Origin: Eledone cirrhosa
Taxonomy: Eukaryota
DNA: 64,000 nucleotides
Assembly (NCBI GenBank): GCA_964016885.1
Contig: OZ024742.1
Span: 122,078,001-122,142,000, forward strand
Direction: 5' to 3'
Within the stretch, counting starts at the first letter, position 1. Every line of letters starts with the position of its first letter. The position numbers and the translations under genes are program-made. Positions 1 through 64,000 of this stretch are shown here, in pieces. The notes beneath the pieces are model-generated. The model worked only from the letters and a program-made list of their open reading frames with translations. It did not search any database and was not told the DNA's origin.

Positions 1-1554
1 GCTAAAGTTCCACAAGATTGAGATGTGATCTTTTTCAAGTATGGGAGGTGGTTGATGCTCCCACCAATTCTTTTGATGAGGCAGGTCAAAATGCTTACAC
101 ATTATCCAATGTATGTATTGTGCAGCTCTGTCATGCCTGTTTAGGTATTCGGTTGGAGCTATAGGACTGCACATTGAAATTATATGGTCAATGGTCTCTG
201 GTTGCTTTTTGCATACACGGCATAATGGGCTGCACCCATTTTTTATTATGTTGGCTTGGTAATTTTTTGTTGGCAGACACTGATCCTGTGCCGATATAAT
301 CAGTCCTTCAGTCTCCGATTTCAGTCCAGAGGATGCCAACCACTGATGGGTTAAAGTTTTGTCAACATCAGGATTGTTAGCTCGCTCTGGGTATTTTCCA
401 TACAGAGGCTTTTCTTGCCATTTCTTAGCCAGTTTCTGTAGCAGTTCTTTCTTTGCAGTTACTTTTACCTGCTTTGCTTTTTCTGTGTTTTCCATTTCAG
501 TAGTAAATGGGACTTCCGAAATTTGTAGTCCATTACTGTATCTTTGTGCATCTTTTGTAATGGAATATGATCTTTTGATGCTTTCGTGTTTCAAAACGAG
601 TTTGATCATCCAATCATGTGATTCCCTTAGATATGTAGATAATCCAATTGTTGCAGTTTTCAACGCAATGTCTAACTGGATTAACCCACGTCCTCCTTCT
701 TTCCTAGGGAGATATATTCTATCTATATCTGCCTTAGGGTGATGCATTCTGTGCATGGTTAAGAATTTTCGAATTTTTGTATCGAGCCTACGGATCTCTG
801 TGCTTGACCAGTTGATGACATTGTAACTGTAGGTTACTACTGGTATGGCAAGCGTGTTTATGGCATCGATCCTATTCCTTGCATTCAATTCCGTTCTTAA
901 GATTGCTCTTACTCTGCGGTAACATTCCTTCCTTATCCTTTCCCTCATTGTCGAGTGCTTGATTCCGTCTCCTTCACAAACACCTAGATATTTGTGCGTT
1001 TTTTCTTGATCAAGTTCTCTTATCACGTTTCCCCGATCAAGATTAATGTCTGAACTCTTCAGCAGCTTTCCTCTGGTGAACGTTGCTTTGGCGCATTTAT
1101 CTAGTCCAAACTCCATTTTAATGTCATCACTGAACTGCACCACAGTTGATAATAGCCCTTGCAATTGTTCATCATTTTTTGCAAATAGTTTCAGGTCATC
1201 CATGTAGAACAAGTGATTAATGGTTTTGTCATAGACTTTATATCCATGTTTTGTTTCATTGAGCATTTTACTTAATGGTATAAGTGCGATGCAGAATAAA
1301 AGCGGTGATAAAGAGTCACCCTGAAAAATTCCACAATTAATATTAACTTCTCCAGCTTCCAGTGATTTTGTTTCACTATTCAAAAGGAGTGTCGTTTTCC
1401 ATGTCTTCATACTGAATGACAAAAACCTCCTGACAACGGGGGATATTTTGAAAATCTCTAAACATTTTTCAATCCAACTGTCGAATGCTTTTTTATAATC
1501 TATCGAAGCAATCGATAGATTTTTGTGTCTATTATGACAATCTTCCAGTATCAT
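1..1554 (-). pseudogene. Dong A ORF, C-terminal part (RT core, thumb, CCHC knuckle), open to the window edge
   Basis: Manual translation gives [60 protein letters not shown] and RHD. Absent from the ORF track because no stop is reached. Confidence 0.9.
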
Positions 1555-1558
1555 TTTG

Positions 1559-3322
1559 TTAATGACAATCTTCCAGTATCATTTTGTTAACCAGAAGCTG
1601 ATCCTTACAGCCAAATGAGCCTCGTTTACACCCTTTCTGCTCAATGGGAAATAGGTCATTTGTTATCAGGTGGTCATATGTGTATTCAGTTAGGACTGAT
1701 GTTAAAATGTTATACATTGTGGTCAAGCAAGTTATCTGTCTGTCATTTTTGGGATTGCTTGTCTCATCATTCTTCGGAAGCAGGAATGTAATGCCGTTAA
1801 CTAGCCATGAAGGTATCTTTTCTGGCTTCTTAACTATTTCATTGTAAAGTTGGGCTAACAGCTCATGAGACTCTGTGAAGGCATTTATCCAAAAGTTTTG
1901 TATTTTGTCTTTTCCTGGGGATTTCCATTTGCTGGTTTTTCTTAGAGCCCAGCGCAACTGTTCAACTGTTATATTTTCCCATGTTTGTTCCTCAAGGTGA
2001 GCTGTATCTTTCATTTGTCTGTCTATCCATGGGGCATGTATGTTATGAACTTTTTCTTCGGCCCAGATCTTTTCCAAGAATTCTTGCACTTCCTCCTTGG
2101 GTGGTTTTGATTTAGCAGTTATTGTTGACTTACCAATTTTTCTGTAGAAGTTTCTTTGGTTGTTTTTGAACATATTATTGTCCTTATAGAATCTAGATCG
2201 TTTTTCAAAGCGCCTTATACGAGCAGCTTTGGCCGACACGTTTTGCTTGATTATTTCTATCAGCATGTCTATGTCACATGTTGATTTTATACTGTACTTT
2301 TTTTTCAATTTTCTAAGTTTAGTTTGTTTAACATGTTCACCTACTTTATAGTTTGTTAAAATTTCTATGTCAGATCGGAGAAGGTTTATTTGGCGATTGA
2401 TGTTCTCTTGCCAAGTAGATTTCTTGTGGGAATTCCTTTGTTTTTTCATCTTCACTCCACATAAGTGAGTGGTGACTTTACTCGCTGCATAATAGAGATG
2501 ATTTAAATCAGTAATGTTTAGTTTGTTTGTGATGATAATGTTTTTGAGAATTATGTTAGTCTTGTGTATTATCTTTTGGTTCTGTTTGGAGTTCTGGATC
2601 TTAGGGAGGGTTTCTCGTTGCCCCATGTCAGATTCTTTCATTTTCATCCATTCGATCATAATTTCATTCTTCAAGTTGGCAAGTTCATTCTCATTCATTT
2701 CTTTATCATTTACGATCTCATTATTTTCATTTGGAGTTTCATCCTGAGCATGCACTCCCTCGACTTTTTCGGTCCTTTCTTTAATTTGTTCTGTTGCCAG
2801 TGATTCCGCCCCAACCCTGGGATTCGAAGTGTTACAGTTTACCTCGTTTTCACTGACACATGTTTCATTTTCCCTTCGCTGACTTTGTGCTAATAGCTTG
2901 ATCTGATCAATTTCTATATCAGTTAGTAACTTTTTTCTTACAATATTTCTTCGTATATTGGCTAGTTTGTTACTGTCAATATAGCCTCTGTTTTCGGGAT
3001 GTTTCTTTTTCCAGTTGATATATGTCTGTTCTGTATTCGATGTATTTGATGGGTAGTACATGGCAGTGTAGAAAGCCTCAAGGACTTCTTTATTATGTTC
3101 CCTTGACCATTTTACTCTCTTTTTCTTTGGATTTCTTGGTGGTGAGCATGGAGGGCCAACAGTAGGAGTATTCCGGTTATGGGAGGTCATCAGCTCCGAA
3201 GTGATGGGAAGGTTTGAACCATTAGCTGATTTTTCGACCCCAGTCTGGTTCCTCTCTGAGGGACGCGGCTCTTTTTTACCCGGGTGACGGCCGATCCGGT
3301 ATGAGGTTTTATCATTAGACAT
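1559..3322 (-). pseudogene. Dong A ORF, N-terminal part (KWSREHN N-domain and RT motifs 0-2)
   Basis: KWKSPGKDKIQNFW, LLPK..NDRQITCL and EQKGCKRGSFGCKDQLL motifs. The frame is terminated by a 28-bp tandem duplication (1534-1561/1562-1589). Confidence 0.9.
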
Positions 3323-3562
3323 TTACTTTATTTTGTCGCGTTTTATCCTTATCCGCCAAGGGGTAATCATTTCGTGTTACCACTTCTAGAACGAGTGTCA
3401 ACCAAGACTAGAGGGGTCGTTCTCCCCTAGAGACACGGCTATTCCCCGCCGGCCGCCATCCCGGTATTTCTTGGTCACGGGGTTTTCTTTTTGTTGTTTT
3501 TTTAAATTGTTATTATCATGAGTGGTTCCTTAATGTGAGCATTGCGTGGCTTAAGAATGAAA

Positions 3563-3618
3563 TTATTAGTAATTGTCTCCACTCCAGGCACAAGGCCAGC
3601 AATCACCCAGTGCATTAC
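3563..3618 (-). mobile_element. 3' fragment of the tRNA-derived SINE, inside the Dong A 5' UTR
   Basis: Reverse complement gtaatgcactgggtgattgctggccttgtgcctggagtggagacaatta matches the SINE tail at 22224-22273. Confidence 0.7.
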
Positions 3619-4022
3619 AATAATATAATATACTTTTTGTTGTAGTTGGCTGTTATTGTTGTTGGCTATGTCGGTGGTGGTGCCGGGGCTTTTTATATTG
3701 TTGGTGAGGAAGGGGTGAGCCAGCAGTCCCATAGTTGTTGATGTTGACGTTTGGCCGGCGGCCAGGTCACTAAGTCAATCTATTTATATCTTTTGCTAGC
3801 CTCTCCCTTGTCTAGTGATTCCGCCACCTTCCCCTTTCTCTCTCAAGTTAACAGGGGAATAGTGGTGGTAGCATTGAAGGAGTGGTGGCGGCGACGATGG
3901 GATAGTGGTAGCAATGATGGATGGGGTGGGGTGGTAGTATCTATGAGTTAGTGTTCGTATGTTTAATATATATTTTTATTATATTTTGTGTTGACATATT
4001 CCCGTAAAATTGGAATTAAACA

Positions 4023-4027
<5 letters not shown>

Positions 4028-4101
<74 letters not shown>
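4028..4101. repeat. (TAA/TTA)n microsatellite
   Basis: Pure ATT repeat separating Dong A (-) from the Tx1/L1 element (+). Confidence 0.98.
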
Positions 4102-4310
4102 GGCGACCTACGTAGTAAATCGTATCATCGCGAGCTCCGCAAAGGTTTGTTATTTTCAGTTGTTACAAATTGCCATTCATGGAAAATGTTATTGTTAACT
4201 GTATATAAGTGCACATACATTGTTATCTGAAAAGGACACCAAAAAAGATTGGGGCCTTGAGCCCCAAATTTAAACTTTTATAATTATCAAAATTTTTTCT
4301 TTAAAAAGTT

Positions 4311-6299
4311 ATGGCTGACTCAGAGTCACTCCTTTCTCACAAACTAACACCTCACACCGACACAACCATTGTAAATGTTACTACGTTTGCCAACACTAAA
4401 AAAAATATAAACAGTAGCAATATTTTAAATTTGACTCAGGCAGACATTCATTTACCGTCATTACCAATGACTGCAGGTGTTAAAGCCGCCGCCACCACCA
4501 CCACCACCACCTCGACAACCCCCCCCCCATGTCCCCCCCAACCACCGCGACAACAGAAACAAAAGAAAAAATTAATTAACTCGTGATATCGAAATGAATT
4601 CAACCAAAATGAACTCTTCCACACCGAACACCACTGACGCCACCACCACCACAACTGAAACTAAAATTAATAATAACAAAAATAACGATAACAACAACAG
4701 CAACAATGACATTAAGAAAACCACCCTGAGTTTTGCAAGAGTAGCAAAACAGTCCGAAGCATTTCAGGTAACTCAGGAGGAATTAGAAGAAGCCAAAAAA
4801 ATGGTAAAGAAAGATGGGTACAGGGTCAGCCTCACCCCCTACCTAATAAAATGGAGCATCGGCACCTATGCACAGTGTCTTATCGAACAATTAATATAAA
4901 ATCGCGCCGAGTGGAACGGGCATCCGAGTCCCAAATCCAAAAATTTTGGGACATGTGTGGGCAAAAAACCCCCACATCAGACGTGGGTAGAAGTATGGAA
5001 CCGTGGACGTGTTCTTTGAAACATCACAGGAGGCTAGAGAACACTCCATGGCCCCATTAAGAAGTGACGGCTTCACACTTGTCCCAAGCTTTTGTGGCCA
5101 GAGACTCGTAAAGATCCGGGTCACCCACGTTCCACCGGCCATCGAAATTCCCTGGCTAATAGCTGCCGTCCTCGCCGGCATCGAAGCCAACACCAAGATA
5201 ATATAAATAGCGAAAGAAAAGCAGGAGAACTGGTCCGGATCTGGGATGGAGCTCCTGATCCAAGCGGACCAAAAAAGCATTGAGGAGATCCCAGAGGTGA
5301 TAGACCTCACTGACGGCAGCCACCTCCGTAATTGTCGAGGGCAGAAGGCCTAGGTGTGTCGTTTGTGGTGAAGGAACCCACCTAAGGGCTTTCTACCCTC
5401 AGGCTAAAAGGATAAGGCCACCTCTCCTACCCACCCCAGTGACTCAACCATCAACACCACCAGCAGCAGAGATGGCAGCAACAACTGTAGCCGCAACAAC
5501 AGAAGCAACTGTAACAGCAACAACCTCAGCAAGAGTAGCAAAACCAACACCACCACCACCCAACGCGCCAGAACTAGCACCAGCGCCTACACCATCCACC
5601 ACGCCACAACTAAAACTAACGCCTGTGGAGGATTTTCCACTCCCCGGCCTATCACAACTGGAGACAATTGCGACGACGAGGAGTGGGAAACGGTATAAGG
5701 AAAAAAGAAAAAAAGAAACCAAAAAAGAAAAAATTCTCTTCCTTCCCCCTCCAAAATCAAAATACAGAGGGAAACAAATAAACTATCAAACAAAAAAGTT
5801 AGGACAGATATGCCACCAACCACACCAGCATCAACAACCCCATCACCCCAAACACCAACACCATCACGATCATTAACCCCAACACCACCATCACGATCAT
5901 TAACCCCAACACCACCATCACCTACACCACAAAAGTCACCAAAATGCGAAACAGAAATAAAACCCACAACAAACGCAAACAAAACAAAACAACCAAAACG
6001 ATACACACTACACGGCATTAAATTTGAACAACAAGCAATTATTACACTACATCCAACACAACACCAGCATCACAGAAAAAGACTACACAACAACCCAAAA
6101 ATTCACACCACCTCCACACATACAAATCACTCGCAACACACAGAAAACGTACATGACACTAAAACAAAAATTCCCCAAAGACATCGGAGACTTCCGACAA
6201 GCACTCTCCAGGAGGATTTATAAGGACATCCTTCCCGAGGAGGCCACAAGCAGTGAAAAGGATGGAAAAACCGTCCTTCCTCTACGAGAAGTAAGGTAA
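4311..6299 (+). pseudogene. LINE ORF1 (gag-like), broken into several frames
   Basis: RRM-like segment WDVFFETSQEA..KIRVTHVPPAIEIPWL, a degenerate knuckle EGRRPRCVVCGEGTHLRAFYP (~5335-5400), and a Pro/Thr-rich tail with a 27-bp tandem repeat (~5855-5920). Confidence 0.65.
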
Positions 6300-6333
6300 G
6301 TGGTCTTCCCCAACTTTTCCACTCATTTTCAAC

Positions 6334-9300
6334 ATGATCTCACTCAGAATAGGCAGCATAAATGCGCCTGGCTTGGCGTCGTCATGGAAGCAGAGCCACC
6401 TCCTCAACGACCTCAGGTCACTAAACATAGATGTAGTGGCCATCAGCTATACCAGAATCTCCGAAGCACGGGCCTTCGCACCGATCTTCGGCGGCTACGA
6501 TGTGTACGCATCTCCCAGCCGTCCTGGATCGGGTGGAGGAGTTGCTGTGCTTTTTCGGAGAGGTTTGGATCTCGCCATACGGGCCATCTTCCTAGCCACA
6601 GAAGGTAAGTTGGTGGTGCTGGACGTGACCAGCGGAGACGGGCAAGCTTTCAGGTTAGTGGCCGTCTATGCCCCGATAGGAGCAGGGCGGCCTGATTTCT
6701 TCCGGCGTCTGGAGACCTTTGTTGGAACGTCCCGCTCTTTAGTGTTAGTGGGCGACTGGAAGGGGATCTTAGATGCACGCTGGGATTGTATGGGATTAGT
6801 GGATAGGGAAGGAGGGTGCAAGAGTCTCACCAACCTGCTCAGGCGTTTTGAACTGTCTGACAGGTACCGATTGGATTTCCTGAATTTACCAATGTGGACT
6901 TAGACAAATCGCATAGGGTCATTCAGATCATATCTAGATAGAGTATTTTGTAGGGAAATAGATAGGTCTAGCATAGGCTGTCCACAATTCAATATAGTCA
7001 GCTACACGGACCACAAATTCGTGATCTGTGTGCTTGACTTAGATAGGCTTCATAGACGAGGACCCGGCTACTGGAAGCTAAACGCGTCCTTACCAGCGCG
7101 CAAGGCCTACAGAGACCGGATTAGCGAACTAGTTAAGCGGGCGTTGACGGGGGCCATCGTCCACAACAAGTGGTGGTTTGCTCTGAAAAGAGCAATTAGA
7201 ATAGAGTCCATTAGGTTTAGTAAGGGTTTAGCAATAGAGAAAAATAGAGCAGATGGAGAATTAGTTAGAAAATTAGACGAGGCGCTTAGCAAAGGCATCG
7301 CTACCGACGTACTTGCGGCGAAATTGGCCCTTGACCAATTCTTCAATGCAAAGCACGAAGGCTACGTTATCAGAGCTAGGGTGCGTGCTCTCAGACACGA
7401 GGGGACGAAAGCCGTTCAATGGGCCCGAGTGGCGGAGGCGCGTCGTGGCAACAAAGCCACGATCCGGTCTTTAGTGGACCACGACGGGCGCATGCTACTC
7501 GATCCCGGGCAAATGTGTGACGCTTTTCAGCGACACATCGCACAGATGTTCGGGAGCAGCGGCGGGCCGGATAGAGGGATGGACTTTAGTGTCTACCTCG
7601 ACGGACTGCCGCGGCTCTCGGCCACTGAGGCGGAGTGTTGCAAAAAGCCGATAACGGCCGCTGAAGTACGGGAGGCAATGACTGGCTGCACAAGGGGTAA
7701 ATCGCTTGGTTTGGATGGTCTGCCCTATGAACTTTACGTGCAGATGCCAGAGTTGTTCGGAGGCCTCTTGGCGGACGTCTACTGCAACTGGCAACAGAAC
7801 GGGAGAATTCACAGCTCTATGAGCCGAGGAGCGGTGGCGCTGCTGAGAAAGGATCCGAACAAGGGGGACAACATAGATAATTTTAGGCCCACAACTCTGC
7901 TAAACACAGAGTTCAAGATTTTGGTCAAGGTGCTAGCAGAGTGGTTGGCGCTTGTCGTTGGTGGTCTGGTGGGAGAGGCGCAGACATGCGCCATTCCCGA
8001 AAGATCCATCCACTACAACCTCCACCTCATGCGATACATCGTAGAGAGGGTAGCTAGGGAACCTGGCACGGGTGGGTCCTTGATCAATTTAGATCAGTTG
8101 AAATCTTTCGATAGGGTCGACCATCGTTACCTAGCGGCAGTTCTGAGGGCGGCAGGCTTTGGGTCCGTCTTCAGAGGCTGGATCGCTGCCATGCACAAGC
8201 GACATCTGCTCTGTGGTGAGAGTGAACGGCCACCTTTCGGAACCGTTCAACATCATGCGCTCGGTCCGCCAAGGATGTCCCCTCTTGTCCCTCTTGTACG
8301 TATTGACTCTCGAGCCATTACTGCCCAAACTGGATACGTTGAGGGGTGTCCTGCGCGAACTAGGATGCGGAAGATTCGTGTCAGCATATGAGGACAATGT
8401 CACCCTAGTGGTGTCGAACGCCAAACACATCGAGGCGATCTGCACTACACTAAGAGAATACGAAGCGGTGACAGGAGCAATGATCAACCAGGAAAAGTCA
8501 GTGGGCCTGCAGCTCGGCACCTGGAGAGGCAGGTCCATGCCGTCCAACAGCGTCGTCGGGCGCTGGACGGACGGACCGGTTAAATTGCTAGGGGCCTGTT
8601 TCGGTCGGGAACTCCAGACGGAAAAAAACTGGGACGAGGTGACGAGCAGGGTGGCTTCTCTCACCCAGAAATGGGCGGAGAGGAGAAAGGTCGAGCGGAG
8701 GTGGCTAACGCGTACATCGCGTCCGTCATCTACTACCGCCTGACCGTCGTACCTTCTCCTAAGCCCCGCCTGACTGCGCTGGAGCGTTTGCTCTCTCGCT
8801 TTTTGTGGAAGGGACGCGCTCCGATGGTCAGGCGGTCCATCTGCTGTCAATACCCGCTACGTGGAGGGCTGGGCGTGCCGTGGCTGATGATGCGCAGACA
8901 CGCGCTCAGGCTGCGACATCTCCACCTCTTCCTCGACGGTGATCAGGTGTGGTCGCCGTTTGCTAGAGACGTCAGGCACTCACAGCCCTCGACCAATCGG
9001 GCAATGTGATCGGTGGAAACTCCACCTTGGCGTTCTATAGAGAATTAGTGGAGGGGAAGAGCGACGACGTACTTGGAGAAACTCTAGGCGTCGACGAAAA
9101 TCAACTAGCCAATCTCTTGGGAAGGACTTTCGGGCCGGGGCCTATGGACAACTTATAGAAATCCCTGGCCTGGCAGTGCTACCGAGGAGCTTTGCCAGTT
9201 CGGGATAAACTCTACAGGCATCGAGGTGCCGTCAGCCGGGCATGTCCGAGATGCGCGCAGGGTGAAGAAACCGTCCTGCACGCACTCGTCCAGTGTCCGA

Positions 9301-9347
9301 GCATTGCTGACTGGTGGGTTTATGTCGAATACCTGCTGCCACGTGTG
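6334..9347 (+). pseudogene. LINE ORF2 (APE endonuclease, RT, zf-RVT) with stops and frameshifts
   Basis: IGSINAPGL, VAVYAP, VGDW, YLDR, TDH, GYWKLN, GLDGLPYELY, NFRPTTLLN, SFDRVDH, VRQGCPL, AYEDN (degenerate YADD), GGLGVP, CPRC-x8-H-x4-C. Confidence 0.9.
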
Positions 9348-10661
9348 GTTATAGACTATAAAAAATTCAATATAGAAAGAACTAGAAAACTATTGCACAA
9401 GACATTCAAAAACTATAACCTTAGTATTACCATGGACAAAAACACTAAAAACGTTAACTTCCTGGACGCCACCCTCTACCTAAACTCAAAGATATATACA
9501 CCTATCCATAAACCTAACGAAAAACTCATTTACGTAGATACCAAGTCTAACCACCCTAGATCAGTATTAAACTCTATCTCTAAGGGAGTATCCAATATAA
9601 TCTCTAATCTATCCTATGACGTAAACATATTTAACAAAAACTCGCAATATTATAATCAGGCATTAGCTAGATCAGGCCATAATATAGAGATCGAGTTCCT
9701 ACCTACAAAAACACATAGCTACAACATTATTTCGCACAATATGTCCATGAGGAAATTTAGTAATAAGAATAGCAACCACACACACACTAATACGGAGGAT
9801 GCCAACAAACGTAACCCACACCACAGAAATTACCATAGTACCATAAAAGGAAACAACTCACCATACATAAAAAACGCAAATAGAAGAAGAAATAATACAT
9901 TTTTCAACCCTCCTTTCTATCTAAACGTCTCTACCAACCTACCTAGGGCTTTCTTCTCACTACTAGATAAAAACTTCCCATATGGCCACAAGTACCATTG
10001 CCTTTTAAACAAAAACACAATTAAAATCTCCTACTCTACCACGCCTAACATAGCATACCACATAGCTAGTAGCAATAAAAGAAAAATTAATTCTTACTTC
10101 CAACAAACTAAATCACAACAGACGATAAACCATCAAAATAACATTATATCAACTAACCCTAATAACAATAGTAATAATAGTAATATCACTTGTGTAAGCA
10201 ATAATGCTGGGAACGACTATCCCCATAACCATAATCCTATAGCTACCATCCAGACTTCTACACAACATAATAACCGGCAGACTAACACGCAGAATAATTG
10301 TAACTGTAGATCAAATAGAACATACCCTTTAGATAAAAAATGCTTAATCAAGGATATCATATACTCATGCACCGTCACAACTAGTAACTCTTCTGAAACC
10401 TATATAGGCTCTACTTCAAACTGCTTCAAAACCAAATACAATTCACTCCTGAACTCTTTCAAAAAACACAGTCTAGCCAACTCCACTTCACTATCTAGCT
10501 ACATACACTATCTAAAAACTAAAAATAAATCTTATACACTTAAATGGGAAGTGATAGGTAACCCGACATCGTACAAACCACCTAATAAATTTTGTAACCT
10601 CTGTCTACTAGAGACTCATACTATTATCTTCTCAAACCATAACCTCCTTAATAAAAAATGA
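9192..10661 (+). pseudogene. Chimeric 489-aa ORF: L1 zinc finger fused in-frame to PLE RT thumb and GIY-YIG endonuclease
   Basis: The first ~52 aa are L1 zf-RVT and the rest is PLE. Abrupt GC-to-AT compositional switch at ~9347. Confidence 0.75.
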
Positions 10662-12360
10662 GAAGTGTTCGCGTCTTGCCAGCACCGCTTCCGACACTCC
10701 TTCCAAAACTTTAAACCCAATATGTAACAATGTCAGACTTGAACCCGTCACCACCTCTAGCAACAAACCTAAAGGGCACACCTTACACCACATCTCCACA
10801 CTCATTGATCCACTTTAACACAAATAGTGACATCCTTCTAGAACCTTTTACCCTAGAGATATCCCCATGTACATCTACTTCAATTACTTAGATTACATTA
10901 CACCACTATATAATTAATGTAAACTTTAAACACTGAATTGGTTGTGCTAATGTTGTTCTGTGTATGGAGTGCCATCATTGGATAAATGGAAGATTAATTA
11001 ATTTATTAACATAAACGAGCTATATAACCTATATGCTGAGTGCAATGAATTATGTACAAGGGATGTATGAGTTATACATATATGTATGACTTGATGGTCA
11101 GATTAGTAACATTGTAAGTGAGAATTGATCTCTGGTCTACCCTAGTGATATTTAACTTTGCCATGCAATCAGACAGGCACTGACCCAGAGCTTACCAGGA
11201 GTTACATATAGAAGTGATTCTAATAAAACCCTGCCAGGTTCTGCGGGTAGACTACACTTACAAAGATCATTGATTTGGGGATCTGACTCTTCATGTAGAA
11301 TATCCAGTTGTGGCACTCTATGATAGAGGGTAATCACCCTAATATGAACGCCCTTAGTACTTCTTGATAGACTACACTGTAATTATAGATAGGATACTTA
11401 AATTTAAAAACTGTTTATAACCTTATATGATAGGGACTCATTTGAGACACCATTTAATGTACATTAAGATAATAAATTTAGTTATAGAAATCAGCTAGTT
11501 ACCTCCCCTCACGCATTAACTCCCCTTAATCACACACACACTTCCGGAAAATAATACGATGTTAATTCTCGCAACAAAAACAACATGCTCTATACAATTG
11601 GATTAAAGAATAACAAGCTGTAATATTCTAACATAATTCATCAAGCATCCAATATTGAATCATCGTAGATTATGTGAAGGACATATAATCTATATATTAC
11701 GTTTCCTGGATTGTGAAAATGGTGGTGTATACGAAAACCATAACATTGTTTTGCTTCTCATTTTTAATATTTTTAATATTTCTCTGCACACAAGCTTCTA
11801 TATCATACATATACAAAAAATACTTTACCAATACAACCCCCATAATACTCTTGATTGCCCGCTTAAAGTGCTTGTATTACATATAACACCCTGCCGCACT
11901 ATAATCTTATATAAATAAGACACACGTGCATGCCCCACGTGTAACTATTGCATACACTAACCACTTCTAACTATCCTCTTGCATTTTCTTCGTAAACTGC
12001 CAATGTTGTATTTTAACTTCAATTTTGTTTTCTTTTAATATGACTTTAATCTTTGAATGTAAATTGCCATGCTAAAATATTATAATGGATGTCAACCCAC
12101 TGTGCATCAATATATACATATGTTTCTGTATGTCTCTTGTGTTGGAAAGGAGGTCAAGTATGTAAACAATCATTGAACAATTGCTCCGAGGACACCTAAC
12201 CCCGGTTTGGAGAAACAATTGTCAGCGAATAAATGGTTTAAACAGAACTTTGATTCATGTAATTTCTATATAACTGCTCTGTAGAACAACTAATGTTATT
12301 ACATTGAGCTATTTATCTTACTGGTAATAAGGTAGTAATACATTATTGTCTTTCACTATT
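9348..12360 (+). mobile_element. 5'-truncated Penelope-like element (Hydra-type) with long 3' UTR and hammerhead-bearing terminal repeat
   Basis: VNFLDATL, KSNHP, FFNPPF, IKISYSTTPN, CNCR, IIY..TYIGST (GIY-YIG), KFCNLC and SCQH. Premature TGA at 10659, original stop ~10727. Hammerhead at 12181. Confidence 0.85.
12181..12228 (+). ncRNA. Minimal type-I hammerhead ribozyme variant in PLE terminal repeat
   Basis: TTGCT-CCGAGGA-CA-CCTAACC cc GGTTTGG-A-GAAA-CAATTG-TC-AGCGA. P1 TTGCT/AGCGA, palindromic P3, GUC triplet. A related copy lies at 34112-34158. Confidence 0.65.
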
Positions 12361-12427
12361 TAGGGTTTAAAATATATATAACTATAAAAGGTTTTAGTAT
12401 ATACATAACCATAAATAGTATCCTTAA

Positions 12428-12756
<329 letters not shown>

Positions 12757-12886
12757 AAACGAAGGAAGTGTGGCAAGGAACCGGGCGGACCATAATAAAC
12801 CAGTGTGCTCGATACTTTGGGTAGTAGAGTGGGAAATAGAAAAAGAGTCCAAACCCCGACGGCAGAGCTCATGTTGTTTCGACAGG
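12757..12886 (-). mobile_element. PLE-like terminal-repeat fragment with 3' half-hammerhead (family of 33905, 54053, 60013)
   Basis: Shares aacgaagga..gtggcaaggaacc..ctcgatactt..gtagtagagtgg..ccccgacggcagagctca..gtttcgac with 54053-54157 and 60013-60137. Confidence 0.7.
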
Positions 12887-15110
12887 ACGACTTTCTAATT
12901 CGCCCCACTCGCCCTCGGCCTACCCAACTCTGGCCCCGGCGAGGCGGCCAGTCTACAGCAGCTTTTGTCAACGCCAATGTTTCAACCTTTGGGCATGTGC
13001 CTATCCCAAGTGTGTCCAAGGACACCACACTCTCTGCTCCCGTGTGCCTTCAATCCGTAACCCCGAGGCCAGCGCAAAGCCTTCAAGCGACCGCTTAAAC
13101 GCTAAACGAATCATGCATTATGTCTCGGCTGCAGTTAGAGTGGTTGCCTCGGAGAACACTGTCCTACTCCCCACCGAGGATGTCCTAGTTGTCCTGCGCC
13201 TCATGCACCCTGAGCCGCCCACCGTCCTCAGACCCATACCCCACTTTATCCTCACTTGCTGTATGTTACTTCCGACGCAGACATCATGATTACTATCAAG
13301 TCCTTCCCAGTCAGCATCAGCGGAGGCACTGATGGCCTCCGATCTGGCGAATTCAAAGAGTTATTATCCCCCATCTCCGCTGAGACCGGGCGTTGCTTTC
13401 TGAGTGTAATTGTGGGACTCACTAATAGGTTTATCCATGGCGCCCTGAACGCTTCCTCCCGAGGTCTTTCTTTTTCGGCCAGCCTGACCATTCTCAGGAA
13501 GAAAGAGGGTGGCATACTCCCCATCACTGTGGGCAATGTCTTCCGGATGCTGGCTGCTAAGGTGGTCTGCAGGTCCATCACATCTGAACTGGGAGAGGAG
13601 CTAAGCCCAGTGCTGAAAGAGGATGTCCTCATCCTCGGGTCACAGATCCAACTACCGGCCATCCGCTCCACCATCAAGTCTAGGCTCCAGCAGTTCAACA
13701 CTCTTACGAGGAGACAGGACGTGATTGACGCCCACCCAGCTCGCTTCCTGTTGAGGAACTGCTTAGCCATGCCGAAGCTCCTCTACACTCTTCGTAGTGC
13801 TCCTATCTACAGCCATGCATCTCTCCTTGCTGACCTCGACATTTGTATCCGAGCAGCAGCTGAGGATATGCAATGTCAGGTTTACGAACTTGGATGGCAA
13901 CAGACCGCCTTACCTGTTGGATATGGTGGCCTTGGCCTTCGATCTCCGATCTCCCTGGCTTTGCCGGCGTTTCCTTCGTCGGTAACTTCAGGCCGCATCC
14001 TCATGAACAAGGTTCTCACAAACACAATGGAACCCACTGTGATCCAGGAACAGGAGGCCACCTGCGAAACGTAGAATCGACTTGGACGTAGCCCAGGAGA
14101 TGTCTCTTGCTTTACCCCCTTGTTGACGAAAGTTCCCCCAGAATATTTGGGATGCCACCCATTGCAATCTGGCCTTAGACAGGCTGACGCGCCACCTCAA
14201 CCATCACCACCTTGCATGTTTTCGCGTGGCTTTGCAACGCCACAGTGGCGCCTGGCTCCATGTCTATCCCTCTTTCTCTCCAGGCACGCAAGTGGACAAT
14301 GATAGCCTGCGCTTCGGGATTTCCCTGAGGCTTGGCCTCCGGATCTGTGACCCACACAGATGTCGCTGCGGACCACCATTGACTCTTTCGGTCTCCACCC
14401 TCTTTCCTGTCACTACAGTGCCGACCACCTTCCACTGCTGCTCTCAACGAGGTCATAAAGCATGACTTGGATGCTGCAGGCTTTTCCTCTCAGCTCGAGC
14501 CAGTGGTGCTGGACCGAAGGGACGGCAAAAGGCCATACGGTTTGACTATCTTCCCGTTCTACGGTGGTAAAGCCCTCGCCTGGGATGCCAGTTGCAGTGA
14601 CACATTCTCTAGTGGGAACTTGGTGCAGTCTGCGACTAACCCTGATTCTGCCGCACTTCGGGATGAGGAGGGTAAACTCTCAAAGTATCGTCGCTCTCCG
14701 ACAGGTTTACAGTGGAGATATCCGGTGTTCTTGGCCCTAGGGCTACTTCCCTACTTACCACCATAGGCGCTGAGCTGACGAGCCGCAGGTGTGAGACTCG
14801 CGAGATGGAACGGGTCTTCCAGCGCATCTTCCTTACCATCCTTCGTGGAAACGCCTTCTCCATTCTGTTCGCCGGGGTGTGGGGCGCCCAGCACGTGGGA
14901 TCCTAATGTGCTCATTATAGTGAGAGATGAGTAGGGCGAGAGAGATGGAGGCGATGACAGTGGGAGTTCGGCTCCTCTTTATTCGGACATGGTGTCCAAC
15001 AAATTGTAAAAAAATTTACAAAACGCGCAGTTAAAATAACTACGTCTATTCTACTATCCCTACAGAACTTCTATATTTGTATCAATAAAGAGGAAAATCG
15101 AATAAAACTC
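12887..15110 (+). mobile_element. CRE-clade non-LTR retrotransposon relic, 5'-truncated, RT core deleted
   Basis: IKSFP..SGGTDGLR, KKEGGILPITVGNVFRMLAAK, YGGLGLRS, HSGAWL, CRCG..H knuckle, RLE motif RRDGKRPYG..LAWDASC and RGNA. AATAAA at ~15084 and ~15101. Confidence 0.85.
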
Positions 15111-16715
15111 AAAATGCAAAGATTATCAAATAATTAGATGCATCCTTCGAATATACACTCTGATGTATTCTGTCTTTCCTTTGTTTTATTCTCCTTCTTA
15201 TTCTAAATACATGTTGATAGTAGCGTAATTAACGGAGGTGTGATCTCTCAATTAGAAGAAGCCTTTAACAGCTGAAGCAGTGTATTTAGGGTTATCTGAA
15301 TTTGGATGTGATAATGTCCTCATACCTGGTCCTGATCACCTCATAAAAAGAAGCACTTCCCAATTTCTTCTGTAGTTCAAGCTGGACATACAAGTGTTGA
15401 GTGTTTCCTTGACTTATTCCCGTTGAATTAATGTTTATTCAAGGTACCTTCCTACTAATTTTATTGTAGTTACCAGCTCTAAATTTCATTGTTTAGTGCT
15501 TTTTTCCCGACATTTAAACAGTTTTGACTGCAGATATATCATGTGATTGTTTTACTGAATAGAAGAGATGCGATTGACATGGTATATACAAATATACCTC
15601 CGTGTCTGTAAGCATTGCTTACGCAATCCATTTTAGACAATAGAGTATATGATATATCAATAGGTGACTGGATGAAATAGAGAATAAATAGTCTCACATA
15701 TCTTTAAGCTTTTCAAATTACCATTTTCAACAGATTAGTGTCTTGAACTGTCTCAGACACTACTCGACATTCATATAATTACAGACAGAGAAATTAATAG
15801 TGTTCAGCCATGCATAAGGCGATACATTTATTGCGGAAAGGAATAATCAACAGAAAGATCACCATAGTCTATTTCAAGGGACGGGGAATTTGTGAAGTCA
15901 CTAGAGCGTCGAATAGAATTCTTTGCAGTATTACTGCTGTTTCATTTGCTCTGAGTAAAAATCCTCTCGATGTCACGTTGTATTTCATTTATCGGGCTCA
16001 CGGGATCAATTCTTCTCATTTTTCTCCTCTCTTTCTCATTCTTAACCGGGTACGTTGAGCTGTGAGAAAAGTTAAGGTGAAACGTAGACTGGTAGAGCGC
16101 GGGGCTAGCTAAATTTTCTCAGAAAAGCTGGTATCATATTATGATCTTCCAGGGACAGGATCTGTATGGAATACAGCACAGAACAGAAATTAAGGAGAAA
16201 AAGGCGTTATGAAAATTTTACTTATTCCACTGATTCCCAAAGGTCAGGCGGTAGAGGATGAAATTAAATAATGTTAAGATTATCGTAAAATGCTTTATTA
16301 ATCTGTGTATATGGATGATCAAGCTGTGGAACATTAATGATTTACATCATATTACTCTGATTGTGTTATACAATCATTCAATGTACTTTATATTCAAATA
16401 TTATAGTCAAACCAGTTCTTCAGCACATATTAGTAAAACTACCCTGTTTGGCGCCATATCTCCCACACATTAAAGAGGAATTCAGCAGTGTGTAGCTTGT
16501 ATATGGTTTCATAATTACAATTGGAATTGCAATAAACACGCGTATCTGACGAAGGCGATCATCATACAAAACTATAGCAGCTACGATGCAATGTTATTCT
16601 GTCGTAGAGATCATAACGATGAGCCGTGAAAGTAAACTATATGGAGTTGGATTGCATGAAGGAGAGAAATGTTTGGAAAAAAGCCAGCAAGTATTTCAAT
16701 TTCATTATAAAGGGT

Positions 16716-17100
16716 AGATGTGGCGAACTGGCAGAGTCGTTACAACGTTGGATAGAAGGCTTTGCTGTATTAGCTCCGGATCTCTGTTCTTAACTTTCAT
16801 TTTCAACCTTTCGAGGTCAGTAAAAAAGTACCAACTTAATACTGGGGGTCGATTCTTTCTCTATGTCCGTTTCTCACTTCTTCCCTCTCGCACTCTGTTC
16901 ATCTCTGGAAGAAATTTGCTGCGTCCACACCAGAGAGGGATGGGTTCCGCTAGGTTTACAATGCCCAAGAAACGCACCTACGATTGTCACTAAATCTCCC
17001 CTACGAATCCCTCAAGTGTTACGGCAACATACCATACCATACAAGGTAGATGGAGGTTTCATATAATATGGCTGCTATTTTTAGCCATGAAAGTGACTAC
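16716..17100 (+). mobile_element. Degenerate tRNA-derived SINE with extended tail
   Basis: The head resembles the 22-kb SINEs. The tail ctctggaagaaat..gatggg..aacgc is shared with 61261-61340. Confidence 0.55.
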
Positions 17101-17219
17101 ATAGATGTGCTCTTGTTGACACGTATCTGTAAAAAAATTATTACTTCACTAGATAAGTTTACAATTTCCACTAACTTAACACCTTTCCCCTTTGAAGCAT
17201 TCATTAAGCAACGAACAAC

Positions 17220-17305
17220 CTCTACAGAATACAGCAAGAACAAACAAATCTACAGAATACAGCGAGAACCAATACATCTACAGAATACACTTACAGCAGA
17301 ATATT
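17220..17305. repeat. 28-bp tandem repeat, about 2.5 copies
   Basis: tctacagaatacagc occurs twice and tctacagaataca a third time. Confidence 0.8.
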
Positions 17306-19854
17306 CCTATTTCATTTCTTTGCATTTTGAGACTTATTCCTATTTCCCTCTTTATTGATAAGTATATAGTATAACAAGAGTGAACTACGAATTTTGTGAC
17401 ATCTTTAACGTAGATCTATTTCGATACAGAAAATTACTGTCAGATTTGAAATAAATTATTACCAAGCAACATAAAGTACAGCTGCTTTTCGACCCTTTAG
17501 ATGTAGCTTAACCTTGTAGATGATATTAGTAAAGACAATGAGGTGATATAGTCATTTGTCAATATCTTTGTCGAGGTAATGTTCGCCTTTACCTGACTTA
17601 TATAGCATTACAATCGTTTCGAAACGTGATTAGGAAAAAGAATTACGCTGTAAATGAGAAATGAAATATTGTAAAACATTTCACCCGATTCCCTCAAAAA
17701 GTATTTTTTGGTTAATAATTAAGATGAATCTGTACCAACACCTTTGTAAATAAGAAACAATGAAGGAGCCTGTACATAGTCGTTTGACCTGCTACAAATA
17801 CCAAGCAAGTTCCATGAATTCGAATCCTACCATGTTGCAAGAAAGGGGTATACATTGTATACCATATATAACAAAATACATATGATTATGCATCTGTGGC
17901 GTTGAGATATTTCATTACAGCTTGCACTGAAGGGTCTTAAGGGCATTTTTTCTGAGGTATACATTTTCCAATCAGTCTCATCACATAGTTTCCTATAATC
18001 TCCGGTGATAACATTAATAGCTTCCAACATGAAAGTTGTTGGATTTCATACTAATCACATTAAGAACGATCTGTCACTTAATGAAATCCTACAGAAGTGG
18101 GAAATATTCGAAGATATACAGGAGTGGTTGCAATGATATTGGTAGCAGTTTGTTTATATTTTATCGGATTATTTTATGAAGGAGTTTGATTGGTTTAAAA
18201 CATTTTCGGAAGATTGATTTACTTCACAACATTTGATCATTAATTTCTCTGTAAGTGTGAATCTATGTATCTGTGTATGTAGACATGTATCTATGTATTT
18301 CTATTTTTTAATCTAAATTTGGATTTTATTTTAAGCGGTAACCACTTGAAGTTCATTCTGTCGCCTTACATCTTAAGGTCTTCCAGATACACACGCGCAC
18401 ACACATATACACATACAAACAAATAACACACGTTTACGTGTGTATGAGTGAGGTTTTGTGTGCGTACGTGTAAAAGAGTTAAAGCCTTTCAAGAGACTAA
18501 GGCTCATCATATCGTAGCTTAATCCGAGTTTCATATGGCATTTGAGTGTCAATAATACAATACAACCCCTGATTGGGACTCAAGTCGGTTGCAAGATTAA
18601 CTCCAATACAAATGATACTGCTACTATTTGTTCTGGCTTAGTTGACCATAGCTGGTCTAGGAATCGAAACCGAGACACAGTTTGGCATTCATCTTTCCAA
18701 TGACAACAATATAAATACTAGTCTTCTTGGCATTCTTGACGTAGTAGGGCGTATCACTTGTTCATGGATACCTCTAGTTACCACAGTGATAGTCAGTTGA
18801 ATATTTATCCACTAGAGTTCTTGATAAATATATGCACAATTTCCAGATAACCGTGCATAATCCCCTTTTATACACAAATTTACTAAACCGCACAGACATA
18901 GACATGTGTACTTAAGCATAAAAAGATAAATTAAACCCGTTTAAAGAGTTAGTCATTTAAAAAATTCTTATGAAGTCAATTATACTCTTACCGAACAAAT
19001 CTCTTTAACAATGAAGTTTTCATGAAGAATGTAAAATTTTCAAACAAATATTAAGTATTATCTTCTAATTTTTCACCTTCCAAATACTTTAGTGATAAAA
19101 CTATAGTTGATAAGAGAAATACACTCAGCAATAAATAATGAAATATATTATTTTATTCGCGATTAAACTCAGTATAGTTTAGTTGTTTCTTTTAACTTTT
19201 CAGATCTCGCAATTTTATATTTCTTTTGTTCTATTTATCTGAGAAGCAGGTTCGTCAACATTAATGACCTAAACTGCCCTCTTACTAAAGGTTAATCATT
19301 TTAGATAACTATGCCATAAATTACAAAAATATTCGTATTAAATGAACACTCTTATCTATGGTTCTATTCTGGAATATTTTATTAAGACAAACTAAAAAAC
19401 AACTAACAAAACAATAAAAAACAGAACTCTTCATTTTAATCGATGTAAATATATTCTTTACTTAATGTGTCGTACCACTGTCTCTGCTGATAAAGTGTCA
19501 CTGTTTCAACCAAATATTTGACACATATCCTGTAATCTGTACCATATTGTACCCACGTAAATGATATTCACCTCACCACAGTAATCATTACCAGTTTTAA
19601 TTAATTGCTACTCGGCTGGCGCTATCTCATTTCAAAATATTTTTATTCTAAATATTGAGTTGTCACCCTTGATTTTGGTAGCTTTGCTGGTATGGTGTTC
19701 ACCGCTTTAATAATTTGTTTTGCATTGGTTTCAGTGATTGTACTGCGGCCATGTTGGGAAAACGTGTTAAAGAATTTAGGAGTCCATATTGCAATCTAGT
19801 ATTTATTTCATTGACCTCCATTTGTTGAAGTGCAAACTTAGCAGACGCAACAGA

Positions 19855-20262
19855 AATACACGCACACACATATACACACATACATACCCTCTCATATATA
19901 TACATGCATATATACATACATATATATACATACACCCATATAACGTGCACATACATATACACACATACACAGCTATACACATACACACTCACACACTCAA
20001 AGTAATCGCGCGCGGTTATAGACACACGGCTATATGCACACATCCACACACACACACACACACCCACACACACACACATACATACACTCACACATACATA
20101 CATACATTCACACACATATATACATACATCCACATACGTGCCCCCCCTCACACACACACATACAGTATATATATATATAAGTATGTACACGTACATACAT
20201 ATATGTATACAGACGTACAGTAGTATGTATATATACATATATGCACACATATATATATGTAC
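19855..20262. repeat. Cryptic CA/TA simple-sequence tract
   Basis: Direct inspection. It explains the spurious ORFs at 19699-20316. Confidence 0.9.
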
Positions 20263-22087
20263 GTATGGATTCACCGAACATTTATTATAATGCTCGGTGT
20301 GTTTGTAAACAAACATCCCGTATTAAGCCGTAGTGTCCAGCAACCATCGTTTGTTCAACACTGACAAAGGAACGCTGTACTAGTTTCAAGCTTATTAGCT
20401 ATCGTCAGCAACGTATATATAATACGTATATAATACCGAGAACCATTTTCTCAACTCTGATGCCAAATTATTTGTCTCTCCGTAATTCGTTGTGATAGCC
20501 CCTCTCCTGTTACCTGATATAATTATAATACCTCACGGCAGGAAAAAAGATGCGTAATATTCAAAGATATTTTCCTCCACCAATTTTGAAAATGATAAAG
20601 TACCATACGATCTGGTATGATGCATTAAATCCTGGCATGATAAGTTTCACCTCCAAGTGGCATATTTGCCCCTCCTCCAGAATCACTTGCCTACGATAGA
20701 CCAACCTTTCAAAAGTAGTAATTAGAAGCGTCGTATCTTTACAGTTAAGTCGTCGGATATAATTGCTCTATCTTCCAACTTCAAATCCCGCCGATTTCAA
20801 ATTTGCGTTCTACCCATTCTATGAACTGCACCATTTTGTAGTTGTAGCAAAAGAAACTTTTAAAATCAATATTTCGAAAGAGGATCAAAACTGTAGGTCT
20901 TAATATCAGACATTACACAATGTTCTACGTGTTATAATATGGATGTAATGCTACGTAAACTCGTTCAGGGGACGATATTCTCTGTGCGTGGCCTGTGGTA
21001 TTGTTAATTACCAACAATGCCGTATGTTATGTTCTTCATAATATATTTTCATTAGCAGTGAATAAAAACACAGTGTTGGCCTTCTTTTATTTACACTTCA
21101 TGAGCAGATGCATTTTTGATATTGTTGTCATTGTTTGTGTGGTTTCATAAGACAAACAGGCACTGACATAAGTGTGAGGCTATTGAAGAATTATCGCCAT
21201 CTAGCTGAGTAAACCGCCTTTTCTGACCTTGACACACGAAGCGTTCTTTTCCTCTCTTCAGATGAAAGACCATGATAGCATTATTTTCCAGAAAGACCTG
21301 TCTTATTTATTTAGAATACAAGTTGAGGAAGGTCCTGGTGCATTGGAAGATACTATTATAAACCTTCGAATTTTTACTTGACGTCTTTCCGTGTAGATTA
21401 TGTTGTCGTTGGAGTCTTTATAACAGCATTCAGCTGCCTGGATTTTTTTCTGAATTATATCCCTCGTCTTGTAAATGTCTGAAGATTTACATGGTAAGTT
21501 GTCTGAGTAGCATGTTTCATAGCGTTTCATATTTTATCTATGGAGCAATGATGCCATGAAACTTTAGCAAGCAACGTCTTGAATGGTTACCGTTTTGCTG
21601 ATAACAATGCGAACATGTTAGGCAGGAGTTCTTGGCAGTTTGGTTTTCTAATCATTCATAAGACCCGGCTTAAAGCCTTACCCACCAAATATGACATATT
21701 CTAGCTTTCTACATCTGAAGATGTAGATCCGATATGATCTAGAGAAATAGACAGTTTTTTATGCATGGCGGAAGCAAGAGAGGTATTACTGTTTACATAT
21801 TCATTTAATTTACAAGAGACACACGTTCAAGATTGGATTAATCATTTTACTTTCTGTATGTGGCTGTATTCGATGTTTACTAGGTATCCCAGATAGATAT
21901 ATTTGTAAATTGTTATTATAGGGTAATTGCTGATTTTGATGACTTTATATGCTGCAGAGTTGTTTCTATATATCTTTAATCCTACTGTGTTGCTTTACTA
22001 TTCGTTTCATTTAACTTGTTTCTATTCATGTACATCATTTAAGTAGAGAACTATGCCGCCAGCAAAGGGTAAATGATGTTAAACGTC

Positions 22088-22668
22088 ATTGGATTGGCAG
22101 TATCGGTAGAGGGTCGGACGCCATGCTTTCCAGCATAGTTACGTCCCTTTACAATCTGAGTTCAAATCCCGCCGAGATTGACTTTGCCTTTCATCCTTAC
22201 GGGGTCGATAAAATAAAGTACCAGTAATGCACTGGGTAATTGCTGGCCTTGTGCCTAAAGTAGAAACAATTATTATCTGTGAATTGGATTGGCAGTATCG
22301 GTAGAGGATCGGACGCCATGCTTTGCAGCAAAGAGTTACAGCCCTTTATGATCTGAGTTCAAATCCCGCCGAGGTTGACTTTGCCTTGCATCCTTACGGG
22401 GTCGATAAAATAAAGTACCAGTAATACACTGGAATATTTGCTGGCCTTTTGCCAAAAGTAGAAACAATGATTATTCGTGAATTGGCAGCATCAGTAGAGC
22501 GTCAGACACCATGCTTTACAGCATAGAGTTATGGCCCTTTACGTTCTGAGTTCAAATCCCGCCGAGGTTAACTTTGCCGTCATCCTTACGGGGTCGATAA
22601 AATAAAGTACCAGTAATGTACTGGGTAATTGCTGGCCTTGTGCCAAAAGTAGAAACAATTATTATTTA
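22088..22668 (+). mobile_element. Head-to-tail trimer of a ~190-bp tRNA-derived SINE
   Basis: Three units (~22088-22278, 22283-22474, 22481-22668), each with box A-like tggcagtatcggtagag, box B gagttcaaatccc, central gcctttcatccttacggggtcgataaaataaagtacc (MetaSINE-like core) and an (ATT)n tail. Confidence 0.9.
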
Positions 22669-22751
22669 TTCCCTTTAAATCCAATTTAACCATCTTATAG
22701 ATGTCTTCTAGTGCAACATTAAACGTGTTGGATATAATTTTGCTTTGTTAG

Positions 22752-22935
22752 AGCGGTGGATTAGCAGTATCGCTAGAGCGTCGGACACCATGCTTGGTGA
22801 CATAGTTACGGCTCTTTATGTTCTGAGTTCAAATTCCACCGAGGTTAGCTTTGCCTTTCATTCTTATGAGATTGATAAAATAAAATACCAGTAACGCACT
22901 GTGGCGGATTTAATCGACTCTAACCTCCTCTAGAA
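22752..22935 (+). mobile_element. tRNA-derived SINE, related subfamily
   Basis: Same head, box B and central core as the trimer. Confidence 0.85.
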
Positions 22936-23275
22936 ACCATTATATTGCCTTGTTTTACTCTTCCTTCATTATTAACACTTTCACTTTTTGTGTGCTTTTG
23001 ATAAACTAAACTTTACCATAAAAATGATGATGTCTTTATGACTAAAGTGCAGTGTGTGGTGTATCATACCAACAATGACATATGGAACACAGATGCTATT
23101 AACAGAAAAACACGTAAAAGTAATAAAACATAGCTTCATGGAATCGACGAAGACAGAGTGAAGGGATGGTTTAGTTTATGGGTGTCATGGGTGTTATATA
23201 GAGCGGCACAGAAGATGAAGTATTAGTAACTTAAGCCGTCTTTATCTAGCAATGGTCAAATAATTAGTGAAAAGG

Positions 23276-23495
23276 ACTGGATTGTCAGTATCGACAGAAC
23301 TTCGAATAGATAGTATATTATTGCGGCATAGTTATGTCCATTTACGTTTTGAGTTCAATCCCGCCGAGCTTATCTTTGCCTTTCACACTTACAGAGTCGG
23401 TGAAATAAACTACTATTAATGTTGTGGGGTCGATTTAATAGATTTCTCACCCATCAAAATTGATGGCCTTGTGCTTAAATCAGAAAGCAATTTTA
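23276..23495 (+). mobile_element. tRNA-derived SINE, diverged copy
   Basis: gagttcaatcccgccgag..tttgcctttca..aaaattgatggccttgtgcttaaatcagaaa. Confidence 0.8.
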
Positions 23496-23617
23496 ATTGT
23501 AAAAAAGATACGACCACGCGTTATTTCAGATATTACATGTAACCCAATAGACAGCTCATTATATTAATCTGTGATATATTATTTTACATGAGTATAAAGT
23601 GTCCACAGAAAAGCATC

Positions 23618-23915
23618 TGGCTTAGTGGCTAGAACATTATACTCGCAATCATGACGTTTTGAGTTCGATTCCCGGCCGGATGATGCATTGTGTCCTTGGA
23701 TAAGATATTTTATTTTACGTTGTTCTAGTTTACTCAGCCCTAGAGATAAATTACAACGTCAATGGTGCCAAGCTCTATAGGCCTTCGCCTTGGACAAAAT
23801 CGCTGGCGTGGAGAGGGGTGACTGACATGTATGGGTGACTGCTGGTCTTCCACAGACAATATTACCCAGGCTATGCTTCGGAGGGGAATTTTATCGGTGC
23901 GAATCCCATTATCTA
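23618..23915 (+). mobile_element. Second tRNA-derived SINE family
   Basis: Box A tggcttagtggctaga and box B gagttcgattccc, followed by a tgtgtccttgg..aag conserved-domain-like motif and a different tail. Confidence 0.65.
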
Positions 23916-24086
23916 GAGAGGGTGTTAGCCATTACAGAAATATATTTTCCTAAATTTATACCTATATTACAACCTCCGTAACAGACACCTACAATTAGAC
24001 GCGCACACACGATCGTGCACACAAATATAGGCATATAAGCTTTGATGATAATGAAATAGCACAACTGTAAATGCGTCTGCACACAC

Positions 24087-24320
24087 ATCATCATCATCAT
24101 CATCTTGATTTTACGTCCACTTTTCTCTGCTTGCAAGGGTGGGACGGGTCCTGTTCAGCAAAGCATGTCTTCATTCGTCATCTTCTCTGTGAGCTTCAGC
24201 GATCTGAGGTCAGCTCTCACTACCTCCGCCCATGATTTTCGTGGTCTTCCTCTACTGCGTCTTCCTTGTACTGGGATTTCTTAGCACTTCTTTATCCAGC
24301 GGTCATCCTCCAAGCGCATG
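24087..24320 (-). mobile_element. RTE-clade LINE 3' end with (GAT)n tail
   Basis: The minus strand encodes MRLEDDRWIKKC*EIPVQGRRSRGRPRKSWAEVVRADL, followed by a short UTR and (gat)n. Confidence 0.8.
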
Positions 24321-24627
24321 TATATATCTGTACATATATATTAGCAGCGGTGCTAACACAAAATTATTCAGGATAGGAAAGCATATATATTACATTTATG
24401 TATGATAAACATCTACAAATCTTACTAGTTAGTTTAATTCGGCGCAGGATTTGAATTCACAGAGGAGAGAGCTGGAACGAATATCTCAGAACATTATATC
24501 TGCCATTTTAACGACTTTGCCAATTCGCCACTACACAGTCACACACCATGTACAAATTTATGAAAAGATGCCTCAGTTTAAACGTACACGCACACATATG
24601 TGTGCATAGATACGCACACATGCCCAC

Positions 24628-24837
24628 AGTGGATTGGCAGATTTGGTTGAAAGATGAGAACATTTAGTAATAGTTAAACGACATCCCTTCATATTCGAAA
24701 CCTGTCAGGCTTGAATTTGGTTTTTATCTTTTCGACATCGATAAAATAATATAAATGGGAATAGCGTATCGGGGGGGTGTAGTCGCTAGCGCTTTCCCAT
24801 TAAACCTGTGCCCTCCTGTCTGAGTTAGAAATCAATT
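24628..24837 (+). mobile_element. Highly diverged tRNA-derived SINE
   Basis: gtggattggcag head, tcgataaaataa core and gagttagaaatcaatta tail. Confidence 0.55.
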
Positions 24838-25678
24838 ATACACGGAAACACACAAATCAATAGTATGTTACACATTTTATCGTGGTCAATATCTTCTCTT
24901 AATGTCTTGTGAAATATCTTATTTTGTATTTTTCATGCCCCAATATCTGAACAACGGTTTCAATGTGATATCAACATATATGGTATGCTATTATTTAGTT
25001 TAAATTTTAAGGGAACATCTTCCCTATCATTAGTTTGGTTATCGAATACAACAATTTTTCTTTTTTATTCATTTTAAATTTTGGAAATTATTCAAGTTTA
25101 TAAATTTAATGTCACTTTAAATTGTTCTGATGAATTACTTTGAATTTCTGTATCACCCTAGGTTAAGTATGATTAAAAAGATGAAATATCAACACAGAAC
25201 AAAAAAATAAAAACAAAGCAAAACAAATAAAAAAAACTATATCGTCAAATCCGTGTCGAAGATTATCTTCACTGTGTTGAGCACCAAAGGAATTCAGGGT
25301 TTTTTGCATAATGTAATAGAAATGCGGAATAAAAGACGTAATGTTTAGAATAAAAATATTTTAATTTGATTAAATTGAAATTGTCGAGATTGAAAAAGAG
25401 TACTGTGTCCACATGAAAAGAAATACATGAAAGAAAAAAATGAAAAGCTGAGTTAATTTAGAATCCTGCGCTGGAACTATCATAGTGGTATTAGATAAGA
25501 TGGCAATAAATTTAGTTTATGATGATAATTCCTGACGAAAGTTTGACACGCGACCTATACGGAACATGTTTCATTCAAATATTTTCCTATTTTCTAAATC
25601 TATTTATTTCCATTTCGTTTCAGAATATTCTATATGAAAAGCTGAAGTGTGAATGTTTACCTTCTGTTCTCGCGCGCT

Positions 25679-25737
<59 letters not shown>

Positions 25738-26014
25738 TCTCTCTCTGTTTCTCGTTCCCCCTCTCTCATGTTATATAAATATTTCTCTGAACAATCCTAA
25801 ACACAATGCTCCCTACTATTCTCCTTCATTTCCACTGATAAGAATCCTATTTGTAATAATTTTGACATTTTATATGAATTTTACATCAGCTACACAATTA
25901 ATGCATTTGAATGGTTCATTTTAACATATATATATATATGAGTGTCTGTGCTTTCCTATGTATGTATATATATATATAAGAGTGTCTGTGATTTCATATA
26001 TATAGTTATATATA

Positions 26015-26503
26015 TTGTTATACTTTGGGAGGGTCATGCTGCCAATCAAAACACACGCACCCTTGGGTTTTCACTTCAATTTATTATAAATTTACGGTTG
26101 GTTGGTTGGTTTGATAACTGAATGGTTGTTTATATATTGTCACACATTGATTTATATATTGTCACACATCTTTTGTCACACATTATGTGACCTCTTTAGT
26201 GACTGGAATTTTGTGTTATGCCTCTCCTTTGTTCTGTGCTACACCATCGTGTTTTTGTACGTTGACAAAAAACAAAAACAAGAATGTATAGGACAGAACA
26301 CAGAAGAGACACAAAATAAAAAAGTCAGTCACCGAGGAGGTCACGGAATATATGACGAAAGAGCTTTGACAATATATAAAACAACCATATGGGTATCGAG
26401 CCAACCAACCAACCAGCCAACCGGAAATTTATAATAAATTGAAGTGAAAACCAACAGGCGCGAGTGTTTTTATTGGCAGCATGACTCTCTCAAAGTATAA
26501 CAA
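26015..26503. mobile_element. ~490-bp imperfect palindrome of two inverted PLE-type terminal repeats, with a hammerhead motif in each arm
   Basis: Termini ttgttatactttgggagggtcatgctgccaat / attggcagcatgactctctcaaagtataacaa. The same terminus recurs at ~34225 and 36629. Flanked by TA/CA repeats. Confidence 0.8.
26328..26370 (+). ncRNA. Minimal hammerhead variant, right arm
   Basis: GTCA-CCGAGGA-G-GTCA cggaatata TGAC-GAAA-GAGC-TT-TGAC. The left-arm counterpart at 26161-26203 (-) is decayed (CTAAAGA, AAAA). Confidence 0.55.
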
Positions 26504-26673
<170 letters not shown>

Positions 26674-27640
26674 TATCTGTACATTAATTTATTTCTTTAT
26701 CAACACAATTACCAATAGTGCTTTATACTCTCTAAACTATACCATGTATATGAGAATAGAAAGGTGTGTCTTTCTTTTTTCATTGTCTGTTTCCCTTCAT
26801 TCTGTCTCTGACTACGTATGGATCTCTTTCTCTCTCTTGCAGTCTCTCTCTGTATATATATAATTTAACAAGAGTATATAGTCCTATCATATTTCTCCAG
26901 GAATAGGTACGTGTAGCATGGATACACATTTTGTTAATTATCCTTTTGAACATCGAACATTTGTGACACATATCGCAGTAGGTAGCATTCGAACTGTGTA
27001 ATCGTGGCGACGATTAATCAGCGAAAAAGGTGATGATATTACAGTGAGAATGATTAAATAAAACAATCTTTAACATGATCTACTCTTCAATACGCTATGA
27101 TAAAGTACGAGTAAGTCAAAGTGACATAGCGAAAGGCGCAGAATGCACATTGTATTACGGAAAGTCTGACTATTGTAAATATATATATATATATCCCCAT
27201 CGTATTATCATTGGATAGTGTACACAGATATGTTTTAATATATTTAGAGATAAAAATACGAAAAATACAAACAAAATCACATCTATATCTTTTGATATTT
27301 TCAATTGTTTTCGTCATTGTTCGTTATTCTAACGTTTTTTTTTTGTTTTCTTTTTGGCTTCTATTATGATTACTTATGTTATTAATACCCCTATTTGTAT
27401 TCTGTTTGTGTTTGAATAACGTTTTTTATAGTTGAAAAGTAATATATCTCTAGGCATTTATAGAATTATGTAGATGCCTAGAGATATGTTAGGTTTAATC
27501 TCCGTTATTATTTGCAGTGTCGATAATATAAAAGAAAAAAGAAAACATCAAAGTATTTGAAAAAAAAAAATCACAAAACCAAAAAAAGCAAACTCATAAA
27601 AATGTTTGTATATTTTTTTAATGTATACATTTAATATGGA

Positions 27641-27970
<330 letters not shown>

Positions 27971-29329
27971 AATTGTGTAAGAACATATAGACATAATGTA
28001 TATATGAAGTAGTTTTAATGTGCTTTCATACTAAACCTCTGCTAAATATAAATTATACATTTTTCCGCCATCATGTTAACAAAATCATTCGAAACGCTTA
28101 CAATATTTGCCCTCTTTTGGCTTTTATAATTCCTTTGCAGTCATTCGCAGTCATTTGCAATGATTTGAGTCAAGATATTTTCCCCTCAAAAAAAGAAAAA
28201 AAAAAATACTCCCATCGATTAGATTTTCTTTAAAGTGTAATATCAGATCTTGATAAAATCATATTTTATTAACTACTAAATATCAGCTGATCGTTACTTA
28301 TTCCTTAAAAACCATAAGGACTATTTCCATTATTTTTCGCAGTCTTAATACTTATACACATTAGTACCGAAACGTTTCATTCCTTTTTGCAGTTGATGAC
28401 AATCAATTCATCTTACAATCGTAATCGCTTTATTTCTGGCTAAGTAAGTTACTGTTGAAAAAAAAAAGTTAAAATCCAATTATGTTTTTTAAACTTTAGT
28501 TGAATCTGACATTAACTTTGAGAAGATTACATCCCCTAATGGGAATTAATTTGAGGAACGTCAACGTTACAAAAGCAATTACACGACAGTTCAGTTATAC
28601 AATTTTTTTTATTGTATGATAAAAGATATCAACTCCTCACAACAGTGCCATTTGCTTGTTTAACAAAGGAAATGCATGTCAATGTTACATTTTTTATTTC
28701 ATTCTAAAGGTTCATATGTCTTATCGTTCTATAATTTGCATCGTTGTATATGGCAACACAATACTAATGCTATTACTACAATTATCTTTCTTAGAAAATG
28801 AAAAACAAACAAAAAACATTTATCAACATTTTCTTATTTTGGTTTGGTGACCCATATCTGCGACTCTGATTTGCATCACAAGGGCATCTGTGTAAAATCA
28901 TAAACTTACAGCTTTTTTTTAACGAATCCATATTTAATATATTCAGTATCCATATTTGATATATTTTTAACACATCGATATTTAATATATTCAGCGACTT
29001 CTATGATATACCGTATATTAAAGGATTTCGAAAACTTATGAATCAGTGGTAAATGAACGCCGAGAGAAATATATAATATAGAGGAGGAGCTGCAACTGCC
29101 GCTGTTGACTGGTGAAAAACCGGGTTCGATTTGGCAAGCCATTTACAGGATTGATCAGCGCCGAATATTTATATATAAGGTTGTTTTGTTCTTTGTGAGC
29201 ACATTTTCTAATACTTCTAACTTTTATCTAACTTTTTCTGATTATCTTTCCTTTTCAATCTCAGCAAATGACAAAACACTCTATAATCGTTGCCTTAAAG
29301 ACAGAGAAACCTGATCCTTGCTTTCTTCA

Positions 29330-30225
29330 TGTTGTACGGTCATTTTTCATTAATTTGCATAGAGATGGAAGCCGTTGATGAAGATTCAACAGCAGTACCC
29401 AAACGTAGAACGCCTGTTAAGGATCCTAATACCAATAGAATACCAATATTTGTAAAGACAGAAATGATTAATAAGTGCCTCAGAAAATCAATTAGCACCA
29501 TTGCTAATGATCTCATTGTTTCCAGGCATACTGGAAAAAGCGTGCATGAGGAACTCCGATACAAGGGATATGTGATGCGGAAAGGTCAATTCATGTCTGA
29601 AATGACAAAAAGATAGCTGTTGGCTCCGCGCAAAGCAATTGTTGAGCAAATTGAAACATCAAAAGACTGGAATGCTTTGGTCTCTCTTTGATAGGAAAAA
29701 GTTTGATCAGAACGAAAGGTGAAACCAAGGAATGAAAATGGCTTTGCAAAGATCCTAAAGTCACTCCAATGGTCGTGAGCACAACGTTTCCGGAAACCTG
29801 ATCGTTCTGAGTAATAAGAGAGTTGACGTGCCTTCTTACTTCTTTCCTCAGTTAAGGGTCAATTCTGTTAACTTTAATGGCGTGTTGGAGGAGGTTGTGA
29901 GGACGTGGATAGAGAGCGGGTGCAAAGAAGACCTTTCACGCACCAACACAAATCTGCACCTTCACATAAGCCCAAAACTACCTACAAATCAATGAGCTAC
30001 AATCTTCATAATCACGTCACCCCTAGCTCTCTAGATCTGAATCGGCATGGGGTGTAGTTGAGAGGGAATTCTATTAATTTCTCCATAACAACATTAAATC
30101 TCTGAAGTACGCCATAACTAGCACAATATCTAAAATAGATAAAGTCCATCTAATTCGGTTATATCAACATTTCAAACCTCGTATTGAAGCAGTCATCGAA
30201 GCTTACAGCAGATTCATTGAGTAGA
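29330..30225 (+). mobile_element. Tc1/mariner (DD37D/maT-like) transposase relic
   Basis: RKSISTIANDLIVS..VHEELRYKGYVMRKGQFMSE, then frameshifted KLKHQ..FDQ..WLCKDP, SAPSHK and SLDLN..WGVVE remnants. Confidence 0.75.
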
Positions 30226-30249
30226 TGCCTCAAGAAGAGTTTCAAGATT

Positions 30250-30680
30250 ATGCAAACCAATTGTTTCTCTATAGTTTGGACTTACGTCTCACTTCCTTCT
30301 TCTGATGACCGAATGCTGAAGTTTGTGCATCACATACATACTGCACTGCACAGCTTTTCGTGAGAGCACAAATGTCTGTCTTCACAGCAATGACTTTCAT
30401 TCATGTTGAGCAGAATTCAGCAGTAAACCTATCAAGTGCATGTCGGCGGTCACTTTCCGATGAGATAAACAGTGCCACATACTTTTCAAATTCCAACCGG
30501 CTGAGCTTACTCTCGTAGGTCTTGATGAACCTTCGAATCCGGCTGCACATGTCGATCCTGTTAATGAAGATTATGAACAAATGTAACAGTGCACAGCCTT
30601 CGTGGAGTCCGTTATCTACATTGAATGTTTTCGTCTTAGCACCAATTATCTGAACACAAATGCTAGGACATACCTATAGG
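30250..30680 (-). mobile_element. RTE-like RT relic
   Basis: Minus-strand GLHEGCAL..LFIIFINRI resembles the RT motif GLRQGC.LSP.LF. Heavily decayed. Confidence 0.4.
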
Positions 30681-30729
30681 AATTCCAAGGCTACACACAC
30701 ACACACACGCACATATATATATATATATA

Positions 30730-31240
30730 GTTAAAAGAATAGAGGTGTAACACACAAGTTATTATATATTGGTAAACGGAATAGAAAAGCTGACAAATTG
30801 TTCACAGTTGAAAAATGGTTTAATTAGGAATAAAAGAGTACTAGTGATTGTATGGGTTAGTATTCAGTTGTGGTTTTAAGTTTTTAAGTTTTTACCGGTT
30901 GCGCATTTCTAAATGCTTTTCAAAAATAATTTTGAGATAGAGTGTCCGTGCTGTTTGCTCTGATCTGATTAGTTTTGGGAATTCTTCCTGTTTTTATGTT
31001 AAAAAAGTGGCTCCAGCGTTATTTTGGTGTTGCAAAAATGCTTGTGGTCAAAACAATTTTGATTGGTCGGTAGAGGTCATGTGAATGTAAAAAGTTGATT
31101 TTGCGCCAAGACTGTTTTTATGTTAAAAAAGTGGCTCCAGCAAAAATTCTTGGTCAAAACAATTTTGATTGGTCGGTAGAGGTCATGTGGATAAAAAATT
31201 GATTTTGCGCCAAGATTGAGAAATGACTCTTTCACAACAA

Positions 31241-31291
<51 letters not shown>

Positions 31292-31385
31292 TGTATATGT
31301 GTGTGTGTGTGTGTAGTAGTAGTAGTAAGGTGTTCGATGCTGCGACAATGGCCAGCAGCGATGTGTGTCAAATGGCTATTAAGAT

Positions 31386-31420
<35 letters not shown>

Positions 31421-31425
31421 GGTGT

Positions 31426-31471
<46 letters not shown>

Positions 31472-33494
31472 CAGAGTAATTCGATGGTCAGTAAGAATGT
31501 GTCTGAAAGCAATGGGGGGTATTTTAGCATGTCAACAGATATTTTTCAGCTTTTGTTTTATACGAAGAAGTGCGTGTGTGTGTGTGTGTATAAGTCTCTT
31601 TGTATGTTGATGTACGCGTGTGTATGTGTTTGTGTATATATATATGTGTGTATGTGTGTGGGTGGGTATTTTTTTCCCCCTGGTAAAATGGTGTACATTA
31701 TTCGATTTTTTCAGTAAAATCGGTTCTCTTAATAGAACATAAAAAATCTTAACAATAAAAGGTGTGAAATGATATTCACTATATATATATACACATACAT
31801 ATATTCACTACATATATATATATATATATATACATATATACATACATATATATGCACATATATTTTTTTGTATTGCACCATAGAGCATGTGTGTTTACGT
31901 GTGTCATTGTGTTTATATGTGGGTAGAGATGTGTGCTGATGTAGGTATGTATGTTGACGTGTGTATGTTGTGGGTTCGTCTTAGGGAGAAGTGATTAGAC
32001 GGGGTCCGTATTTGTTAAAGAAGTAAGATTCCTTGCTGATGCGCTGGGTGTGGGTGGCATTATCTTTAAATTTGTAGAGGGGAAAGATTCTGAAGTTGGG
32101 ATGATTTTGGGCGGCACAGGTATCAATGTGTTCACTCAGTGGTATTTTCCTGTATTCCCGTATTTTAATTTGGGATCTATGGACAGTCATGCGTTGGCAG
32201 AGGCTGTTTTTGGTCTGGCCTATGTATTGTTCTCGACAACCTGAACAAGTTAATACATATATTAGATTTTCCGATGCACATGTGAAATTGTGTTTTACTA
32301 TAAAACGTTGTCCATCTTTGAAATAGAATTCCGAACACTCTATTAGGTTGATGCAAATGCCACAGTTGGGTCTATCGCATTTTTTTACTGTGGGTTTCGT
32401 TGTTGTGGTTGGCAGTACTTTGGCATGTGTTAAGATGTTTTTCATTGACTTGGATTGTCTTTTGCTCTTTATGATATCGTGTGTTCGTAGAATTTGGTTC
32501 ATTCTATGGTCCTTTTTCAATACAGGCATGTTCTGGAGGATGGTGTCAAATGCCTCATTGTTGAGGGGGTTGTGTGTGGAGATGTATGGAAGAGCTTTTA
32601 GTTTTGGTTGATTTACTTTAGGGTGTCTAAGGTCCTGGGTACTGAGTTTTAGGGCACGTTGGATTCCATTGTCAATTAGTGATGCAGGGTAGTCCCTGCC
32701 TATGAGTGTGTCCTTTAGTTCTTGTAGCCGTAAGTAGCAGATGTTTTTATTGGAGACTATAGTACAGATTCTCTTGGCTAAGTTGTAGGGAATATTAATT
32801 TTAACGTGTCTAGGGTGGCAAGAGTTGAAGGGGAGATATTGCTTGGAGTCTGTGGGCTTGTAGTATATGTCTGTTTCTATTTTTTTGTTATGGATCTTAA
32901 TGAGGATGTCGAGGAAGGGGAGTTGTTGATGGCTGTATTCCATCGTGAAGTTAATATTTGTGTTGAGCCCATTTATAAGGGTGTGAAATTCTTTAAGTTT
33001 TTCGATGTTTTCGTGCCAAAGGATGAAGCAGTCATCTAGATATCGCTTCCAGTTCCTTTCAATGTGTAAGTGGAGGGTGTTTCCAAATTTGTTTAGGACT
33101 TTAGTGTAGAGGGTGATTTCCAGGTATCCCATGACTAGGTTGGCATAAAAACAGTCTTGGCGCAAAATCAACTTTTTACATTCACATGACCTCTACCGAC
33201 CAATCAAAATTGTTTTGACCACAAGCATTTTTGCAACACAAAAATAACGCTGGAGCCACTTTTTTAACATAAAAACAGGTAGAATTCCCAAAACTAATCA
33301 GATCAGAGCAAACAGCACGGACACTCTATCTCAAAATTATTTTTGAAAAGCATTTAGAAATGCGCAACCGGTAAAAACTTAAAAACTTAAAACCACAACT
33401 GAATACTAACCCATACAATCACTAATACTCTTTTATTCCTAATTAAACTATTTTTCAACTGTGAAAAATTTGTCAGCATTTTCTATTCCGTTTA

Positions 33495-33500
<6 letters not shown>
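30730..33500 (-). mobile_element. Penelope-like element (Naiad/Neptune-type), 5'-truncated, with an inverted terminal-repeat copy, inserted in (TA)n
   Basis: ~355-bp inverted repeats (30766-31120 vs 33144-33500) flank an RT-GIY-YIG ORF. There are (TA)n tracts on both sides and ~35 extra nt beyond the IR at the 3' end. Confidence 0.92.
31981..33143 (-). pseudogene. PLE ORF remnant: RT palm/thumb, CxxxxCxxC linker and GIY-YIG endonuclease, uninterrupted
   Basis: WKRYLDDCF, FTME, LPFLDI, YYKPTD, SCHP, KKCDRPNCGIC, NLIYVLTCSGCREQYIGQT and RMTVH..LSEH. The first ~8 aa of the called ORF come from the inverted repeat. Confidence 0.92.
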
Positions 33501-33532
<32 letters not shown>

Positions 33533-33565
33533 TACATATACATATATATATATATATAAATATAC

Positions 33566-33632
<67 letters not shown>

Positions 33633-33642
33633 TACATATATG

Positions 33643-33716
<74 letters not shown>
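33498..33716. repeat. (TA)n/(CA)n microsatellite
   Basis: Direct inspection. Confidence 0.97.
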
Positions 33717-33719
<3 letters not shown>

Positions 33720-33904
33720 GTTTGTATATGTATAATAAAGCCAAAACAATGCAGGTATGGACATCGAATAAAGAATGCAAATGCAAAAGATATTGTTGAT
33801 AATTAGTCTTTTACCTTAGATTTATTTAAATGTCTTTAATTTTCGAGGTAATATCTCTTCTTCGGAGGGAAGTAAAGCGGTTAAACCAGTGTTCTAAATA
33901 GCTT

Positions 33905-33986
33905 GCCAAGTCATGACTCAAGCCGTTTCGACGGCAGAATTAGTAGTCGAAACGGCTTGAGCTTAGCCGTCGGGGTCCTACTCGTT

Positions 33987-33990
<4 letters not shown>
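33905..33990. mobile_element. Short fold-back carrying 3' half-hammerhead
   Basis: ctcaagccgtttcgac (33917-33932) is the inverse of gtcgaaacggcttgag (33946-33961). The plus strand reads GAAACGGCT-tgagctt-AGCCG-TC-GGGG. Ends in (TA)n. Confidence 0.7.
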
Positions 33991-34081
<91 letters not shown>

Positions 34082-34111
34082 AAAATTAAAGCTATGTTCA
34101 AAGCATTAATT

Positions 34112-34158
34112 CACTTACAATTGTTTCATCCAAACCTAGGCTTGGTGTCTTCGGAGCA
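34112..34158 (-). ncRNA. Minimal hammerhead variant in a solo PLE repeat fragment (~34075-34212)
   Basis: TGCT-CCGAAGA-CA-CCAAGCC ta GGTTTGG-AT-GAAA-CAATTG-TA-AGTG, same family as 12181. Confidence 0.65.
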
Positions 34159-34223
34159 TTTTTCAATAAAATGTTTTAGTATATACATAACCATAAATAG
34201 TATCCTTAATATTATATATATAT

Positions 34224-36535
34224 ATTGTTATACTTGGGGAGGGTCATATTTTAGTAATAATATTGCCAGATATAATAACGAGACACTCACAGTTTGATTG
34301 GTTTTCGCTTCTGTATCTTTTATATCTCCACAGCTAATTAATTTGGTCCTCAATGTTTATCATTGACTGACCAACGGTAAAGAATACAGATATAAACACA
34401 TATATATAGTCTAACAAAGTTCTTTCGTTGCACTTCTGCAACATCATAAGTGGTACTATTATGTTCATCCTGTTGTATTGTATGACTACGGCATTTTTAT
34501 TTTATCCGTAGTTAGATCTGTATGTTTGTAAGCATAAGACAAAGCCTTATTTAATAGGTTAGGTGTAATAGAAGAATAATAGCTTGCTATGGTTAGCATT
34601 TCTAATGAACCGTAAATCATTCATGCATTTATGTATTTGTGTATTTATTCTTTTGGAGTATGTTAGTTTTACGATTCAGGATGTTTGATTTATATATTTA
34701 TATTTATATTTATTTATATATATTTATGGTATATGCGTCGCACACGATGCTAGTCGATGAACATTTTCCACTTAACTTGATGTAAAACTTCAATTATAAC
34801 TTTACTAACAATGATTGTATTTATTATTTATTATATGTATATGGATCACTAATATCGTCTTGAGTTCCGAACAGAATACTCTATGTATATTTGGACAAAT
34901 GTGTATATCTAGTATAATAACATGCTTCTAGCTACATTTATAAGTACTTTAGATACTTAAGGACATTCTAGTGTTATAATTGTTAAATATTTTCTAAATT
35001 ATATAACGATTATTATTTTTTAATTTAATTAAATTTGGATTACTTTCGGGTCAATGAACATCTTAAGTTTTCTCTTTCTCATGCTTTCAGACACTTTAAA
35101 TATGATATTGTACTACAATATAGATCCTTTAAAATGTTCTTGTATTTTTAAATCATATAGCTTAGATATTTGGCACTTTTATGATCGCAAACAATTTACT
35201 TTTTTACTTTTAATCTGGTTCTTATCCTTATGATTCATGAAGTTTGATTTGTATATATATAGTATATATGTATTACGTGATCCTAATATAATAACTTTAA
35301 TTTTTAACAATATTAACAGTAACTTATTTATTATATTATATTATATTAAGTTATGTATAACTGACTAATATCGTCTTGAACTTTAGACAATATGTTCTTT
35401 GTATATATATTTAGACAAATACATATATCTAATTTAATAATAACCTTTTTTAAGTTTAATTATAAGGCCTTTAGATACTTTAAGGCATTCTAATTGTTAA
35501 TTTTTAATTTTTAAAGTTATAACTGTAATTATTTTCTAAATTATATAATGTGAATTATTTCAATATAAAAATCTTTTTTTAATATAATATAAGATAATAT
35601 TATTTAATATGGATTACCTTCGTGAGGATGAAAATATTAGTATTCCTTCTCATGTTTGCAAATACTTGAAATATGATTTTATAAATTAAATATGATAGTA
35701 TGCTTTAATATTAATATATATATTTATAAATTTTATAGCCTGAAATATTATACATTTTGATTAATTCATTATTCTAAACTAACATAAATGATTTGAAATT
35801 TAACGGTCAGCCGGATACGTTTGGATATATATAGTGTTTATAATTAATTGTTAGTATATTTCTAATTAACTAAGGACTCGAAATTAAACCCTCATATAAT
35901 TACACCCAGATATATTTAATATTTACATTGATGGATACTTATAGATAATTCAATAATTCAAAGATTCGCGTTTACTCTTTCACAAAGCTATGCCTAAATC
36001 TATATTCATTTGTTTGTATAGATATATATAATTTTTGCATTATCTAATCGCACCCTATTCATCCACGACAATACAAACCCCCTCCCTATGCTTTATACTA
36101 TAAAAATTATTACTCCTTGTCTCTCTATCCTTGATCAATTCTCTTTTGTTTTCTATACTTCTAGTAATTATATTTTCTCCTCATCTGTTTCTCTCTCTGT
36201 CTTTCTTCTTTCTTATTTCATCAATAATTTAAATTAGTTGAGTCTCTAACAATTATCTAAATTGCTATTATGTATTTTTAAGCTTTATCACACGCACCAT
36301 CTGTATTATATGTAAATATTTTCATGTCTCAATCGTAAGGTATATACATATTGAGTTTTGTCATATCTTATTCACTACCATGACTCAATCTTAACCATAT
36401 ACTATGTCATGCATCATCTTATTTAATCTGATGAGGACGTACTGTTGAAGTTAGCTCAGTACCTCTGAAATATGTATAATAAAATATACTTGATCACACG
36501 AATGTCTATTTTTGTTAATATTTTGAATTAATACT
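34224..36535. mobile_element. AT-rich PLE-derived non-coding block with outward-facing hammerhead-bearing ends
   Basis: The left end matches the 26-kb terminus, with a decayed hammerhead at 34413-34454 (-) (CTTATGA-T-GTTGCA gaag TGCAAC-GAAAGAACTT). The right end has a hammerhead at 36421. Internal diverged duplication ~34790-35170 vs ~35290-35745. Confidence 0.55.
36421..36484 (+). ncRNA. Type-I hammerhead ribozyme, slightly decayed
   Basis: TTTAAT-CTGATGA-GGACGTACTG..CAGTACCTCT-GAAA-TATGTA-TA-ATAAAA. The 3' part is identical to the 53374 copy. Confidence 0.7.
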
Positions 36536-36593
36536 ATATATATATATATATATATATGTATACATATATATATATATATATATATATGTATAC

Positions 36594-36624
<31 letters not shown>

Positions 36625-36661
36625 TATATTGTTATACTTTGGGAGGGTCATGTCAGAAATG

Positions 36662-36713
<52 letters not shown>

Positions 36714-36725
36714 GTGTGTGTTTGT

Positions 36726-36783
<58 letters not shown>
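36535..36783. repeat. (TA)n/(TG)n microsatellite containing a ~30-bp orphan PLE terminus (36629-36660)
   Basis: ttgttatactttgggagggtcatg is identical to 26015-26038. Confidence 0.9.
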
Positions 36784-36787
<4 letters not shown>

Positions 36788-38677
36788 ATACAATACCCTT
36801 TGTTCTGTATAATAATATATATTCAAATTATCTTAATTTTTGGGAATTGAATAAGGAATGCAAGGTTGGGATTAGAACATAATATTTATATGTTTAGAAA
36901 GAACGTATGGACATGACTCGAAAATGTGTCGGTCAGCTTCCATCCCACTAGACATTAAAAGGTTTTTCAGCAATTATATCTGTCATTTGTCTTCAACCGG
37001 AATCATTTGTCATATTAATGTCTTTATTATATTTTGGTGGTATTTCTGCGACTCAGTGGGTTAGTAGAATGTCTCTCGTCCTGTTTTTCTACACCGCTGT
37101 GTCGCTTTCATAGACATACACATACATAGTCAATACCTTTCCGTATTCACAATCTTTATTATAACCCACGTCGATGTTGAGGATCATGACTGCATAACAT
37201 TTCCAAAGATATACATCCGAAACTCTCGGCCCATTAAATACAAGTTCACATTTACTGTTGATGTCAGAAACTAATCTTAGCATAGATTGTATATCCTATA
37301 TTTATTCGTGCATGAAATGGCCTTTTCTGCAGCAATGGTTTGGAATACAAAGTAGCATTTTCCTTCAATCACATTTTCAGGTAATCGTGCTTATATTCAT
37401 CTCTCTTCTCGCAGTCAACGTTATGTATCATGCATGTCAATGAGAATCACATTTTCTTATGAAGATTATGCTAGCATATTCATAAATGGCTACCGTTTGT
37501 TCACCATTAATTCGGTTTCCTTTTGTTCTTTTCCATTGCATGAATGTTGCATAATGACATAATTCATTCCGAATAAAATAAATGTCAATGGAATTTCTAT
37601 ATGTGAAATTTGAAGTACTATATACAACTAACAAATGCTCTGTATCATAAATTTCCTATACATTTTATCACTGGTATCGTATTTTCTTTGTTTATTACAT
37701 AGTACATTTTGTAGCAAACTAGTACTCCATTGTCCTTTGCAGATGTCTGCTTTAAATGACATTGCAAATGATAAACGGAAGAAGCTGCTGTTGACAAGCA
37801 ACTACATGTGTATACTTTAATTCCATGTATAACTAGAAATGTCTTGTATATTACAGAGATGATAAACTGCAACGTCAACTTTGACAGGGTCTCACATTTG
37901 GACGGGGAAGAGATGAAACTGAATCATATCAGGCTCTCAGTCAACATAAATTTAAATATTCCTTGAAAATGGAAACCAAATTGTGGATAAATAACAGGGT
38001 AAATGCATGTTTCACTGTCATATATGAACGCAATACCATAAATACACATCATCTTCAGTGATATATATATGCTCGTGTTTCGCAGGCAATATTACAAGAT
38101 GATATTTATTTTGAACAATAATCACAGGGAGATATCTAAAGTATATATCAACACACGGCCTTTGAAGGATAGTCTGAAACCCTTTTAGCTTTACTATGTT
38201 GCTTCTAAATAGCTCGGTAATGATTATATAACGATATCAGCAGATTGATCAGATAAGCTTAGCGAACAAATCACCCCATGTAACGTTATATATGATGTGA
38301 ATATTACGAATGATTTTATTACATGTTCCAGGTGTATCTAATGCATTGTATTTGAAATATGCAACTCCAATGACACACGCGGTTAATTTAGGGGTTACAT
38401 GGCGCTTAGATGAACAAACGTCGCTGTACAATACAAGAAACATACATTCTGTACAATTTAATTCATACCAATAAGACGAAATTGTGATTCTGTGGTTAAG
38501 AAGTAAGCTTCAAAATAACATACTTTCGGGTTTAATCTAGCTATGCCATGTGTTGTTTACAATATATCAAAGCCTTGGATATGCCATCATTTGAGAAGAG
38601 AACATGACAGTCAGAAATTGTATTTTTATACACACACACACACAAGCATATATACTTGCACGCATACACATAAACAC

Positions 38678-38679
<2 letters not shown>

Positions 38680-38710
<31 letters not shown>

Positions 38711-38737
38711 TGTATGTATGTATGTATGTATGTATGT
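38680..38737. repeat. (TATG)n microsatellite
   Basis: Direct inspection. Confidence 0.97.
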
Positions 38738-39016
38738 ACAGGAGAGGTAGATGGTTTATAAGACATTTCTAAATAATAAAATGTTTACTCTTTTCTAACG
38801 TTTTGTGTACCTTATATAACTGGTTATTTTCCGAGCGCATTTTGATGAAATATTTTCCTATTCTATATATTCTATATATGTTTCCCTCATATAGCTTAAT
38901 GTGTTAACTATTATGGAAAAAATAATTTCTCGTATCATTGAGTGCTTAGGGACTGCCTCAAATAATTCGACTGTTTTCAGTCTTTTGCAGCTACAGGTTC
39001 GATGTGATATTATATA

Positions 39017-39090
<74 letters not shown>

Positions 39091-39175
39091 TAAGTTTATC
39101 CTGGGTTCAATCGGGGGTAACCACAGTAAGTAAGGTACTAAATACAAAGCAGAGTATAAATATTTAATATAGAAA

Positions 39176-39226
39176 GGCTTCTACAGGACCAGAACTGTTT
39201 CATTCGGGAGAAATCATCAGGAAGCC
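39176..39226 (-). ncRNA. Type-I hammerhead ribozyme in a ~280-bp element (39092-39370) between (TA)n tracts
   Basis: GGCTTC-CTGATGA-tTTC tccc GAAt-GAAA-CAG ttctggtc CTG-TA-GAAGCC. 6-bp P1, canonical core, GUA triplet. Confidence 0.8.
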
Positions 39227-39559
39227 GACTGTCCAAGTAATATGGTAGTATTTATAAATAACAGCATATTACTTGGACAGTAAATATTTGCTCAAGGTTC
39301 TTATATATTTGATATATATTTATCCTTATCGAGCCCTCTTTGGATTTTAGTCTTCGCATTTATGACTATTACTATATATATATATATATATACACGTAAT
39401 ATGTACGATCCCAATGTATAACGGAGGTGACCACTGTTAACAAAGGTACTCCTTACGTCAGTTCATATTATTATAGAACGATATCTCGTCCACGAACAGT
39501 TTTATTCGTAAGAAATGACTTCCCTGGTGATTTCTTATGAACGAAACAGGCTTTGTCCC

Positions 39560-40040
39560 GTACAAGTCATTTCTATAATAGAATGCGGCATGTGTCAGAA
39601 AAGTAACATAAGTGGTGCGTGGCGATCGTGGGCTGACTGTACGATTGAGCACGGGTGAGGAAAGCATGAACCGCGACAGCATTTGGAAAATTATCACCGA
39701 AGAAATAGGTATGCGGAAGATCTGTGCGAAGATTGTGCCGAAAATGCTGAACGATGAACAGAAGGTACGGTGCATGCATGTGTACGAGAACATCCTCGAG
39801 AGTCTTGTAATTGAACCGAGTCATATTCGAGAATGACACGTCTTCCGCACGTGGAAGCCATCATGAGGGCCATTACGATTGAGCTGTAGATAATCCCGGG
39901 AAAATCCATCCATTAGTGCATGGATGCGTGGCGTAAGATGCATTAAACTTGGGGGGCTATATTTCGAAAGGAAAAACTTGTAATTTCGCTTTGAAATAGT
40001 TTTGGCGACCCCAGTCCTGTTTCTTTTTTGACACACCTAG

Positions 40041-40041
<1 letters not shown>
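39560..40041 (+). mobile_element. mariner transposon relic, internally deleted, with right TIR ending in TA
   Basis: VRGDRGLTVR..IWKIITEEIGMRKICAKIVPKMLNDEQK, a C-terminal CIKLGG/YFE remnant, and terminal cttttttgacacacctagTA. Confidence 0.8.
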
Positions 40042-40044
<3 letters not shown>

Positions 40045-40110
<66 letters not shown>

Positions 40111-40119
40111 TAATAATAA
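40045..40119. repeat. (TAA)n microsatellite, left boundary of the Dong array
   Basis: Direct inspection. Confidence 0.98.
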
Positions 40120-42848
40120 GGGAAGAAGACGCACGAGGTGGCGGAGGTCATGAAATCGCTCCCGTAAGTTTTGAATTTTTAACATATTTAAATCATTTGT
40201 GAAATAACAACTCTTAGTACAAATGCTACGTAAAGCACCCGGCTTGAGCCCAAAAAAATTCGGACCCAAAATATATTGTTATAAGGCTCAAATATTCAAA
40301 TATTCAACTTTGTATTGTACACTGTATATCCAAAAAAGAAAATGGCTATAAATGGAAGAAGACCGCCCCTCCTCTCCTCTGTCTACACTATATAGAACAG
40401 CCAAACTCACCAACACCAGAAACTAGATACACCACCCACCTCATCACCTGTGTACACTAAACACAACAGCCAGATAACGGCAATTTCACCACCACCGCTC
40501 ACTACTGCCATCATTACCACCACTATCCCATCACCACTCCTTCACTCCTTCACTGCTACCACCGCTACAACACCATCACCACAGTAATACGATCACATCG
40601 CCACCACCACTGCCTCGGTATCGACATCACCACCACCACTGTCTCAGTATCGCTACCGCCGCCAGTCTCCCACTTCTCCCAGCTGGCTGCTGCCACCACA
40701 TTATAGAATTCCTACTACTAAAAAAGAGGAAGGCATCAAAATAAATATATAGATAGACTCAAAAGAAAAAAGAAAAAAACAAACAACAAAACCAAAGCAG
40801 CACAGCAACAACAGCAAAAAACGAGAAAAACAAAAACAAAAAACGTAAAGAAAATAAGAATGAAGAGAGAAGCAGGCGGACGGACAGAGAAGAGTGGGGA
40901 AAAACTAAAACTTAAAAAACTAAAACTAAGTCAGACATTCGAACACTACATTACAATGAAACTTATGCTTATTCATTTTTGGGGCCCTTTCTGCCTGTGT
41001 GTTTGTTTGTTTATGTGTGTTCGTATACAGCGTGGTGATAATGCCACACAAGGGCCAAGTGGAACGGCGAATCCACAGATGGCTATGTAACCATACATTC
41101 GCCAATCCTCGATAAGAGTGTTTAAATATCGAACATAAACAGTTCGAATAACGGTGAAATGGAGACTAGAACGTCATGTGACAGACTCTCACCCAACAGG
41201 TGCCCCCTGGCTCAGCAGCAGGAACCTGACTGTCAACCAAATACTGCTGATGTTGGAGGAAGAAGAAGAAGGAAAGGGGCCAGAATCAACTGGACTAAAG
41301 AATTGAATAGAACTGTTATGCAATGTTACCTGAAAAGTAACCCCAAGGAGAGGGGCTACAGGAGACGGATGCATAACATCTGGAACGAGATTGGTCTATT
41401 TAAATTAGATGAACAAAAATTGGCCGTGCAGGCTCGGGTAATAAGAACTAATGGGTGGATAAGCGAGCTGGAACTGGAGGAACTGAGCAGAGAGAATGGC
41501 TTGGAGATGGCGGGTGTAGTATGCCAGACAAGCGAGCCAGTGGGAAATGAAGGTGAAGAGGTCCTGAGAACGGAAGAACCACCCGAAGCAGACAATGATC
41601 TGAATACTGAGATAAATAATACCTGGAACAGAGATACGGCCACTGAGGAGATGAATGCTGACGGGCTAGGACAAGATTCGGTTGACATCCTAAATTTAGT
41701 GGTAGATGAATTGAACAATGATAGTGGGAGACCTATGAACCTAAGATTTGTAGACAGGAAAAAGTTAAAAGAAACAACAGCTAAGGTAAACAAAGTCATC
41801 CCATACCTTGAGGCGAGGATCCTTCACCAGTGCAACAATATCCTCAAAGCAACAGCAAATACGGTGAGGAAACTACTTGGTATAAAAGCGAGAGGAAACA
41901 ACAGACAAGAAAGAGCAGAGCCGTGGTGGAAGAAACGACTGAGTGGTCAAATCGGGGAAATGAGAAATGACATAGGAAAGCTTGAGTCACTACTGAATGG
42001 GACACTAAAAAACATAGGCACTAAAAATAGACTGGGAATAAAGTACAAAACTAGGAGGAAAAAGCTAAATATTATCATAGAGGAACTGAAGCAACGCATT
42101 GTAGCAAAGAGTGCAAAAATCAGGCGATACGAGAACAGAGTCAGTCAGTATGAACAGAACCGCATGTTCGACAACAACCAGAAGATGCTGTTTGGACAGC
42201 TTGAGGGGAAAGAAAGAGGCAACGACTTGAACCCTGGGGCGTTAACCCGAGTGTTAACACCTAGCCCAGACCCACTATAAGGGCTGGAGACATGATGTGA
42301 TGGGCAGGGTGATCCACTGGCACCTGTGCAAAGTGAACAGTTTACCACATTCTCAGAAATGGTATGATCATAGGCCAGAGGCGGTGACGGAGAACGATCA
42401 GGTGAAGGTGCTGTGGGATTTTAGGATACAGACGGACAAGAAACTGGAACACAATAGACCTGACCTGGTGGTTGTGGACAAAGAAAAAAAATCGTGTCTG
42501 ATTGTGGATGTGGCCTGCCCATTCGACACGAGAGTGCAAGAGAAGGAGAGGGAGAAAATTAACCGATACCAGGACCTAAAGTGGGAGGTGAAAAGGATTT
42601 GGAACTGCCATGAAGTCAAAGTGATCCCGATTGTCATAGGCGCACTGGGGACTATCTCCAAAAGTTTCCATGGATGGTTAAAGAAAATCGGCCCCGTCAC
42701 GCTTTTTGGAACGCTTCAAAAGGCATGCTTGCTTGGAACAGCAAGAACCCTCCGATACGTCCTGAATATCTGAGGCTGCAGGTAGTGGCTTGATATTCAT
42801 TCCAACGGACTTTTCAGTTAACCAACATCAATGACTGAGATTCAAGGA
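40120..42848 (+). mobile_element. R4/Dong LINE family B, RT-deleted copy
   Basis: Collinear with 44035-48920 but lacks ~1.8 kb (junction ~42245). Retains N-terminal ORF 41159-42280 and RLE ORF 42297-42773 (HNRPDL, VDVACPFD, EKINRYQDL). (TAA)n tail. Confidence 0.92.
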
Positions 42849-42856
42849 ATAACAAC

Positions 42857-42887
<31 letters not shown>

Positions 42888-42888
<1 letters not shown>

Positions 42889-44020
42889 GTCCAGTTAGAC
42901 ATTGCGTTGAAAACTGCAACAATTGGATTATCTACATATCTAAGGGAATCACATGATTGGATGATCAAACTCGTTTTGAAACACGAAAGCATCAAAAGAT
43001 CGTATTCCATTACCAAAGATGCACAAAGATACAGTAATGGACTACAAATTTCAGAAGTCCCATTTACTGCTGAAATGGAAAACACAGAAAAAGCAAAGCA
43101 GGCAAAAGTAACTGCAAAGAAAGAACTGCTACAGAAACTGGCTAAGAAATGGCAAGAAAAGCCTCTGTATAGAAAATAACCAGAACCAGCTAACAATCCT
43201 GATGTTGACAAAACTTTAACCCATCAGTGGTTGGTATCCTCTGGACTGAAATCGGAGACTGAAGGACTGATTATATCAGCACAAGATCAGTGTCTGCCAA
43301 CAACAAATTACCCAGCCAACATAATAAATAATGGATGCAGCCCATTATGCCGTGTATGCAAAAAACAACCAGAGACCATTGACCATATAATTTCAATGTG
43401 TAGTCCTATAGCTCCAACCGAATACCCAAACAGGCATGACAGAGCTGCACACTACATACATTGGATAATGTGTAAGCATTTTGACCTGCCCCATCAAAAG
43501 AATTGGTGGGAGCATCAACCACCTCCCATACTTCAAAAAAATCACATCTCAATCTTGTGGAACTTTAGCATCCAGACCGAAAAATATATGCAAATAGACC
43601 TGATATACTATTGAAGGACTTTAAAAAGAGGGTATGCCTGCTAATTGATATGTCCCTTCCAAGACAAGAATGTATCTATAAAAACATTTGAAAAATTGAG
43701 CAAGTATAAGGACCTGGAGATAGAAATTGGAAAAATGTGGAAATTGAGAACTAAAACAATACCAGTGGTTGTAGGCGCTCTGGGAATGATACCTAAGGGG
43801 TCTAATGATAAGAGAAATACAAAAGATAGTACTAATGGGAACTGCCCATATACTAAGGAAGATTCTGTCAATATAAGTACATCACAAGTCTAAACACTAA
43901 AGATGCATGTGTGAGTATGTATGTTCTTTCTTGAACATGGCGGACCTTGTTGTCTCTTGAGGTCACTGGCTGTGACTTGATGATAACTCCTATGAACATA
44001 AATCAAGATAAATGCAACTG
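42888..44020 (+). mobile_element. R4/Dong LINE family A, 5'-truncated copy (CCHC, RLE, 3' UTR)
   Basis: Near-identical to 1-680 (-). CRVCKKQPETIDHIISMC, NRPD and EKLSKYKDL..VVVGALG. (TAA)n on both sides. Confidence 0.92.
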
Positions 44021-44034
44021 TAATAATAATAATA

Positions 44035-47000
44035 GGGAAGAATAGGGAAGAAGACGCACATGGTGGATAGAAGGTCGTGAAATCGCTCCCGTAAGTTTTG
44101 ATTTTTAACATATTTAAATCAATTGTGAAATAACAATTCTTAATACAAATGATACATAAAGCATCCGGCTTAAGTCCCCCAAAAATTCGGATCCATAACA
44201 TATTGTTATATCGCTCAAATATTCAATTTTGTATTATACATTTTATATTCAAAAAAGAAAATGGTTATAAATGGAAGAAAACCCCTCTGTCTACACTACA
44301 TAGAACAGCCAAATAACAGCAATTTCACCAACACCAGAAACTAGATACACCACCTACCCTATCACCCCTCTGTGTACACTAAACACAACAGCCAGATAAC
44401 GGCAATTTCACCACCACTACCACCAATCTCAGCATAATAATAATAATTACTATTATTATTATCACAAGTTTTAACAAAATGTTTAATTCCAATATTAAGA
44501 GAATATGTCAACACATATAGGCGACTAACCCCATAGATTCACCGATCAAACAAAAATACAGGCTATTCAACAAAACTCAGTAACGACAACGCCATCACTA
44601 CAGTCACCGCCGCCGCCGCCCATCCATCATTACTACCACTATCCCATCACCGCCGCCACCACTCCTTCATTGCTACCACCGCTATCCCCCATTACCTTCT
44701 GTTAACTTACGAAAGGAGAAGATGGCGGTATCACTAGACAATATTAATAAACAAGATTTATATTTAATTTTGGATCAGGAATGTTAGAGTCGAAAAGGAG
44801 GAAAATGACAAAATGACTAAATAACTTAAGATAATTTCACCACCAACACCACCACCACTACCACGATGAAAACTCTGGTCAAGTCGACTCAATCGCTATT
44901 CCTATTCCAACTTCAACACCATCACTACAGTAATACGATCACATCAACACCACCACTGCCTCATTATCGCTACCGCCGCTATTCTCTCCCACCACCTCCT
45001 GTTAGTTGCTGCTAGCACAGCAGCACCACCACCACCACCACCACCACTGCCTCATTATCACTACCGCCGCTATTCTCACCCGCTACCCCTGCTACATCGT
45101 AGAATCCCCACTAAAAGAGGAAACCATCAAAATATATAAATAGACTGAATTGATGACCCGGTCCAAAAAAAAAAAAATCAAATTCAAAGCAGCAAAGCAA
45201 CAACGAAAAACGTAAAGAAAATAAAAATGAAGAGAAAAACAAACAGACGGACAGAGAAGGGAAGGGAAAAACTAAGTCAGACATTCAAACACTACCTTAC
45301 AATGAAACTTATGCTTATTCATTTTGGTGTTTTTTTTGCCTGTTTGTTTGTTAGATTATTTATGTTCGTCTACAGCGTGATAATGCCACACAAAAATCAC
45401 GTGGAGTGACGAAACCACCGGAGCCCATGAATAACACGGTAAGAGTGTTTAAATGTCGAACCTAAACAGTTCGAATAACGGTGAAATGGAGACTAGAATG
45501 TCATGTGACAGACTCTCACCCAACAGGTGCTCCCTGGCTCAGCAGCAGGGACCTGGCTGTCAACCAAATACTGCTGGTGTCGGAGGAAGAAGAAGAAGGA
45601 AAGGGACCAGAACCAACTGGACGAAAGAATTGAATAGAACTGTTATGCAATGTTACCTGAAGAGTAACCCCAAGGAGAAAGGCTATAGGAAACGGATGCA
45701 TAACATCTGGAACGAGATTGGTCTATTTGAATTAGATGAACAAAAATTGGCCGGCCAGGCTCGGGTAATAAGAACTAATGGGTGGATAAGCGAGCTGGAA
45801 CTGGAAGAACTGAGCAGAGAGATTAGCTTGGAGATGGAGAGTGGAGTATGCCAGACAAACGAGCCAGTGGGAAATGAAGGTGAAGAGGTCGAGAGAACGG
45901 AGGAACCACCCGAAGCAGACAATGATCTGAATGCTGAAATAAATAATACCTGGAACAGAGATACGGCCACTGAGGAGATGAATGCTGATGGGCTAGGACA
46001 ATATTTGGTTGATATCCTAAACTTAGTGGTAGATGAAATGAACAATGATAGTGGGAAACCTATGAACCTAAGATTTGTAGACAGGAAAAAGTTAAAAGAA
46101 ACAACAGCTAAGGTAAACAAAGTCATCCCATACCTTGAGGCGAGGAGCCTTCACCAGTGCAACATTATCGTCGAAGCAACAGCAAATACGGTGAGGAAAC
46201 TACTTGGTATAAAAGCGAGAGGAAACAACAGACAAGAAAGAGCAGAGCCTTGGTGGAAGAAACGACTGAGTGGTCAAATCACGGAAATGACAAATGACAT
46301 TGGAAAGCTTGAGTCCCTACTGAATGGGACACTAAAAAACATAGACACCAAAAATAGACTGGAAATAATGTACAAAACTAGGAGGAAAAAGCTAAATATT
46401 ATCATAGAGGAACTGAAGCAACGCATTGTAGCAAAGAGTGCAAAAATCAGGCGATACGAGAACAGAGTCAGTCAGTATAGACAGAACCGCATGTTCGACA
46501 ACAACCAGAAGATGTTGTTTGGACAGCTTGAAGGGAAAGAAAGAGGCAACGACTTGATCCCTGAGGCGGAACAAACTAAAGCATTCTGGAGAGGAATATG
46601 GGAGCAGGATGTTACACATAATGACCAGGCAGTGTGGATTGAGACAGTACAGAAGGAGATTAGTGAACAGGCACACCAACAAACTGATTTGAGTATCACA
46701 GTTGAAACTCTTAAGGGGCAGGCCAAAAAACTAACCAACTGGAAATCACCAGGCCCAAATGGTGTGCAGGGGTATTGGATTAAAAACATATCATCCCTCC
46801 ATCCGAAACTGACAACCATGTTCAATGACTGCTTGATGTCAGGTGAGGTACCAGAGTGGTTGACAAAAGGTACCACAGTTCTGATAATGGATGACCTAAT
46901 CAAGGGTAATGATGTTACCAACTATAGAGCTATCACATGTCTGTCCGTAATGTGGAAACTGTTGACAAGCATTATGTCTGAGGAAATCTTCCATCACCTC

Positions 47001-48920
47001 CAAACTAACAACTGGTTACCGGACGAAAAGTAAGGATGCCGAAAGAAGTCACGTGGTACAAAGGACCAGTTACTTATTGATAAGATGGTAATGAGGAATT
47101 GCAAGAGGAGACACACTGGTCTTGCCATGGGATGGATAGACTACAAAAAGGCATTTGACATGGTGCCTCATTCTTGGATCACCAAAAGCCTGGAGATCTT
47201 CAAGGTGGCAGATAACATCAGACAGTTGTTGGGCAAAAGTATGAAGTCCTGGGAAACAGAGTTAACAGCAACTGGACAATCCTTGGGAAGCATGAAGATC
47301 AAGAGAGGTATCTTCCAGGGAGATAGTCTGTCCCCTATATTGTTTGTCCTTGCCCTGATGCCCCTGACCAGTGTACTGCGAAAGGTGAGAGCAGGATACA
47401 GGTTGGGAAAGAGCGGGCTTACCATCAATCACCTCCTCTTCATGGACGATCTTAAACTCTTCGGGAAGAGTGAGAAGGAGTTGGATGTGGTTGTTGACAT
47501 TGTCCGTATTTTCAGCAATGATATATGTATGCAATTTGGTTTTAGTAAGTGTGGATTCATTGTCATGAAGAGGGGTAAGTTGAGCAGAAGTAACGGAATC
47601 CAGGTACCAACAGGTGAGATGATAAAGGAAATTGACTCTGAAGAAGGATACAAGTATTTGGGCATTCTGGAGGCTGATGACATCAAGAACAAAAAAATGA
47701 AGGAATTGATAAGAACTGAATACATTCGGAGAGTAAGGAGCGTATTAAAGTCACATCTGAACAGTAGGAATGCCATAAGTGCAGTAAATTTCCGAGCTGT
47801 GTCTATTATTATGTACAGTGCGGGAATTCTGAGATGGAATGTTGCTGAACAAAAAGAAATGGATAGGAAGAGTAGGAAACTATTGACTATCTACAACATG
47901 TTCCACAAGAGGAGTGATGTTGATAGACTCTACTTAAGGAGATCTGAAGGTGGAATAGGTCTTATCAGCATAGAGGACTGTGTTCAGATGGAGAAAAACA
48001 ACCTACACAAATACGTGACTGATAGTAAGGAGCCAATGCTCAGAACTATACTGAAGGAGGGGACAATAGGCCAGGGGATATCCAAGGAGGAAATAACATC
48101 AAGGAGAAAGAGCAGCCTTCAGGAAAAATCCCTTCATAGTACCTTCTTTGAGAAAACTGAATTTAGAGATCCACAGACATGGAACTGGTTGAAAAGAGGA
48201 GACCTTAAAAAAGGGTACAGAAGGAATGTTAATGGCTGCGCAGGAGCAGGCCCTCAAAACGAAGTGGTTGAAACACTATATTTACAAGGAGGAGGCTAGC
48301 CCACAGTGCAGGATCTGTGGAGAGAGAGAGGAGACTGTGGCTCACATTGTATCCGAGTGTAAACACCTAGCCCAGACTCACTATAAGGGCTGGAGACATG
48401 ATGTGATGGGCAGGGTGATCCACTGGCACCTATGCAAAGTAAACAATTTACCACATTCTGAGAAGTCGTATGAGCATAAGCCAGAGGCGGTGATAGAAAA
48501 CGATCAGGTGAAGGTGCTGTGGGATTTTAGGATACAGACGGACAAGAAACTAGAACACAATAGACCTGACCTGGTGGTTTTGGACAAAGAAAAAAGATCG
48601 TACCTGATTGTGGATGTGGCCTGCCCATTCGACATGAGAGTGCAAGAGAACGAGAGGGAGAAAATTAACCGATACCAGGACTTAAAGTGGGAGGTAAAAA
48701 GGATTTGGAACTGCCATGAAATCAAGGCCGTCCCGATTGTCATAGGTGCACTAGGTATTATCTCAAAGAGATTCCAAGGAACACTTCAAAAGGCATGCTT
48801 ACTGGGAACAGCAAGAACCCTCCGATACTTCGTGAATGTCTGAGGCTGCAAGTAGCGCCTTGATATTCATTGCAACAAACTTTCCAATTAAATAACCTCA
48901 ATGACTGAGACTCAAAGAAC
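44035..48920 (+). mobile_element. R4/Dong LINE family B, full-length, mildly decayed
   Basis: 1.4-kb 5' UTR, single RT-CCHC-RLE ORF, short 3' UTR, and (TAA)n at both ends. Confidence 0.95.
45453..48843 (+). pseudogene. Dong B polyprotein (N-domain, RT, CCHC, RLE) with one stop and one frameshift
   Basis: [58 protein letters not shown] and HNRPDL. TAA at 47031, frameshift near the A-run at ~48210, and a small deletion at ~48778 relative to the 42-kb copy. Confidence 0.93.
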
Positions 48921-48940
48921 AATAATAATAATAATAATAA

Positions 48941-49190
48941 TTGTTTCTACATTTGGCACAAGGCCAGTAATTACTCAGTACATTACTTGTACTTTATTTT
49001 ATCGAACCCGTCATGATGAAAGGCAAAGTTAAACTCGGCTGGATTTGAACTCAGAATAGAAAGGCCCGTAATTCTATGCGTCAAAGCATGGCGTCCGACC
49101 CTCTACCGATACTGCCAATCCAACAATAATAATTGTTTCTACTCTTGGCATAAGGCCAACAATTATCCCAATGCATTACTGGTACTTTAA
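48941..49190 (-). mobile_element. tRNA-derived SINE (48941-49123) plus 3' fragment of a second copy (49124-49190)
   Basis: Reverse complement of the 22-kb SINE. Its (ATT)n tail is the Dong (TAA)n tract. Confidence 0.9.
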
Positions 49191-49309
49191 TAATGATAAG
49201 GAGAAGGATGCACGTAGCAATATAACATCATTAAGTTAAGTGTGTGTTTGTGAATGCATGTATGCGGTTATATATATATGTGTATTTCAAGGAATTATTA
49301 TCATGTGCA

Positions 49310-49499
49310 TGATTGGCAGTATCGGTAGAGGGTCAGACACCATGCCTTGCAGCATTGCGTTACGGCCCTTTTATGGTCTGAGTTCAAATCCCGCCGAGGT
49401 TAACATTGCCTTTCATCCTTACGGGGTCGATAAAATAAAGTATCAGTAATACACTCGGATAATTGCTGGCCTCGTGCCAAAAGTAGAAACAATTATTAT
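49310..49499 (+). mobile_element. tRNA-derived SINE
   Basis: Near-complete match to the 22-kb units. Confidence 0.92.
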
Positions 49500-50979
49500 C
49501 ATGTGCAATATAAACATTATGTTCATTAAGGCATGTTACTTGAACCGATAATATCTGTAACAATTCATTGAAAAAATAATTTCCTTCGCCATATCTTTTA
49601 AATCCGGTGTTTATGAATCTAATAAGGTCTCAGTTGTAAACGGGTTTTAGCTTAACTAAAATACGCAGATAACATTGCGTCAGTCTGTTGTATGTATTTA
49701 TTTTAACACTATAACTAGACCGACTTTTATTTTATCACGGCTAATATCACATGAATACCAAGCAAATATATTCCTGTATGATAAAGTTTTGAATGGAGTA
49801 GAGAATAAATGAATGCAATTTCAAAATAAAAGTGTTACTCGAAGAAAGATTATATGATTTCAAACTTAGATAGCAGTTAATTAAATAAAAAATTGTAAAA
49901 TGAATGTAAGAGTTCGAAATAATACACGAGGAGTTGAATAATGTTATGTCAGCAGTTGCAATGAAATTTGTAAATACGAAAACCTCCAAACATTAATTGC
50001 AACATTAATGCCAACAAATGCATTGGCAAGAGGTTGCTTTGACGTGCAGACCCCTTTTAAAATGATTGACTCTAGTAAGATTGTCATTTACTACGTGTTA
50101 CGATCGAACGAAATAAATATAAGTTTGTAAAGGTGATGCTCGGGCCGAACTATATATATATATAATGGATTATCGAAGCGCTGTGTGATTTGAAATTTGA
50201 AAATGTGGGAGTTCCAAACGCAGAAAAAGCTGTTATTACATTCGCTGGCTGTAAATTATAGATTATTCTCTAGACCTTCTAACCATACAGCTTCAATATT
50301 GAACTCGTCATTTGTTTCCCATATTAGATCTTTTGCCGGGGCCCCTTTTACAGACATTGTGCTTTTCATATTGAAGCTAGGATAGATTGACTTGTGGTCT
50401 CTGGCAAACAAATTATGCGGCATTTACCGTTTATATGCTGCAGATTTATTTTATAGTTTTTCAGCTGTTGCTGTGAGTAGTTTCAGTTTGGAGTTTAGGG
50501 TTTAAAATCATGAATCTTCAAATCACCTCTTAAGTCTTCATAGTGTCATGTGAAATTCTTGTTTGAATTACATTTCATAACAACCGTGATCACTGGGATT
50601 CTTCTCCACTGGAATAAAATGTTATTTTGTAAGTTGCGTGCCTATACTGGTTTAACTGTTCTGCTTGTATCTAGATTGTGTGGCTTTAGTTCCCCACAGA
50701 ATGCCAGGAATGTGATAGCTGAGACATATATCAAACGTTTTATGGTATGGTTGTTTGTATAGCTCTGGAATGTGTAGCCTTCAGATAAGCGTCTGCTATT
50801 TCATTTACTAACTCCAATTCTAATTGATGGCCGAAAAAGGTGAACAAGCGTCACCTGGTGAGTTCGAGTGAAATGGGGGACGCAAGTCCAATTTTTCCGT
50901 CAATGGGGTCTTATATACCTCACGTTTAAAGCCTATTTTTCATAGGGAAAATTCTGCGTGGAAGATATTAATTTTAAGC

Positions 50980-50982
<3 letters not shown>

Positions 50983-51039
<57 letters not shown>

Positions 51040-51110
51040 CCACCCACCCACACACACATACACACACACACACACACGCACGCACACACACACACACACA
51101 CATATATATT
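50983..51110. repeat. (CA)n microsatellite
   Basis: Direct inspection. Confidence 0.97.
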
Positions 51111-52354
51111 ATAATTCGATAAATCACAGACGAAAATATCGGAAAACTGAAATATTTTAAGTGATACCGTAGTCAGTTTCTTAAAGTAAGTGGAATAGAT
51201 ATATTAATGAGATATGGAATTGTATTAAATTGAACTTATTCGGATAAATGTAAAAAAGAAAAAAAATAGAAGTTGAGTCGTGAAAGTAACACTAGTAACA
51301 GAGACTTAATAATCCCCGGTTTGTCACATTTATACATATATCAGACATTATGATGAGTTATGACTGATGATTTAGCTGATAACAGAGACAGACCAATTTC
51401 AATATATCTTCTTTGTATGAACACCAATAACGCTTCGAGGAACTTCGAGATTATACAATAAACAACCAGAAGCAAGACAAATTGTTTCCGAGAAGAAACA
51501 AATCTATTTTACAAGAAGACTTCAGCGCCAAAACTGGACTGGAACAATACCAATCGTGGTTTATTGTTGTGGAGTAGTTCTGGGTTGGAGAAACAGAATG
51601 TCAATAATATTACAAATAAAATCAGTGCCTGCTATCGGAGACATCAGATGGAAGTCCAACCATGGAAAAAAAAAGATGATGAGATTCTAGAACAACATGT
51701 GTGAGCCTGATAATATCACAAGGTAATAAAAACGATGGTTAATTCGCGTGAGAAAGAATGTGTGATTGTGTGTATGTATGTGTGTGTGGGGGTAAGATGC
51801 ATGTATGTGTGTGATAGAATGCATGTATGTATGTGTGGGAGTATGGGTGAGAAAGAGAATGATAGACAATTCGTATTTGTAGCTAAACTTTCATTGTATG
51901 CTTTCACTAAACACTTATGAGAAAGGAGAGATCATTTAGTGGGTTTTATAACATGAAAAGCAACAAGATCAACACTGCCCAACAATGAGAAGATATTCAC
52001 AACAGTAGTAAGAGCAATAAGAACAGGAAAAGTTCACCCTCCCAAGAAATAGTTAACTCGACATATTGTAACATAAGACTAAAGCATGAATAGGAAATTG
52101 AATCCTTTTAAAGCTTTGGAAAATCCCTGATGAAATAATTGAAATGAGACAATGGCGATTTGTGAAATGAACCTCTCTATGAAACTCTGCCTATCTCTCA
52201 TTCTATCTTTTTCGCTATATATATATATATATTAAATGACACTGCTTCAAATCATGAAGTGGACAGTAGGAAGCAAATGACATTGAAGAAGGAAATGAAG
52301 TGCATATATCACCTCAAGAGAAGAGGAAATTACAGATAAGCAGCCGTGTTATCA

Positions 52355-52560
52355 CTATTAGTATTATTAACATTATTATTATTACCATCATCATCATCAT
52401 CATCATCATCATCATAAAACTCCACCATCGCCCTTTCCTCCTCCTCCTCCTCCGCTTTATTGTCACCAAAAGTAGCAACAGCAGCAGCATTAATGGTAGT
52501 AGTAGTAACCTTTGCATTAACTGCAGCAACAACAATATCCAATGTCACCGCCGCCACTGC
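52355..52560. repeat. Compound trinucleotide tract (ATT, CAT, CCT, CAG, TAG)
   Basis: Direct inspection. Confidence 0.85.
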
Positions 52561-52866
52561 ATTACACTGCAATTTCCACATGCTGTATCAGCGTAGTAGT
52601 ATGACAGCAGAAATAGTAGTGACAGTTTTTCGACATTTAATCAACATCCGGTATTGTAGAAAGTTTGAACATTGAACGAATTGCCTTCCAATACATAATA
52701 GATGATTTCAACTAAGATCGGCTTATATAACGGATAATCCAATAAATAACTCTATCTGTTGCTGTTATATAATTTCACTGATCTGTTTAAGTTAACAACA
52801 ACCCTATTTTCTAATATTCAATCTACTTACCAACCTACCTATCTATCGTTCTACATATTTATCCCT

Positions 52867-53238
<372 letters not shown>

Positions 53239-53330
53239 GCAAGGTTATATTTAATTTGTTAGGCTTCAACAAGCTTAAACATTTTTATAGCTGATATAAA
53301 GCACTCAACAGTTTAGTGAAGTAAATACAC

Positions 53331-53559
53331 AATATATTAATAAATGGAAACTATATTTTTAAAACCATATTTATTTTATTATACATATTTCAAGGGAAAC
53401 CAAGGCAAATTATGGTGCGTTTTCATCGGATAAAATACAGATTTGTTTTATAAACAAATCTGTATTTTATCTGATGAAAGCTTACCATAATTTGCCTTGG
53501 TTGCCCTTGAAATAAATATAAAATAAATATGATTTTATAAATATAGTTTCCATTTATTA

Positions 53560-53566
<7 letters not shown>
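53331..53566. mobile_element. 236-bp fold-back palindrome of a PLE terminal repeat, one hammerhead per arm
   Basis: Apex at ~53450 (atttgttt ta t aaacaaat). Hammerheads at 53374-53435 (-) and 53465-53523 (+). The arm is homologous to 54262-54378. Confidence 0.88.
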
Positions 53567-53599
<33 letters not shown>

Positions 53600-53602
53600 T
53601 GT

Positions 53603-53694
<92 letters not shown>

Positions 53695-53700
53695 TTGTGT
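53567..53700. repeat. (TA)n/(TG)n microsatellite
   Basis: Direct inspection. Confidence 0.97.
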
Positions 53701-54052
53701 AAGTATATATGTTTGAATATATCTATCAATGTATCAGTCCGGCTATTGAGCTGCCTTTCTAGATAGCCAGCTATACATCTACCTGCCGATCAACGTAACA
53801 ATGTATCTATCCATGCTCCTATATATCTGCATGCATATAAGCATAAGCCATAAAGCTTCCGAACCAATAAATGTTTTGTAAGAATGTATTTCCAGTTTTC
53901 CTCTTGAGTACTTTTGTGGTTATAAACACTTGAAAGAACACACATGTCTGTACACTTAGAAATATTGATTTCCCTCTTGTTGGGTAGCATTGAACTTTGG
54001 GGCAGATAGAACCACGCATGTATTCTCTCATTTGGAACGTGTATATATATAT

Positions 54053-54219
54053 AACGAAGGAGTTGTGGTAAGGAACCAGAGTACTCAATACTTAGGTTAG
54101 TAGAGTGGATAATAGGAGAAAGTATAACCCCGACGGCAGAGCTCAATCCGTTTCGACGGCAGAGCTCAAGAAATAGCCGTCGAAACGGCTTGAGCTCTGC
54201 CGTCGGTGTCATACTTTCT

Positions 54220-54224
<5 letters not shown>
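54053..54224. mobile_element. Short fold-back element with two inverted 3' half-hammerheads, in (TA)n
   Basis: IR 54112-54224. The plus arm reads GCCGTC-GAAA-CGGC ttgagctct GCCG-TC-GG. Confidence 0.8.
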
Positions 54225-54257
<33 letters not shown>

Positions 54258-54262
<5 letters not shown>

Positions 54263-55823
54263 ATATTAAATAAATGGAAACTATATTTATAAAACCATAT
54301 TTATTCTATTATATATATTTCAAGGGTACCCAAACTTTGGTACGCTTTCATCAGATAAAATACAAAGTTTGTTTTATAAATGTTGACATAACCAAGAAAA
54401 AGGTACCTTAATGGTTCAAGTTTTCCTTGGATAGTGAAGGGATAAGAGAATAGAAGTCAGATATTTCAAATTATTAAGATGAGCATGCAAATGAGGTTGA
54501 GGTATAGGGCTGAAAAAAAAACGTTATTTTAGACGCTATGCAGAATTTAAATAATTAGGATATATCTATGTATGAGTAGGAAGAGGAAAAAGGAAGAAGA
54601 GTTTGTATTTACATTAATTTAAAACGAATTAACAATTTGGGGGAATGGTGGAATATGATTCCAGAATTTAAATTTATTTAGCTATATTATGAGTTATAAT
54701 ATATAATCACTTAGATTATATGAAGAATTAGGGTTGTAAGTATATTTTATCTTATTACATTACAATAGGTTATAAGTATATAAATATCTATATAGATTAA
54801 TAATTGTGCATGTATAAGTATTATAGAAATAGAAATAATTTACAATTATTAGTTGTTTACATTTCTAATATGAGTTACGAAGGACGTTGATTTTGCATTT
54901 TACATTAAAAAAAACAGGTGGTTTAAGTTGTAAGAGGAGAACAATTTGTAGATTCGAATATTTTGTTCCAACATTGAAAATGTTTCCAGAATATTGTTAA
55001 TTTAGCGAAGTTATATAGTTTATTGTACATATTATATTATATCATGTTTATGTTTGCACGATCGAAAAGGGAAAGATAACTCCAATCTCGTTTGTTAACC
55101 GTTAAATTTGACGAATGATTTACTTAGAAAATATATAGAGAAAATTATATATTATTTTGTGTGAGATTAATTATTTTAGTCGAAAGATGTGTGAAAGTTT
55201 GAAGATCAAAAGGAGAGGAAAAACGTAATGTGCATTTCGAAGAACTATTGTAAAGAGGATAAATTTTTAGAATGTCAATTAAAGATTATCAATCTACATC
55301 TAAAATAATATATTTAGAGGAGTATCATTAGTAAAATAATAATGTCAGAAATAAAATATATTAAAAAATATATATATTTAAAAAAATTAATGTCAAAGGG
55401 TAAAAATAGTAGAAATATTAAAAAATTAAGAAGGAACATCATTTAAAAGAATTTACATTTAAATTAAAATTTAAATTTTTAAAGAAAATAGGATCATTTG
55501 AAGGTGTATAAGATATAGTCAAGTGTAAGGAATATCATAAATTAAAAATATTTCTGAAAGTGGAATTTTAGCGATGTCTGCAAGAAGAAAATAATTCTGT
55601 TTTAAGATTAATAGAGTTTTGACAGTTAATTATATAAAACATTTCCTCGATACACAAGTTACAGAATCTTGAGAAAGCCATATTCCGGTATGCAGGTGCT
55701 TTCGAAATTGTTCCCCAAGATATTGAATAGTCTATATTGCTGTCTTTTAAGTTCGAAATTAAATGTGAAAGTGAAAAGTAGGATTTTTTATCGGATCTCT
55801 TAAATGTGTGCTTATGGTTATAC

Positions 55824-55825
<2 letters not shown>
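54258..55825 (-). mobile_element. 5'-truncated Hydra-type PLE (C-terminus of endonuclease, long 3' UTR, hammerhead repeat)
   Basis: The minus strand at ~55750-55570 reads LKDSNIDYSISWGTISKAPAY..RFCNLCIEE..INLKTELFSSCRHR*. Flanked by (TA)n. Confidence 0.85.
54304..54360 (-). ncRNA. Type-I minimal hammerhead ribozyme, intact core
   Basis: TTTTAT-CTGATGA-AAG c GTACC aaagtttg GGTAC c CTT-GAAA-TATATA-TA-ATAGAA. Confidence 0.85.
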
Positions 55826-55892
<67 letters not shown>

Positions 55893-55895
<3 letters not shown>

Positions 55896-58800
55896 AAATA
55901 AAGATCCAAAGGCATGGTATACATTTCCAATCATTATAATCACGACAAATGTTTCAATAAGAGATAGATCGATTTTCAGGTGAATAAAGAATTGTCTTCA
56001 AATCTTTGATATGACGGAGGAAAAACTAACGATGTTCACTCACTAGAGTTCTGTTCCCCATATGAAGATTCAACAGCCAAAACACGCCAACTGCTATCGT
56101 CTTCAGTCAGGGTCATAAATCTATCAAGTCTCTATCTCTCAAAAGCTGTAAAAGACGCTGGACAGGTCTAATCTCAACATAAAATCTGTAGAATTTCGGT
56201 CGGTCACAATTAACGTGAGTGAGTACACACACACTCACACGCACTGGCGCGAGGTCAGAGAACAAAAATATATACCAACATAGTATGAACTGAAAGTTAG
56301 GTTACAAAACAACAAATGTTATATTGGTCAAATCTCAATTTTAACGATGTAAATTAGAAAAATTGGGTCAACCACAACCCTATACACACGCAAGTAAATT
56401 CCGTTCAACGTTCTGCTATACGTGTATCGATCGAATTGTAACATCCGTATCGTATAAATTGTGTATCTTTTTGTATATACACATTCATGTGTAGAGCAGG
56501 TAGTCAGCTCGTATCGAACTCTGTATGTGCCGTTGTCCCGTTGAGAATATGAGTCCCCGAGTCTGTGCGTGCAAGCACCCGCCATGTAGGCCACCAAGGA
56601 GCCCCATGTAGGGTTGTGTATTTGAGTTAAGGTGTCAGTGTGTGCGTTTTCCCCTCATATGGGCCCTCGGGCTTTTAAGATAAGTGTTTGAGTTGTGGAG
56701 GTGTGTTACCCAACACAAAAATAAAAATAAAATAAAATAAAATAAAATAAAATAACAAAACCCCGGGGATGTGTGTAAGTGTCATGGGCCCATTGATGGT
56801 GTGTATGTAGTATTGTCCATTCAGCAACTGTGAGTACTCCATGGTTAGAGGATCACAGACCAAAAACCTAGTGTAGTATTCAATTGATAAGATCGTGACT
56901 AGTCATAACTGTGGGAACTCCGTATCTAAAGAAACCGAGGACTGTGTGTAGTATTATGTATAAAGAGCGTAATCGTTTTTAACTGAGTGTGTAATACGTC
57001 TAACTATTTACTAACTGAGAGAACTCTATGGTTAGGGTATTCTAAAGTAACGGTAAGTGCGCGTAATCAGTCTTAACTGAGTGTGTAATTGTTCTAACTA
57101 TTTACTAACTAGGAATTCTAAAGTAATGGTAAATGTGCACTCAGCTGTGAGAACTCTGTGGAAACATACCGACTACCGTGTATAAGTGCGCAAACGATCT
57201 TAGCAGTCTACTACCCGAGTGTGTGATTGTCTATCTTTTGCTAACTGAGAGAACTCTATGGCTAAGATAAAAAGGGTGGAGTTAGTGGTAGGTTACTTTC
57301 TAAAAATCCGGAGGAAGATTTTCGAGGTTCTATGCTGGCAGGTGCTGAAAAAGTCCGCTCTCCTATTGATTAGTAGGGGGGGGGGGGCTCTAATTATTTA
57401 AAAGGTTTCAGCTATCCATAAATTACAAACGCCCGTGTTGCCGTTATATGGCTAGGCTGAGCAAACTATGGACCAGGATAAGTAGTGCTCTATATTCTGT
57501 TGTTTAAGCTTCCAGACTAATTCAGAAAGCGTCGTGCTATTTTTTTTATCTAATCTATTAAAGGTATTATACCATATATCCTTAAATTCAGTGGCGGTCG
57601 CCCCAACATACCTTAACGTTCTATCTAAAGTGGAGACCTTACAGTCGTAGACTATGTTTTTGGTGAAGAATTTCCCAGCCAAGGAGCAAGCAGCGGTGTT
57701 CCTGCAATTACATTTTCTGCTACTGACCGGGGTAGTTTCTGAGGAACCACGGTGCCTCTGGTGTCAGGTCTCAGTTCTTGTCTGCTCTATGGGTAAGTTG
57801 CCAGGGTTTGGGGATGACCCGACTCACCTCACCCGTATGAGTCCGTTCATGCATAGAATTGCCATTAGTTCTGCCATGCCTCATCCCGCCCTGGGCTGTC
57901 CTAAGTCTACTATAATTCATCTTAGCTATATTCTGAGCTATGTTACTGGTTGTGGAGTAGGACAGCTTGATGGTATTCCTATTGAATATTTTATAGTATT
58001 TGTGATGTCTAGGGAAGCATTTGTCTAAGATCCTAAAGAAAAGCTTAGCTATACTAGTGGCCAGGCCGGTGGAGAATGGGCGTTTGTACCACAGGATTTT
58101 TCTGGTTCGATGCCTCTTGTTCTTATTATCTATACTAGTGTTACCAGCCTCCATGGTTGCTACTGGTCTATTAGAACTGATAACTGCCTCTGGGTCGATG
58201 ATGCCAGGGGGTGTCCAGGTGATGTTCGGAAATGTCCCAAGTCTCCGGGGCGGCGTATCCCCCGTGCAGTTATTGGAATTACCCTCGGCAGCCGGGGTTA
58301 TATCCACTATGCGCCTACTACATTTATCCCTGTTTACGTTCTATTTTACGTTCAACGGTTGTTTTATCAGCTCTACAATTAAGGTTACAATTAAAGTTGC
58401 CGCTGGCTGTTCAGTGCTCGGACACAGTGTTTGTACCTGGGTGGTTGTTCTCATTGGTACCGTCGTCATTGGGACTAGGAGGCAATACAATATGAAGTCT
58501 ATATTGATCCTCCCTCGCCTCCCGCCTGTTTTTAACTAAAGTGTCACTATTTTGGCCTAAGCTATCGCAGACAATGTTGCTACTACTACCTAATGGACGT
58601 TTGAATGAGATTCCCTTGCTATACCCCGCGCGTTCCAGGGCGCTATTATAGTAATTTGAGATCCTATCGAATGTATCTTCATTGGAAGATAGTCCTGAAA
58701 TTCTACTAGAGACACTTTTGGTAATACCGTTAGAGATATTCTAGGGTGGTTCGATTTTGCGTTGACATAATTTAAATTCTCGTTGGGTTTGTTGTAGGGT

Positions 58801-59125
58801 GAGAAGAGTCCTGAATTGAGGTTAAGTGTAACATCTAGAAAATTAACTATCTTCAGGTTTTCTTCAAACACCATACTTAAGTGTATGTTGTTGAAGAATT
58901 TGCTTAGTTTTTTCCTCACCCTATCTACCATACTATTATTATGATACGACACAGTAAACAAAACGTCGTCACTGTAAACGCCACCTCCCAAGTGGGGCAT
59001 TTCCACTTCAAGACAGTCGAGGATGTAGAGGCCCACCGGATCCGTCACCTGGGCTGAGTCCGAGGATCCCATGGTAATGTCAAAATTGTCCGGCCAGTCT
59101 CTCTTAGTCCACAAGTCTCTGTCTA
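55893..59125 (-). mobile_element. 5'-truncated Hydra-type PLE, frameshifted, between TA tracts
   Basis: FDITMGSSDSAQV..GVYSDD, VNFLDVTL, KSNHP (58590-59186); ILWYKRPFS..IKLSYS (57771-58307); CNCRNTAAC, IVY..YVGAT (57452-57720); STCQH. Decayed hammerhead at 55939-55984 (CAC-CTGAAAA..GAAA-CATTTG-TC-GTG). Confidence 0.88.
56967..57265. repeat. ~90-bp imperfect tandem repeats in the PLE 3' UTR
   Basis: taactgagtgtgtaat..ctaactatttactaactgagagaactctatgg recurs about three times. Confidence 0.75.
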
Positions 59126-59164
59126 TATGATACATATATATTAAATATAAGCCAAAATCACATT

Positions 59165-59977
59165 GGGGGGGGGGTATATAAGACAAATCGGCTAAACAAA
59201 TCAGCTTTAACTAATATATGATACTCCAACTATCATTTCTAAAACTCAGGATACTCTATCAGGAAATCCAAGGCATTGAAACAACTAATATTGGAAGAAT
59301 TTAAATTTCTTCATCGGGAGGTGAATTCTCCATAGAAAAAAGGGGGAAGTTGAAAATATATCATACATACCATTTAGTTGCTAGACAGTATGGTGTACAA
59401 GGTGTAGCGTTGAATTACTATATGAATATATTCCCTCAAAAGGGACAAGTGGAACATGTATCACATATAGCATGTCGTTAGTAGACCGCACATGTGTTGT
59501 AACGCTGAAATAGTGTAGGAATATTTTCTACTTAATGTATCAGAAAAAACACGACGGTCTTATATTGATGCCGGAAATGGCAGCCAAAACCGTACAAAAC
59601 AGCTCAACAATGATGGAGCAGTCAACATGAATTTATATATATAATTTAGCTATATTTCTAATATGTAAGCATCCCAATGAAAGAGCAAGGTATATTAATA
59701 AATCACCCACTCTAATATTGGCTATTCCAATGTCTTGGAGATCCTGATGTTGTATCTTGAGATTCAGAAAATATTGTTGGTGTATTATATAAGTTAAAGC
59801 TGATTTTTCTCATATCTCCTCAAAATGAGATTTTGCCTTCAGTGTAATATATTTTAATATTTCTCTGAGTGGATAATTTACTAATATATTTGCCCTTTCA
59901 TTGAGATGCTTACGCGTTAGAGACTTTAAAGAGTTATTGACTGCTCCATCATTGTTGAACTGTTACCCCCCCCCCCA
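59165..59977. mobile_element. Decayed element with two interleaved inverted repeats, bounded by G-run and C-run
   Basis: 59199-59293 is inverse to 59715-59805, and 59598-59712 is inverse to 59866-59964. Confidence 0.5.
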
Positions 59978-60012
59978 CATATATATCTAGATATGTATAT
60001 ATATATACATAT

Positions 60013-60205
60013 CAGATATGGTGTGGTAGAAAACCAGGTGGACCATAAGCCACCTGAGTACTCGATACTTGGGGGTAGTAGGGTGGGTAATATGAAAAGA
60101 TTCAGGATCCCGACCGTTGAGCTCCAGTTGTTTCGACAGGTAGATATGGATCTAGCTGTCGAAACGGTCGGAGCTCAGCCGTCGGGGTCCTGAATCTTTT
60201 CATAT
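60013..60205. mobile_element. Short fold-back element with two inverted 3' half-hammerheads, in (TA)n
   Basis: IR 60090-60205 with apex GACAGgTAGAT atgg ATCTAgCTGTC, followed by GAAACGGT cggagctca GCCG-TC-GGGG. Confidence 0.8.
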
Positions 60206-61067
60206 ATATATATATATATGTGTGTGTGTGTAAACAAGTATAATAGCATACTTATGCGTATGTGTATAGTTGGTAATTTATGAGAATATTCATATCATAG
60301 AACAAATTCCTGTAATTTATTTTAGCTTCAAGCGACCTTGTTCACATCCTGGTGAGGCCAACGTTGCACTTTTACCTTCCGGTTTTATAAATATACAGGG
60401 TGAGGGACTAGCGTCGGATTCAGTGCATTGTGGTATTCACACCAATTCTTTGCGTTCTCTATTTAAGTATTGCCGTGGTATATTTGGATGGTATTATTAA
60501 TCGATCACCGAAAGTGAATAACACTCTTTTGAAATAATCCGGGTGAGACCTTTGGTTTTCGGAAAGATTCTGAGTCTAAACAAGGCAAACATTTATTGCG
60601 TTATAACAGATGTGTAATTCCTTATGAGAAGGCGGAGTACATAATAGATTGAGTGTGTACTAGTAAGGTTTTAGTACATAACATAATGTAGCCACACTAG
60701 GATGTGATGTGTGTATATGTGTGTGCGATGCACATTCACAAGCTTGTAAATGTGCATCACACACACACATACACACACATACACGCAACACACACGAAAT
60801 GATGCCGTATAGAAATACACAAACCTTTCGCTTATGTTGTTGCCCTCCCCGCTAGTTGCTTTTCCAAGTTTTGGAGCCTGAATCTCAACTGCAGTTGCCC
60901 GTAGTTATGCTAAATTTTTAACTCTGATATAGAAAGGAGATATTTTCATCCACGATCTACATGTCTGTCATCGGGAAAATATAATGAAGGCACCTCTACA
61001 TGTTAGCTGGTCTTGCGAAAAATAATAACAAAATTATCTTTATCTCAGGCATATAGTCTGAAAAGGC

Positions 61068-61400
61068 AGCAAATTGGCAAAGTTGTTAGAATGTCAGATA
61101 GAATACGTTCCGGCTCTCTACACTCTAAGTTCCAAACATGTCAAGGCCACCTTTGCCTTTCATCTTTTCAAGATCGATAAAATGTACTAGTCAAGCACTG
61201 GTGTCGATTTTTGCTCCTCTACATCTCTTTCTCACTTCTATTCTTTCACTCTCTATTCTTCTCTGGAAGAAATCTGCTGTGATCAGACCTAGAAAGGAGA
61301 TGGGCTCTGCCAGATTTTAAATGCTCTAGTAACGCTGTATGTCAATGCAGTGACCTCGCAAGAGTTGCTGGCCCATATATACATGGTCTGAAAAAGAGTG
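61068..61400 (+). mobile_element. Degenerate SINE with extended tail (family of 16716)
   Basis: tttgcctttcatc..tcgataaaat core followed by the ctctggaagaaat tail. Confidence 0.55.
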
Positions 61401-61429
61401 GAATACCTTTCATTATTGGTCTACTCTTA

Positions 61430-61622
61430 GGGCGGTGGATTGGCAGTATCGGTAGAGGGTCGGACGCCATGCTTTGCAGCTAAGAATTACGGCCCTTTAT
61501 GGTCTGAGTTCAAATCCCGCCGAGGTTAACTTTGCCTTTCATCGTTACGGGGTCGATAAAATAAAGTACCAGTAATACACTGGATAATTGCTGGCCTTGT
61601 GCCAAAAGTAGAAATAATTATT
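61430..61622 (+). mobile_element. Full-length tRNA-derived SINE
   Basis: Begins ggcggtggattggcagtatcggtagag, with box B, core and (ATT) tail. Confidence 0.93.
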
Positions 61623-61767
61623 GGTCTACTCGATTAAGACAGTGGTGAACAACATCATCATTGGCATGTTATACACCACTTCAGAATTCGAATTAGTTCA
61701 TTTCAAACCATCAATTTCCTCCCACCATATTCTTTGTGCAAATAATATATTATTTATCTGATAGTTT

Positions 61768-61880
61768 AAATCCCGCTGAGGTTAACTTTGCCTATCATCC
61801 TTACGGGGTCGATAAAATAAAGTACCAATAATACACTGGGATAATTGCTGGCCTTGTGCCTAAAGTAGAGACAATTATTT
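61768..61880 (+). mobile_element. 5'-truncated tRNA-derived SINE
   Basis: Starts within box B (aaatcccgctgagg). Core and tail are intact. Confidence 0.88.
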
Positions 61881-62499
61881 GTCTGATAGTTTTAGATTTA
61901 AAAAACGTTTTAATAAGTGAGCGTCTAAAATTAACATCAATAATAATTTTTCAAAATATGCTTTAAAACATCTCTTTAAATCTTTCATATTTAAATTCAA
62001 CTGTTGACTAAATTATTCATAAGATATTTATTATTTTATATCCTCTTCGTTGATAAATCTTCTCAAGTTAATGTACTTTTAAATGAACTTAAATATTATT
62101 TGCAGTTATTTTATATATAATAAATTATTTTCCCATTCCTTGTTTAAATGATTTCTACTCGAAGCACGAAGCGGACTTAATATAGCGGGGTATATATTTA
62201 GTTGGAAATACCCTGGTATATTTCTGGTATTTTATATCGTTCACGGGGAAAGGAATGGAAAATAAAATGTTCATCAAGATATAACATTTATAAGTTAAGT
62301 TTTATTTGTCATTTCTCTAACGTTATGAACCAGCAATGGACCATGTGTGCCGTCGGTCAACGGGCTAGGAATTGCAGCCGAATTTCAATCAAATCACAAC
62401 ACGGTGTGCGTTTTAAATATTAGATATAACCCTAGATATCCATACAAATAATATAGCCAAAGCAAGAACTTATTTATGGTAGACCTGTTTGATTATGAC

Positions 62500-62730
62500 A
62501 AAAGAGGGTAGAAGACTAAATGCTGGATAACAATTAGTATAATATGTATCGAGGCAGCGGATTTGTATCTTCAATTTTTCATTCAAAAATATTGATAGGA
62601 ACATGGTCGGATAACATTCATGAGCTCGGCCGGTTTCGCTTGGGGATCCAATCGGATCAATTGGAGACGGCTGCTTCTGAAAGGACACTCTGGAAGGAAT
62701 GTTTGAGGATAACCACTATCTCTCTCTCTA
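62500..62730 (+). mobile_element. RTE-like LINE 3' coding relic
   Basis: TWSDNI..LGIQSDQLETAASERTLWK resembles the RTE C-terminal motif (A.DR..W). Confidence 0.45.
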
Positions 62731-63009
62731 TCTCGAAGATAAATATTGATTAAAAGTAACATCACATAACATTTTCTCTATCTGATTATGTTAGAAAATT
62801 TTAACAACTTCAAACTTTTATTAAATATCATTAATTTCGTTAACGGATATTATACTATTTCAAGACCACTTCATACTGAATTTAAATCGAGAATACTCGT
62901 CCCCCGACGCTTTTGGGAAAGAGGAAACGACGACTACTTGTATATGTAACTGTACCGTTTCTACACCACACTTCACCACAGGCCTGGTAAATATGTGCCT
63001 ACATTTACA

Positions 63010-63420
63010 GTGACGTCCCTCAGGATAAACAACTTGTTATATTTGACGACACTCCTGACAAGAGACTCAAGTCTTTGGTAGAATTTGTCCCTGTTCTTTT
63101 CTGTGTTGGTAATGGCTGGCTCTTCGTGCATCGATGAATGATTATCATCGTTGACTGAAGAGACATAGAGAGACTTGTGCAGGTCATAGGTGCCTCTTTG
63201 GTGAGCTGGTTAGTCTGCGTGCGATGTGTGATTGATGGTAATATCAAATCCAGACTTGTTGCAGTACTCATAAGAATAGGTATTACAAACATTGTTTTCA
63301 GTTTCTTGGACCCGTTCAGTGAGGTATTTTTCTGAACGTCCGATATTATGCGCATTGTTGTACGTTTTTCTAATTTGCCAGCCTTGACGTTGATTATAAG
63401 AGTACATGTTGTCCATTTAA
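63010..63420 (-). mobile_element. RTE-like APE endonuclease relic
   Basis: TNTEKNRDKFYQRLESLVRSVVKYNKLFIL followed by a frameshifted GDV. Confidence 0.45.
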
Positions 63421-64000
63421 CGAGAGTGAGTCTGTCACGCGTTTGTGTTTTGTATTATTTTGCCCTCCGCATACAACCTCTATCAGTCTAGTGTAACTAG
63501 CCCCAGTGTGATAAAGTACACTATATTTAGGATATGCTTTCTTGCCCCTTCCTCGGAGAATCGGAGAAGTTGAGAAGTCTCTCAGACCCTGAAAGTGCTG
63601 CAGGATTCCTCTACTTCGTTAGTTAGTAGATACGAACATATATTCCGGATTGCTTGCGATCAGATTCACAGCATTAGTTTTCTGTGTATTAGAATATATT
63701 ATTTGTCACTATTATCTGTTATAAAATTGCTAAGTATTATTATTATTTGTGTTAGTATTAGTAGTAGTATTGGTAATGGCTGTAATGGTGATGGTGATGG
63801 TGTTAGTGGGTTGTTGACAAGATCTAGGTGTCTGGTTTTGATAACCATTACGATAATGCAATAACCATTATACAAAGAGGCTGGTAGCACATTCTCCTGT
63901 GAAACAGACCATTTAATTCAAATATGTATTGTTATCAATTGTGTAAAATGCGAATGGAGAAAGTCTATTTTCACTCGTCATGAGATGAAAGCTATCAATC

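What the first reader, a model, noticed from the sequence alone, without database searches (positions are those of the whole stretch)
60013..60205. Four-copy family that always breaks or folds back at hammerhead stem II (12757, 33905, 54053, 60013)
Seen: all four copies sit next to (TA)n and carry the 3' half of a type-I hammerhead (stem II 3' strand, GAAA, a stem III hairpin with a GAGCTC/GAGCTT loop, GUC, then GGGG). None has the CUGANGA half. Three continue as an inverted repeat whose apex is a hairpin directly 5' of GAAA (GACAGgTAGAT/ATCTAgCTGTC at 60 kb, GACGGC/GCCGTC at 54 kb, GAC/GTC at 33.9 kb). The fourth stops at that same point. The apex sequences differ between copies. Known: Penelope-like elements carry hammerheads in their pseudo-LTRs and often insert with an inverted 5' segment. 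Inference: nascent cDNA copied through stem II snaps back on that hairpin and primes second-strand synthesis. The ribozyme structure would then fix the inversion point, repeatedly producing ~170-190-bp MITE-like hairpins with the catalytic 5' half deleted. I am not aware of this being described.
Basis: partly seen in the sequence, partly recalled or inferred. Interest (0 to 1): 0.78.

Follow-up and report, generated by a model that had tools for sequence, protein, structure and literature searches.

The report
Retrotransposon stubs ending at transcript start
These four repeats are stubs of a very abundant Penelope-like retrotransposon, inserted as head-to-head pairs that likely arose from two separately primed DNA copies running off a likely capped RNA start inside the ribozyme's loop, not from a snap-back on the ribozyme's stem.

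Summary
The four copies are real. They are 3' stubs of a Penelope-like element with Hydra-clade motifs; the core has 40,813 exact matches in a 3.0-Gb genome. Parents exist (3,595 arms) but mostly read UUGANAA (U3-A8) around a ~40-nt loop II, so CUGANGA searches miss them. The apex hairpins are not stem II: the junction that snap-back on stem II predicts occurs once, against 12,515 short inverted loci. In 102 of 103 pairs one arm has the 80-nt tail and one lacks it. The tailless arm is often the longer (26 of 102) or holds sequence its partner lacks (16 events), so it is not a copy of its partner. Ends pile up at an initiator-like TYAGTY in loop II, often with an extra non-parental G, the known sign of a capped RNA end. 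Best reading (0.7): twin priming at two internal start sites, run-off at the transcription start, then end joining. A second family in the window inverts ~80 nt upstream of its hammerhead. No RNA data were available. Most full-length copies read through the site, which needs a second template or a jump.

The parts
60013..60145 (-). Tailed arm: 8 nt of stem II 3' side, GTC-GAAA, stem III, GTC/GGGA, linker, ~80-nt tail ending in (TA)n
   Evidence: family structure
60146..60147 (.). 2-nt insert at the inversion junction
   Evidence: L001
60148..60205 (+). Tailless arm: 10 nt upstream of GTC-GAAA, core, linker ending at the proximal TAT site into (TA)n
54053..54160 (-). Tailed arm (19-nt internal deletion in the tail), ends 3 nt upstream of GTC-GAAA
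54161..54168 (.). 8-nt templated insert, a slipped copy of stem III sequence via the repeated GACGGC
   Evidence: sequence
54169..54224 (+). Tailless arm, begins 10 nt upstream of GTC-GAAA
33918..33935 (-). Remnant of the inverted arm (part of stem III to -3); its 3' part is missing
33936..33990 (+). Tailless arm, begins 10 nt upstream of GTC-GAAA, ends in (TA)n
12757..12886 (-). Single tailed arm ending 3 nt upstream of GTC-GAAA; no partner; abuts unrelated repeat-like sequence

Best explanation
The copies are 3' stubs of a Penelope-like retrotransposon (RT plus C-terminal GIY-YIG) joined head to head, one tailed and one tailless arm, and they likely form when the element's protein primes two cDNAs, one on each strand of a (TA)n target, that run off a likely capped RNA 5' end inside hammerhead loop II and are then end-joined. 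Shown: element anatomy, the tailed-plus-tailless rule, independent apexes, the pile-up of 5' ends at the A of TYAGTY 15 nt upstream of GTC-GAAA, and the extra G there. Inferred: (1) this A is the transcription start of the pseudo-LTR promoter; (2) the two TAT sites, 17 and ~97 nt after the cleavage site, are the two RT start sites; (3) both cDNAs (~60 and ~140 nt) usually come from one RNA or one source; (4) their 3' ends are trimmed by a few nt and joined with 0-4 nt microhomology or short templated inserts. The 5' catalytic half is missing because the template RNA never had it.
For: Element: ORF of 710 aa with RT and GIY-YIG motifs upstream of a full hammerhead arm (L185); pLTR-tail-ORF order in 22 of 30 ORF-start loci. 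Tailed plus tailless in 102 of 103 pairs (pool from several searches) and 52 of 52 in the least-selected pool (3 rows mis-paired there, redone by coordinates). Independent priming: tailless arm longer in 26, tailed longer in 37, within 2 nt in 39 of 102; 16 events with a tailed arm ending before the core joined to a tailless arm holding it. Same subfamily tail in 51 of 54 informative pairs against ~15% by chance. Two RT start sites bounding the tail, and nicking and extension of both strands, were shown in vitro for the anole element (PMC11167929). Edge: longer arm ends at 13-17 nt in 55 of 102; of 141 arms 125 reach -8, 19 pass -22, 16 keep the full ribozyme; read-derived contigs have 65 loose ends at exactly this A (place 1334). 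TYAGTC in 50 of 57 full arms, TATTTA-like box ~30 nt upstream in most. Extra G: 6,310 purine-AGTCC arms, 87 G to 13 A in the first 100 rows; G at that place in 1 of 57 full arms, 11 of 63 truncated arms; in 30 loci 11 of 26 G cannot come from partner, template or target, 0 of 4 A (sorted by eye; p about 0.001). Untemplated 5' G marks cap copying in L1 and SVA (PMC4859970). The Penelope pLTR holds its transcription start (PMC8557442).
Against: No RNA evidence: no run on record as RNA holds the sequence. At the upstream pLTR of near-full-length copies, 21 of 24 long cDNAs read through the site, 1 stops at -14 and 2 stop at the cleavage site (6 of these loci look like segmental duplicates), so a second template class or a template jump is needed. 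The partner arm offers G more often than A, so 87:13 overstates the cap signal; 12 of the 26 G are compatible with the partner or a templated insert. Many arms end at -8 to -14, which needs trimming. The same TTYAG also fits a 3' splice acceptor. One subfamily group lacks the TATA-like box. In family 2 the edge is sharp but no G excess was seen in the few cases (2 G, 2 A). Initiator and TATA consensus are recalled, not from a call. Three of 54 pairs have discordant tails, so one RNA is not universal.
Confidence: 0.7

Rival explanations
1. Twin priming as above, but the cDNAs stop at an obstacle in a longer RNA: the U-run in loop II with ribozyme refolding behind the RT, a bound protein, or a splicing intermediate at the TTYAG acceptor-like site.
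For: TTYAG after a pyrimidine run is kept in all subfamily groups. A second helix can form at -13 to -19 in one parent (L061). T-runs abut the site in 3 junctions (L073, L077/L101, L172), as RT stutter would give. Penelope has an intron in this region (PMC2377424).
Against: Does not explain the extra G. 21 of 24 long cDNAs pass the site. The one candidate spliced junction has 0 matches, and no recurring exon-1 sequence precedes the AG. Parent folds are not better than shuffles (z -1.6 to +0.1). Family 2 stops far from its ribozyme.
Confidence: 0.14
2. One reading: cDNA copied through stem II snaps back on that hairpin and primes the second arm.
For: Breakpoints do cluster beside stem II. cDNA snap-back is documented for R2 insertions (PMC11371274). 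Short snap-back inserts occur in a few junctions. Arms of a pair are usually the same subfamily. In long insertions the tailed arm is mostly the longer.
Against: Predicted junction: 1 match against 12,515 loci. Inner arms are the reverse complement of the loop's 3' part, not the stem II 5' strand. Tailless arm longer in 26 of 102; 16 events where it holds what the tailed arm lacks. Apexes with no loop at all exist (L101, L104, L129).
Confidence: 0.03
3. Long palindromic insertions lost their centres after insertion and shrank to the present size.
For: Long head-to-head insertions exist (arms 0.2-3.5 kb); perfect palindromes are unstable (established knowledge); junctions show microhomology.
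Against: Gives no reason for a sharp edge at one base, for the extra G, or for a gap between -22 and the full ribozyme (3 of 141 arms). Single arms without a partner end at the same place (L077, L243, L259, L261).
Confidence: 0.05
4. The short hairpins are a self-copying family (one or few master MITE- or SINE-like copies).
For: Some apexes recur (e.g. one 24-nt spacer in L105, L113, L139, L181). Copies keeping the +1 A could be transcribed if the promoter is internal, as in Penelope (PMC2377424).
Against: 97 distinct spacers in 102 pairs; the same spacer occurs with the tail on either side (L100 vs L102) and with different subfamily tails; arms are asymmetric; no target duplication can be read in (TA)n.
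Confidence: 0.05

Closest known systems
Hydra-clade Penelope-like elements (PMC8557442; passages read)
   Same: C-terminal GIY-YIG, RWK-like motif (RWR), DKT, CxCX5C linker, no CCHH, CxxC and CxH, hammerhead in the pLTR, (TA)n targets, inverted 5'-truncated partner, tail at one end only.
   Different: Tail ~80 nt rather than the 30-40 nt given there for PLEs; most insertions are ~200-bp stubs with a shared 5' edge; ribozyme has a ~40-nt loop II. Those passages describe no such edge.
Poseidon PAc of Anolis (PMC11167929; parts 1-2 of 4 read)
   Same: Two internal RT start sites bound the tail; both target strands nicked and extended; AT-rich target; uncleaved RNA used as template.
   Different: That work found no strand difference in start-site use in vitro; here genomic pairs use one site each in 102 of 103 cases. 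It maps no 5' run-off edge.
PLE hammerheads, U3-A8 variant of Schistosoma Cercyon (PMC4209133; parts 1-2 of 4 read)
   Same: Type I, U3-A8 core, short stem I, long stem II with unpaired bases near its base, palindromic loop III; pairs on opposite strands 100-700 bp apart were noted.
   Different: Stem III is a full 5-bp hairpin, loop II is long and likely holds a promoter; a C3-A8 mismatch group is common (8 of 57).
L1 twin priming (PMC4859970; passages read)
   Same: Two primers from opposite target strands give an inverted 5' part with small indels at the junction; untemplated G marks the cap.
   Different: L1 inversions do not overlap (recalled); here most arms overlap over ~55 nt, and both start sites are fixed.
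Minus-strand strong-stop DNA of LTR elements (recalled)
   Same: Short cDNA primed near the RNA 5' end that runs off the cap.
   Different: Here primed by target DNA, in two copies, with no tRNA primer; transfer to the 3' repeat is not shown.
R2 snap-back junctions (PMC11371274; passages read)
   Same: cDNA 3' end can prime on itself before joining; seen here as short inserts.
   Different: Does not account for the second arm.

Membership tests
Penelope-like element, EN+ | Single ORF with RT and C-terminal GIY-YIG endonuclease | tested here: met
   710-aa frame in L185 with YRDD (340) and VIY..YIG (583); Pfam GIY-YIG only E 0.069, below cut-off, no Pfam hit on the whole protein; 402 homologues at E<=1e-20, none usefully named
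Penelope-like element, EN+ | Partial tandem forming pseudo-LTRs with a hammerhead | tested here: met
   pLTR-tail-ORF junction in 22 of 30 loci
Penelope-like element, EN+ | Inverted 5'-truncated partner and tail at one end | tested here: met
   102 of 103 pairs
Hydra clade | RWK, DKT, CxCX5C linker, no CCHH, CxxC and CxH, (TA)n target | tested here: met
   RWR 27 (variant), DKT 109, CNCPDRSIC 564, one Cys only between GIY and YIG, CNLC 662, CKH 690 (criteria)
Hydra clade | Groups with named Hydra elements in an RT tree | not tested
   no named reference sequences in hand
Type I hammerhead (parent) | Core YUGANRA and GAAA, 3-8 pair, G10.1-C11.1, three stems, GUC cleavage triplet | tested here: met
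   92% of cells paired, 4 pairs with changes on both sides, all from one divergent copy, 15 of 500 shuffles as high (8 copies); U3-A8 47, C3-A8 8, U3-G8 2 of 57. No Rfam hammerhead hit on the half copies in the window
Type I hammerhead (parent) | Self-cleavage | not testable with these tools
   indirect only: arms ending at the G-run after GUC in 4 of 16 short events (microhomology could also explain) and 2 of 24 long ones
MITE | Symmetric terminal inverted repeats, uniform master, target duplication | tested here: not met
   asymmetric arms, 97 distinct spacers in 102; target duplication unreadable in (TA)n
Snap-back on native stem II | Junction of the stem II 5' strand complement to GTC-GAAA | tested here: not met
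   1 match (context not examined) against 12,515
Pol II core promoter / capped RNA start | Initiator at +1, TATA-like box near -30, untemplated G in copies | tested here: met
   consensus motifs recalled; box absent in one subfamily group
Pol II core promoter / capped RNA start | Transcripts begin there | not testable with these tools
   no RNA holder listed
Retrozyme | Tandem non-autonomous units with complete hammerheads, circular RNA | tested here: not met
   stubs are head-to-head and lack the 5' half; circular RNA untested

The most novel reading that the evidence does not exclude
Penelope-like elements make a strong-stop cDNA like LTR elements do. The promoter sits inside hammerhead loop II and splits the ribozyme; the protein primes near the RNA 5' end at two sites, one per target strand; the cDNA runs off the cap and must jump, through the 41-nt repeat between the start and the cleavage site, to a 3' pseudo-LTR to continue. 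Successful jumps build pseudo-LTRs and full copies; failed ones leave tens of thousands of head-to-head stubs, a fossil record of the intermediate.
Probability: 0.3. Interest if true: 0.8.

Novelty: new variant of a known kind. Interest (0 to 1): 0.6.

Why it matters
How Penelope-like elements build their tandem and inverted insertions is an open question; PMC8557442 says so, and PMC11167929 leaves the steps after first priming unvalidated. This family gives genome-scale constraints: each insertion uses the two start sites once each, the arms are primed separately, and most cDNAs end at one base that looks like a capped RNA start inside the ribozyme. That yields direct tests (5' RACE, in vitro run-off and jump assays). 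It also warns annotators: such hairpins look like MITEs or microRNA precursors but are retrotransposition by-products, and CUGANGA searches miss the parent ribozyme.

Tried and rejected
CUGANGA search for parents: 46 heterogeneous hits, mostly chance flanks; the parents use YUGANAA. Rfam scan of the window: no hammerhead, only repeat-driven microRNA hits below cut-off. Splicing from one candidate donor into the AG: 0 matches; other donors not tested. Fixed distance from the proximal start site: family 1 tailless arms are ~58 nt, family 2 ~185 nt, so rejected; my first reading of the 53-kb copy (note) was wrong on arm length. Loop II pairing with the tail: seen by eye in two subfamily groups, not in a third; dropped. 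Free-energy folding of six parents gave no signal over shuffles. No RNA holder listed. Contigs of four coded runs did not bridge the 60-kb apex at 97% identity; contig depth steps up 15-fold across the edge but is not a copy number. Arm extents are inflated by chance matches to several parents (values 19-22). Earlier findings: three look-ups returned nothing. The host looks like a cephalopod to me (recalled repeat style); not tested.

Full report
Observation. The four copies are present. A 25-nt core pattern finds six arms in the window and none in 100 shuffles. Aligned, they share GTC-GAAA, stem III, GTC, the G-run and a linker; three also carry an ~80-nt extension. Positions below count upstream from the G of GTC-GAAA. 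The arms end at -8/-10 (60 kb), -3/-10 (54 kb), -3/-10 (33.9 kb) and -3 (12.76 kb), so they are near each other but not at one point. Rfam gives no hammerhead hit in the window.

Family and parent. The window lies in a 3.0-Gb genome. A 30-nt core has 40,813 exact matches. Only 46 have CTGANGA 3-33 nt upstream, with unrelated junctions. Flanks of the matches showed the real parent: CCCC, then YUGANRA, G10.1, a stem II 5' strand, a loop of about 40 nt, the 3' strand and GAAA. That pattern has 3,595 matches. Among 57 distinct full arms in my loci the core is U3-A8 in 47, C3-A8 in 8 and U3-G8 in 2; one further copy (L092) is C3-G8. On 8 copies the hammerhead structure pairs in 92% of cells, with 4 two-sided changes, all from the one divergent copy. 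U3-A8 is a described PLE variant (PMC4209133, parts 1-2 of 4 read). Upstream lie ~1.2 kb of UTR and a 710-aa frame with RT and GIY-YIG motifs (L185). Its motifs match those given for the Hydra clade (PMC8557442 passages). Pfam support is weak and no tree was built. In 22 of 30 loci found with the ORF start, a pLTR with the core and tail precedes the ORF.

Test of the snap-back idea. Short inverted loci (30 nt or fewer between the two GTC) number 12,515. The junction predicted by snap-back on native stem II, written for the two commonest subfamily groups, has 1 match. The inner arms are the reverse complement of the loop's 3' part. In 103 pairs gathered from all my loci (several searches, not a random sample) 102 have one tailed and one tailless arm, and 97 of 102 spacers are distinct. 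In the least-selected pool it was 52 of 52, three rows of which were mis-paired and redone. The tailed arm is longer in 37, the tailless in 26, and they are within 2 nt in 39. In 16 further events the tailed arm ends before the core and is joined to a tailless arm that has it. A copy cannot be longer than its template, nor gain a tail, so the arms were primed separately. They mostly share a subfamily tail (51 of 54 against ~15% expected), which points to one RNA or one source, with a few exceptions such as L124. In the anole element the tail lies between two internal RT start sites and both target strands are extended (PMC11167929, parts 1-2 of 4 read). Here both 3' ends fall at a TAT that merges into (TA)n. 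I infer one start site per strand. Junctions show 0-4 nt microhomology or short inserts; some inserts are local snap-backs of 7-12 nt, as seen for R2 (PMC11371274 passages).

Why the ends cluster. Of 141 arms, 125 reach -8, 19 pass -22 and 16 keep the whole ribozyme (extents are inflated by chance matches). The longer arm ends at 13-17 in 55 of 102 pairs. Read-derived contigs show 65 loose ends at exactly -15. That base is the A of TYAGTC in 50 of 57 full arms, an initiator-like motif (recalled consensus), with a TATTTA-like box about 30 nt upstream in most. The parent has T or C just 5' of this A, G in 1 of 57. Genome-wide 6,310 arms have a purine there, G in 87 of the first 100 rows (counted by eye). 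The partner arm supplies G more often than A, so I sorted 30 loci by eye: 11 of 26 G cannot come from partner, template or target, 12 can, 3 abut flank; all 4 A can. L247 and L072 have the extra base on both arms. An untemplated 5' G is taken as copying of the cap in L1 and SVA (PMC4859970 passages), and the Penelope pLTR holds its start site and an internal promoter. So the edge is likely the capped 5' end of the RNA, and shorter ends are trimming during joining. A smaller set ends at the G-run after GUC (4 of 16; 2 of 24), as cleaved RNA would give, though microhomology could do the same.

Control. A second hammerhead family sits in the window at 53.3-53.6 kb and 54.2-54.4 kb. It is also a PLE (63% identity to the first over 248 aligned residues of the C-terminal part in L267) and pairs tailed with tailless in 28 of 30 rows (one locus counted twice, 2 rows tailless on both sides by my filter). 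Of 30 best-hit arms, 7 continue upstream and 23 stop within about 15 nt of an A 82 nt upstream of the ribozyme (the query required reaching about -75). Stem II cannot fix that point. No G excess was visible there (2 G, 2 A).

Against my reading. There is no RNA evidence. At the upstream pLTR of near-full-length copies 21 of 24 long cDNAs read past -15, one stops at -14 (L199) and two at the cleavage site (six loci look duplicated). An RNA starting at -15 cannot template that, so there is either a second RNA class (read-through, tandem or circular, as proposed in PMC4209133) or a jump of the run-off cDNA to a 3' pLTR. The jump is the novel case and is not shown. The TTYAG also fits a splice acceptor; one candidate spliced junction has 0 matches.

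Novelty. PLE hammerheads, inverted partners, tails, (TA)n targets and pLTR promoters are known. I found no description of the one-site-per-arm rule, of a shared cap-marked 5' edge, or of a start site inside a hammerhead loop in searches. That library lacks most subscription papers; Repbase, Dfam and all supplements were not read and may bear on this. Verdict: real, a new variant of a known kind, with a different mechanism from the one proposed; interest 0.6.

Noticed in passing
window 53322-53575 (plus tail to the left) and 54245-54380: Second PLE family with a canonical CTGATGA hammerhead and TA-rich stem III; head-to-head, tailed plus tailless; family-wide 5' edge ~82 nt upstream of the ribozyme. 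The window's 53-kb pair inverts ~25 nt upstream of the ribozyme.
   Followed up: yes
window 9375-10715 (+), 57311-59123 (-), 55556-55816 (-): Remnants of other PLE open reading frames, 31-45% identical to P0001 in pieces.
   Followed up: no
L069, L152, L165 and others: A common subfamily has C3 with A8, a mismatch expected to impair cleavage, yet it spread (8 of 57 full arms).
   Followed up: partly
L073, L077, L172, L245: Long T-runs (A-runs on the cDNA) abut the -15 edge, suggesting non-templated or stuttered addition at the cDNA end.
   Followed up: no
L190, L212; L064, L119, L130, L133, L136: Arms that end at the G-run after GUC, the predicted cleavage site; possible trace of cleavage in vivo.
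   Followed up: partly
L192, L196, L208: Three upstream pLTRs end within about 15 nt of each other, 105-120 nt upstream of GTC-GAAA; possibly a second start site.
   Followed up: no
window 12886-15000: GC-rich sequence with RT-like coding remnants, shared with L171, L108 and L182 at 75-81%; a different repeat abutting the 12.76-kb arm.
   Followed up: no
window 22090-23406, 48936-49502, 61107-61838: Abundant ~150-200 bp SINE-like family, some copies in tandem or inverted.
   Followed up: no
window 1-680 and 42890-43569; 30763-31122 and 33144-33504: Two long, 97-98% inverted repeat pairs, 42 kb and 2 kb apart.
   Followed up: no
window 12378-12430, 34140-34300, 36608-36660: Another (TA)n-embedded repeat family with two different ends facing TA runs, possibly a third PLE.
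   Followed up: no
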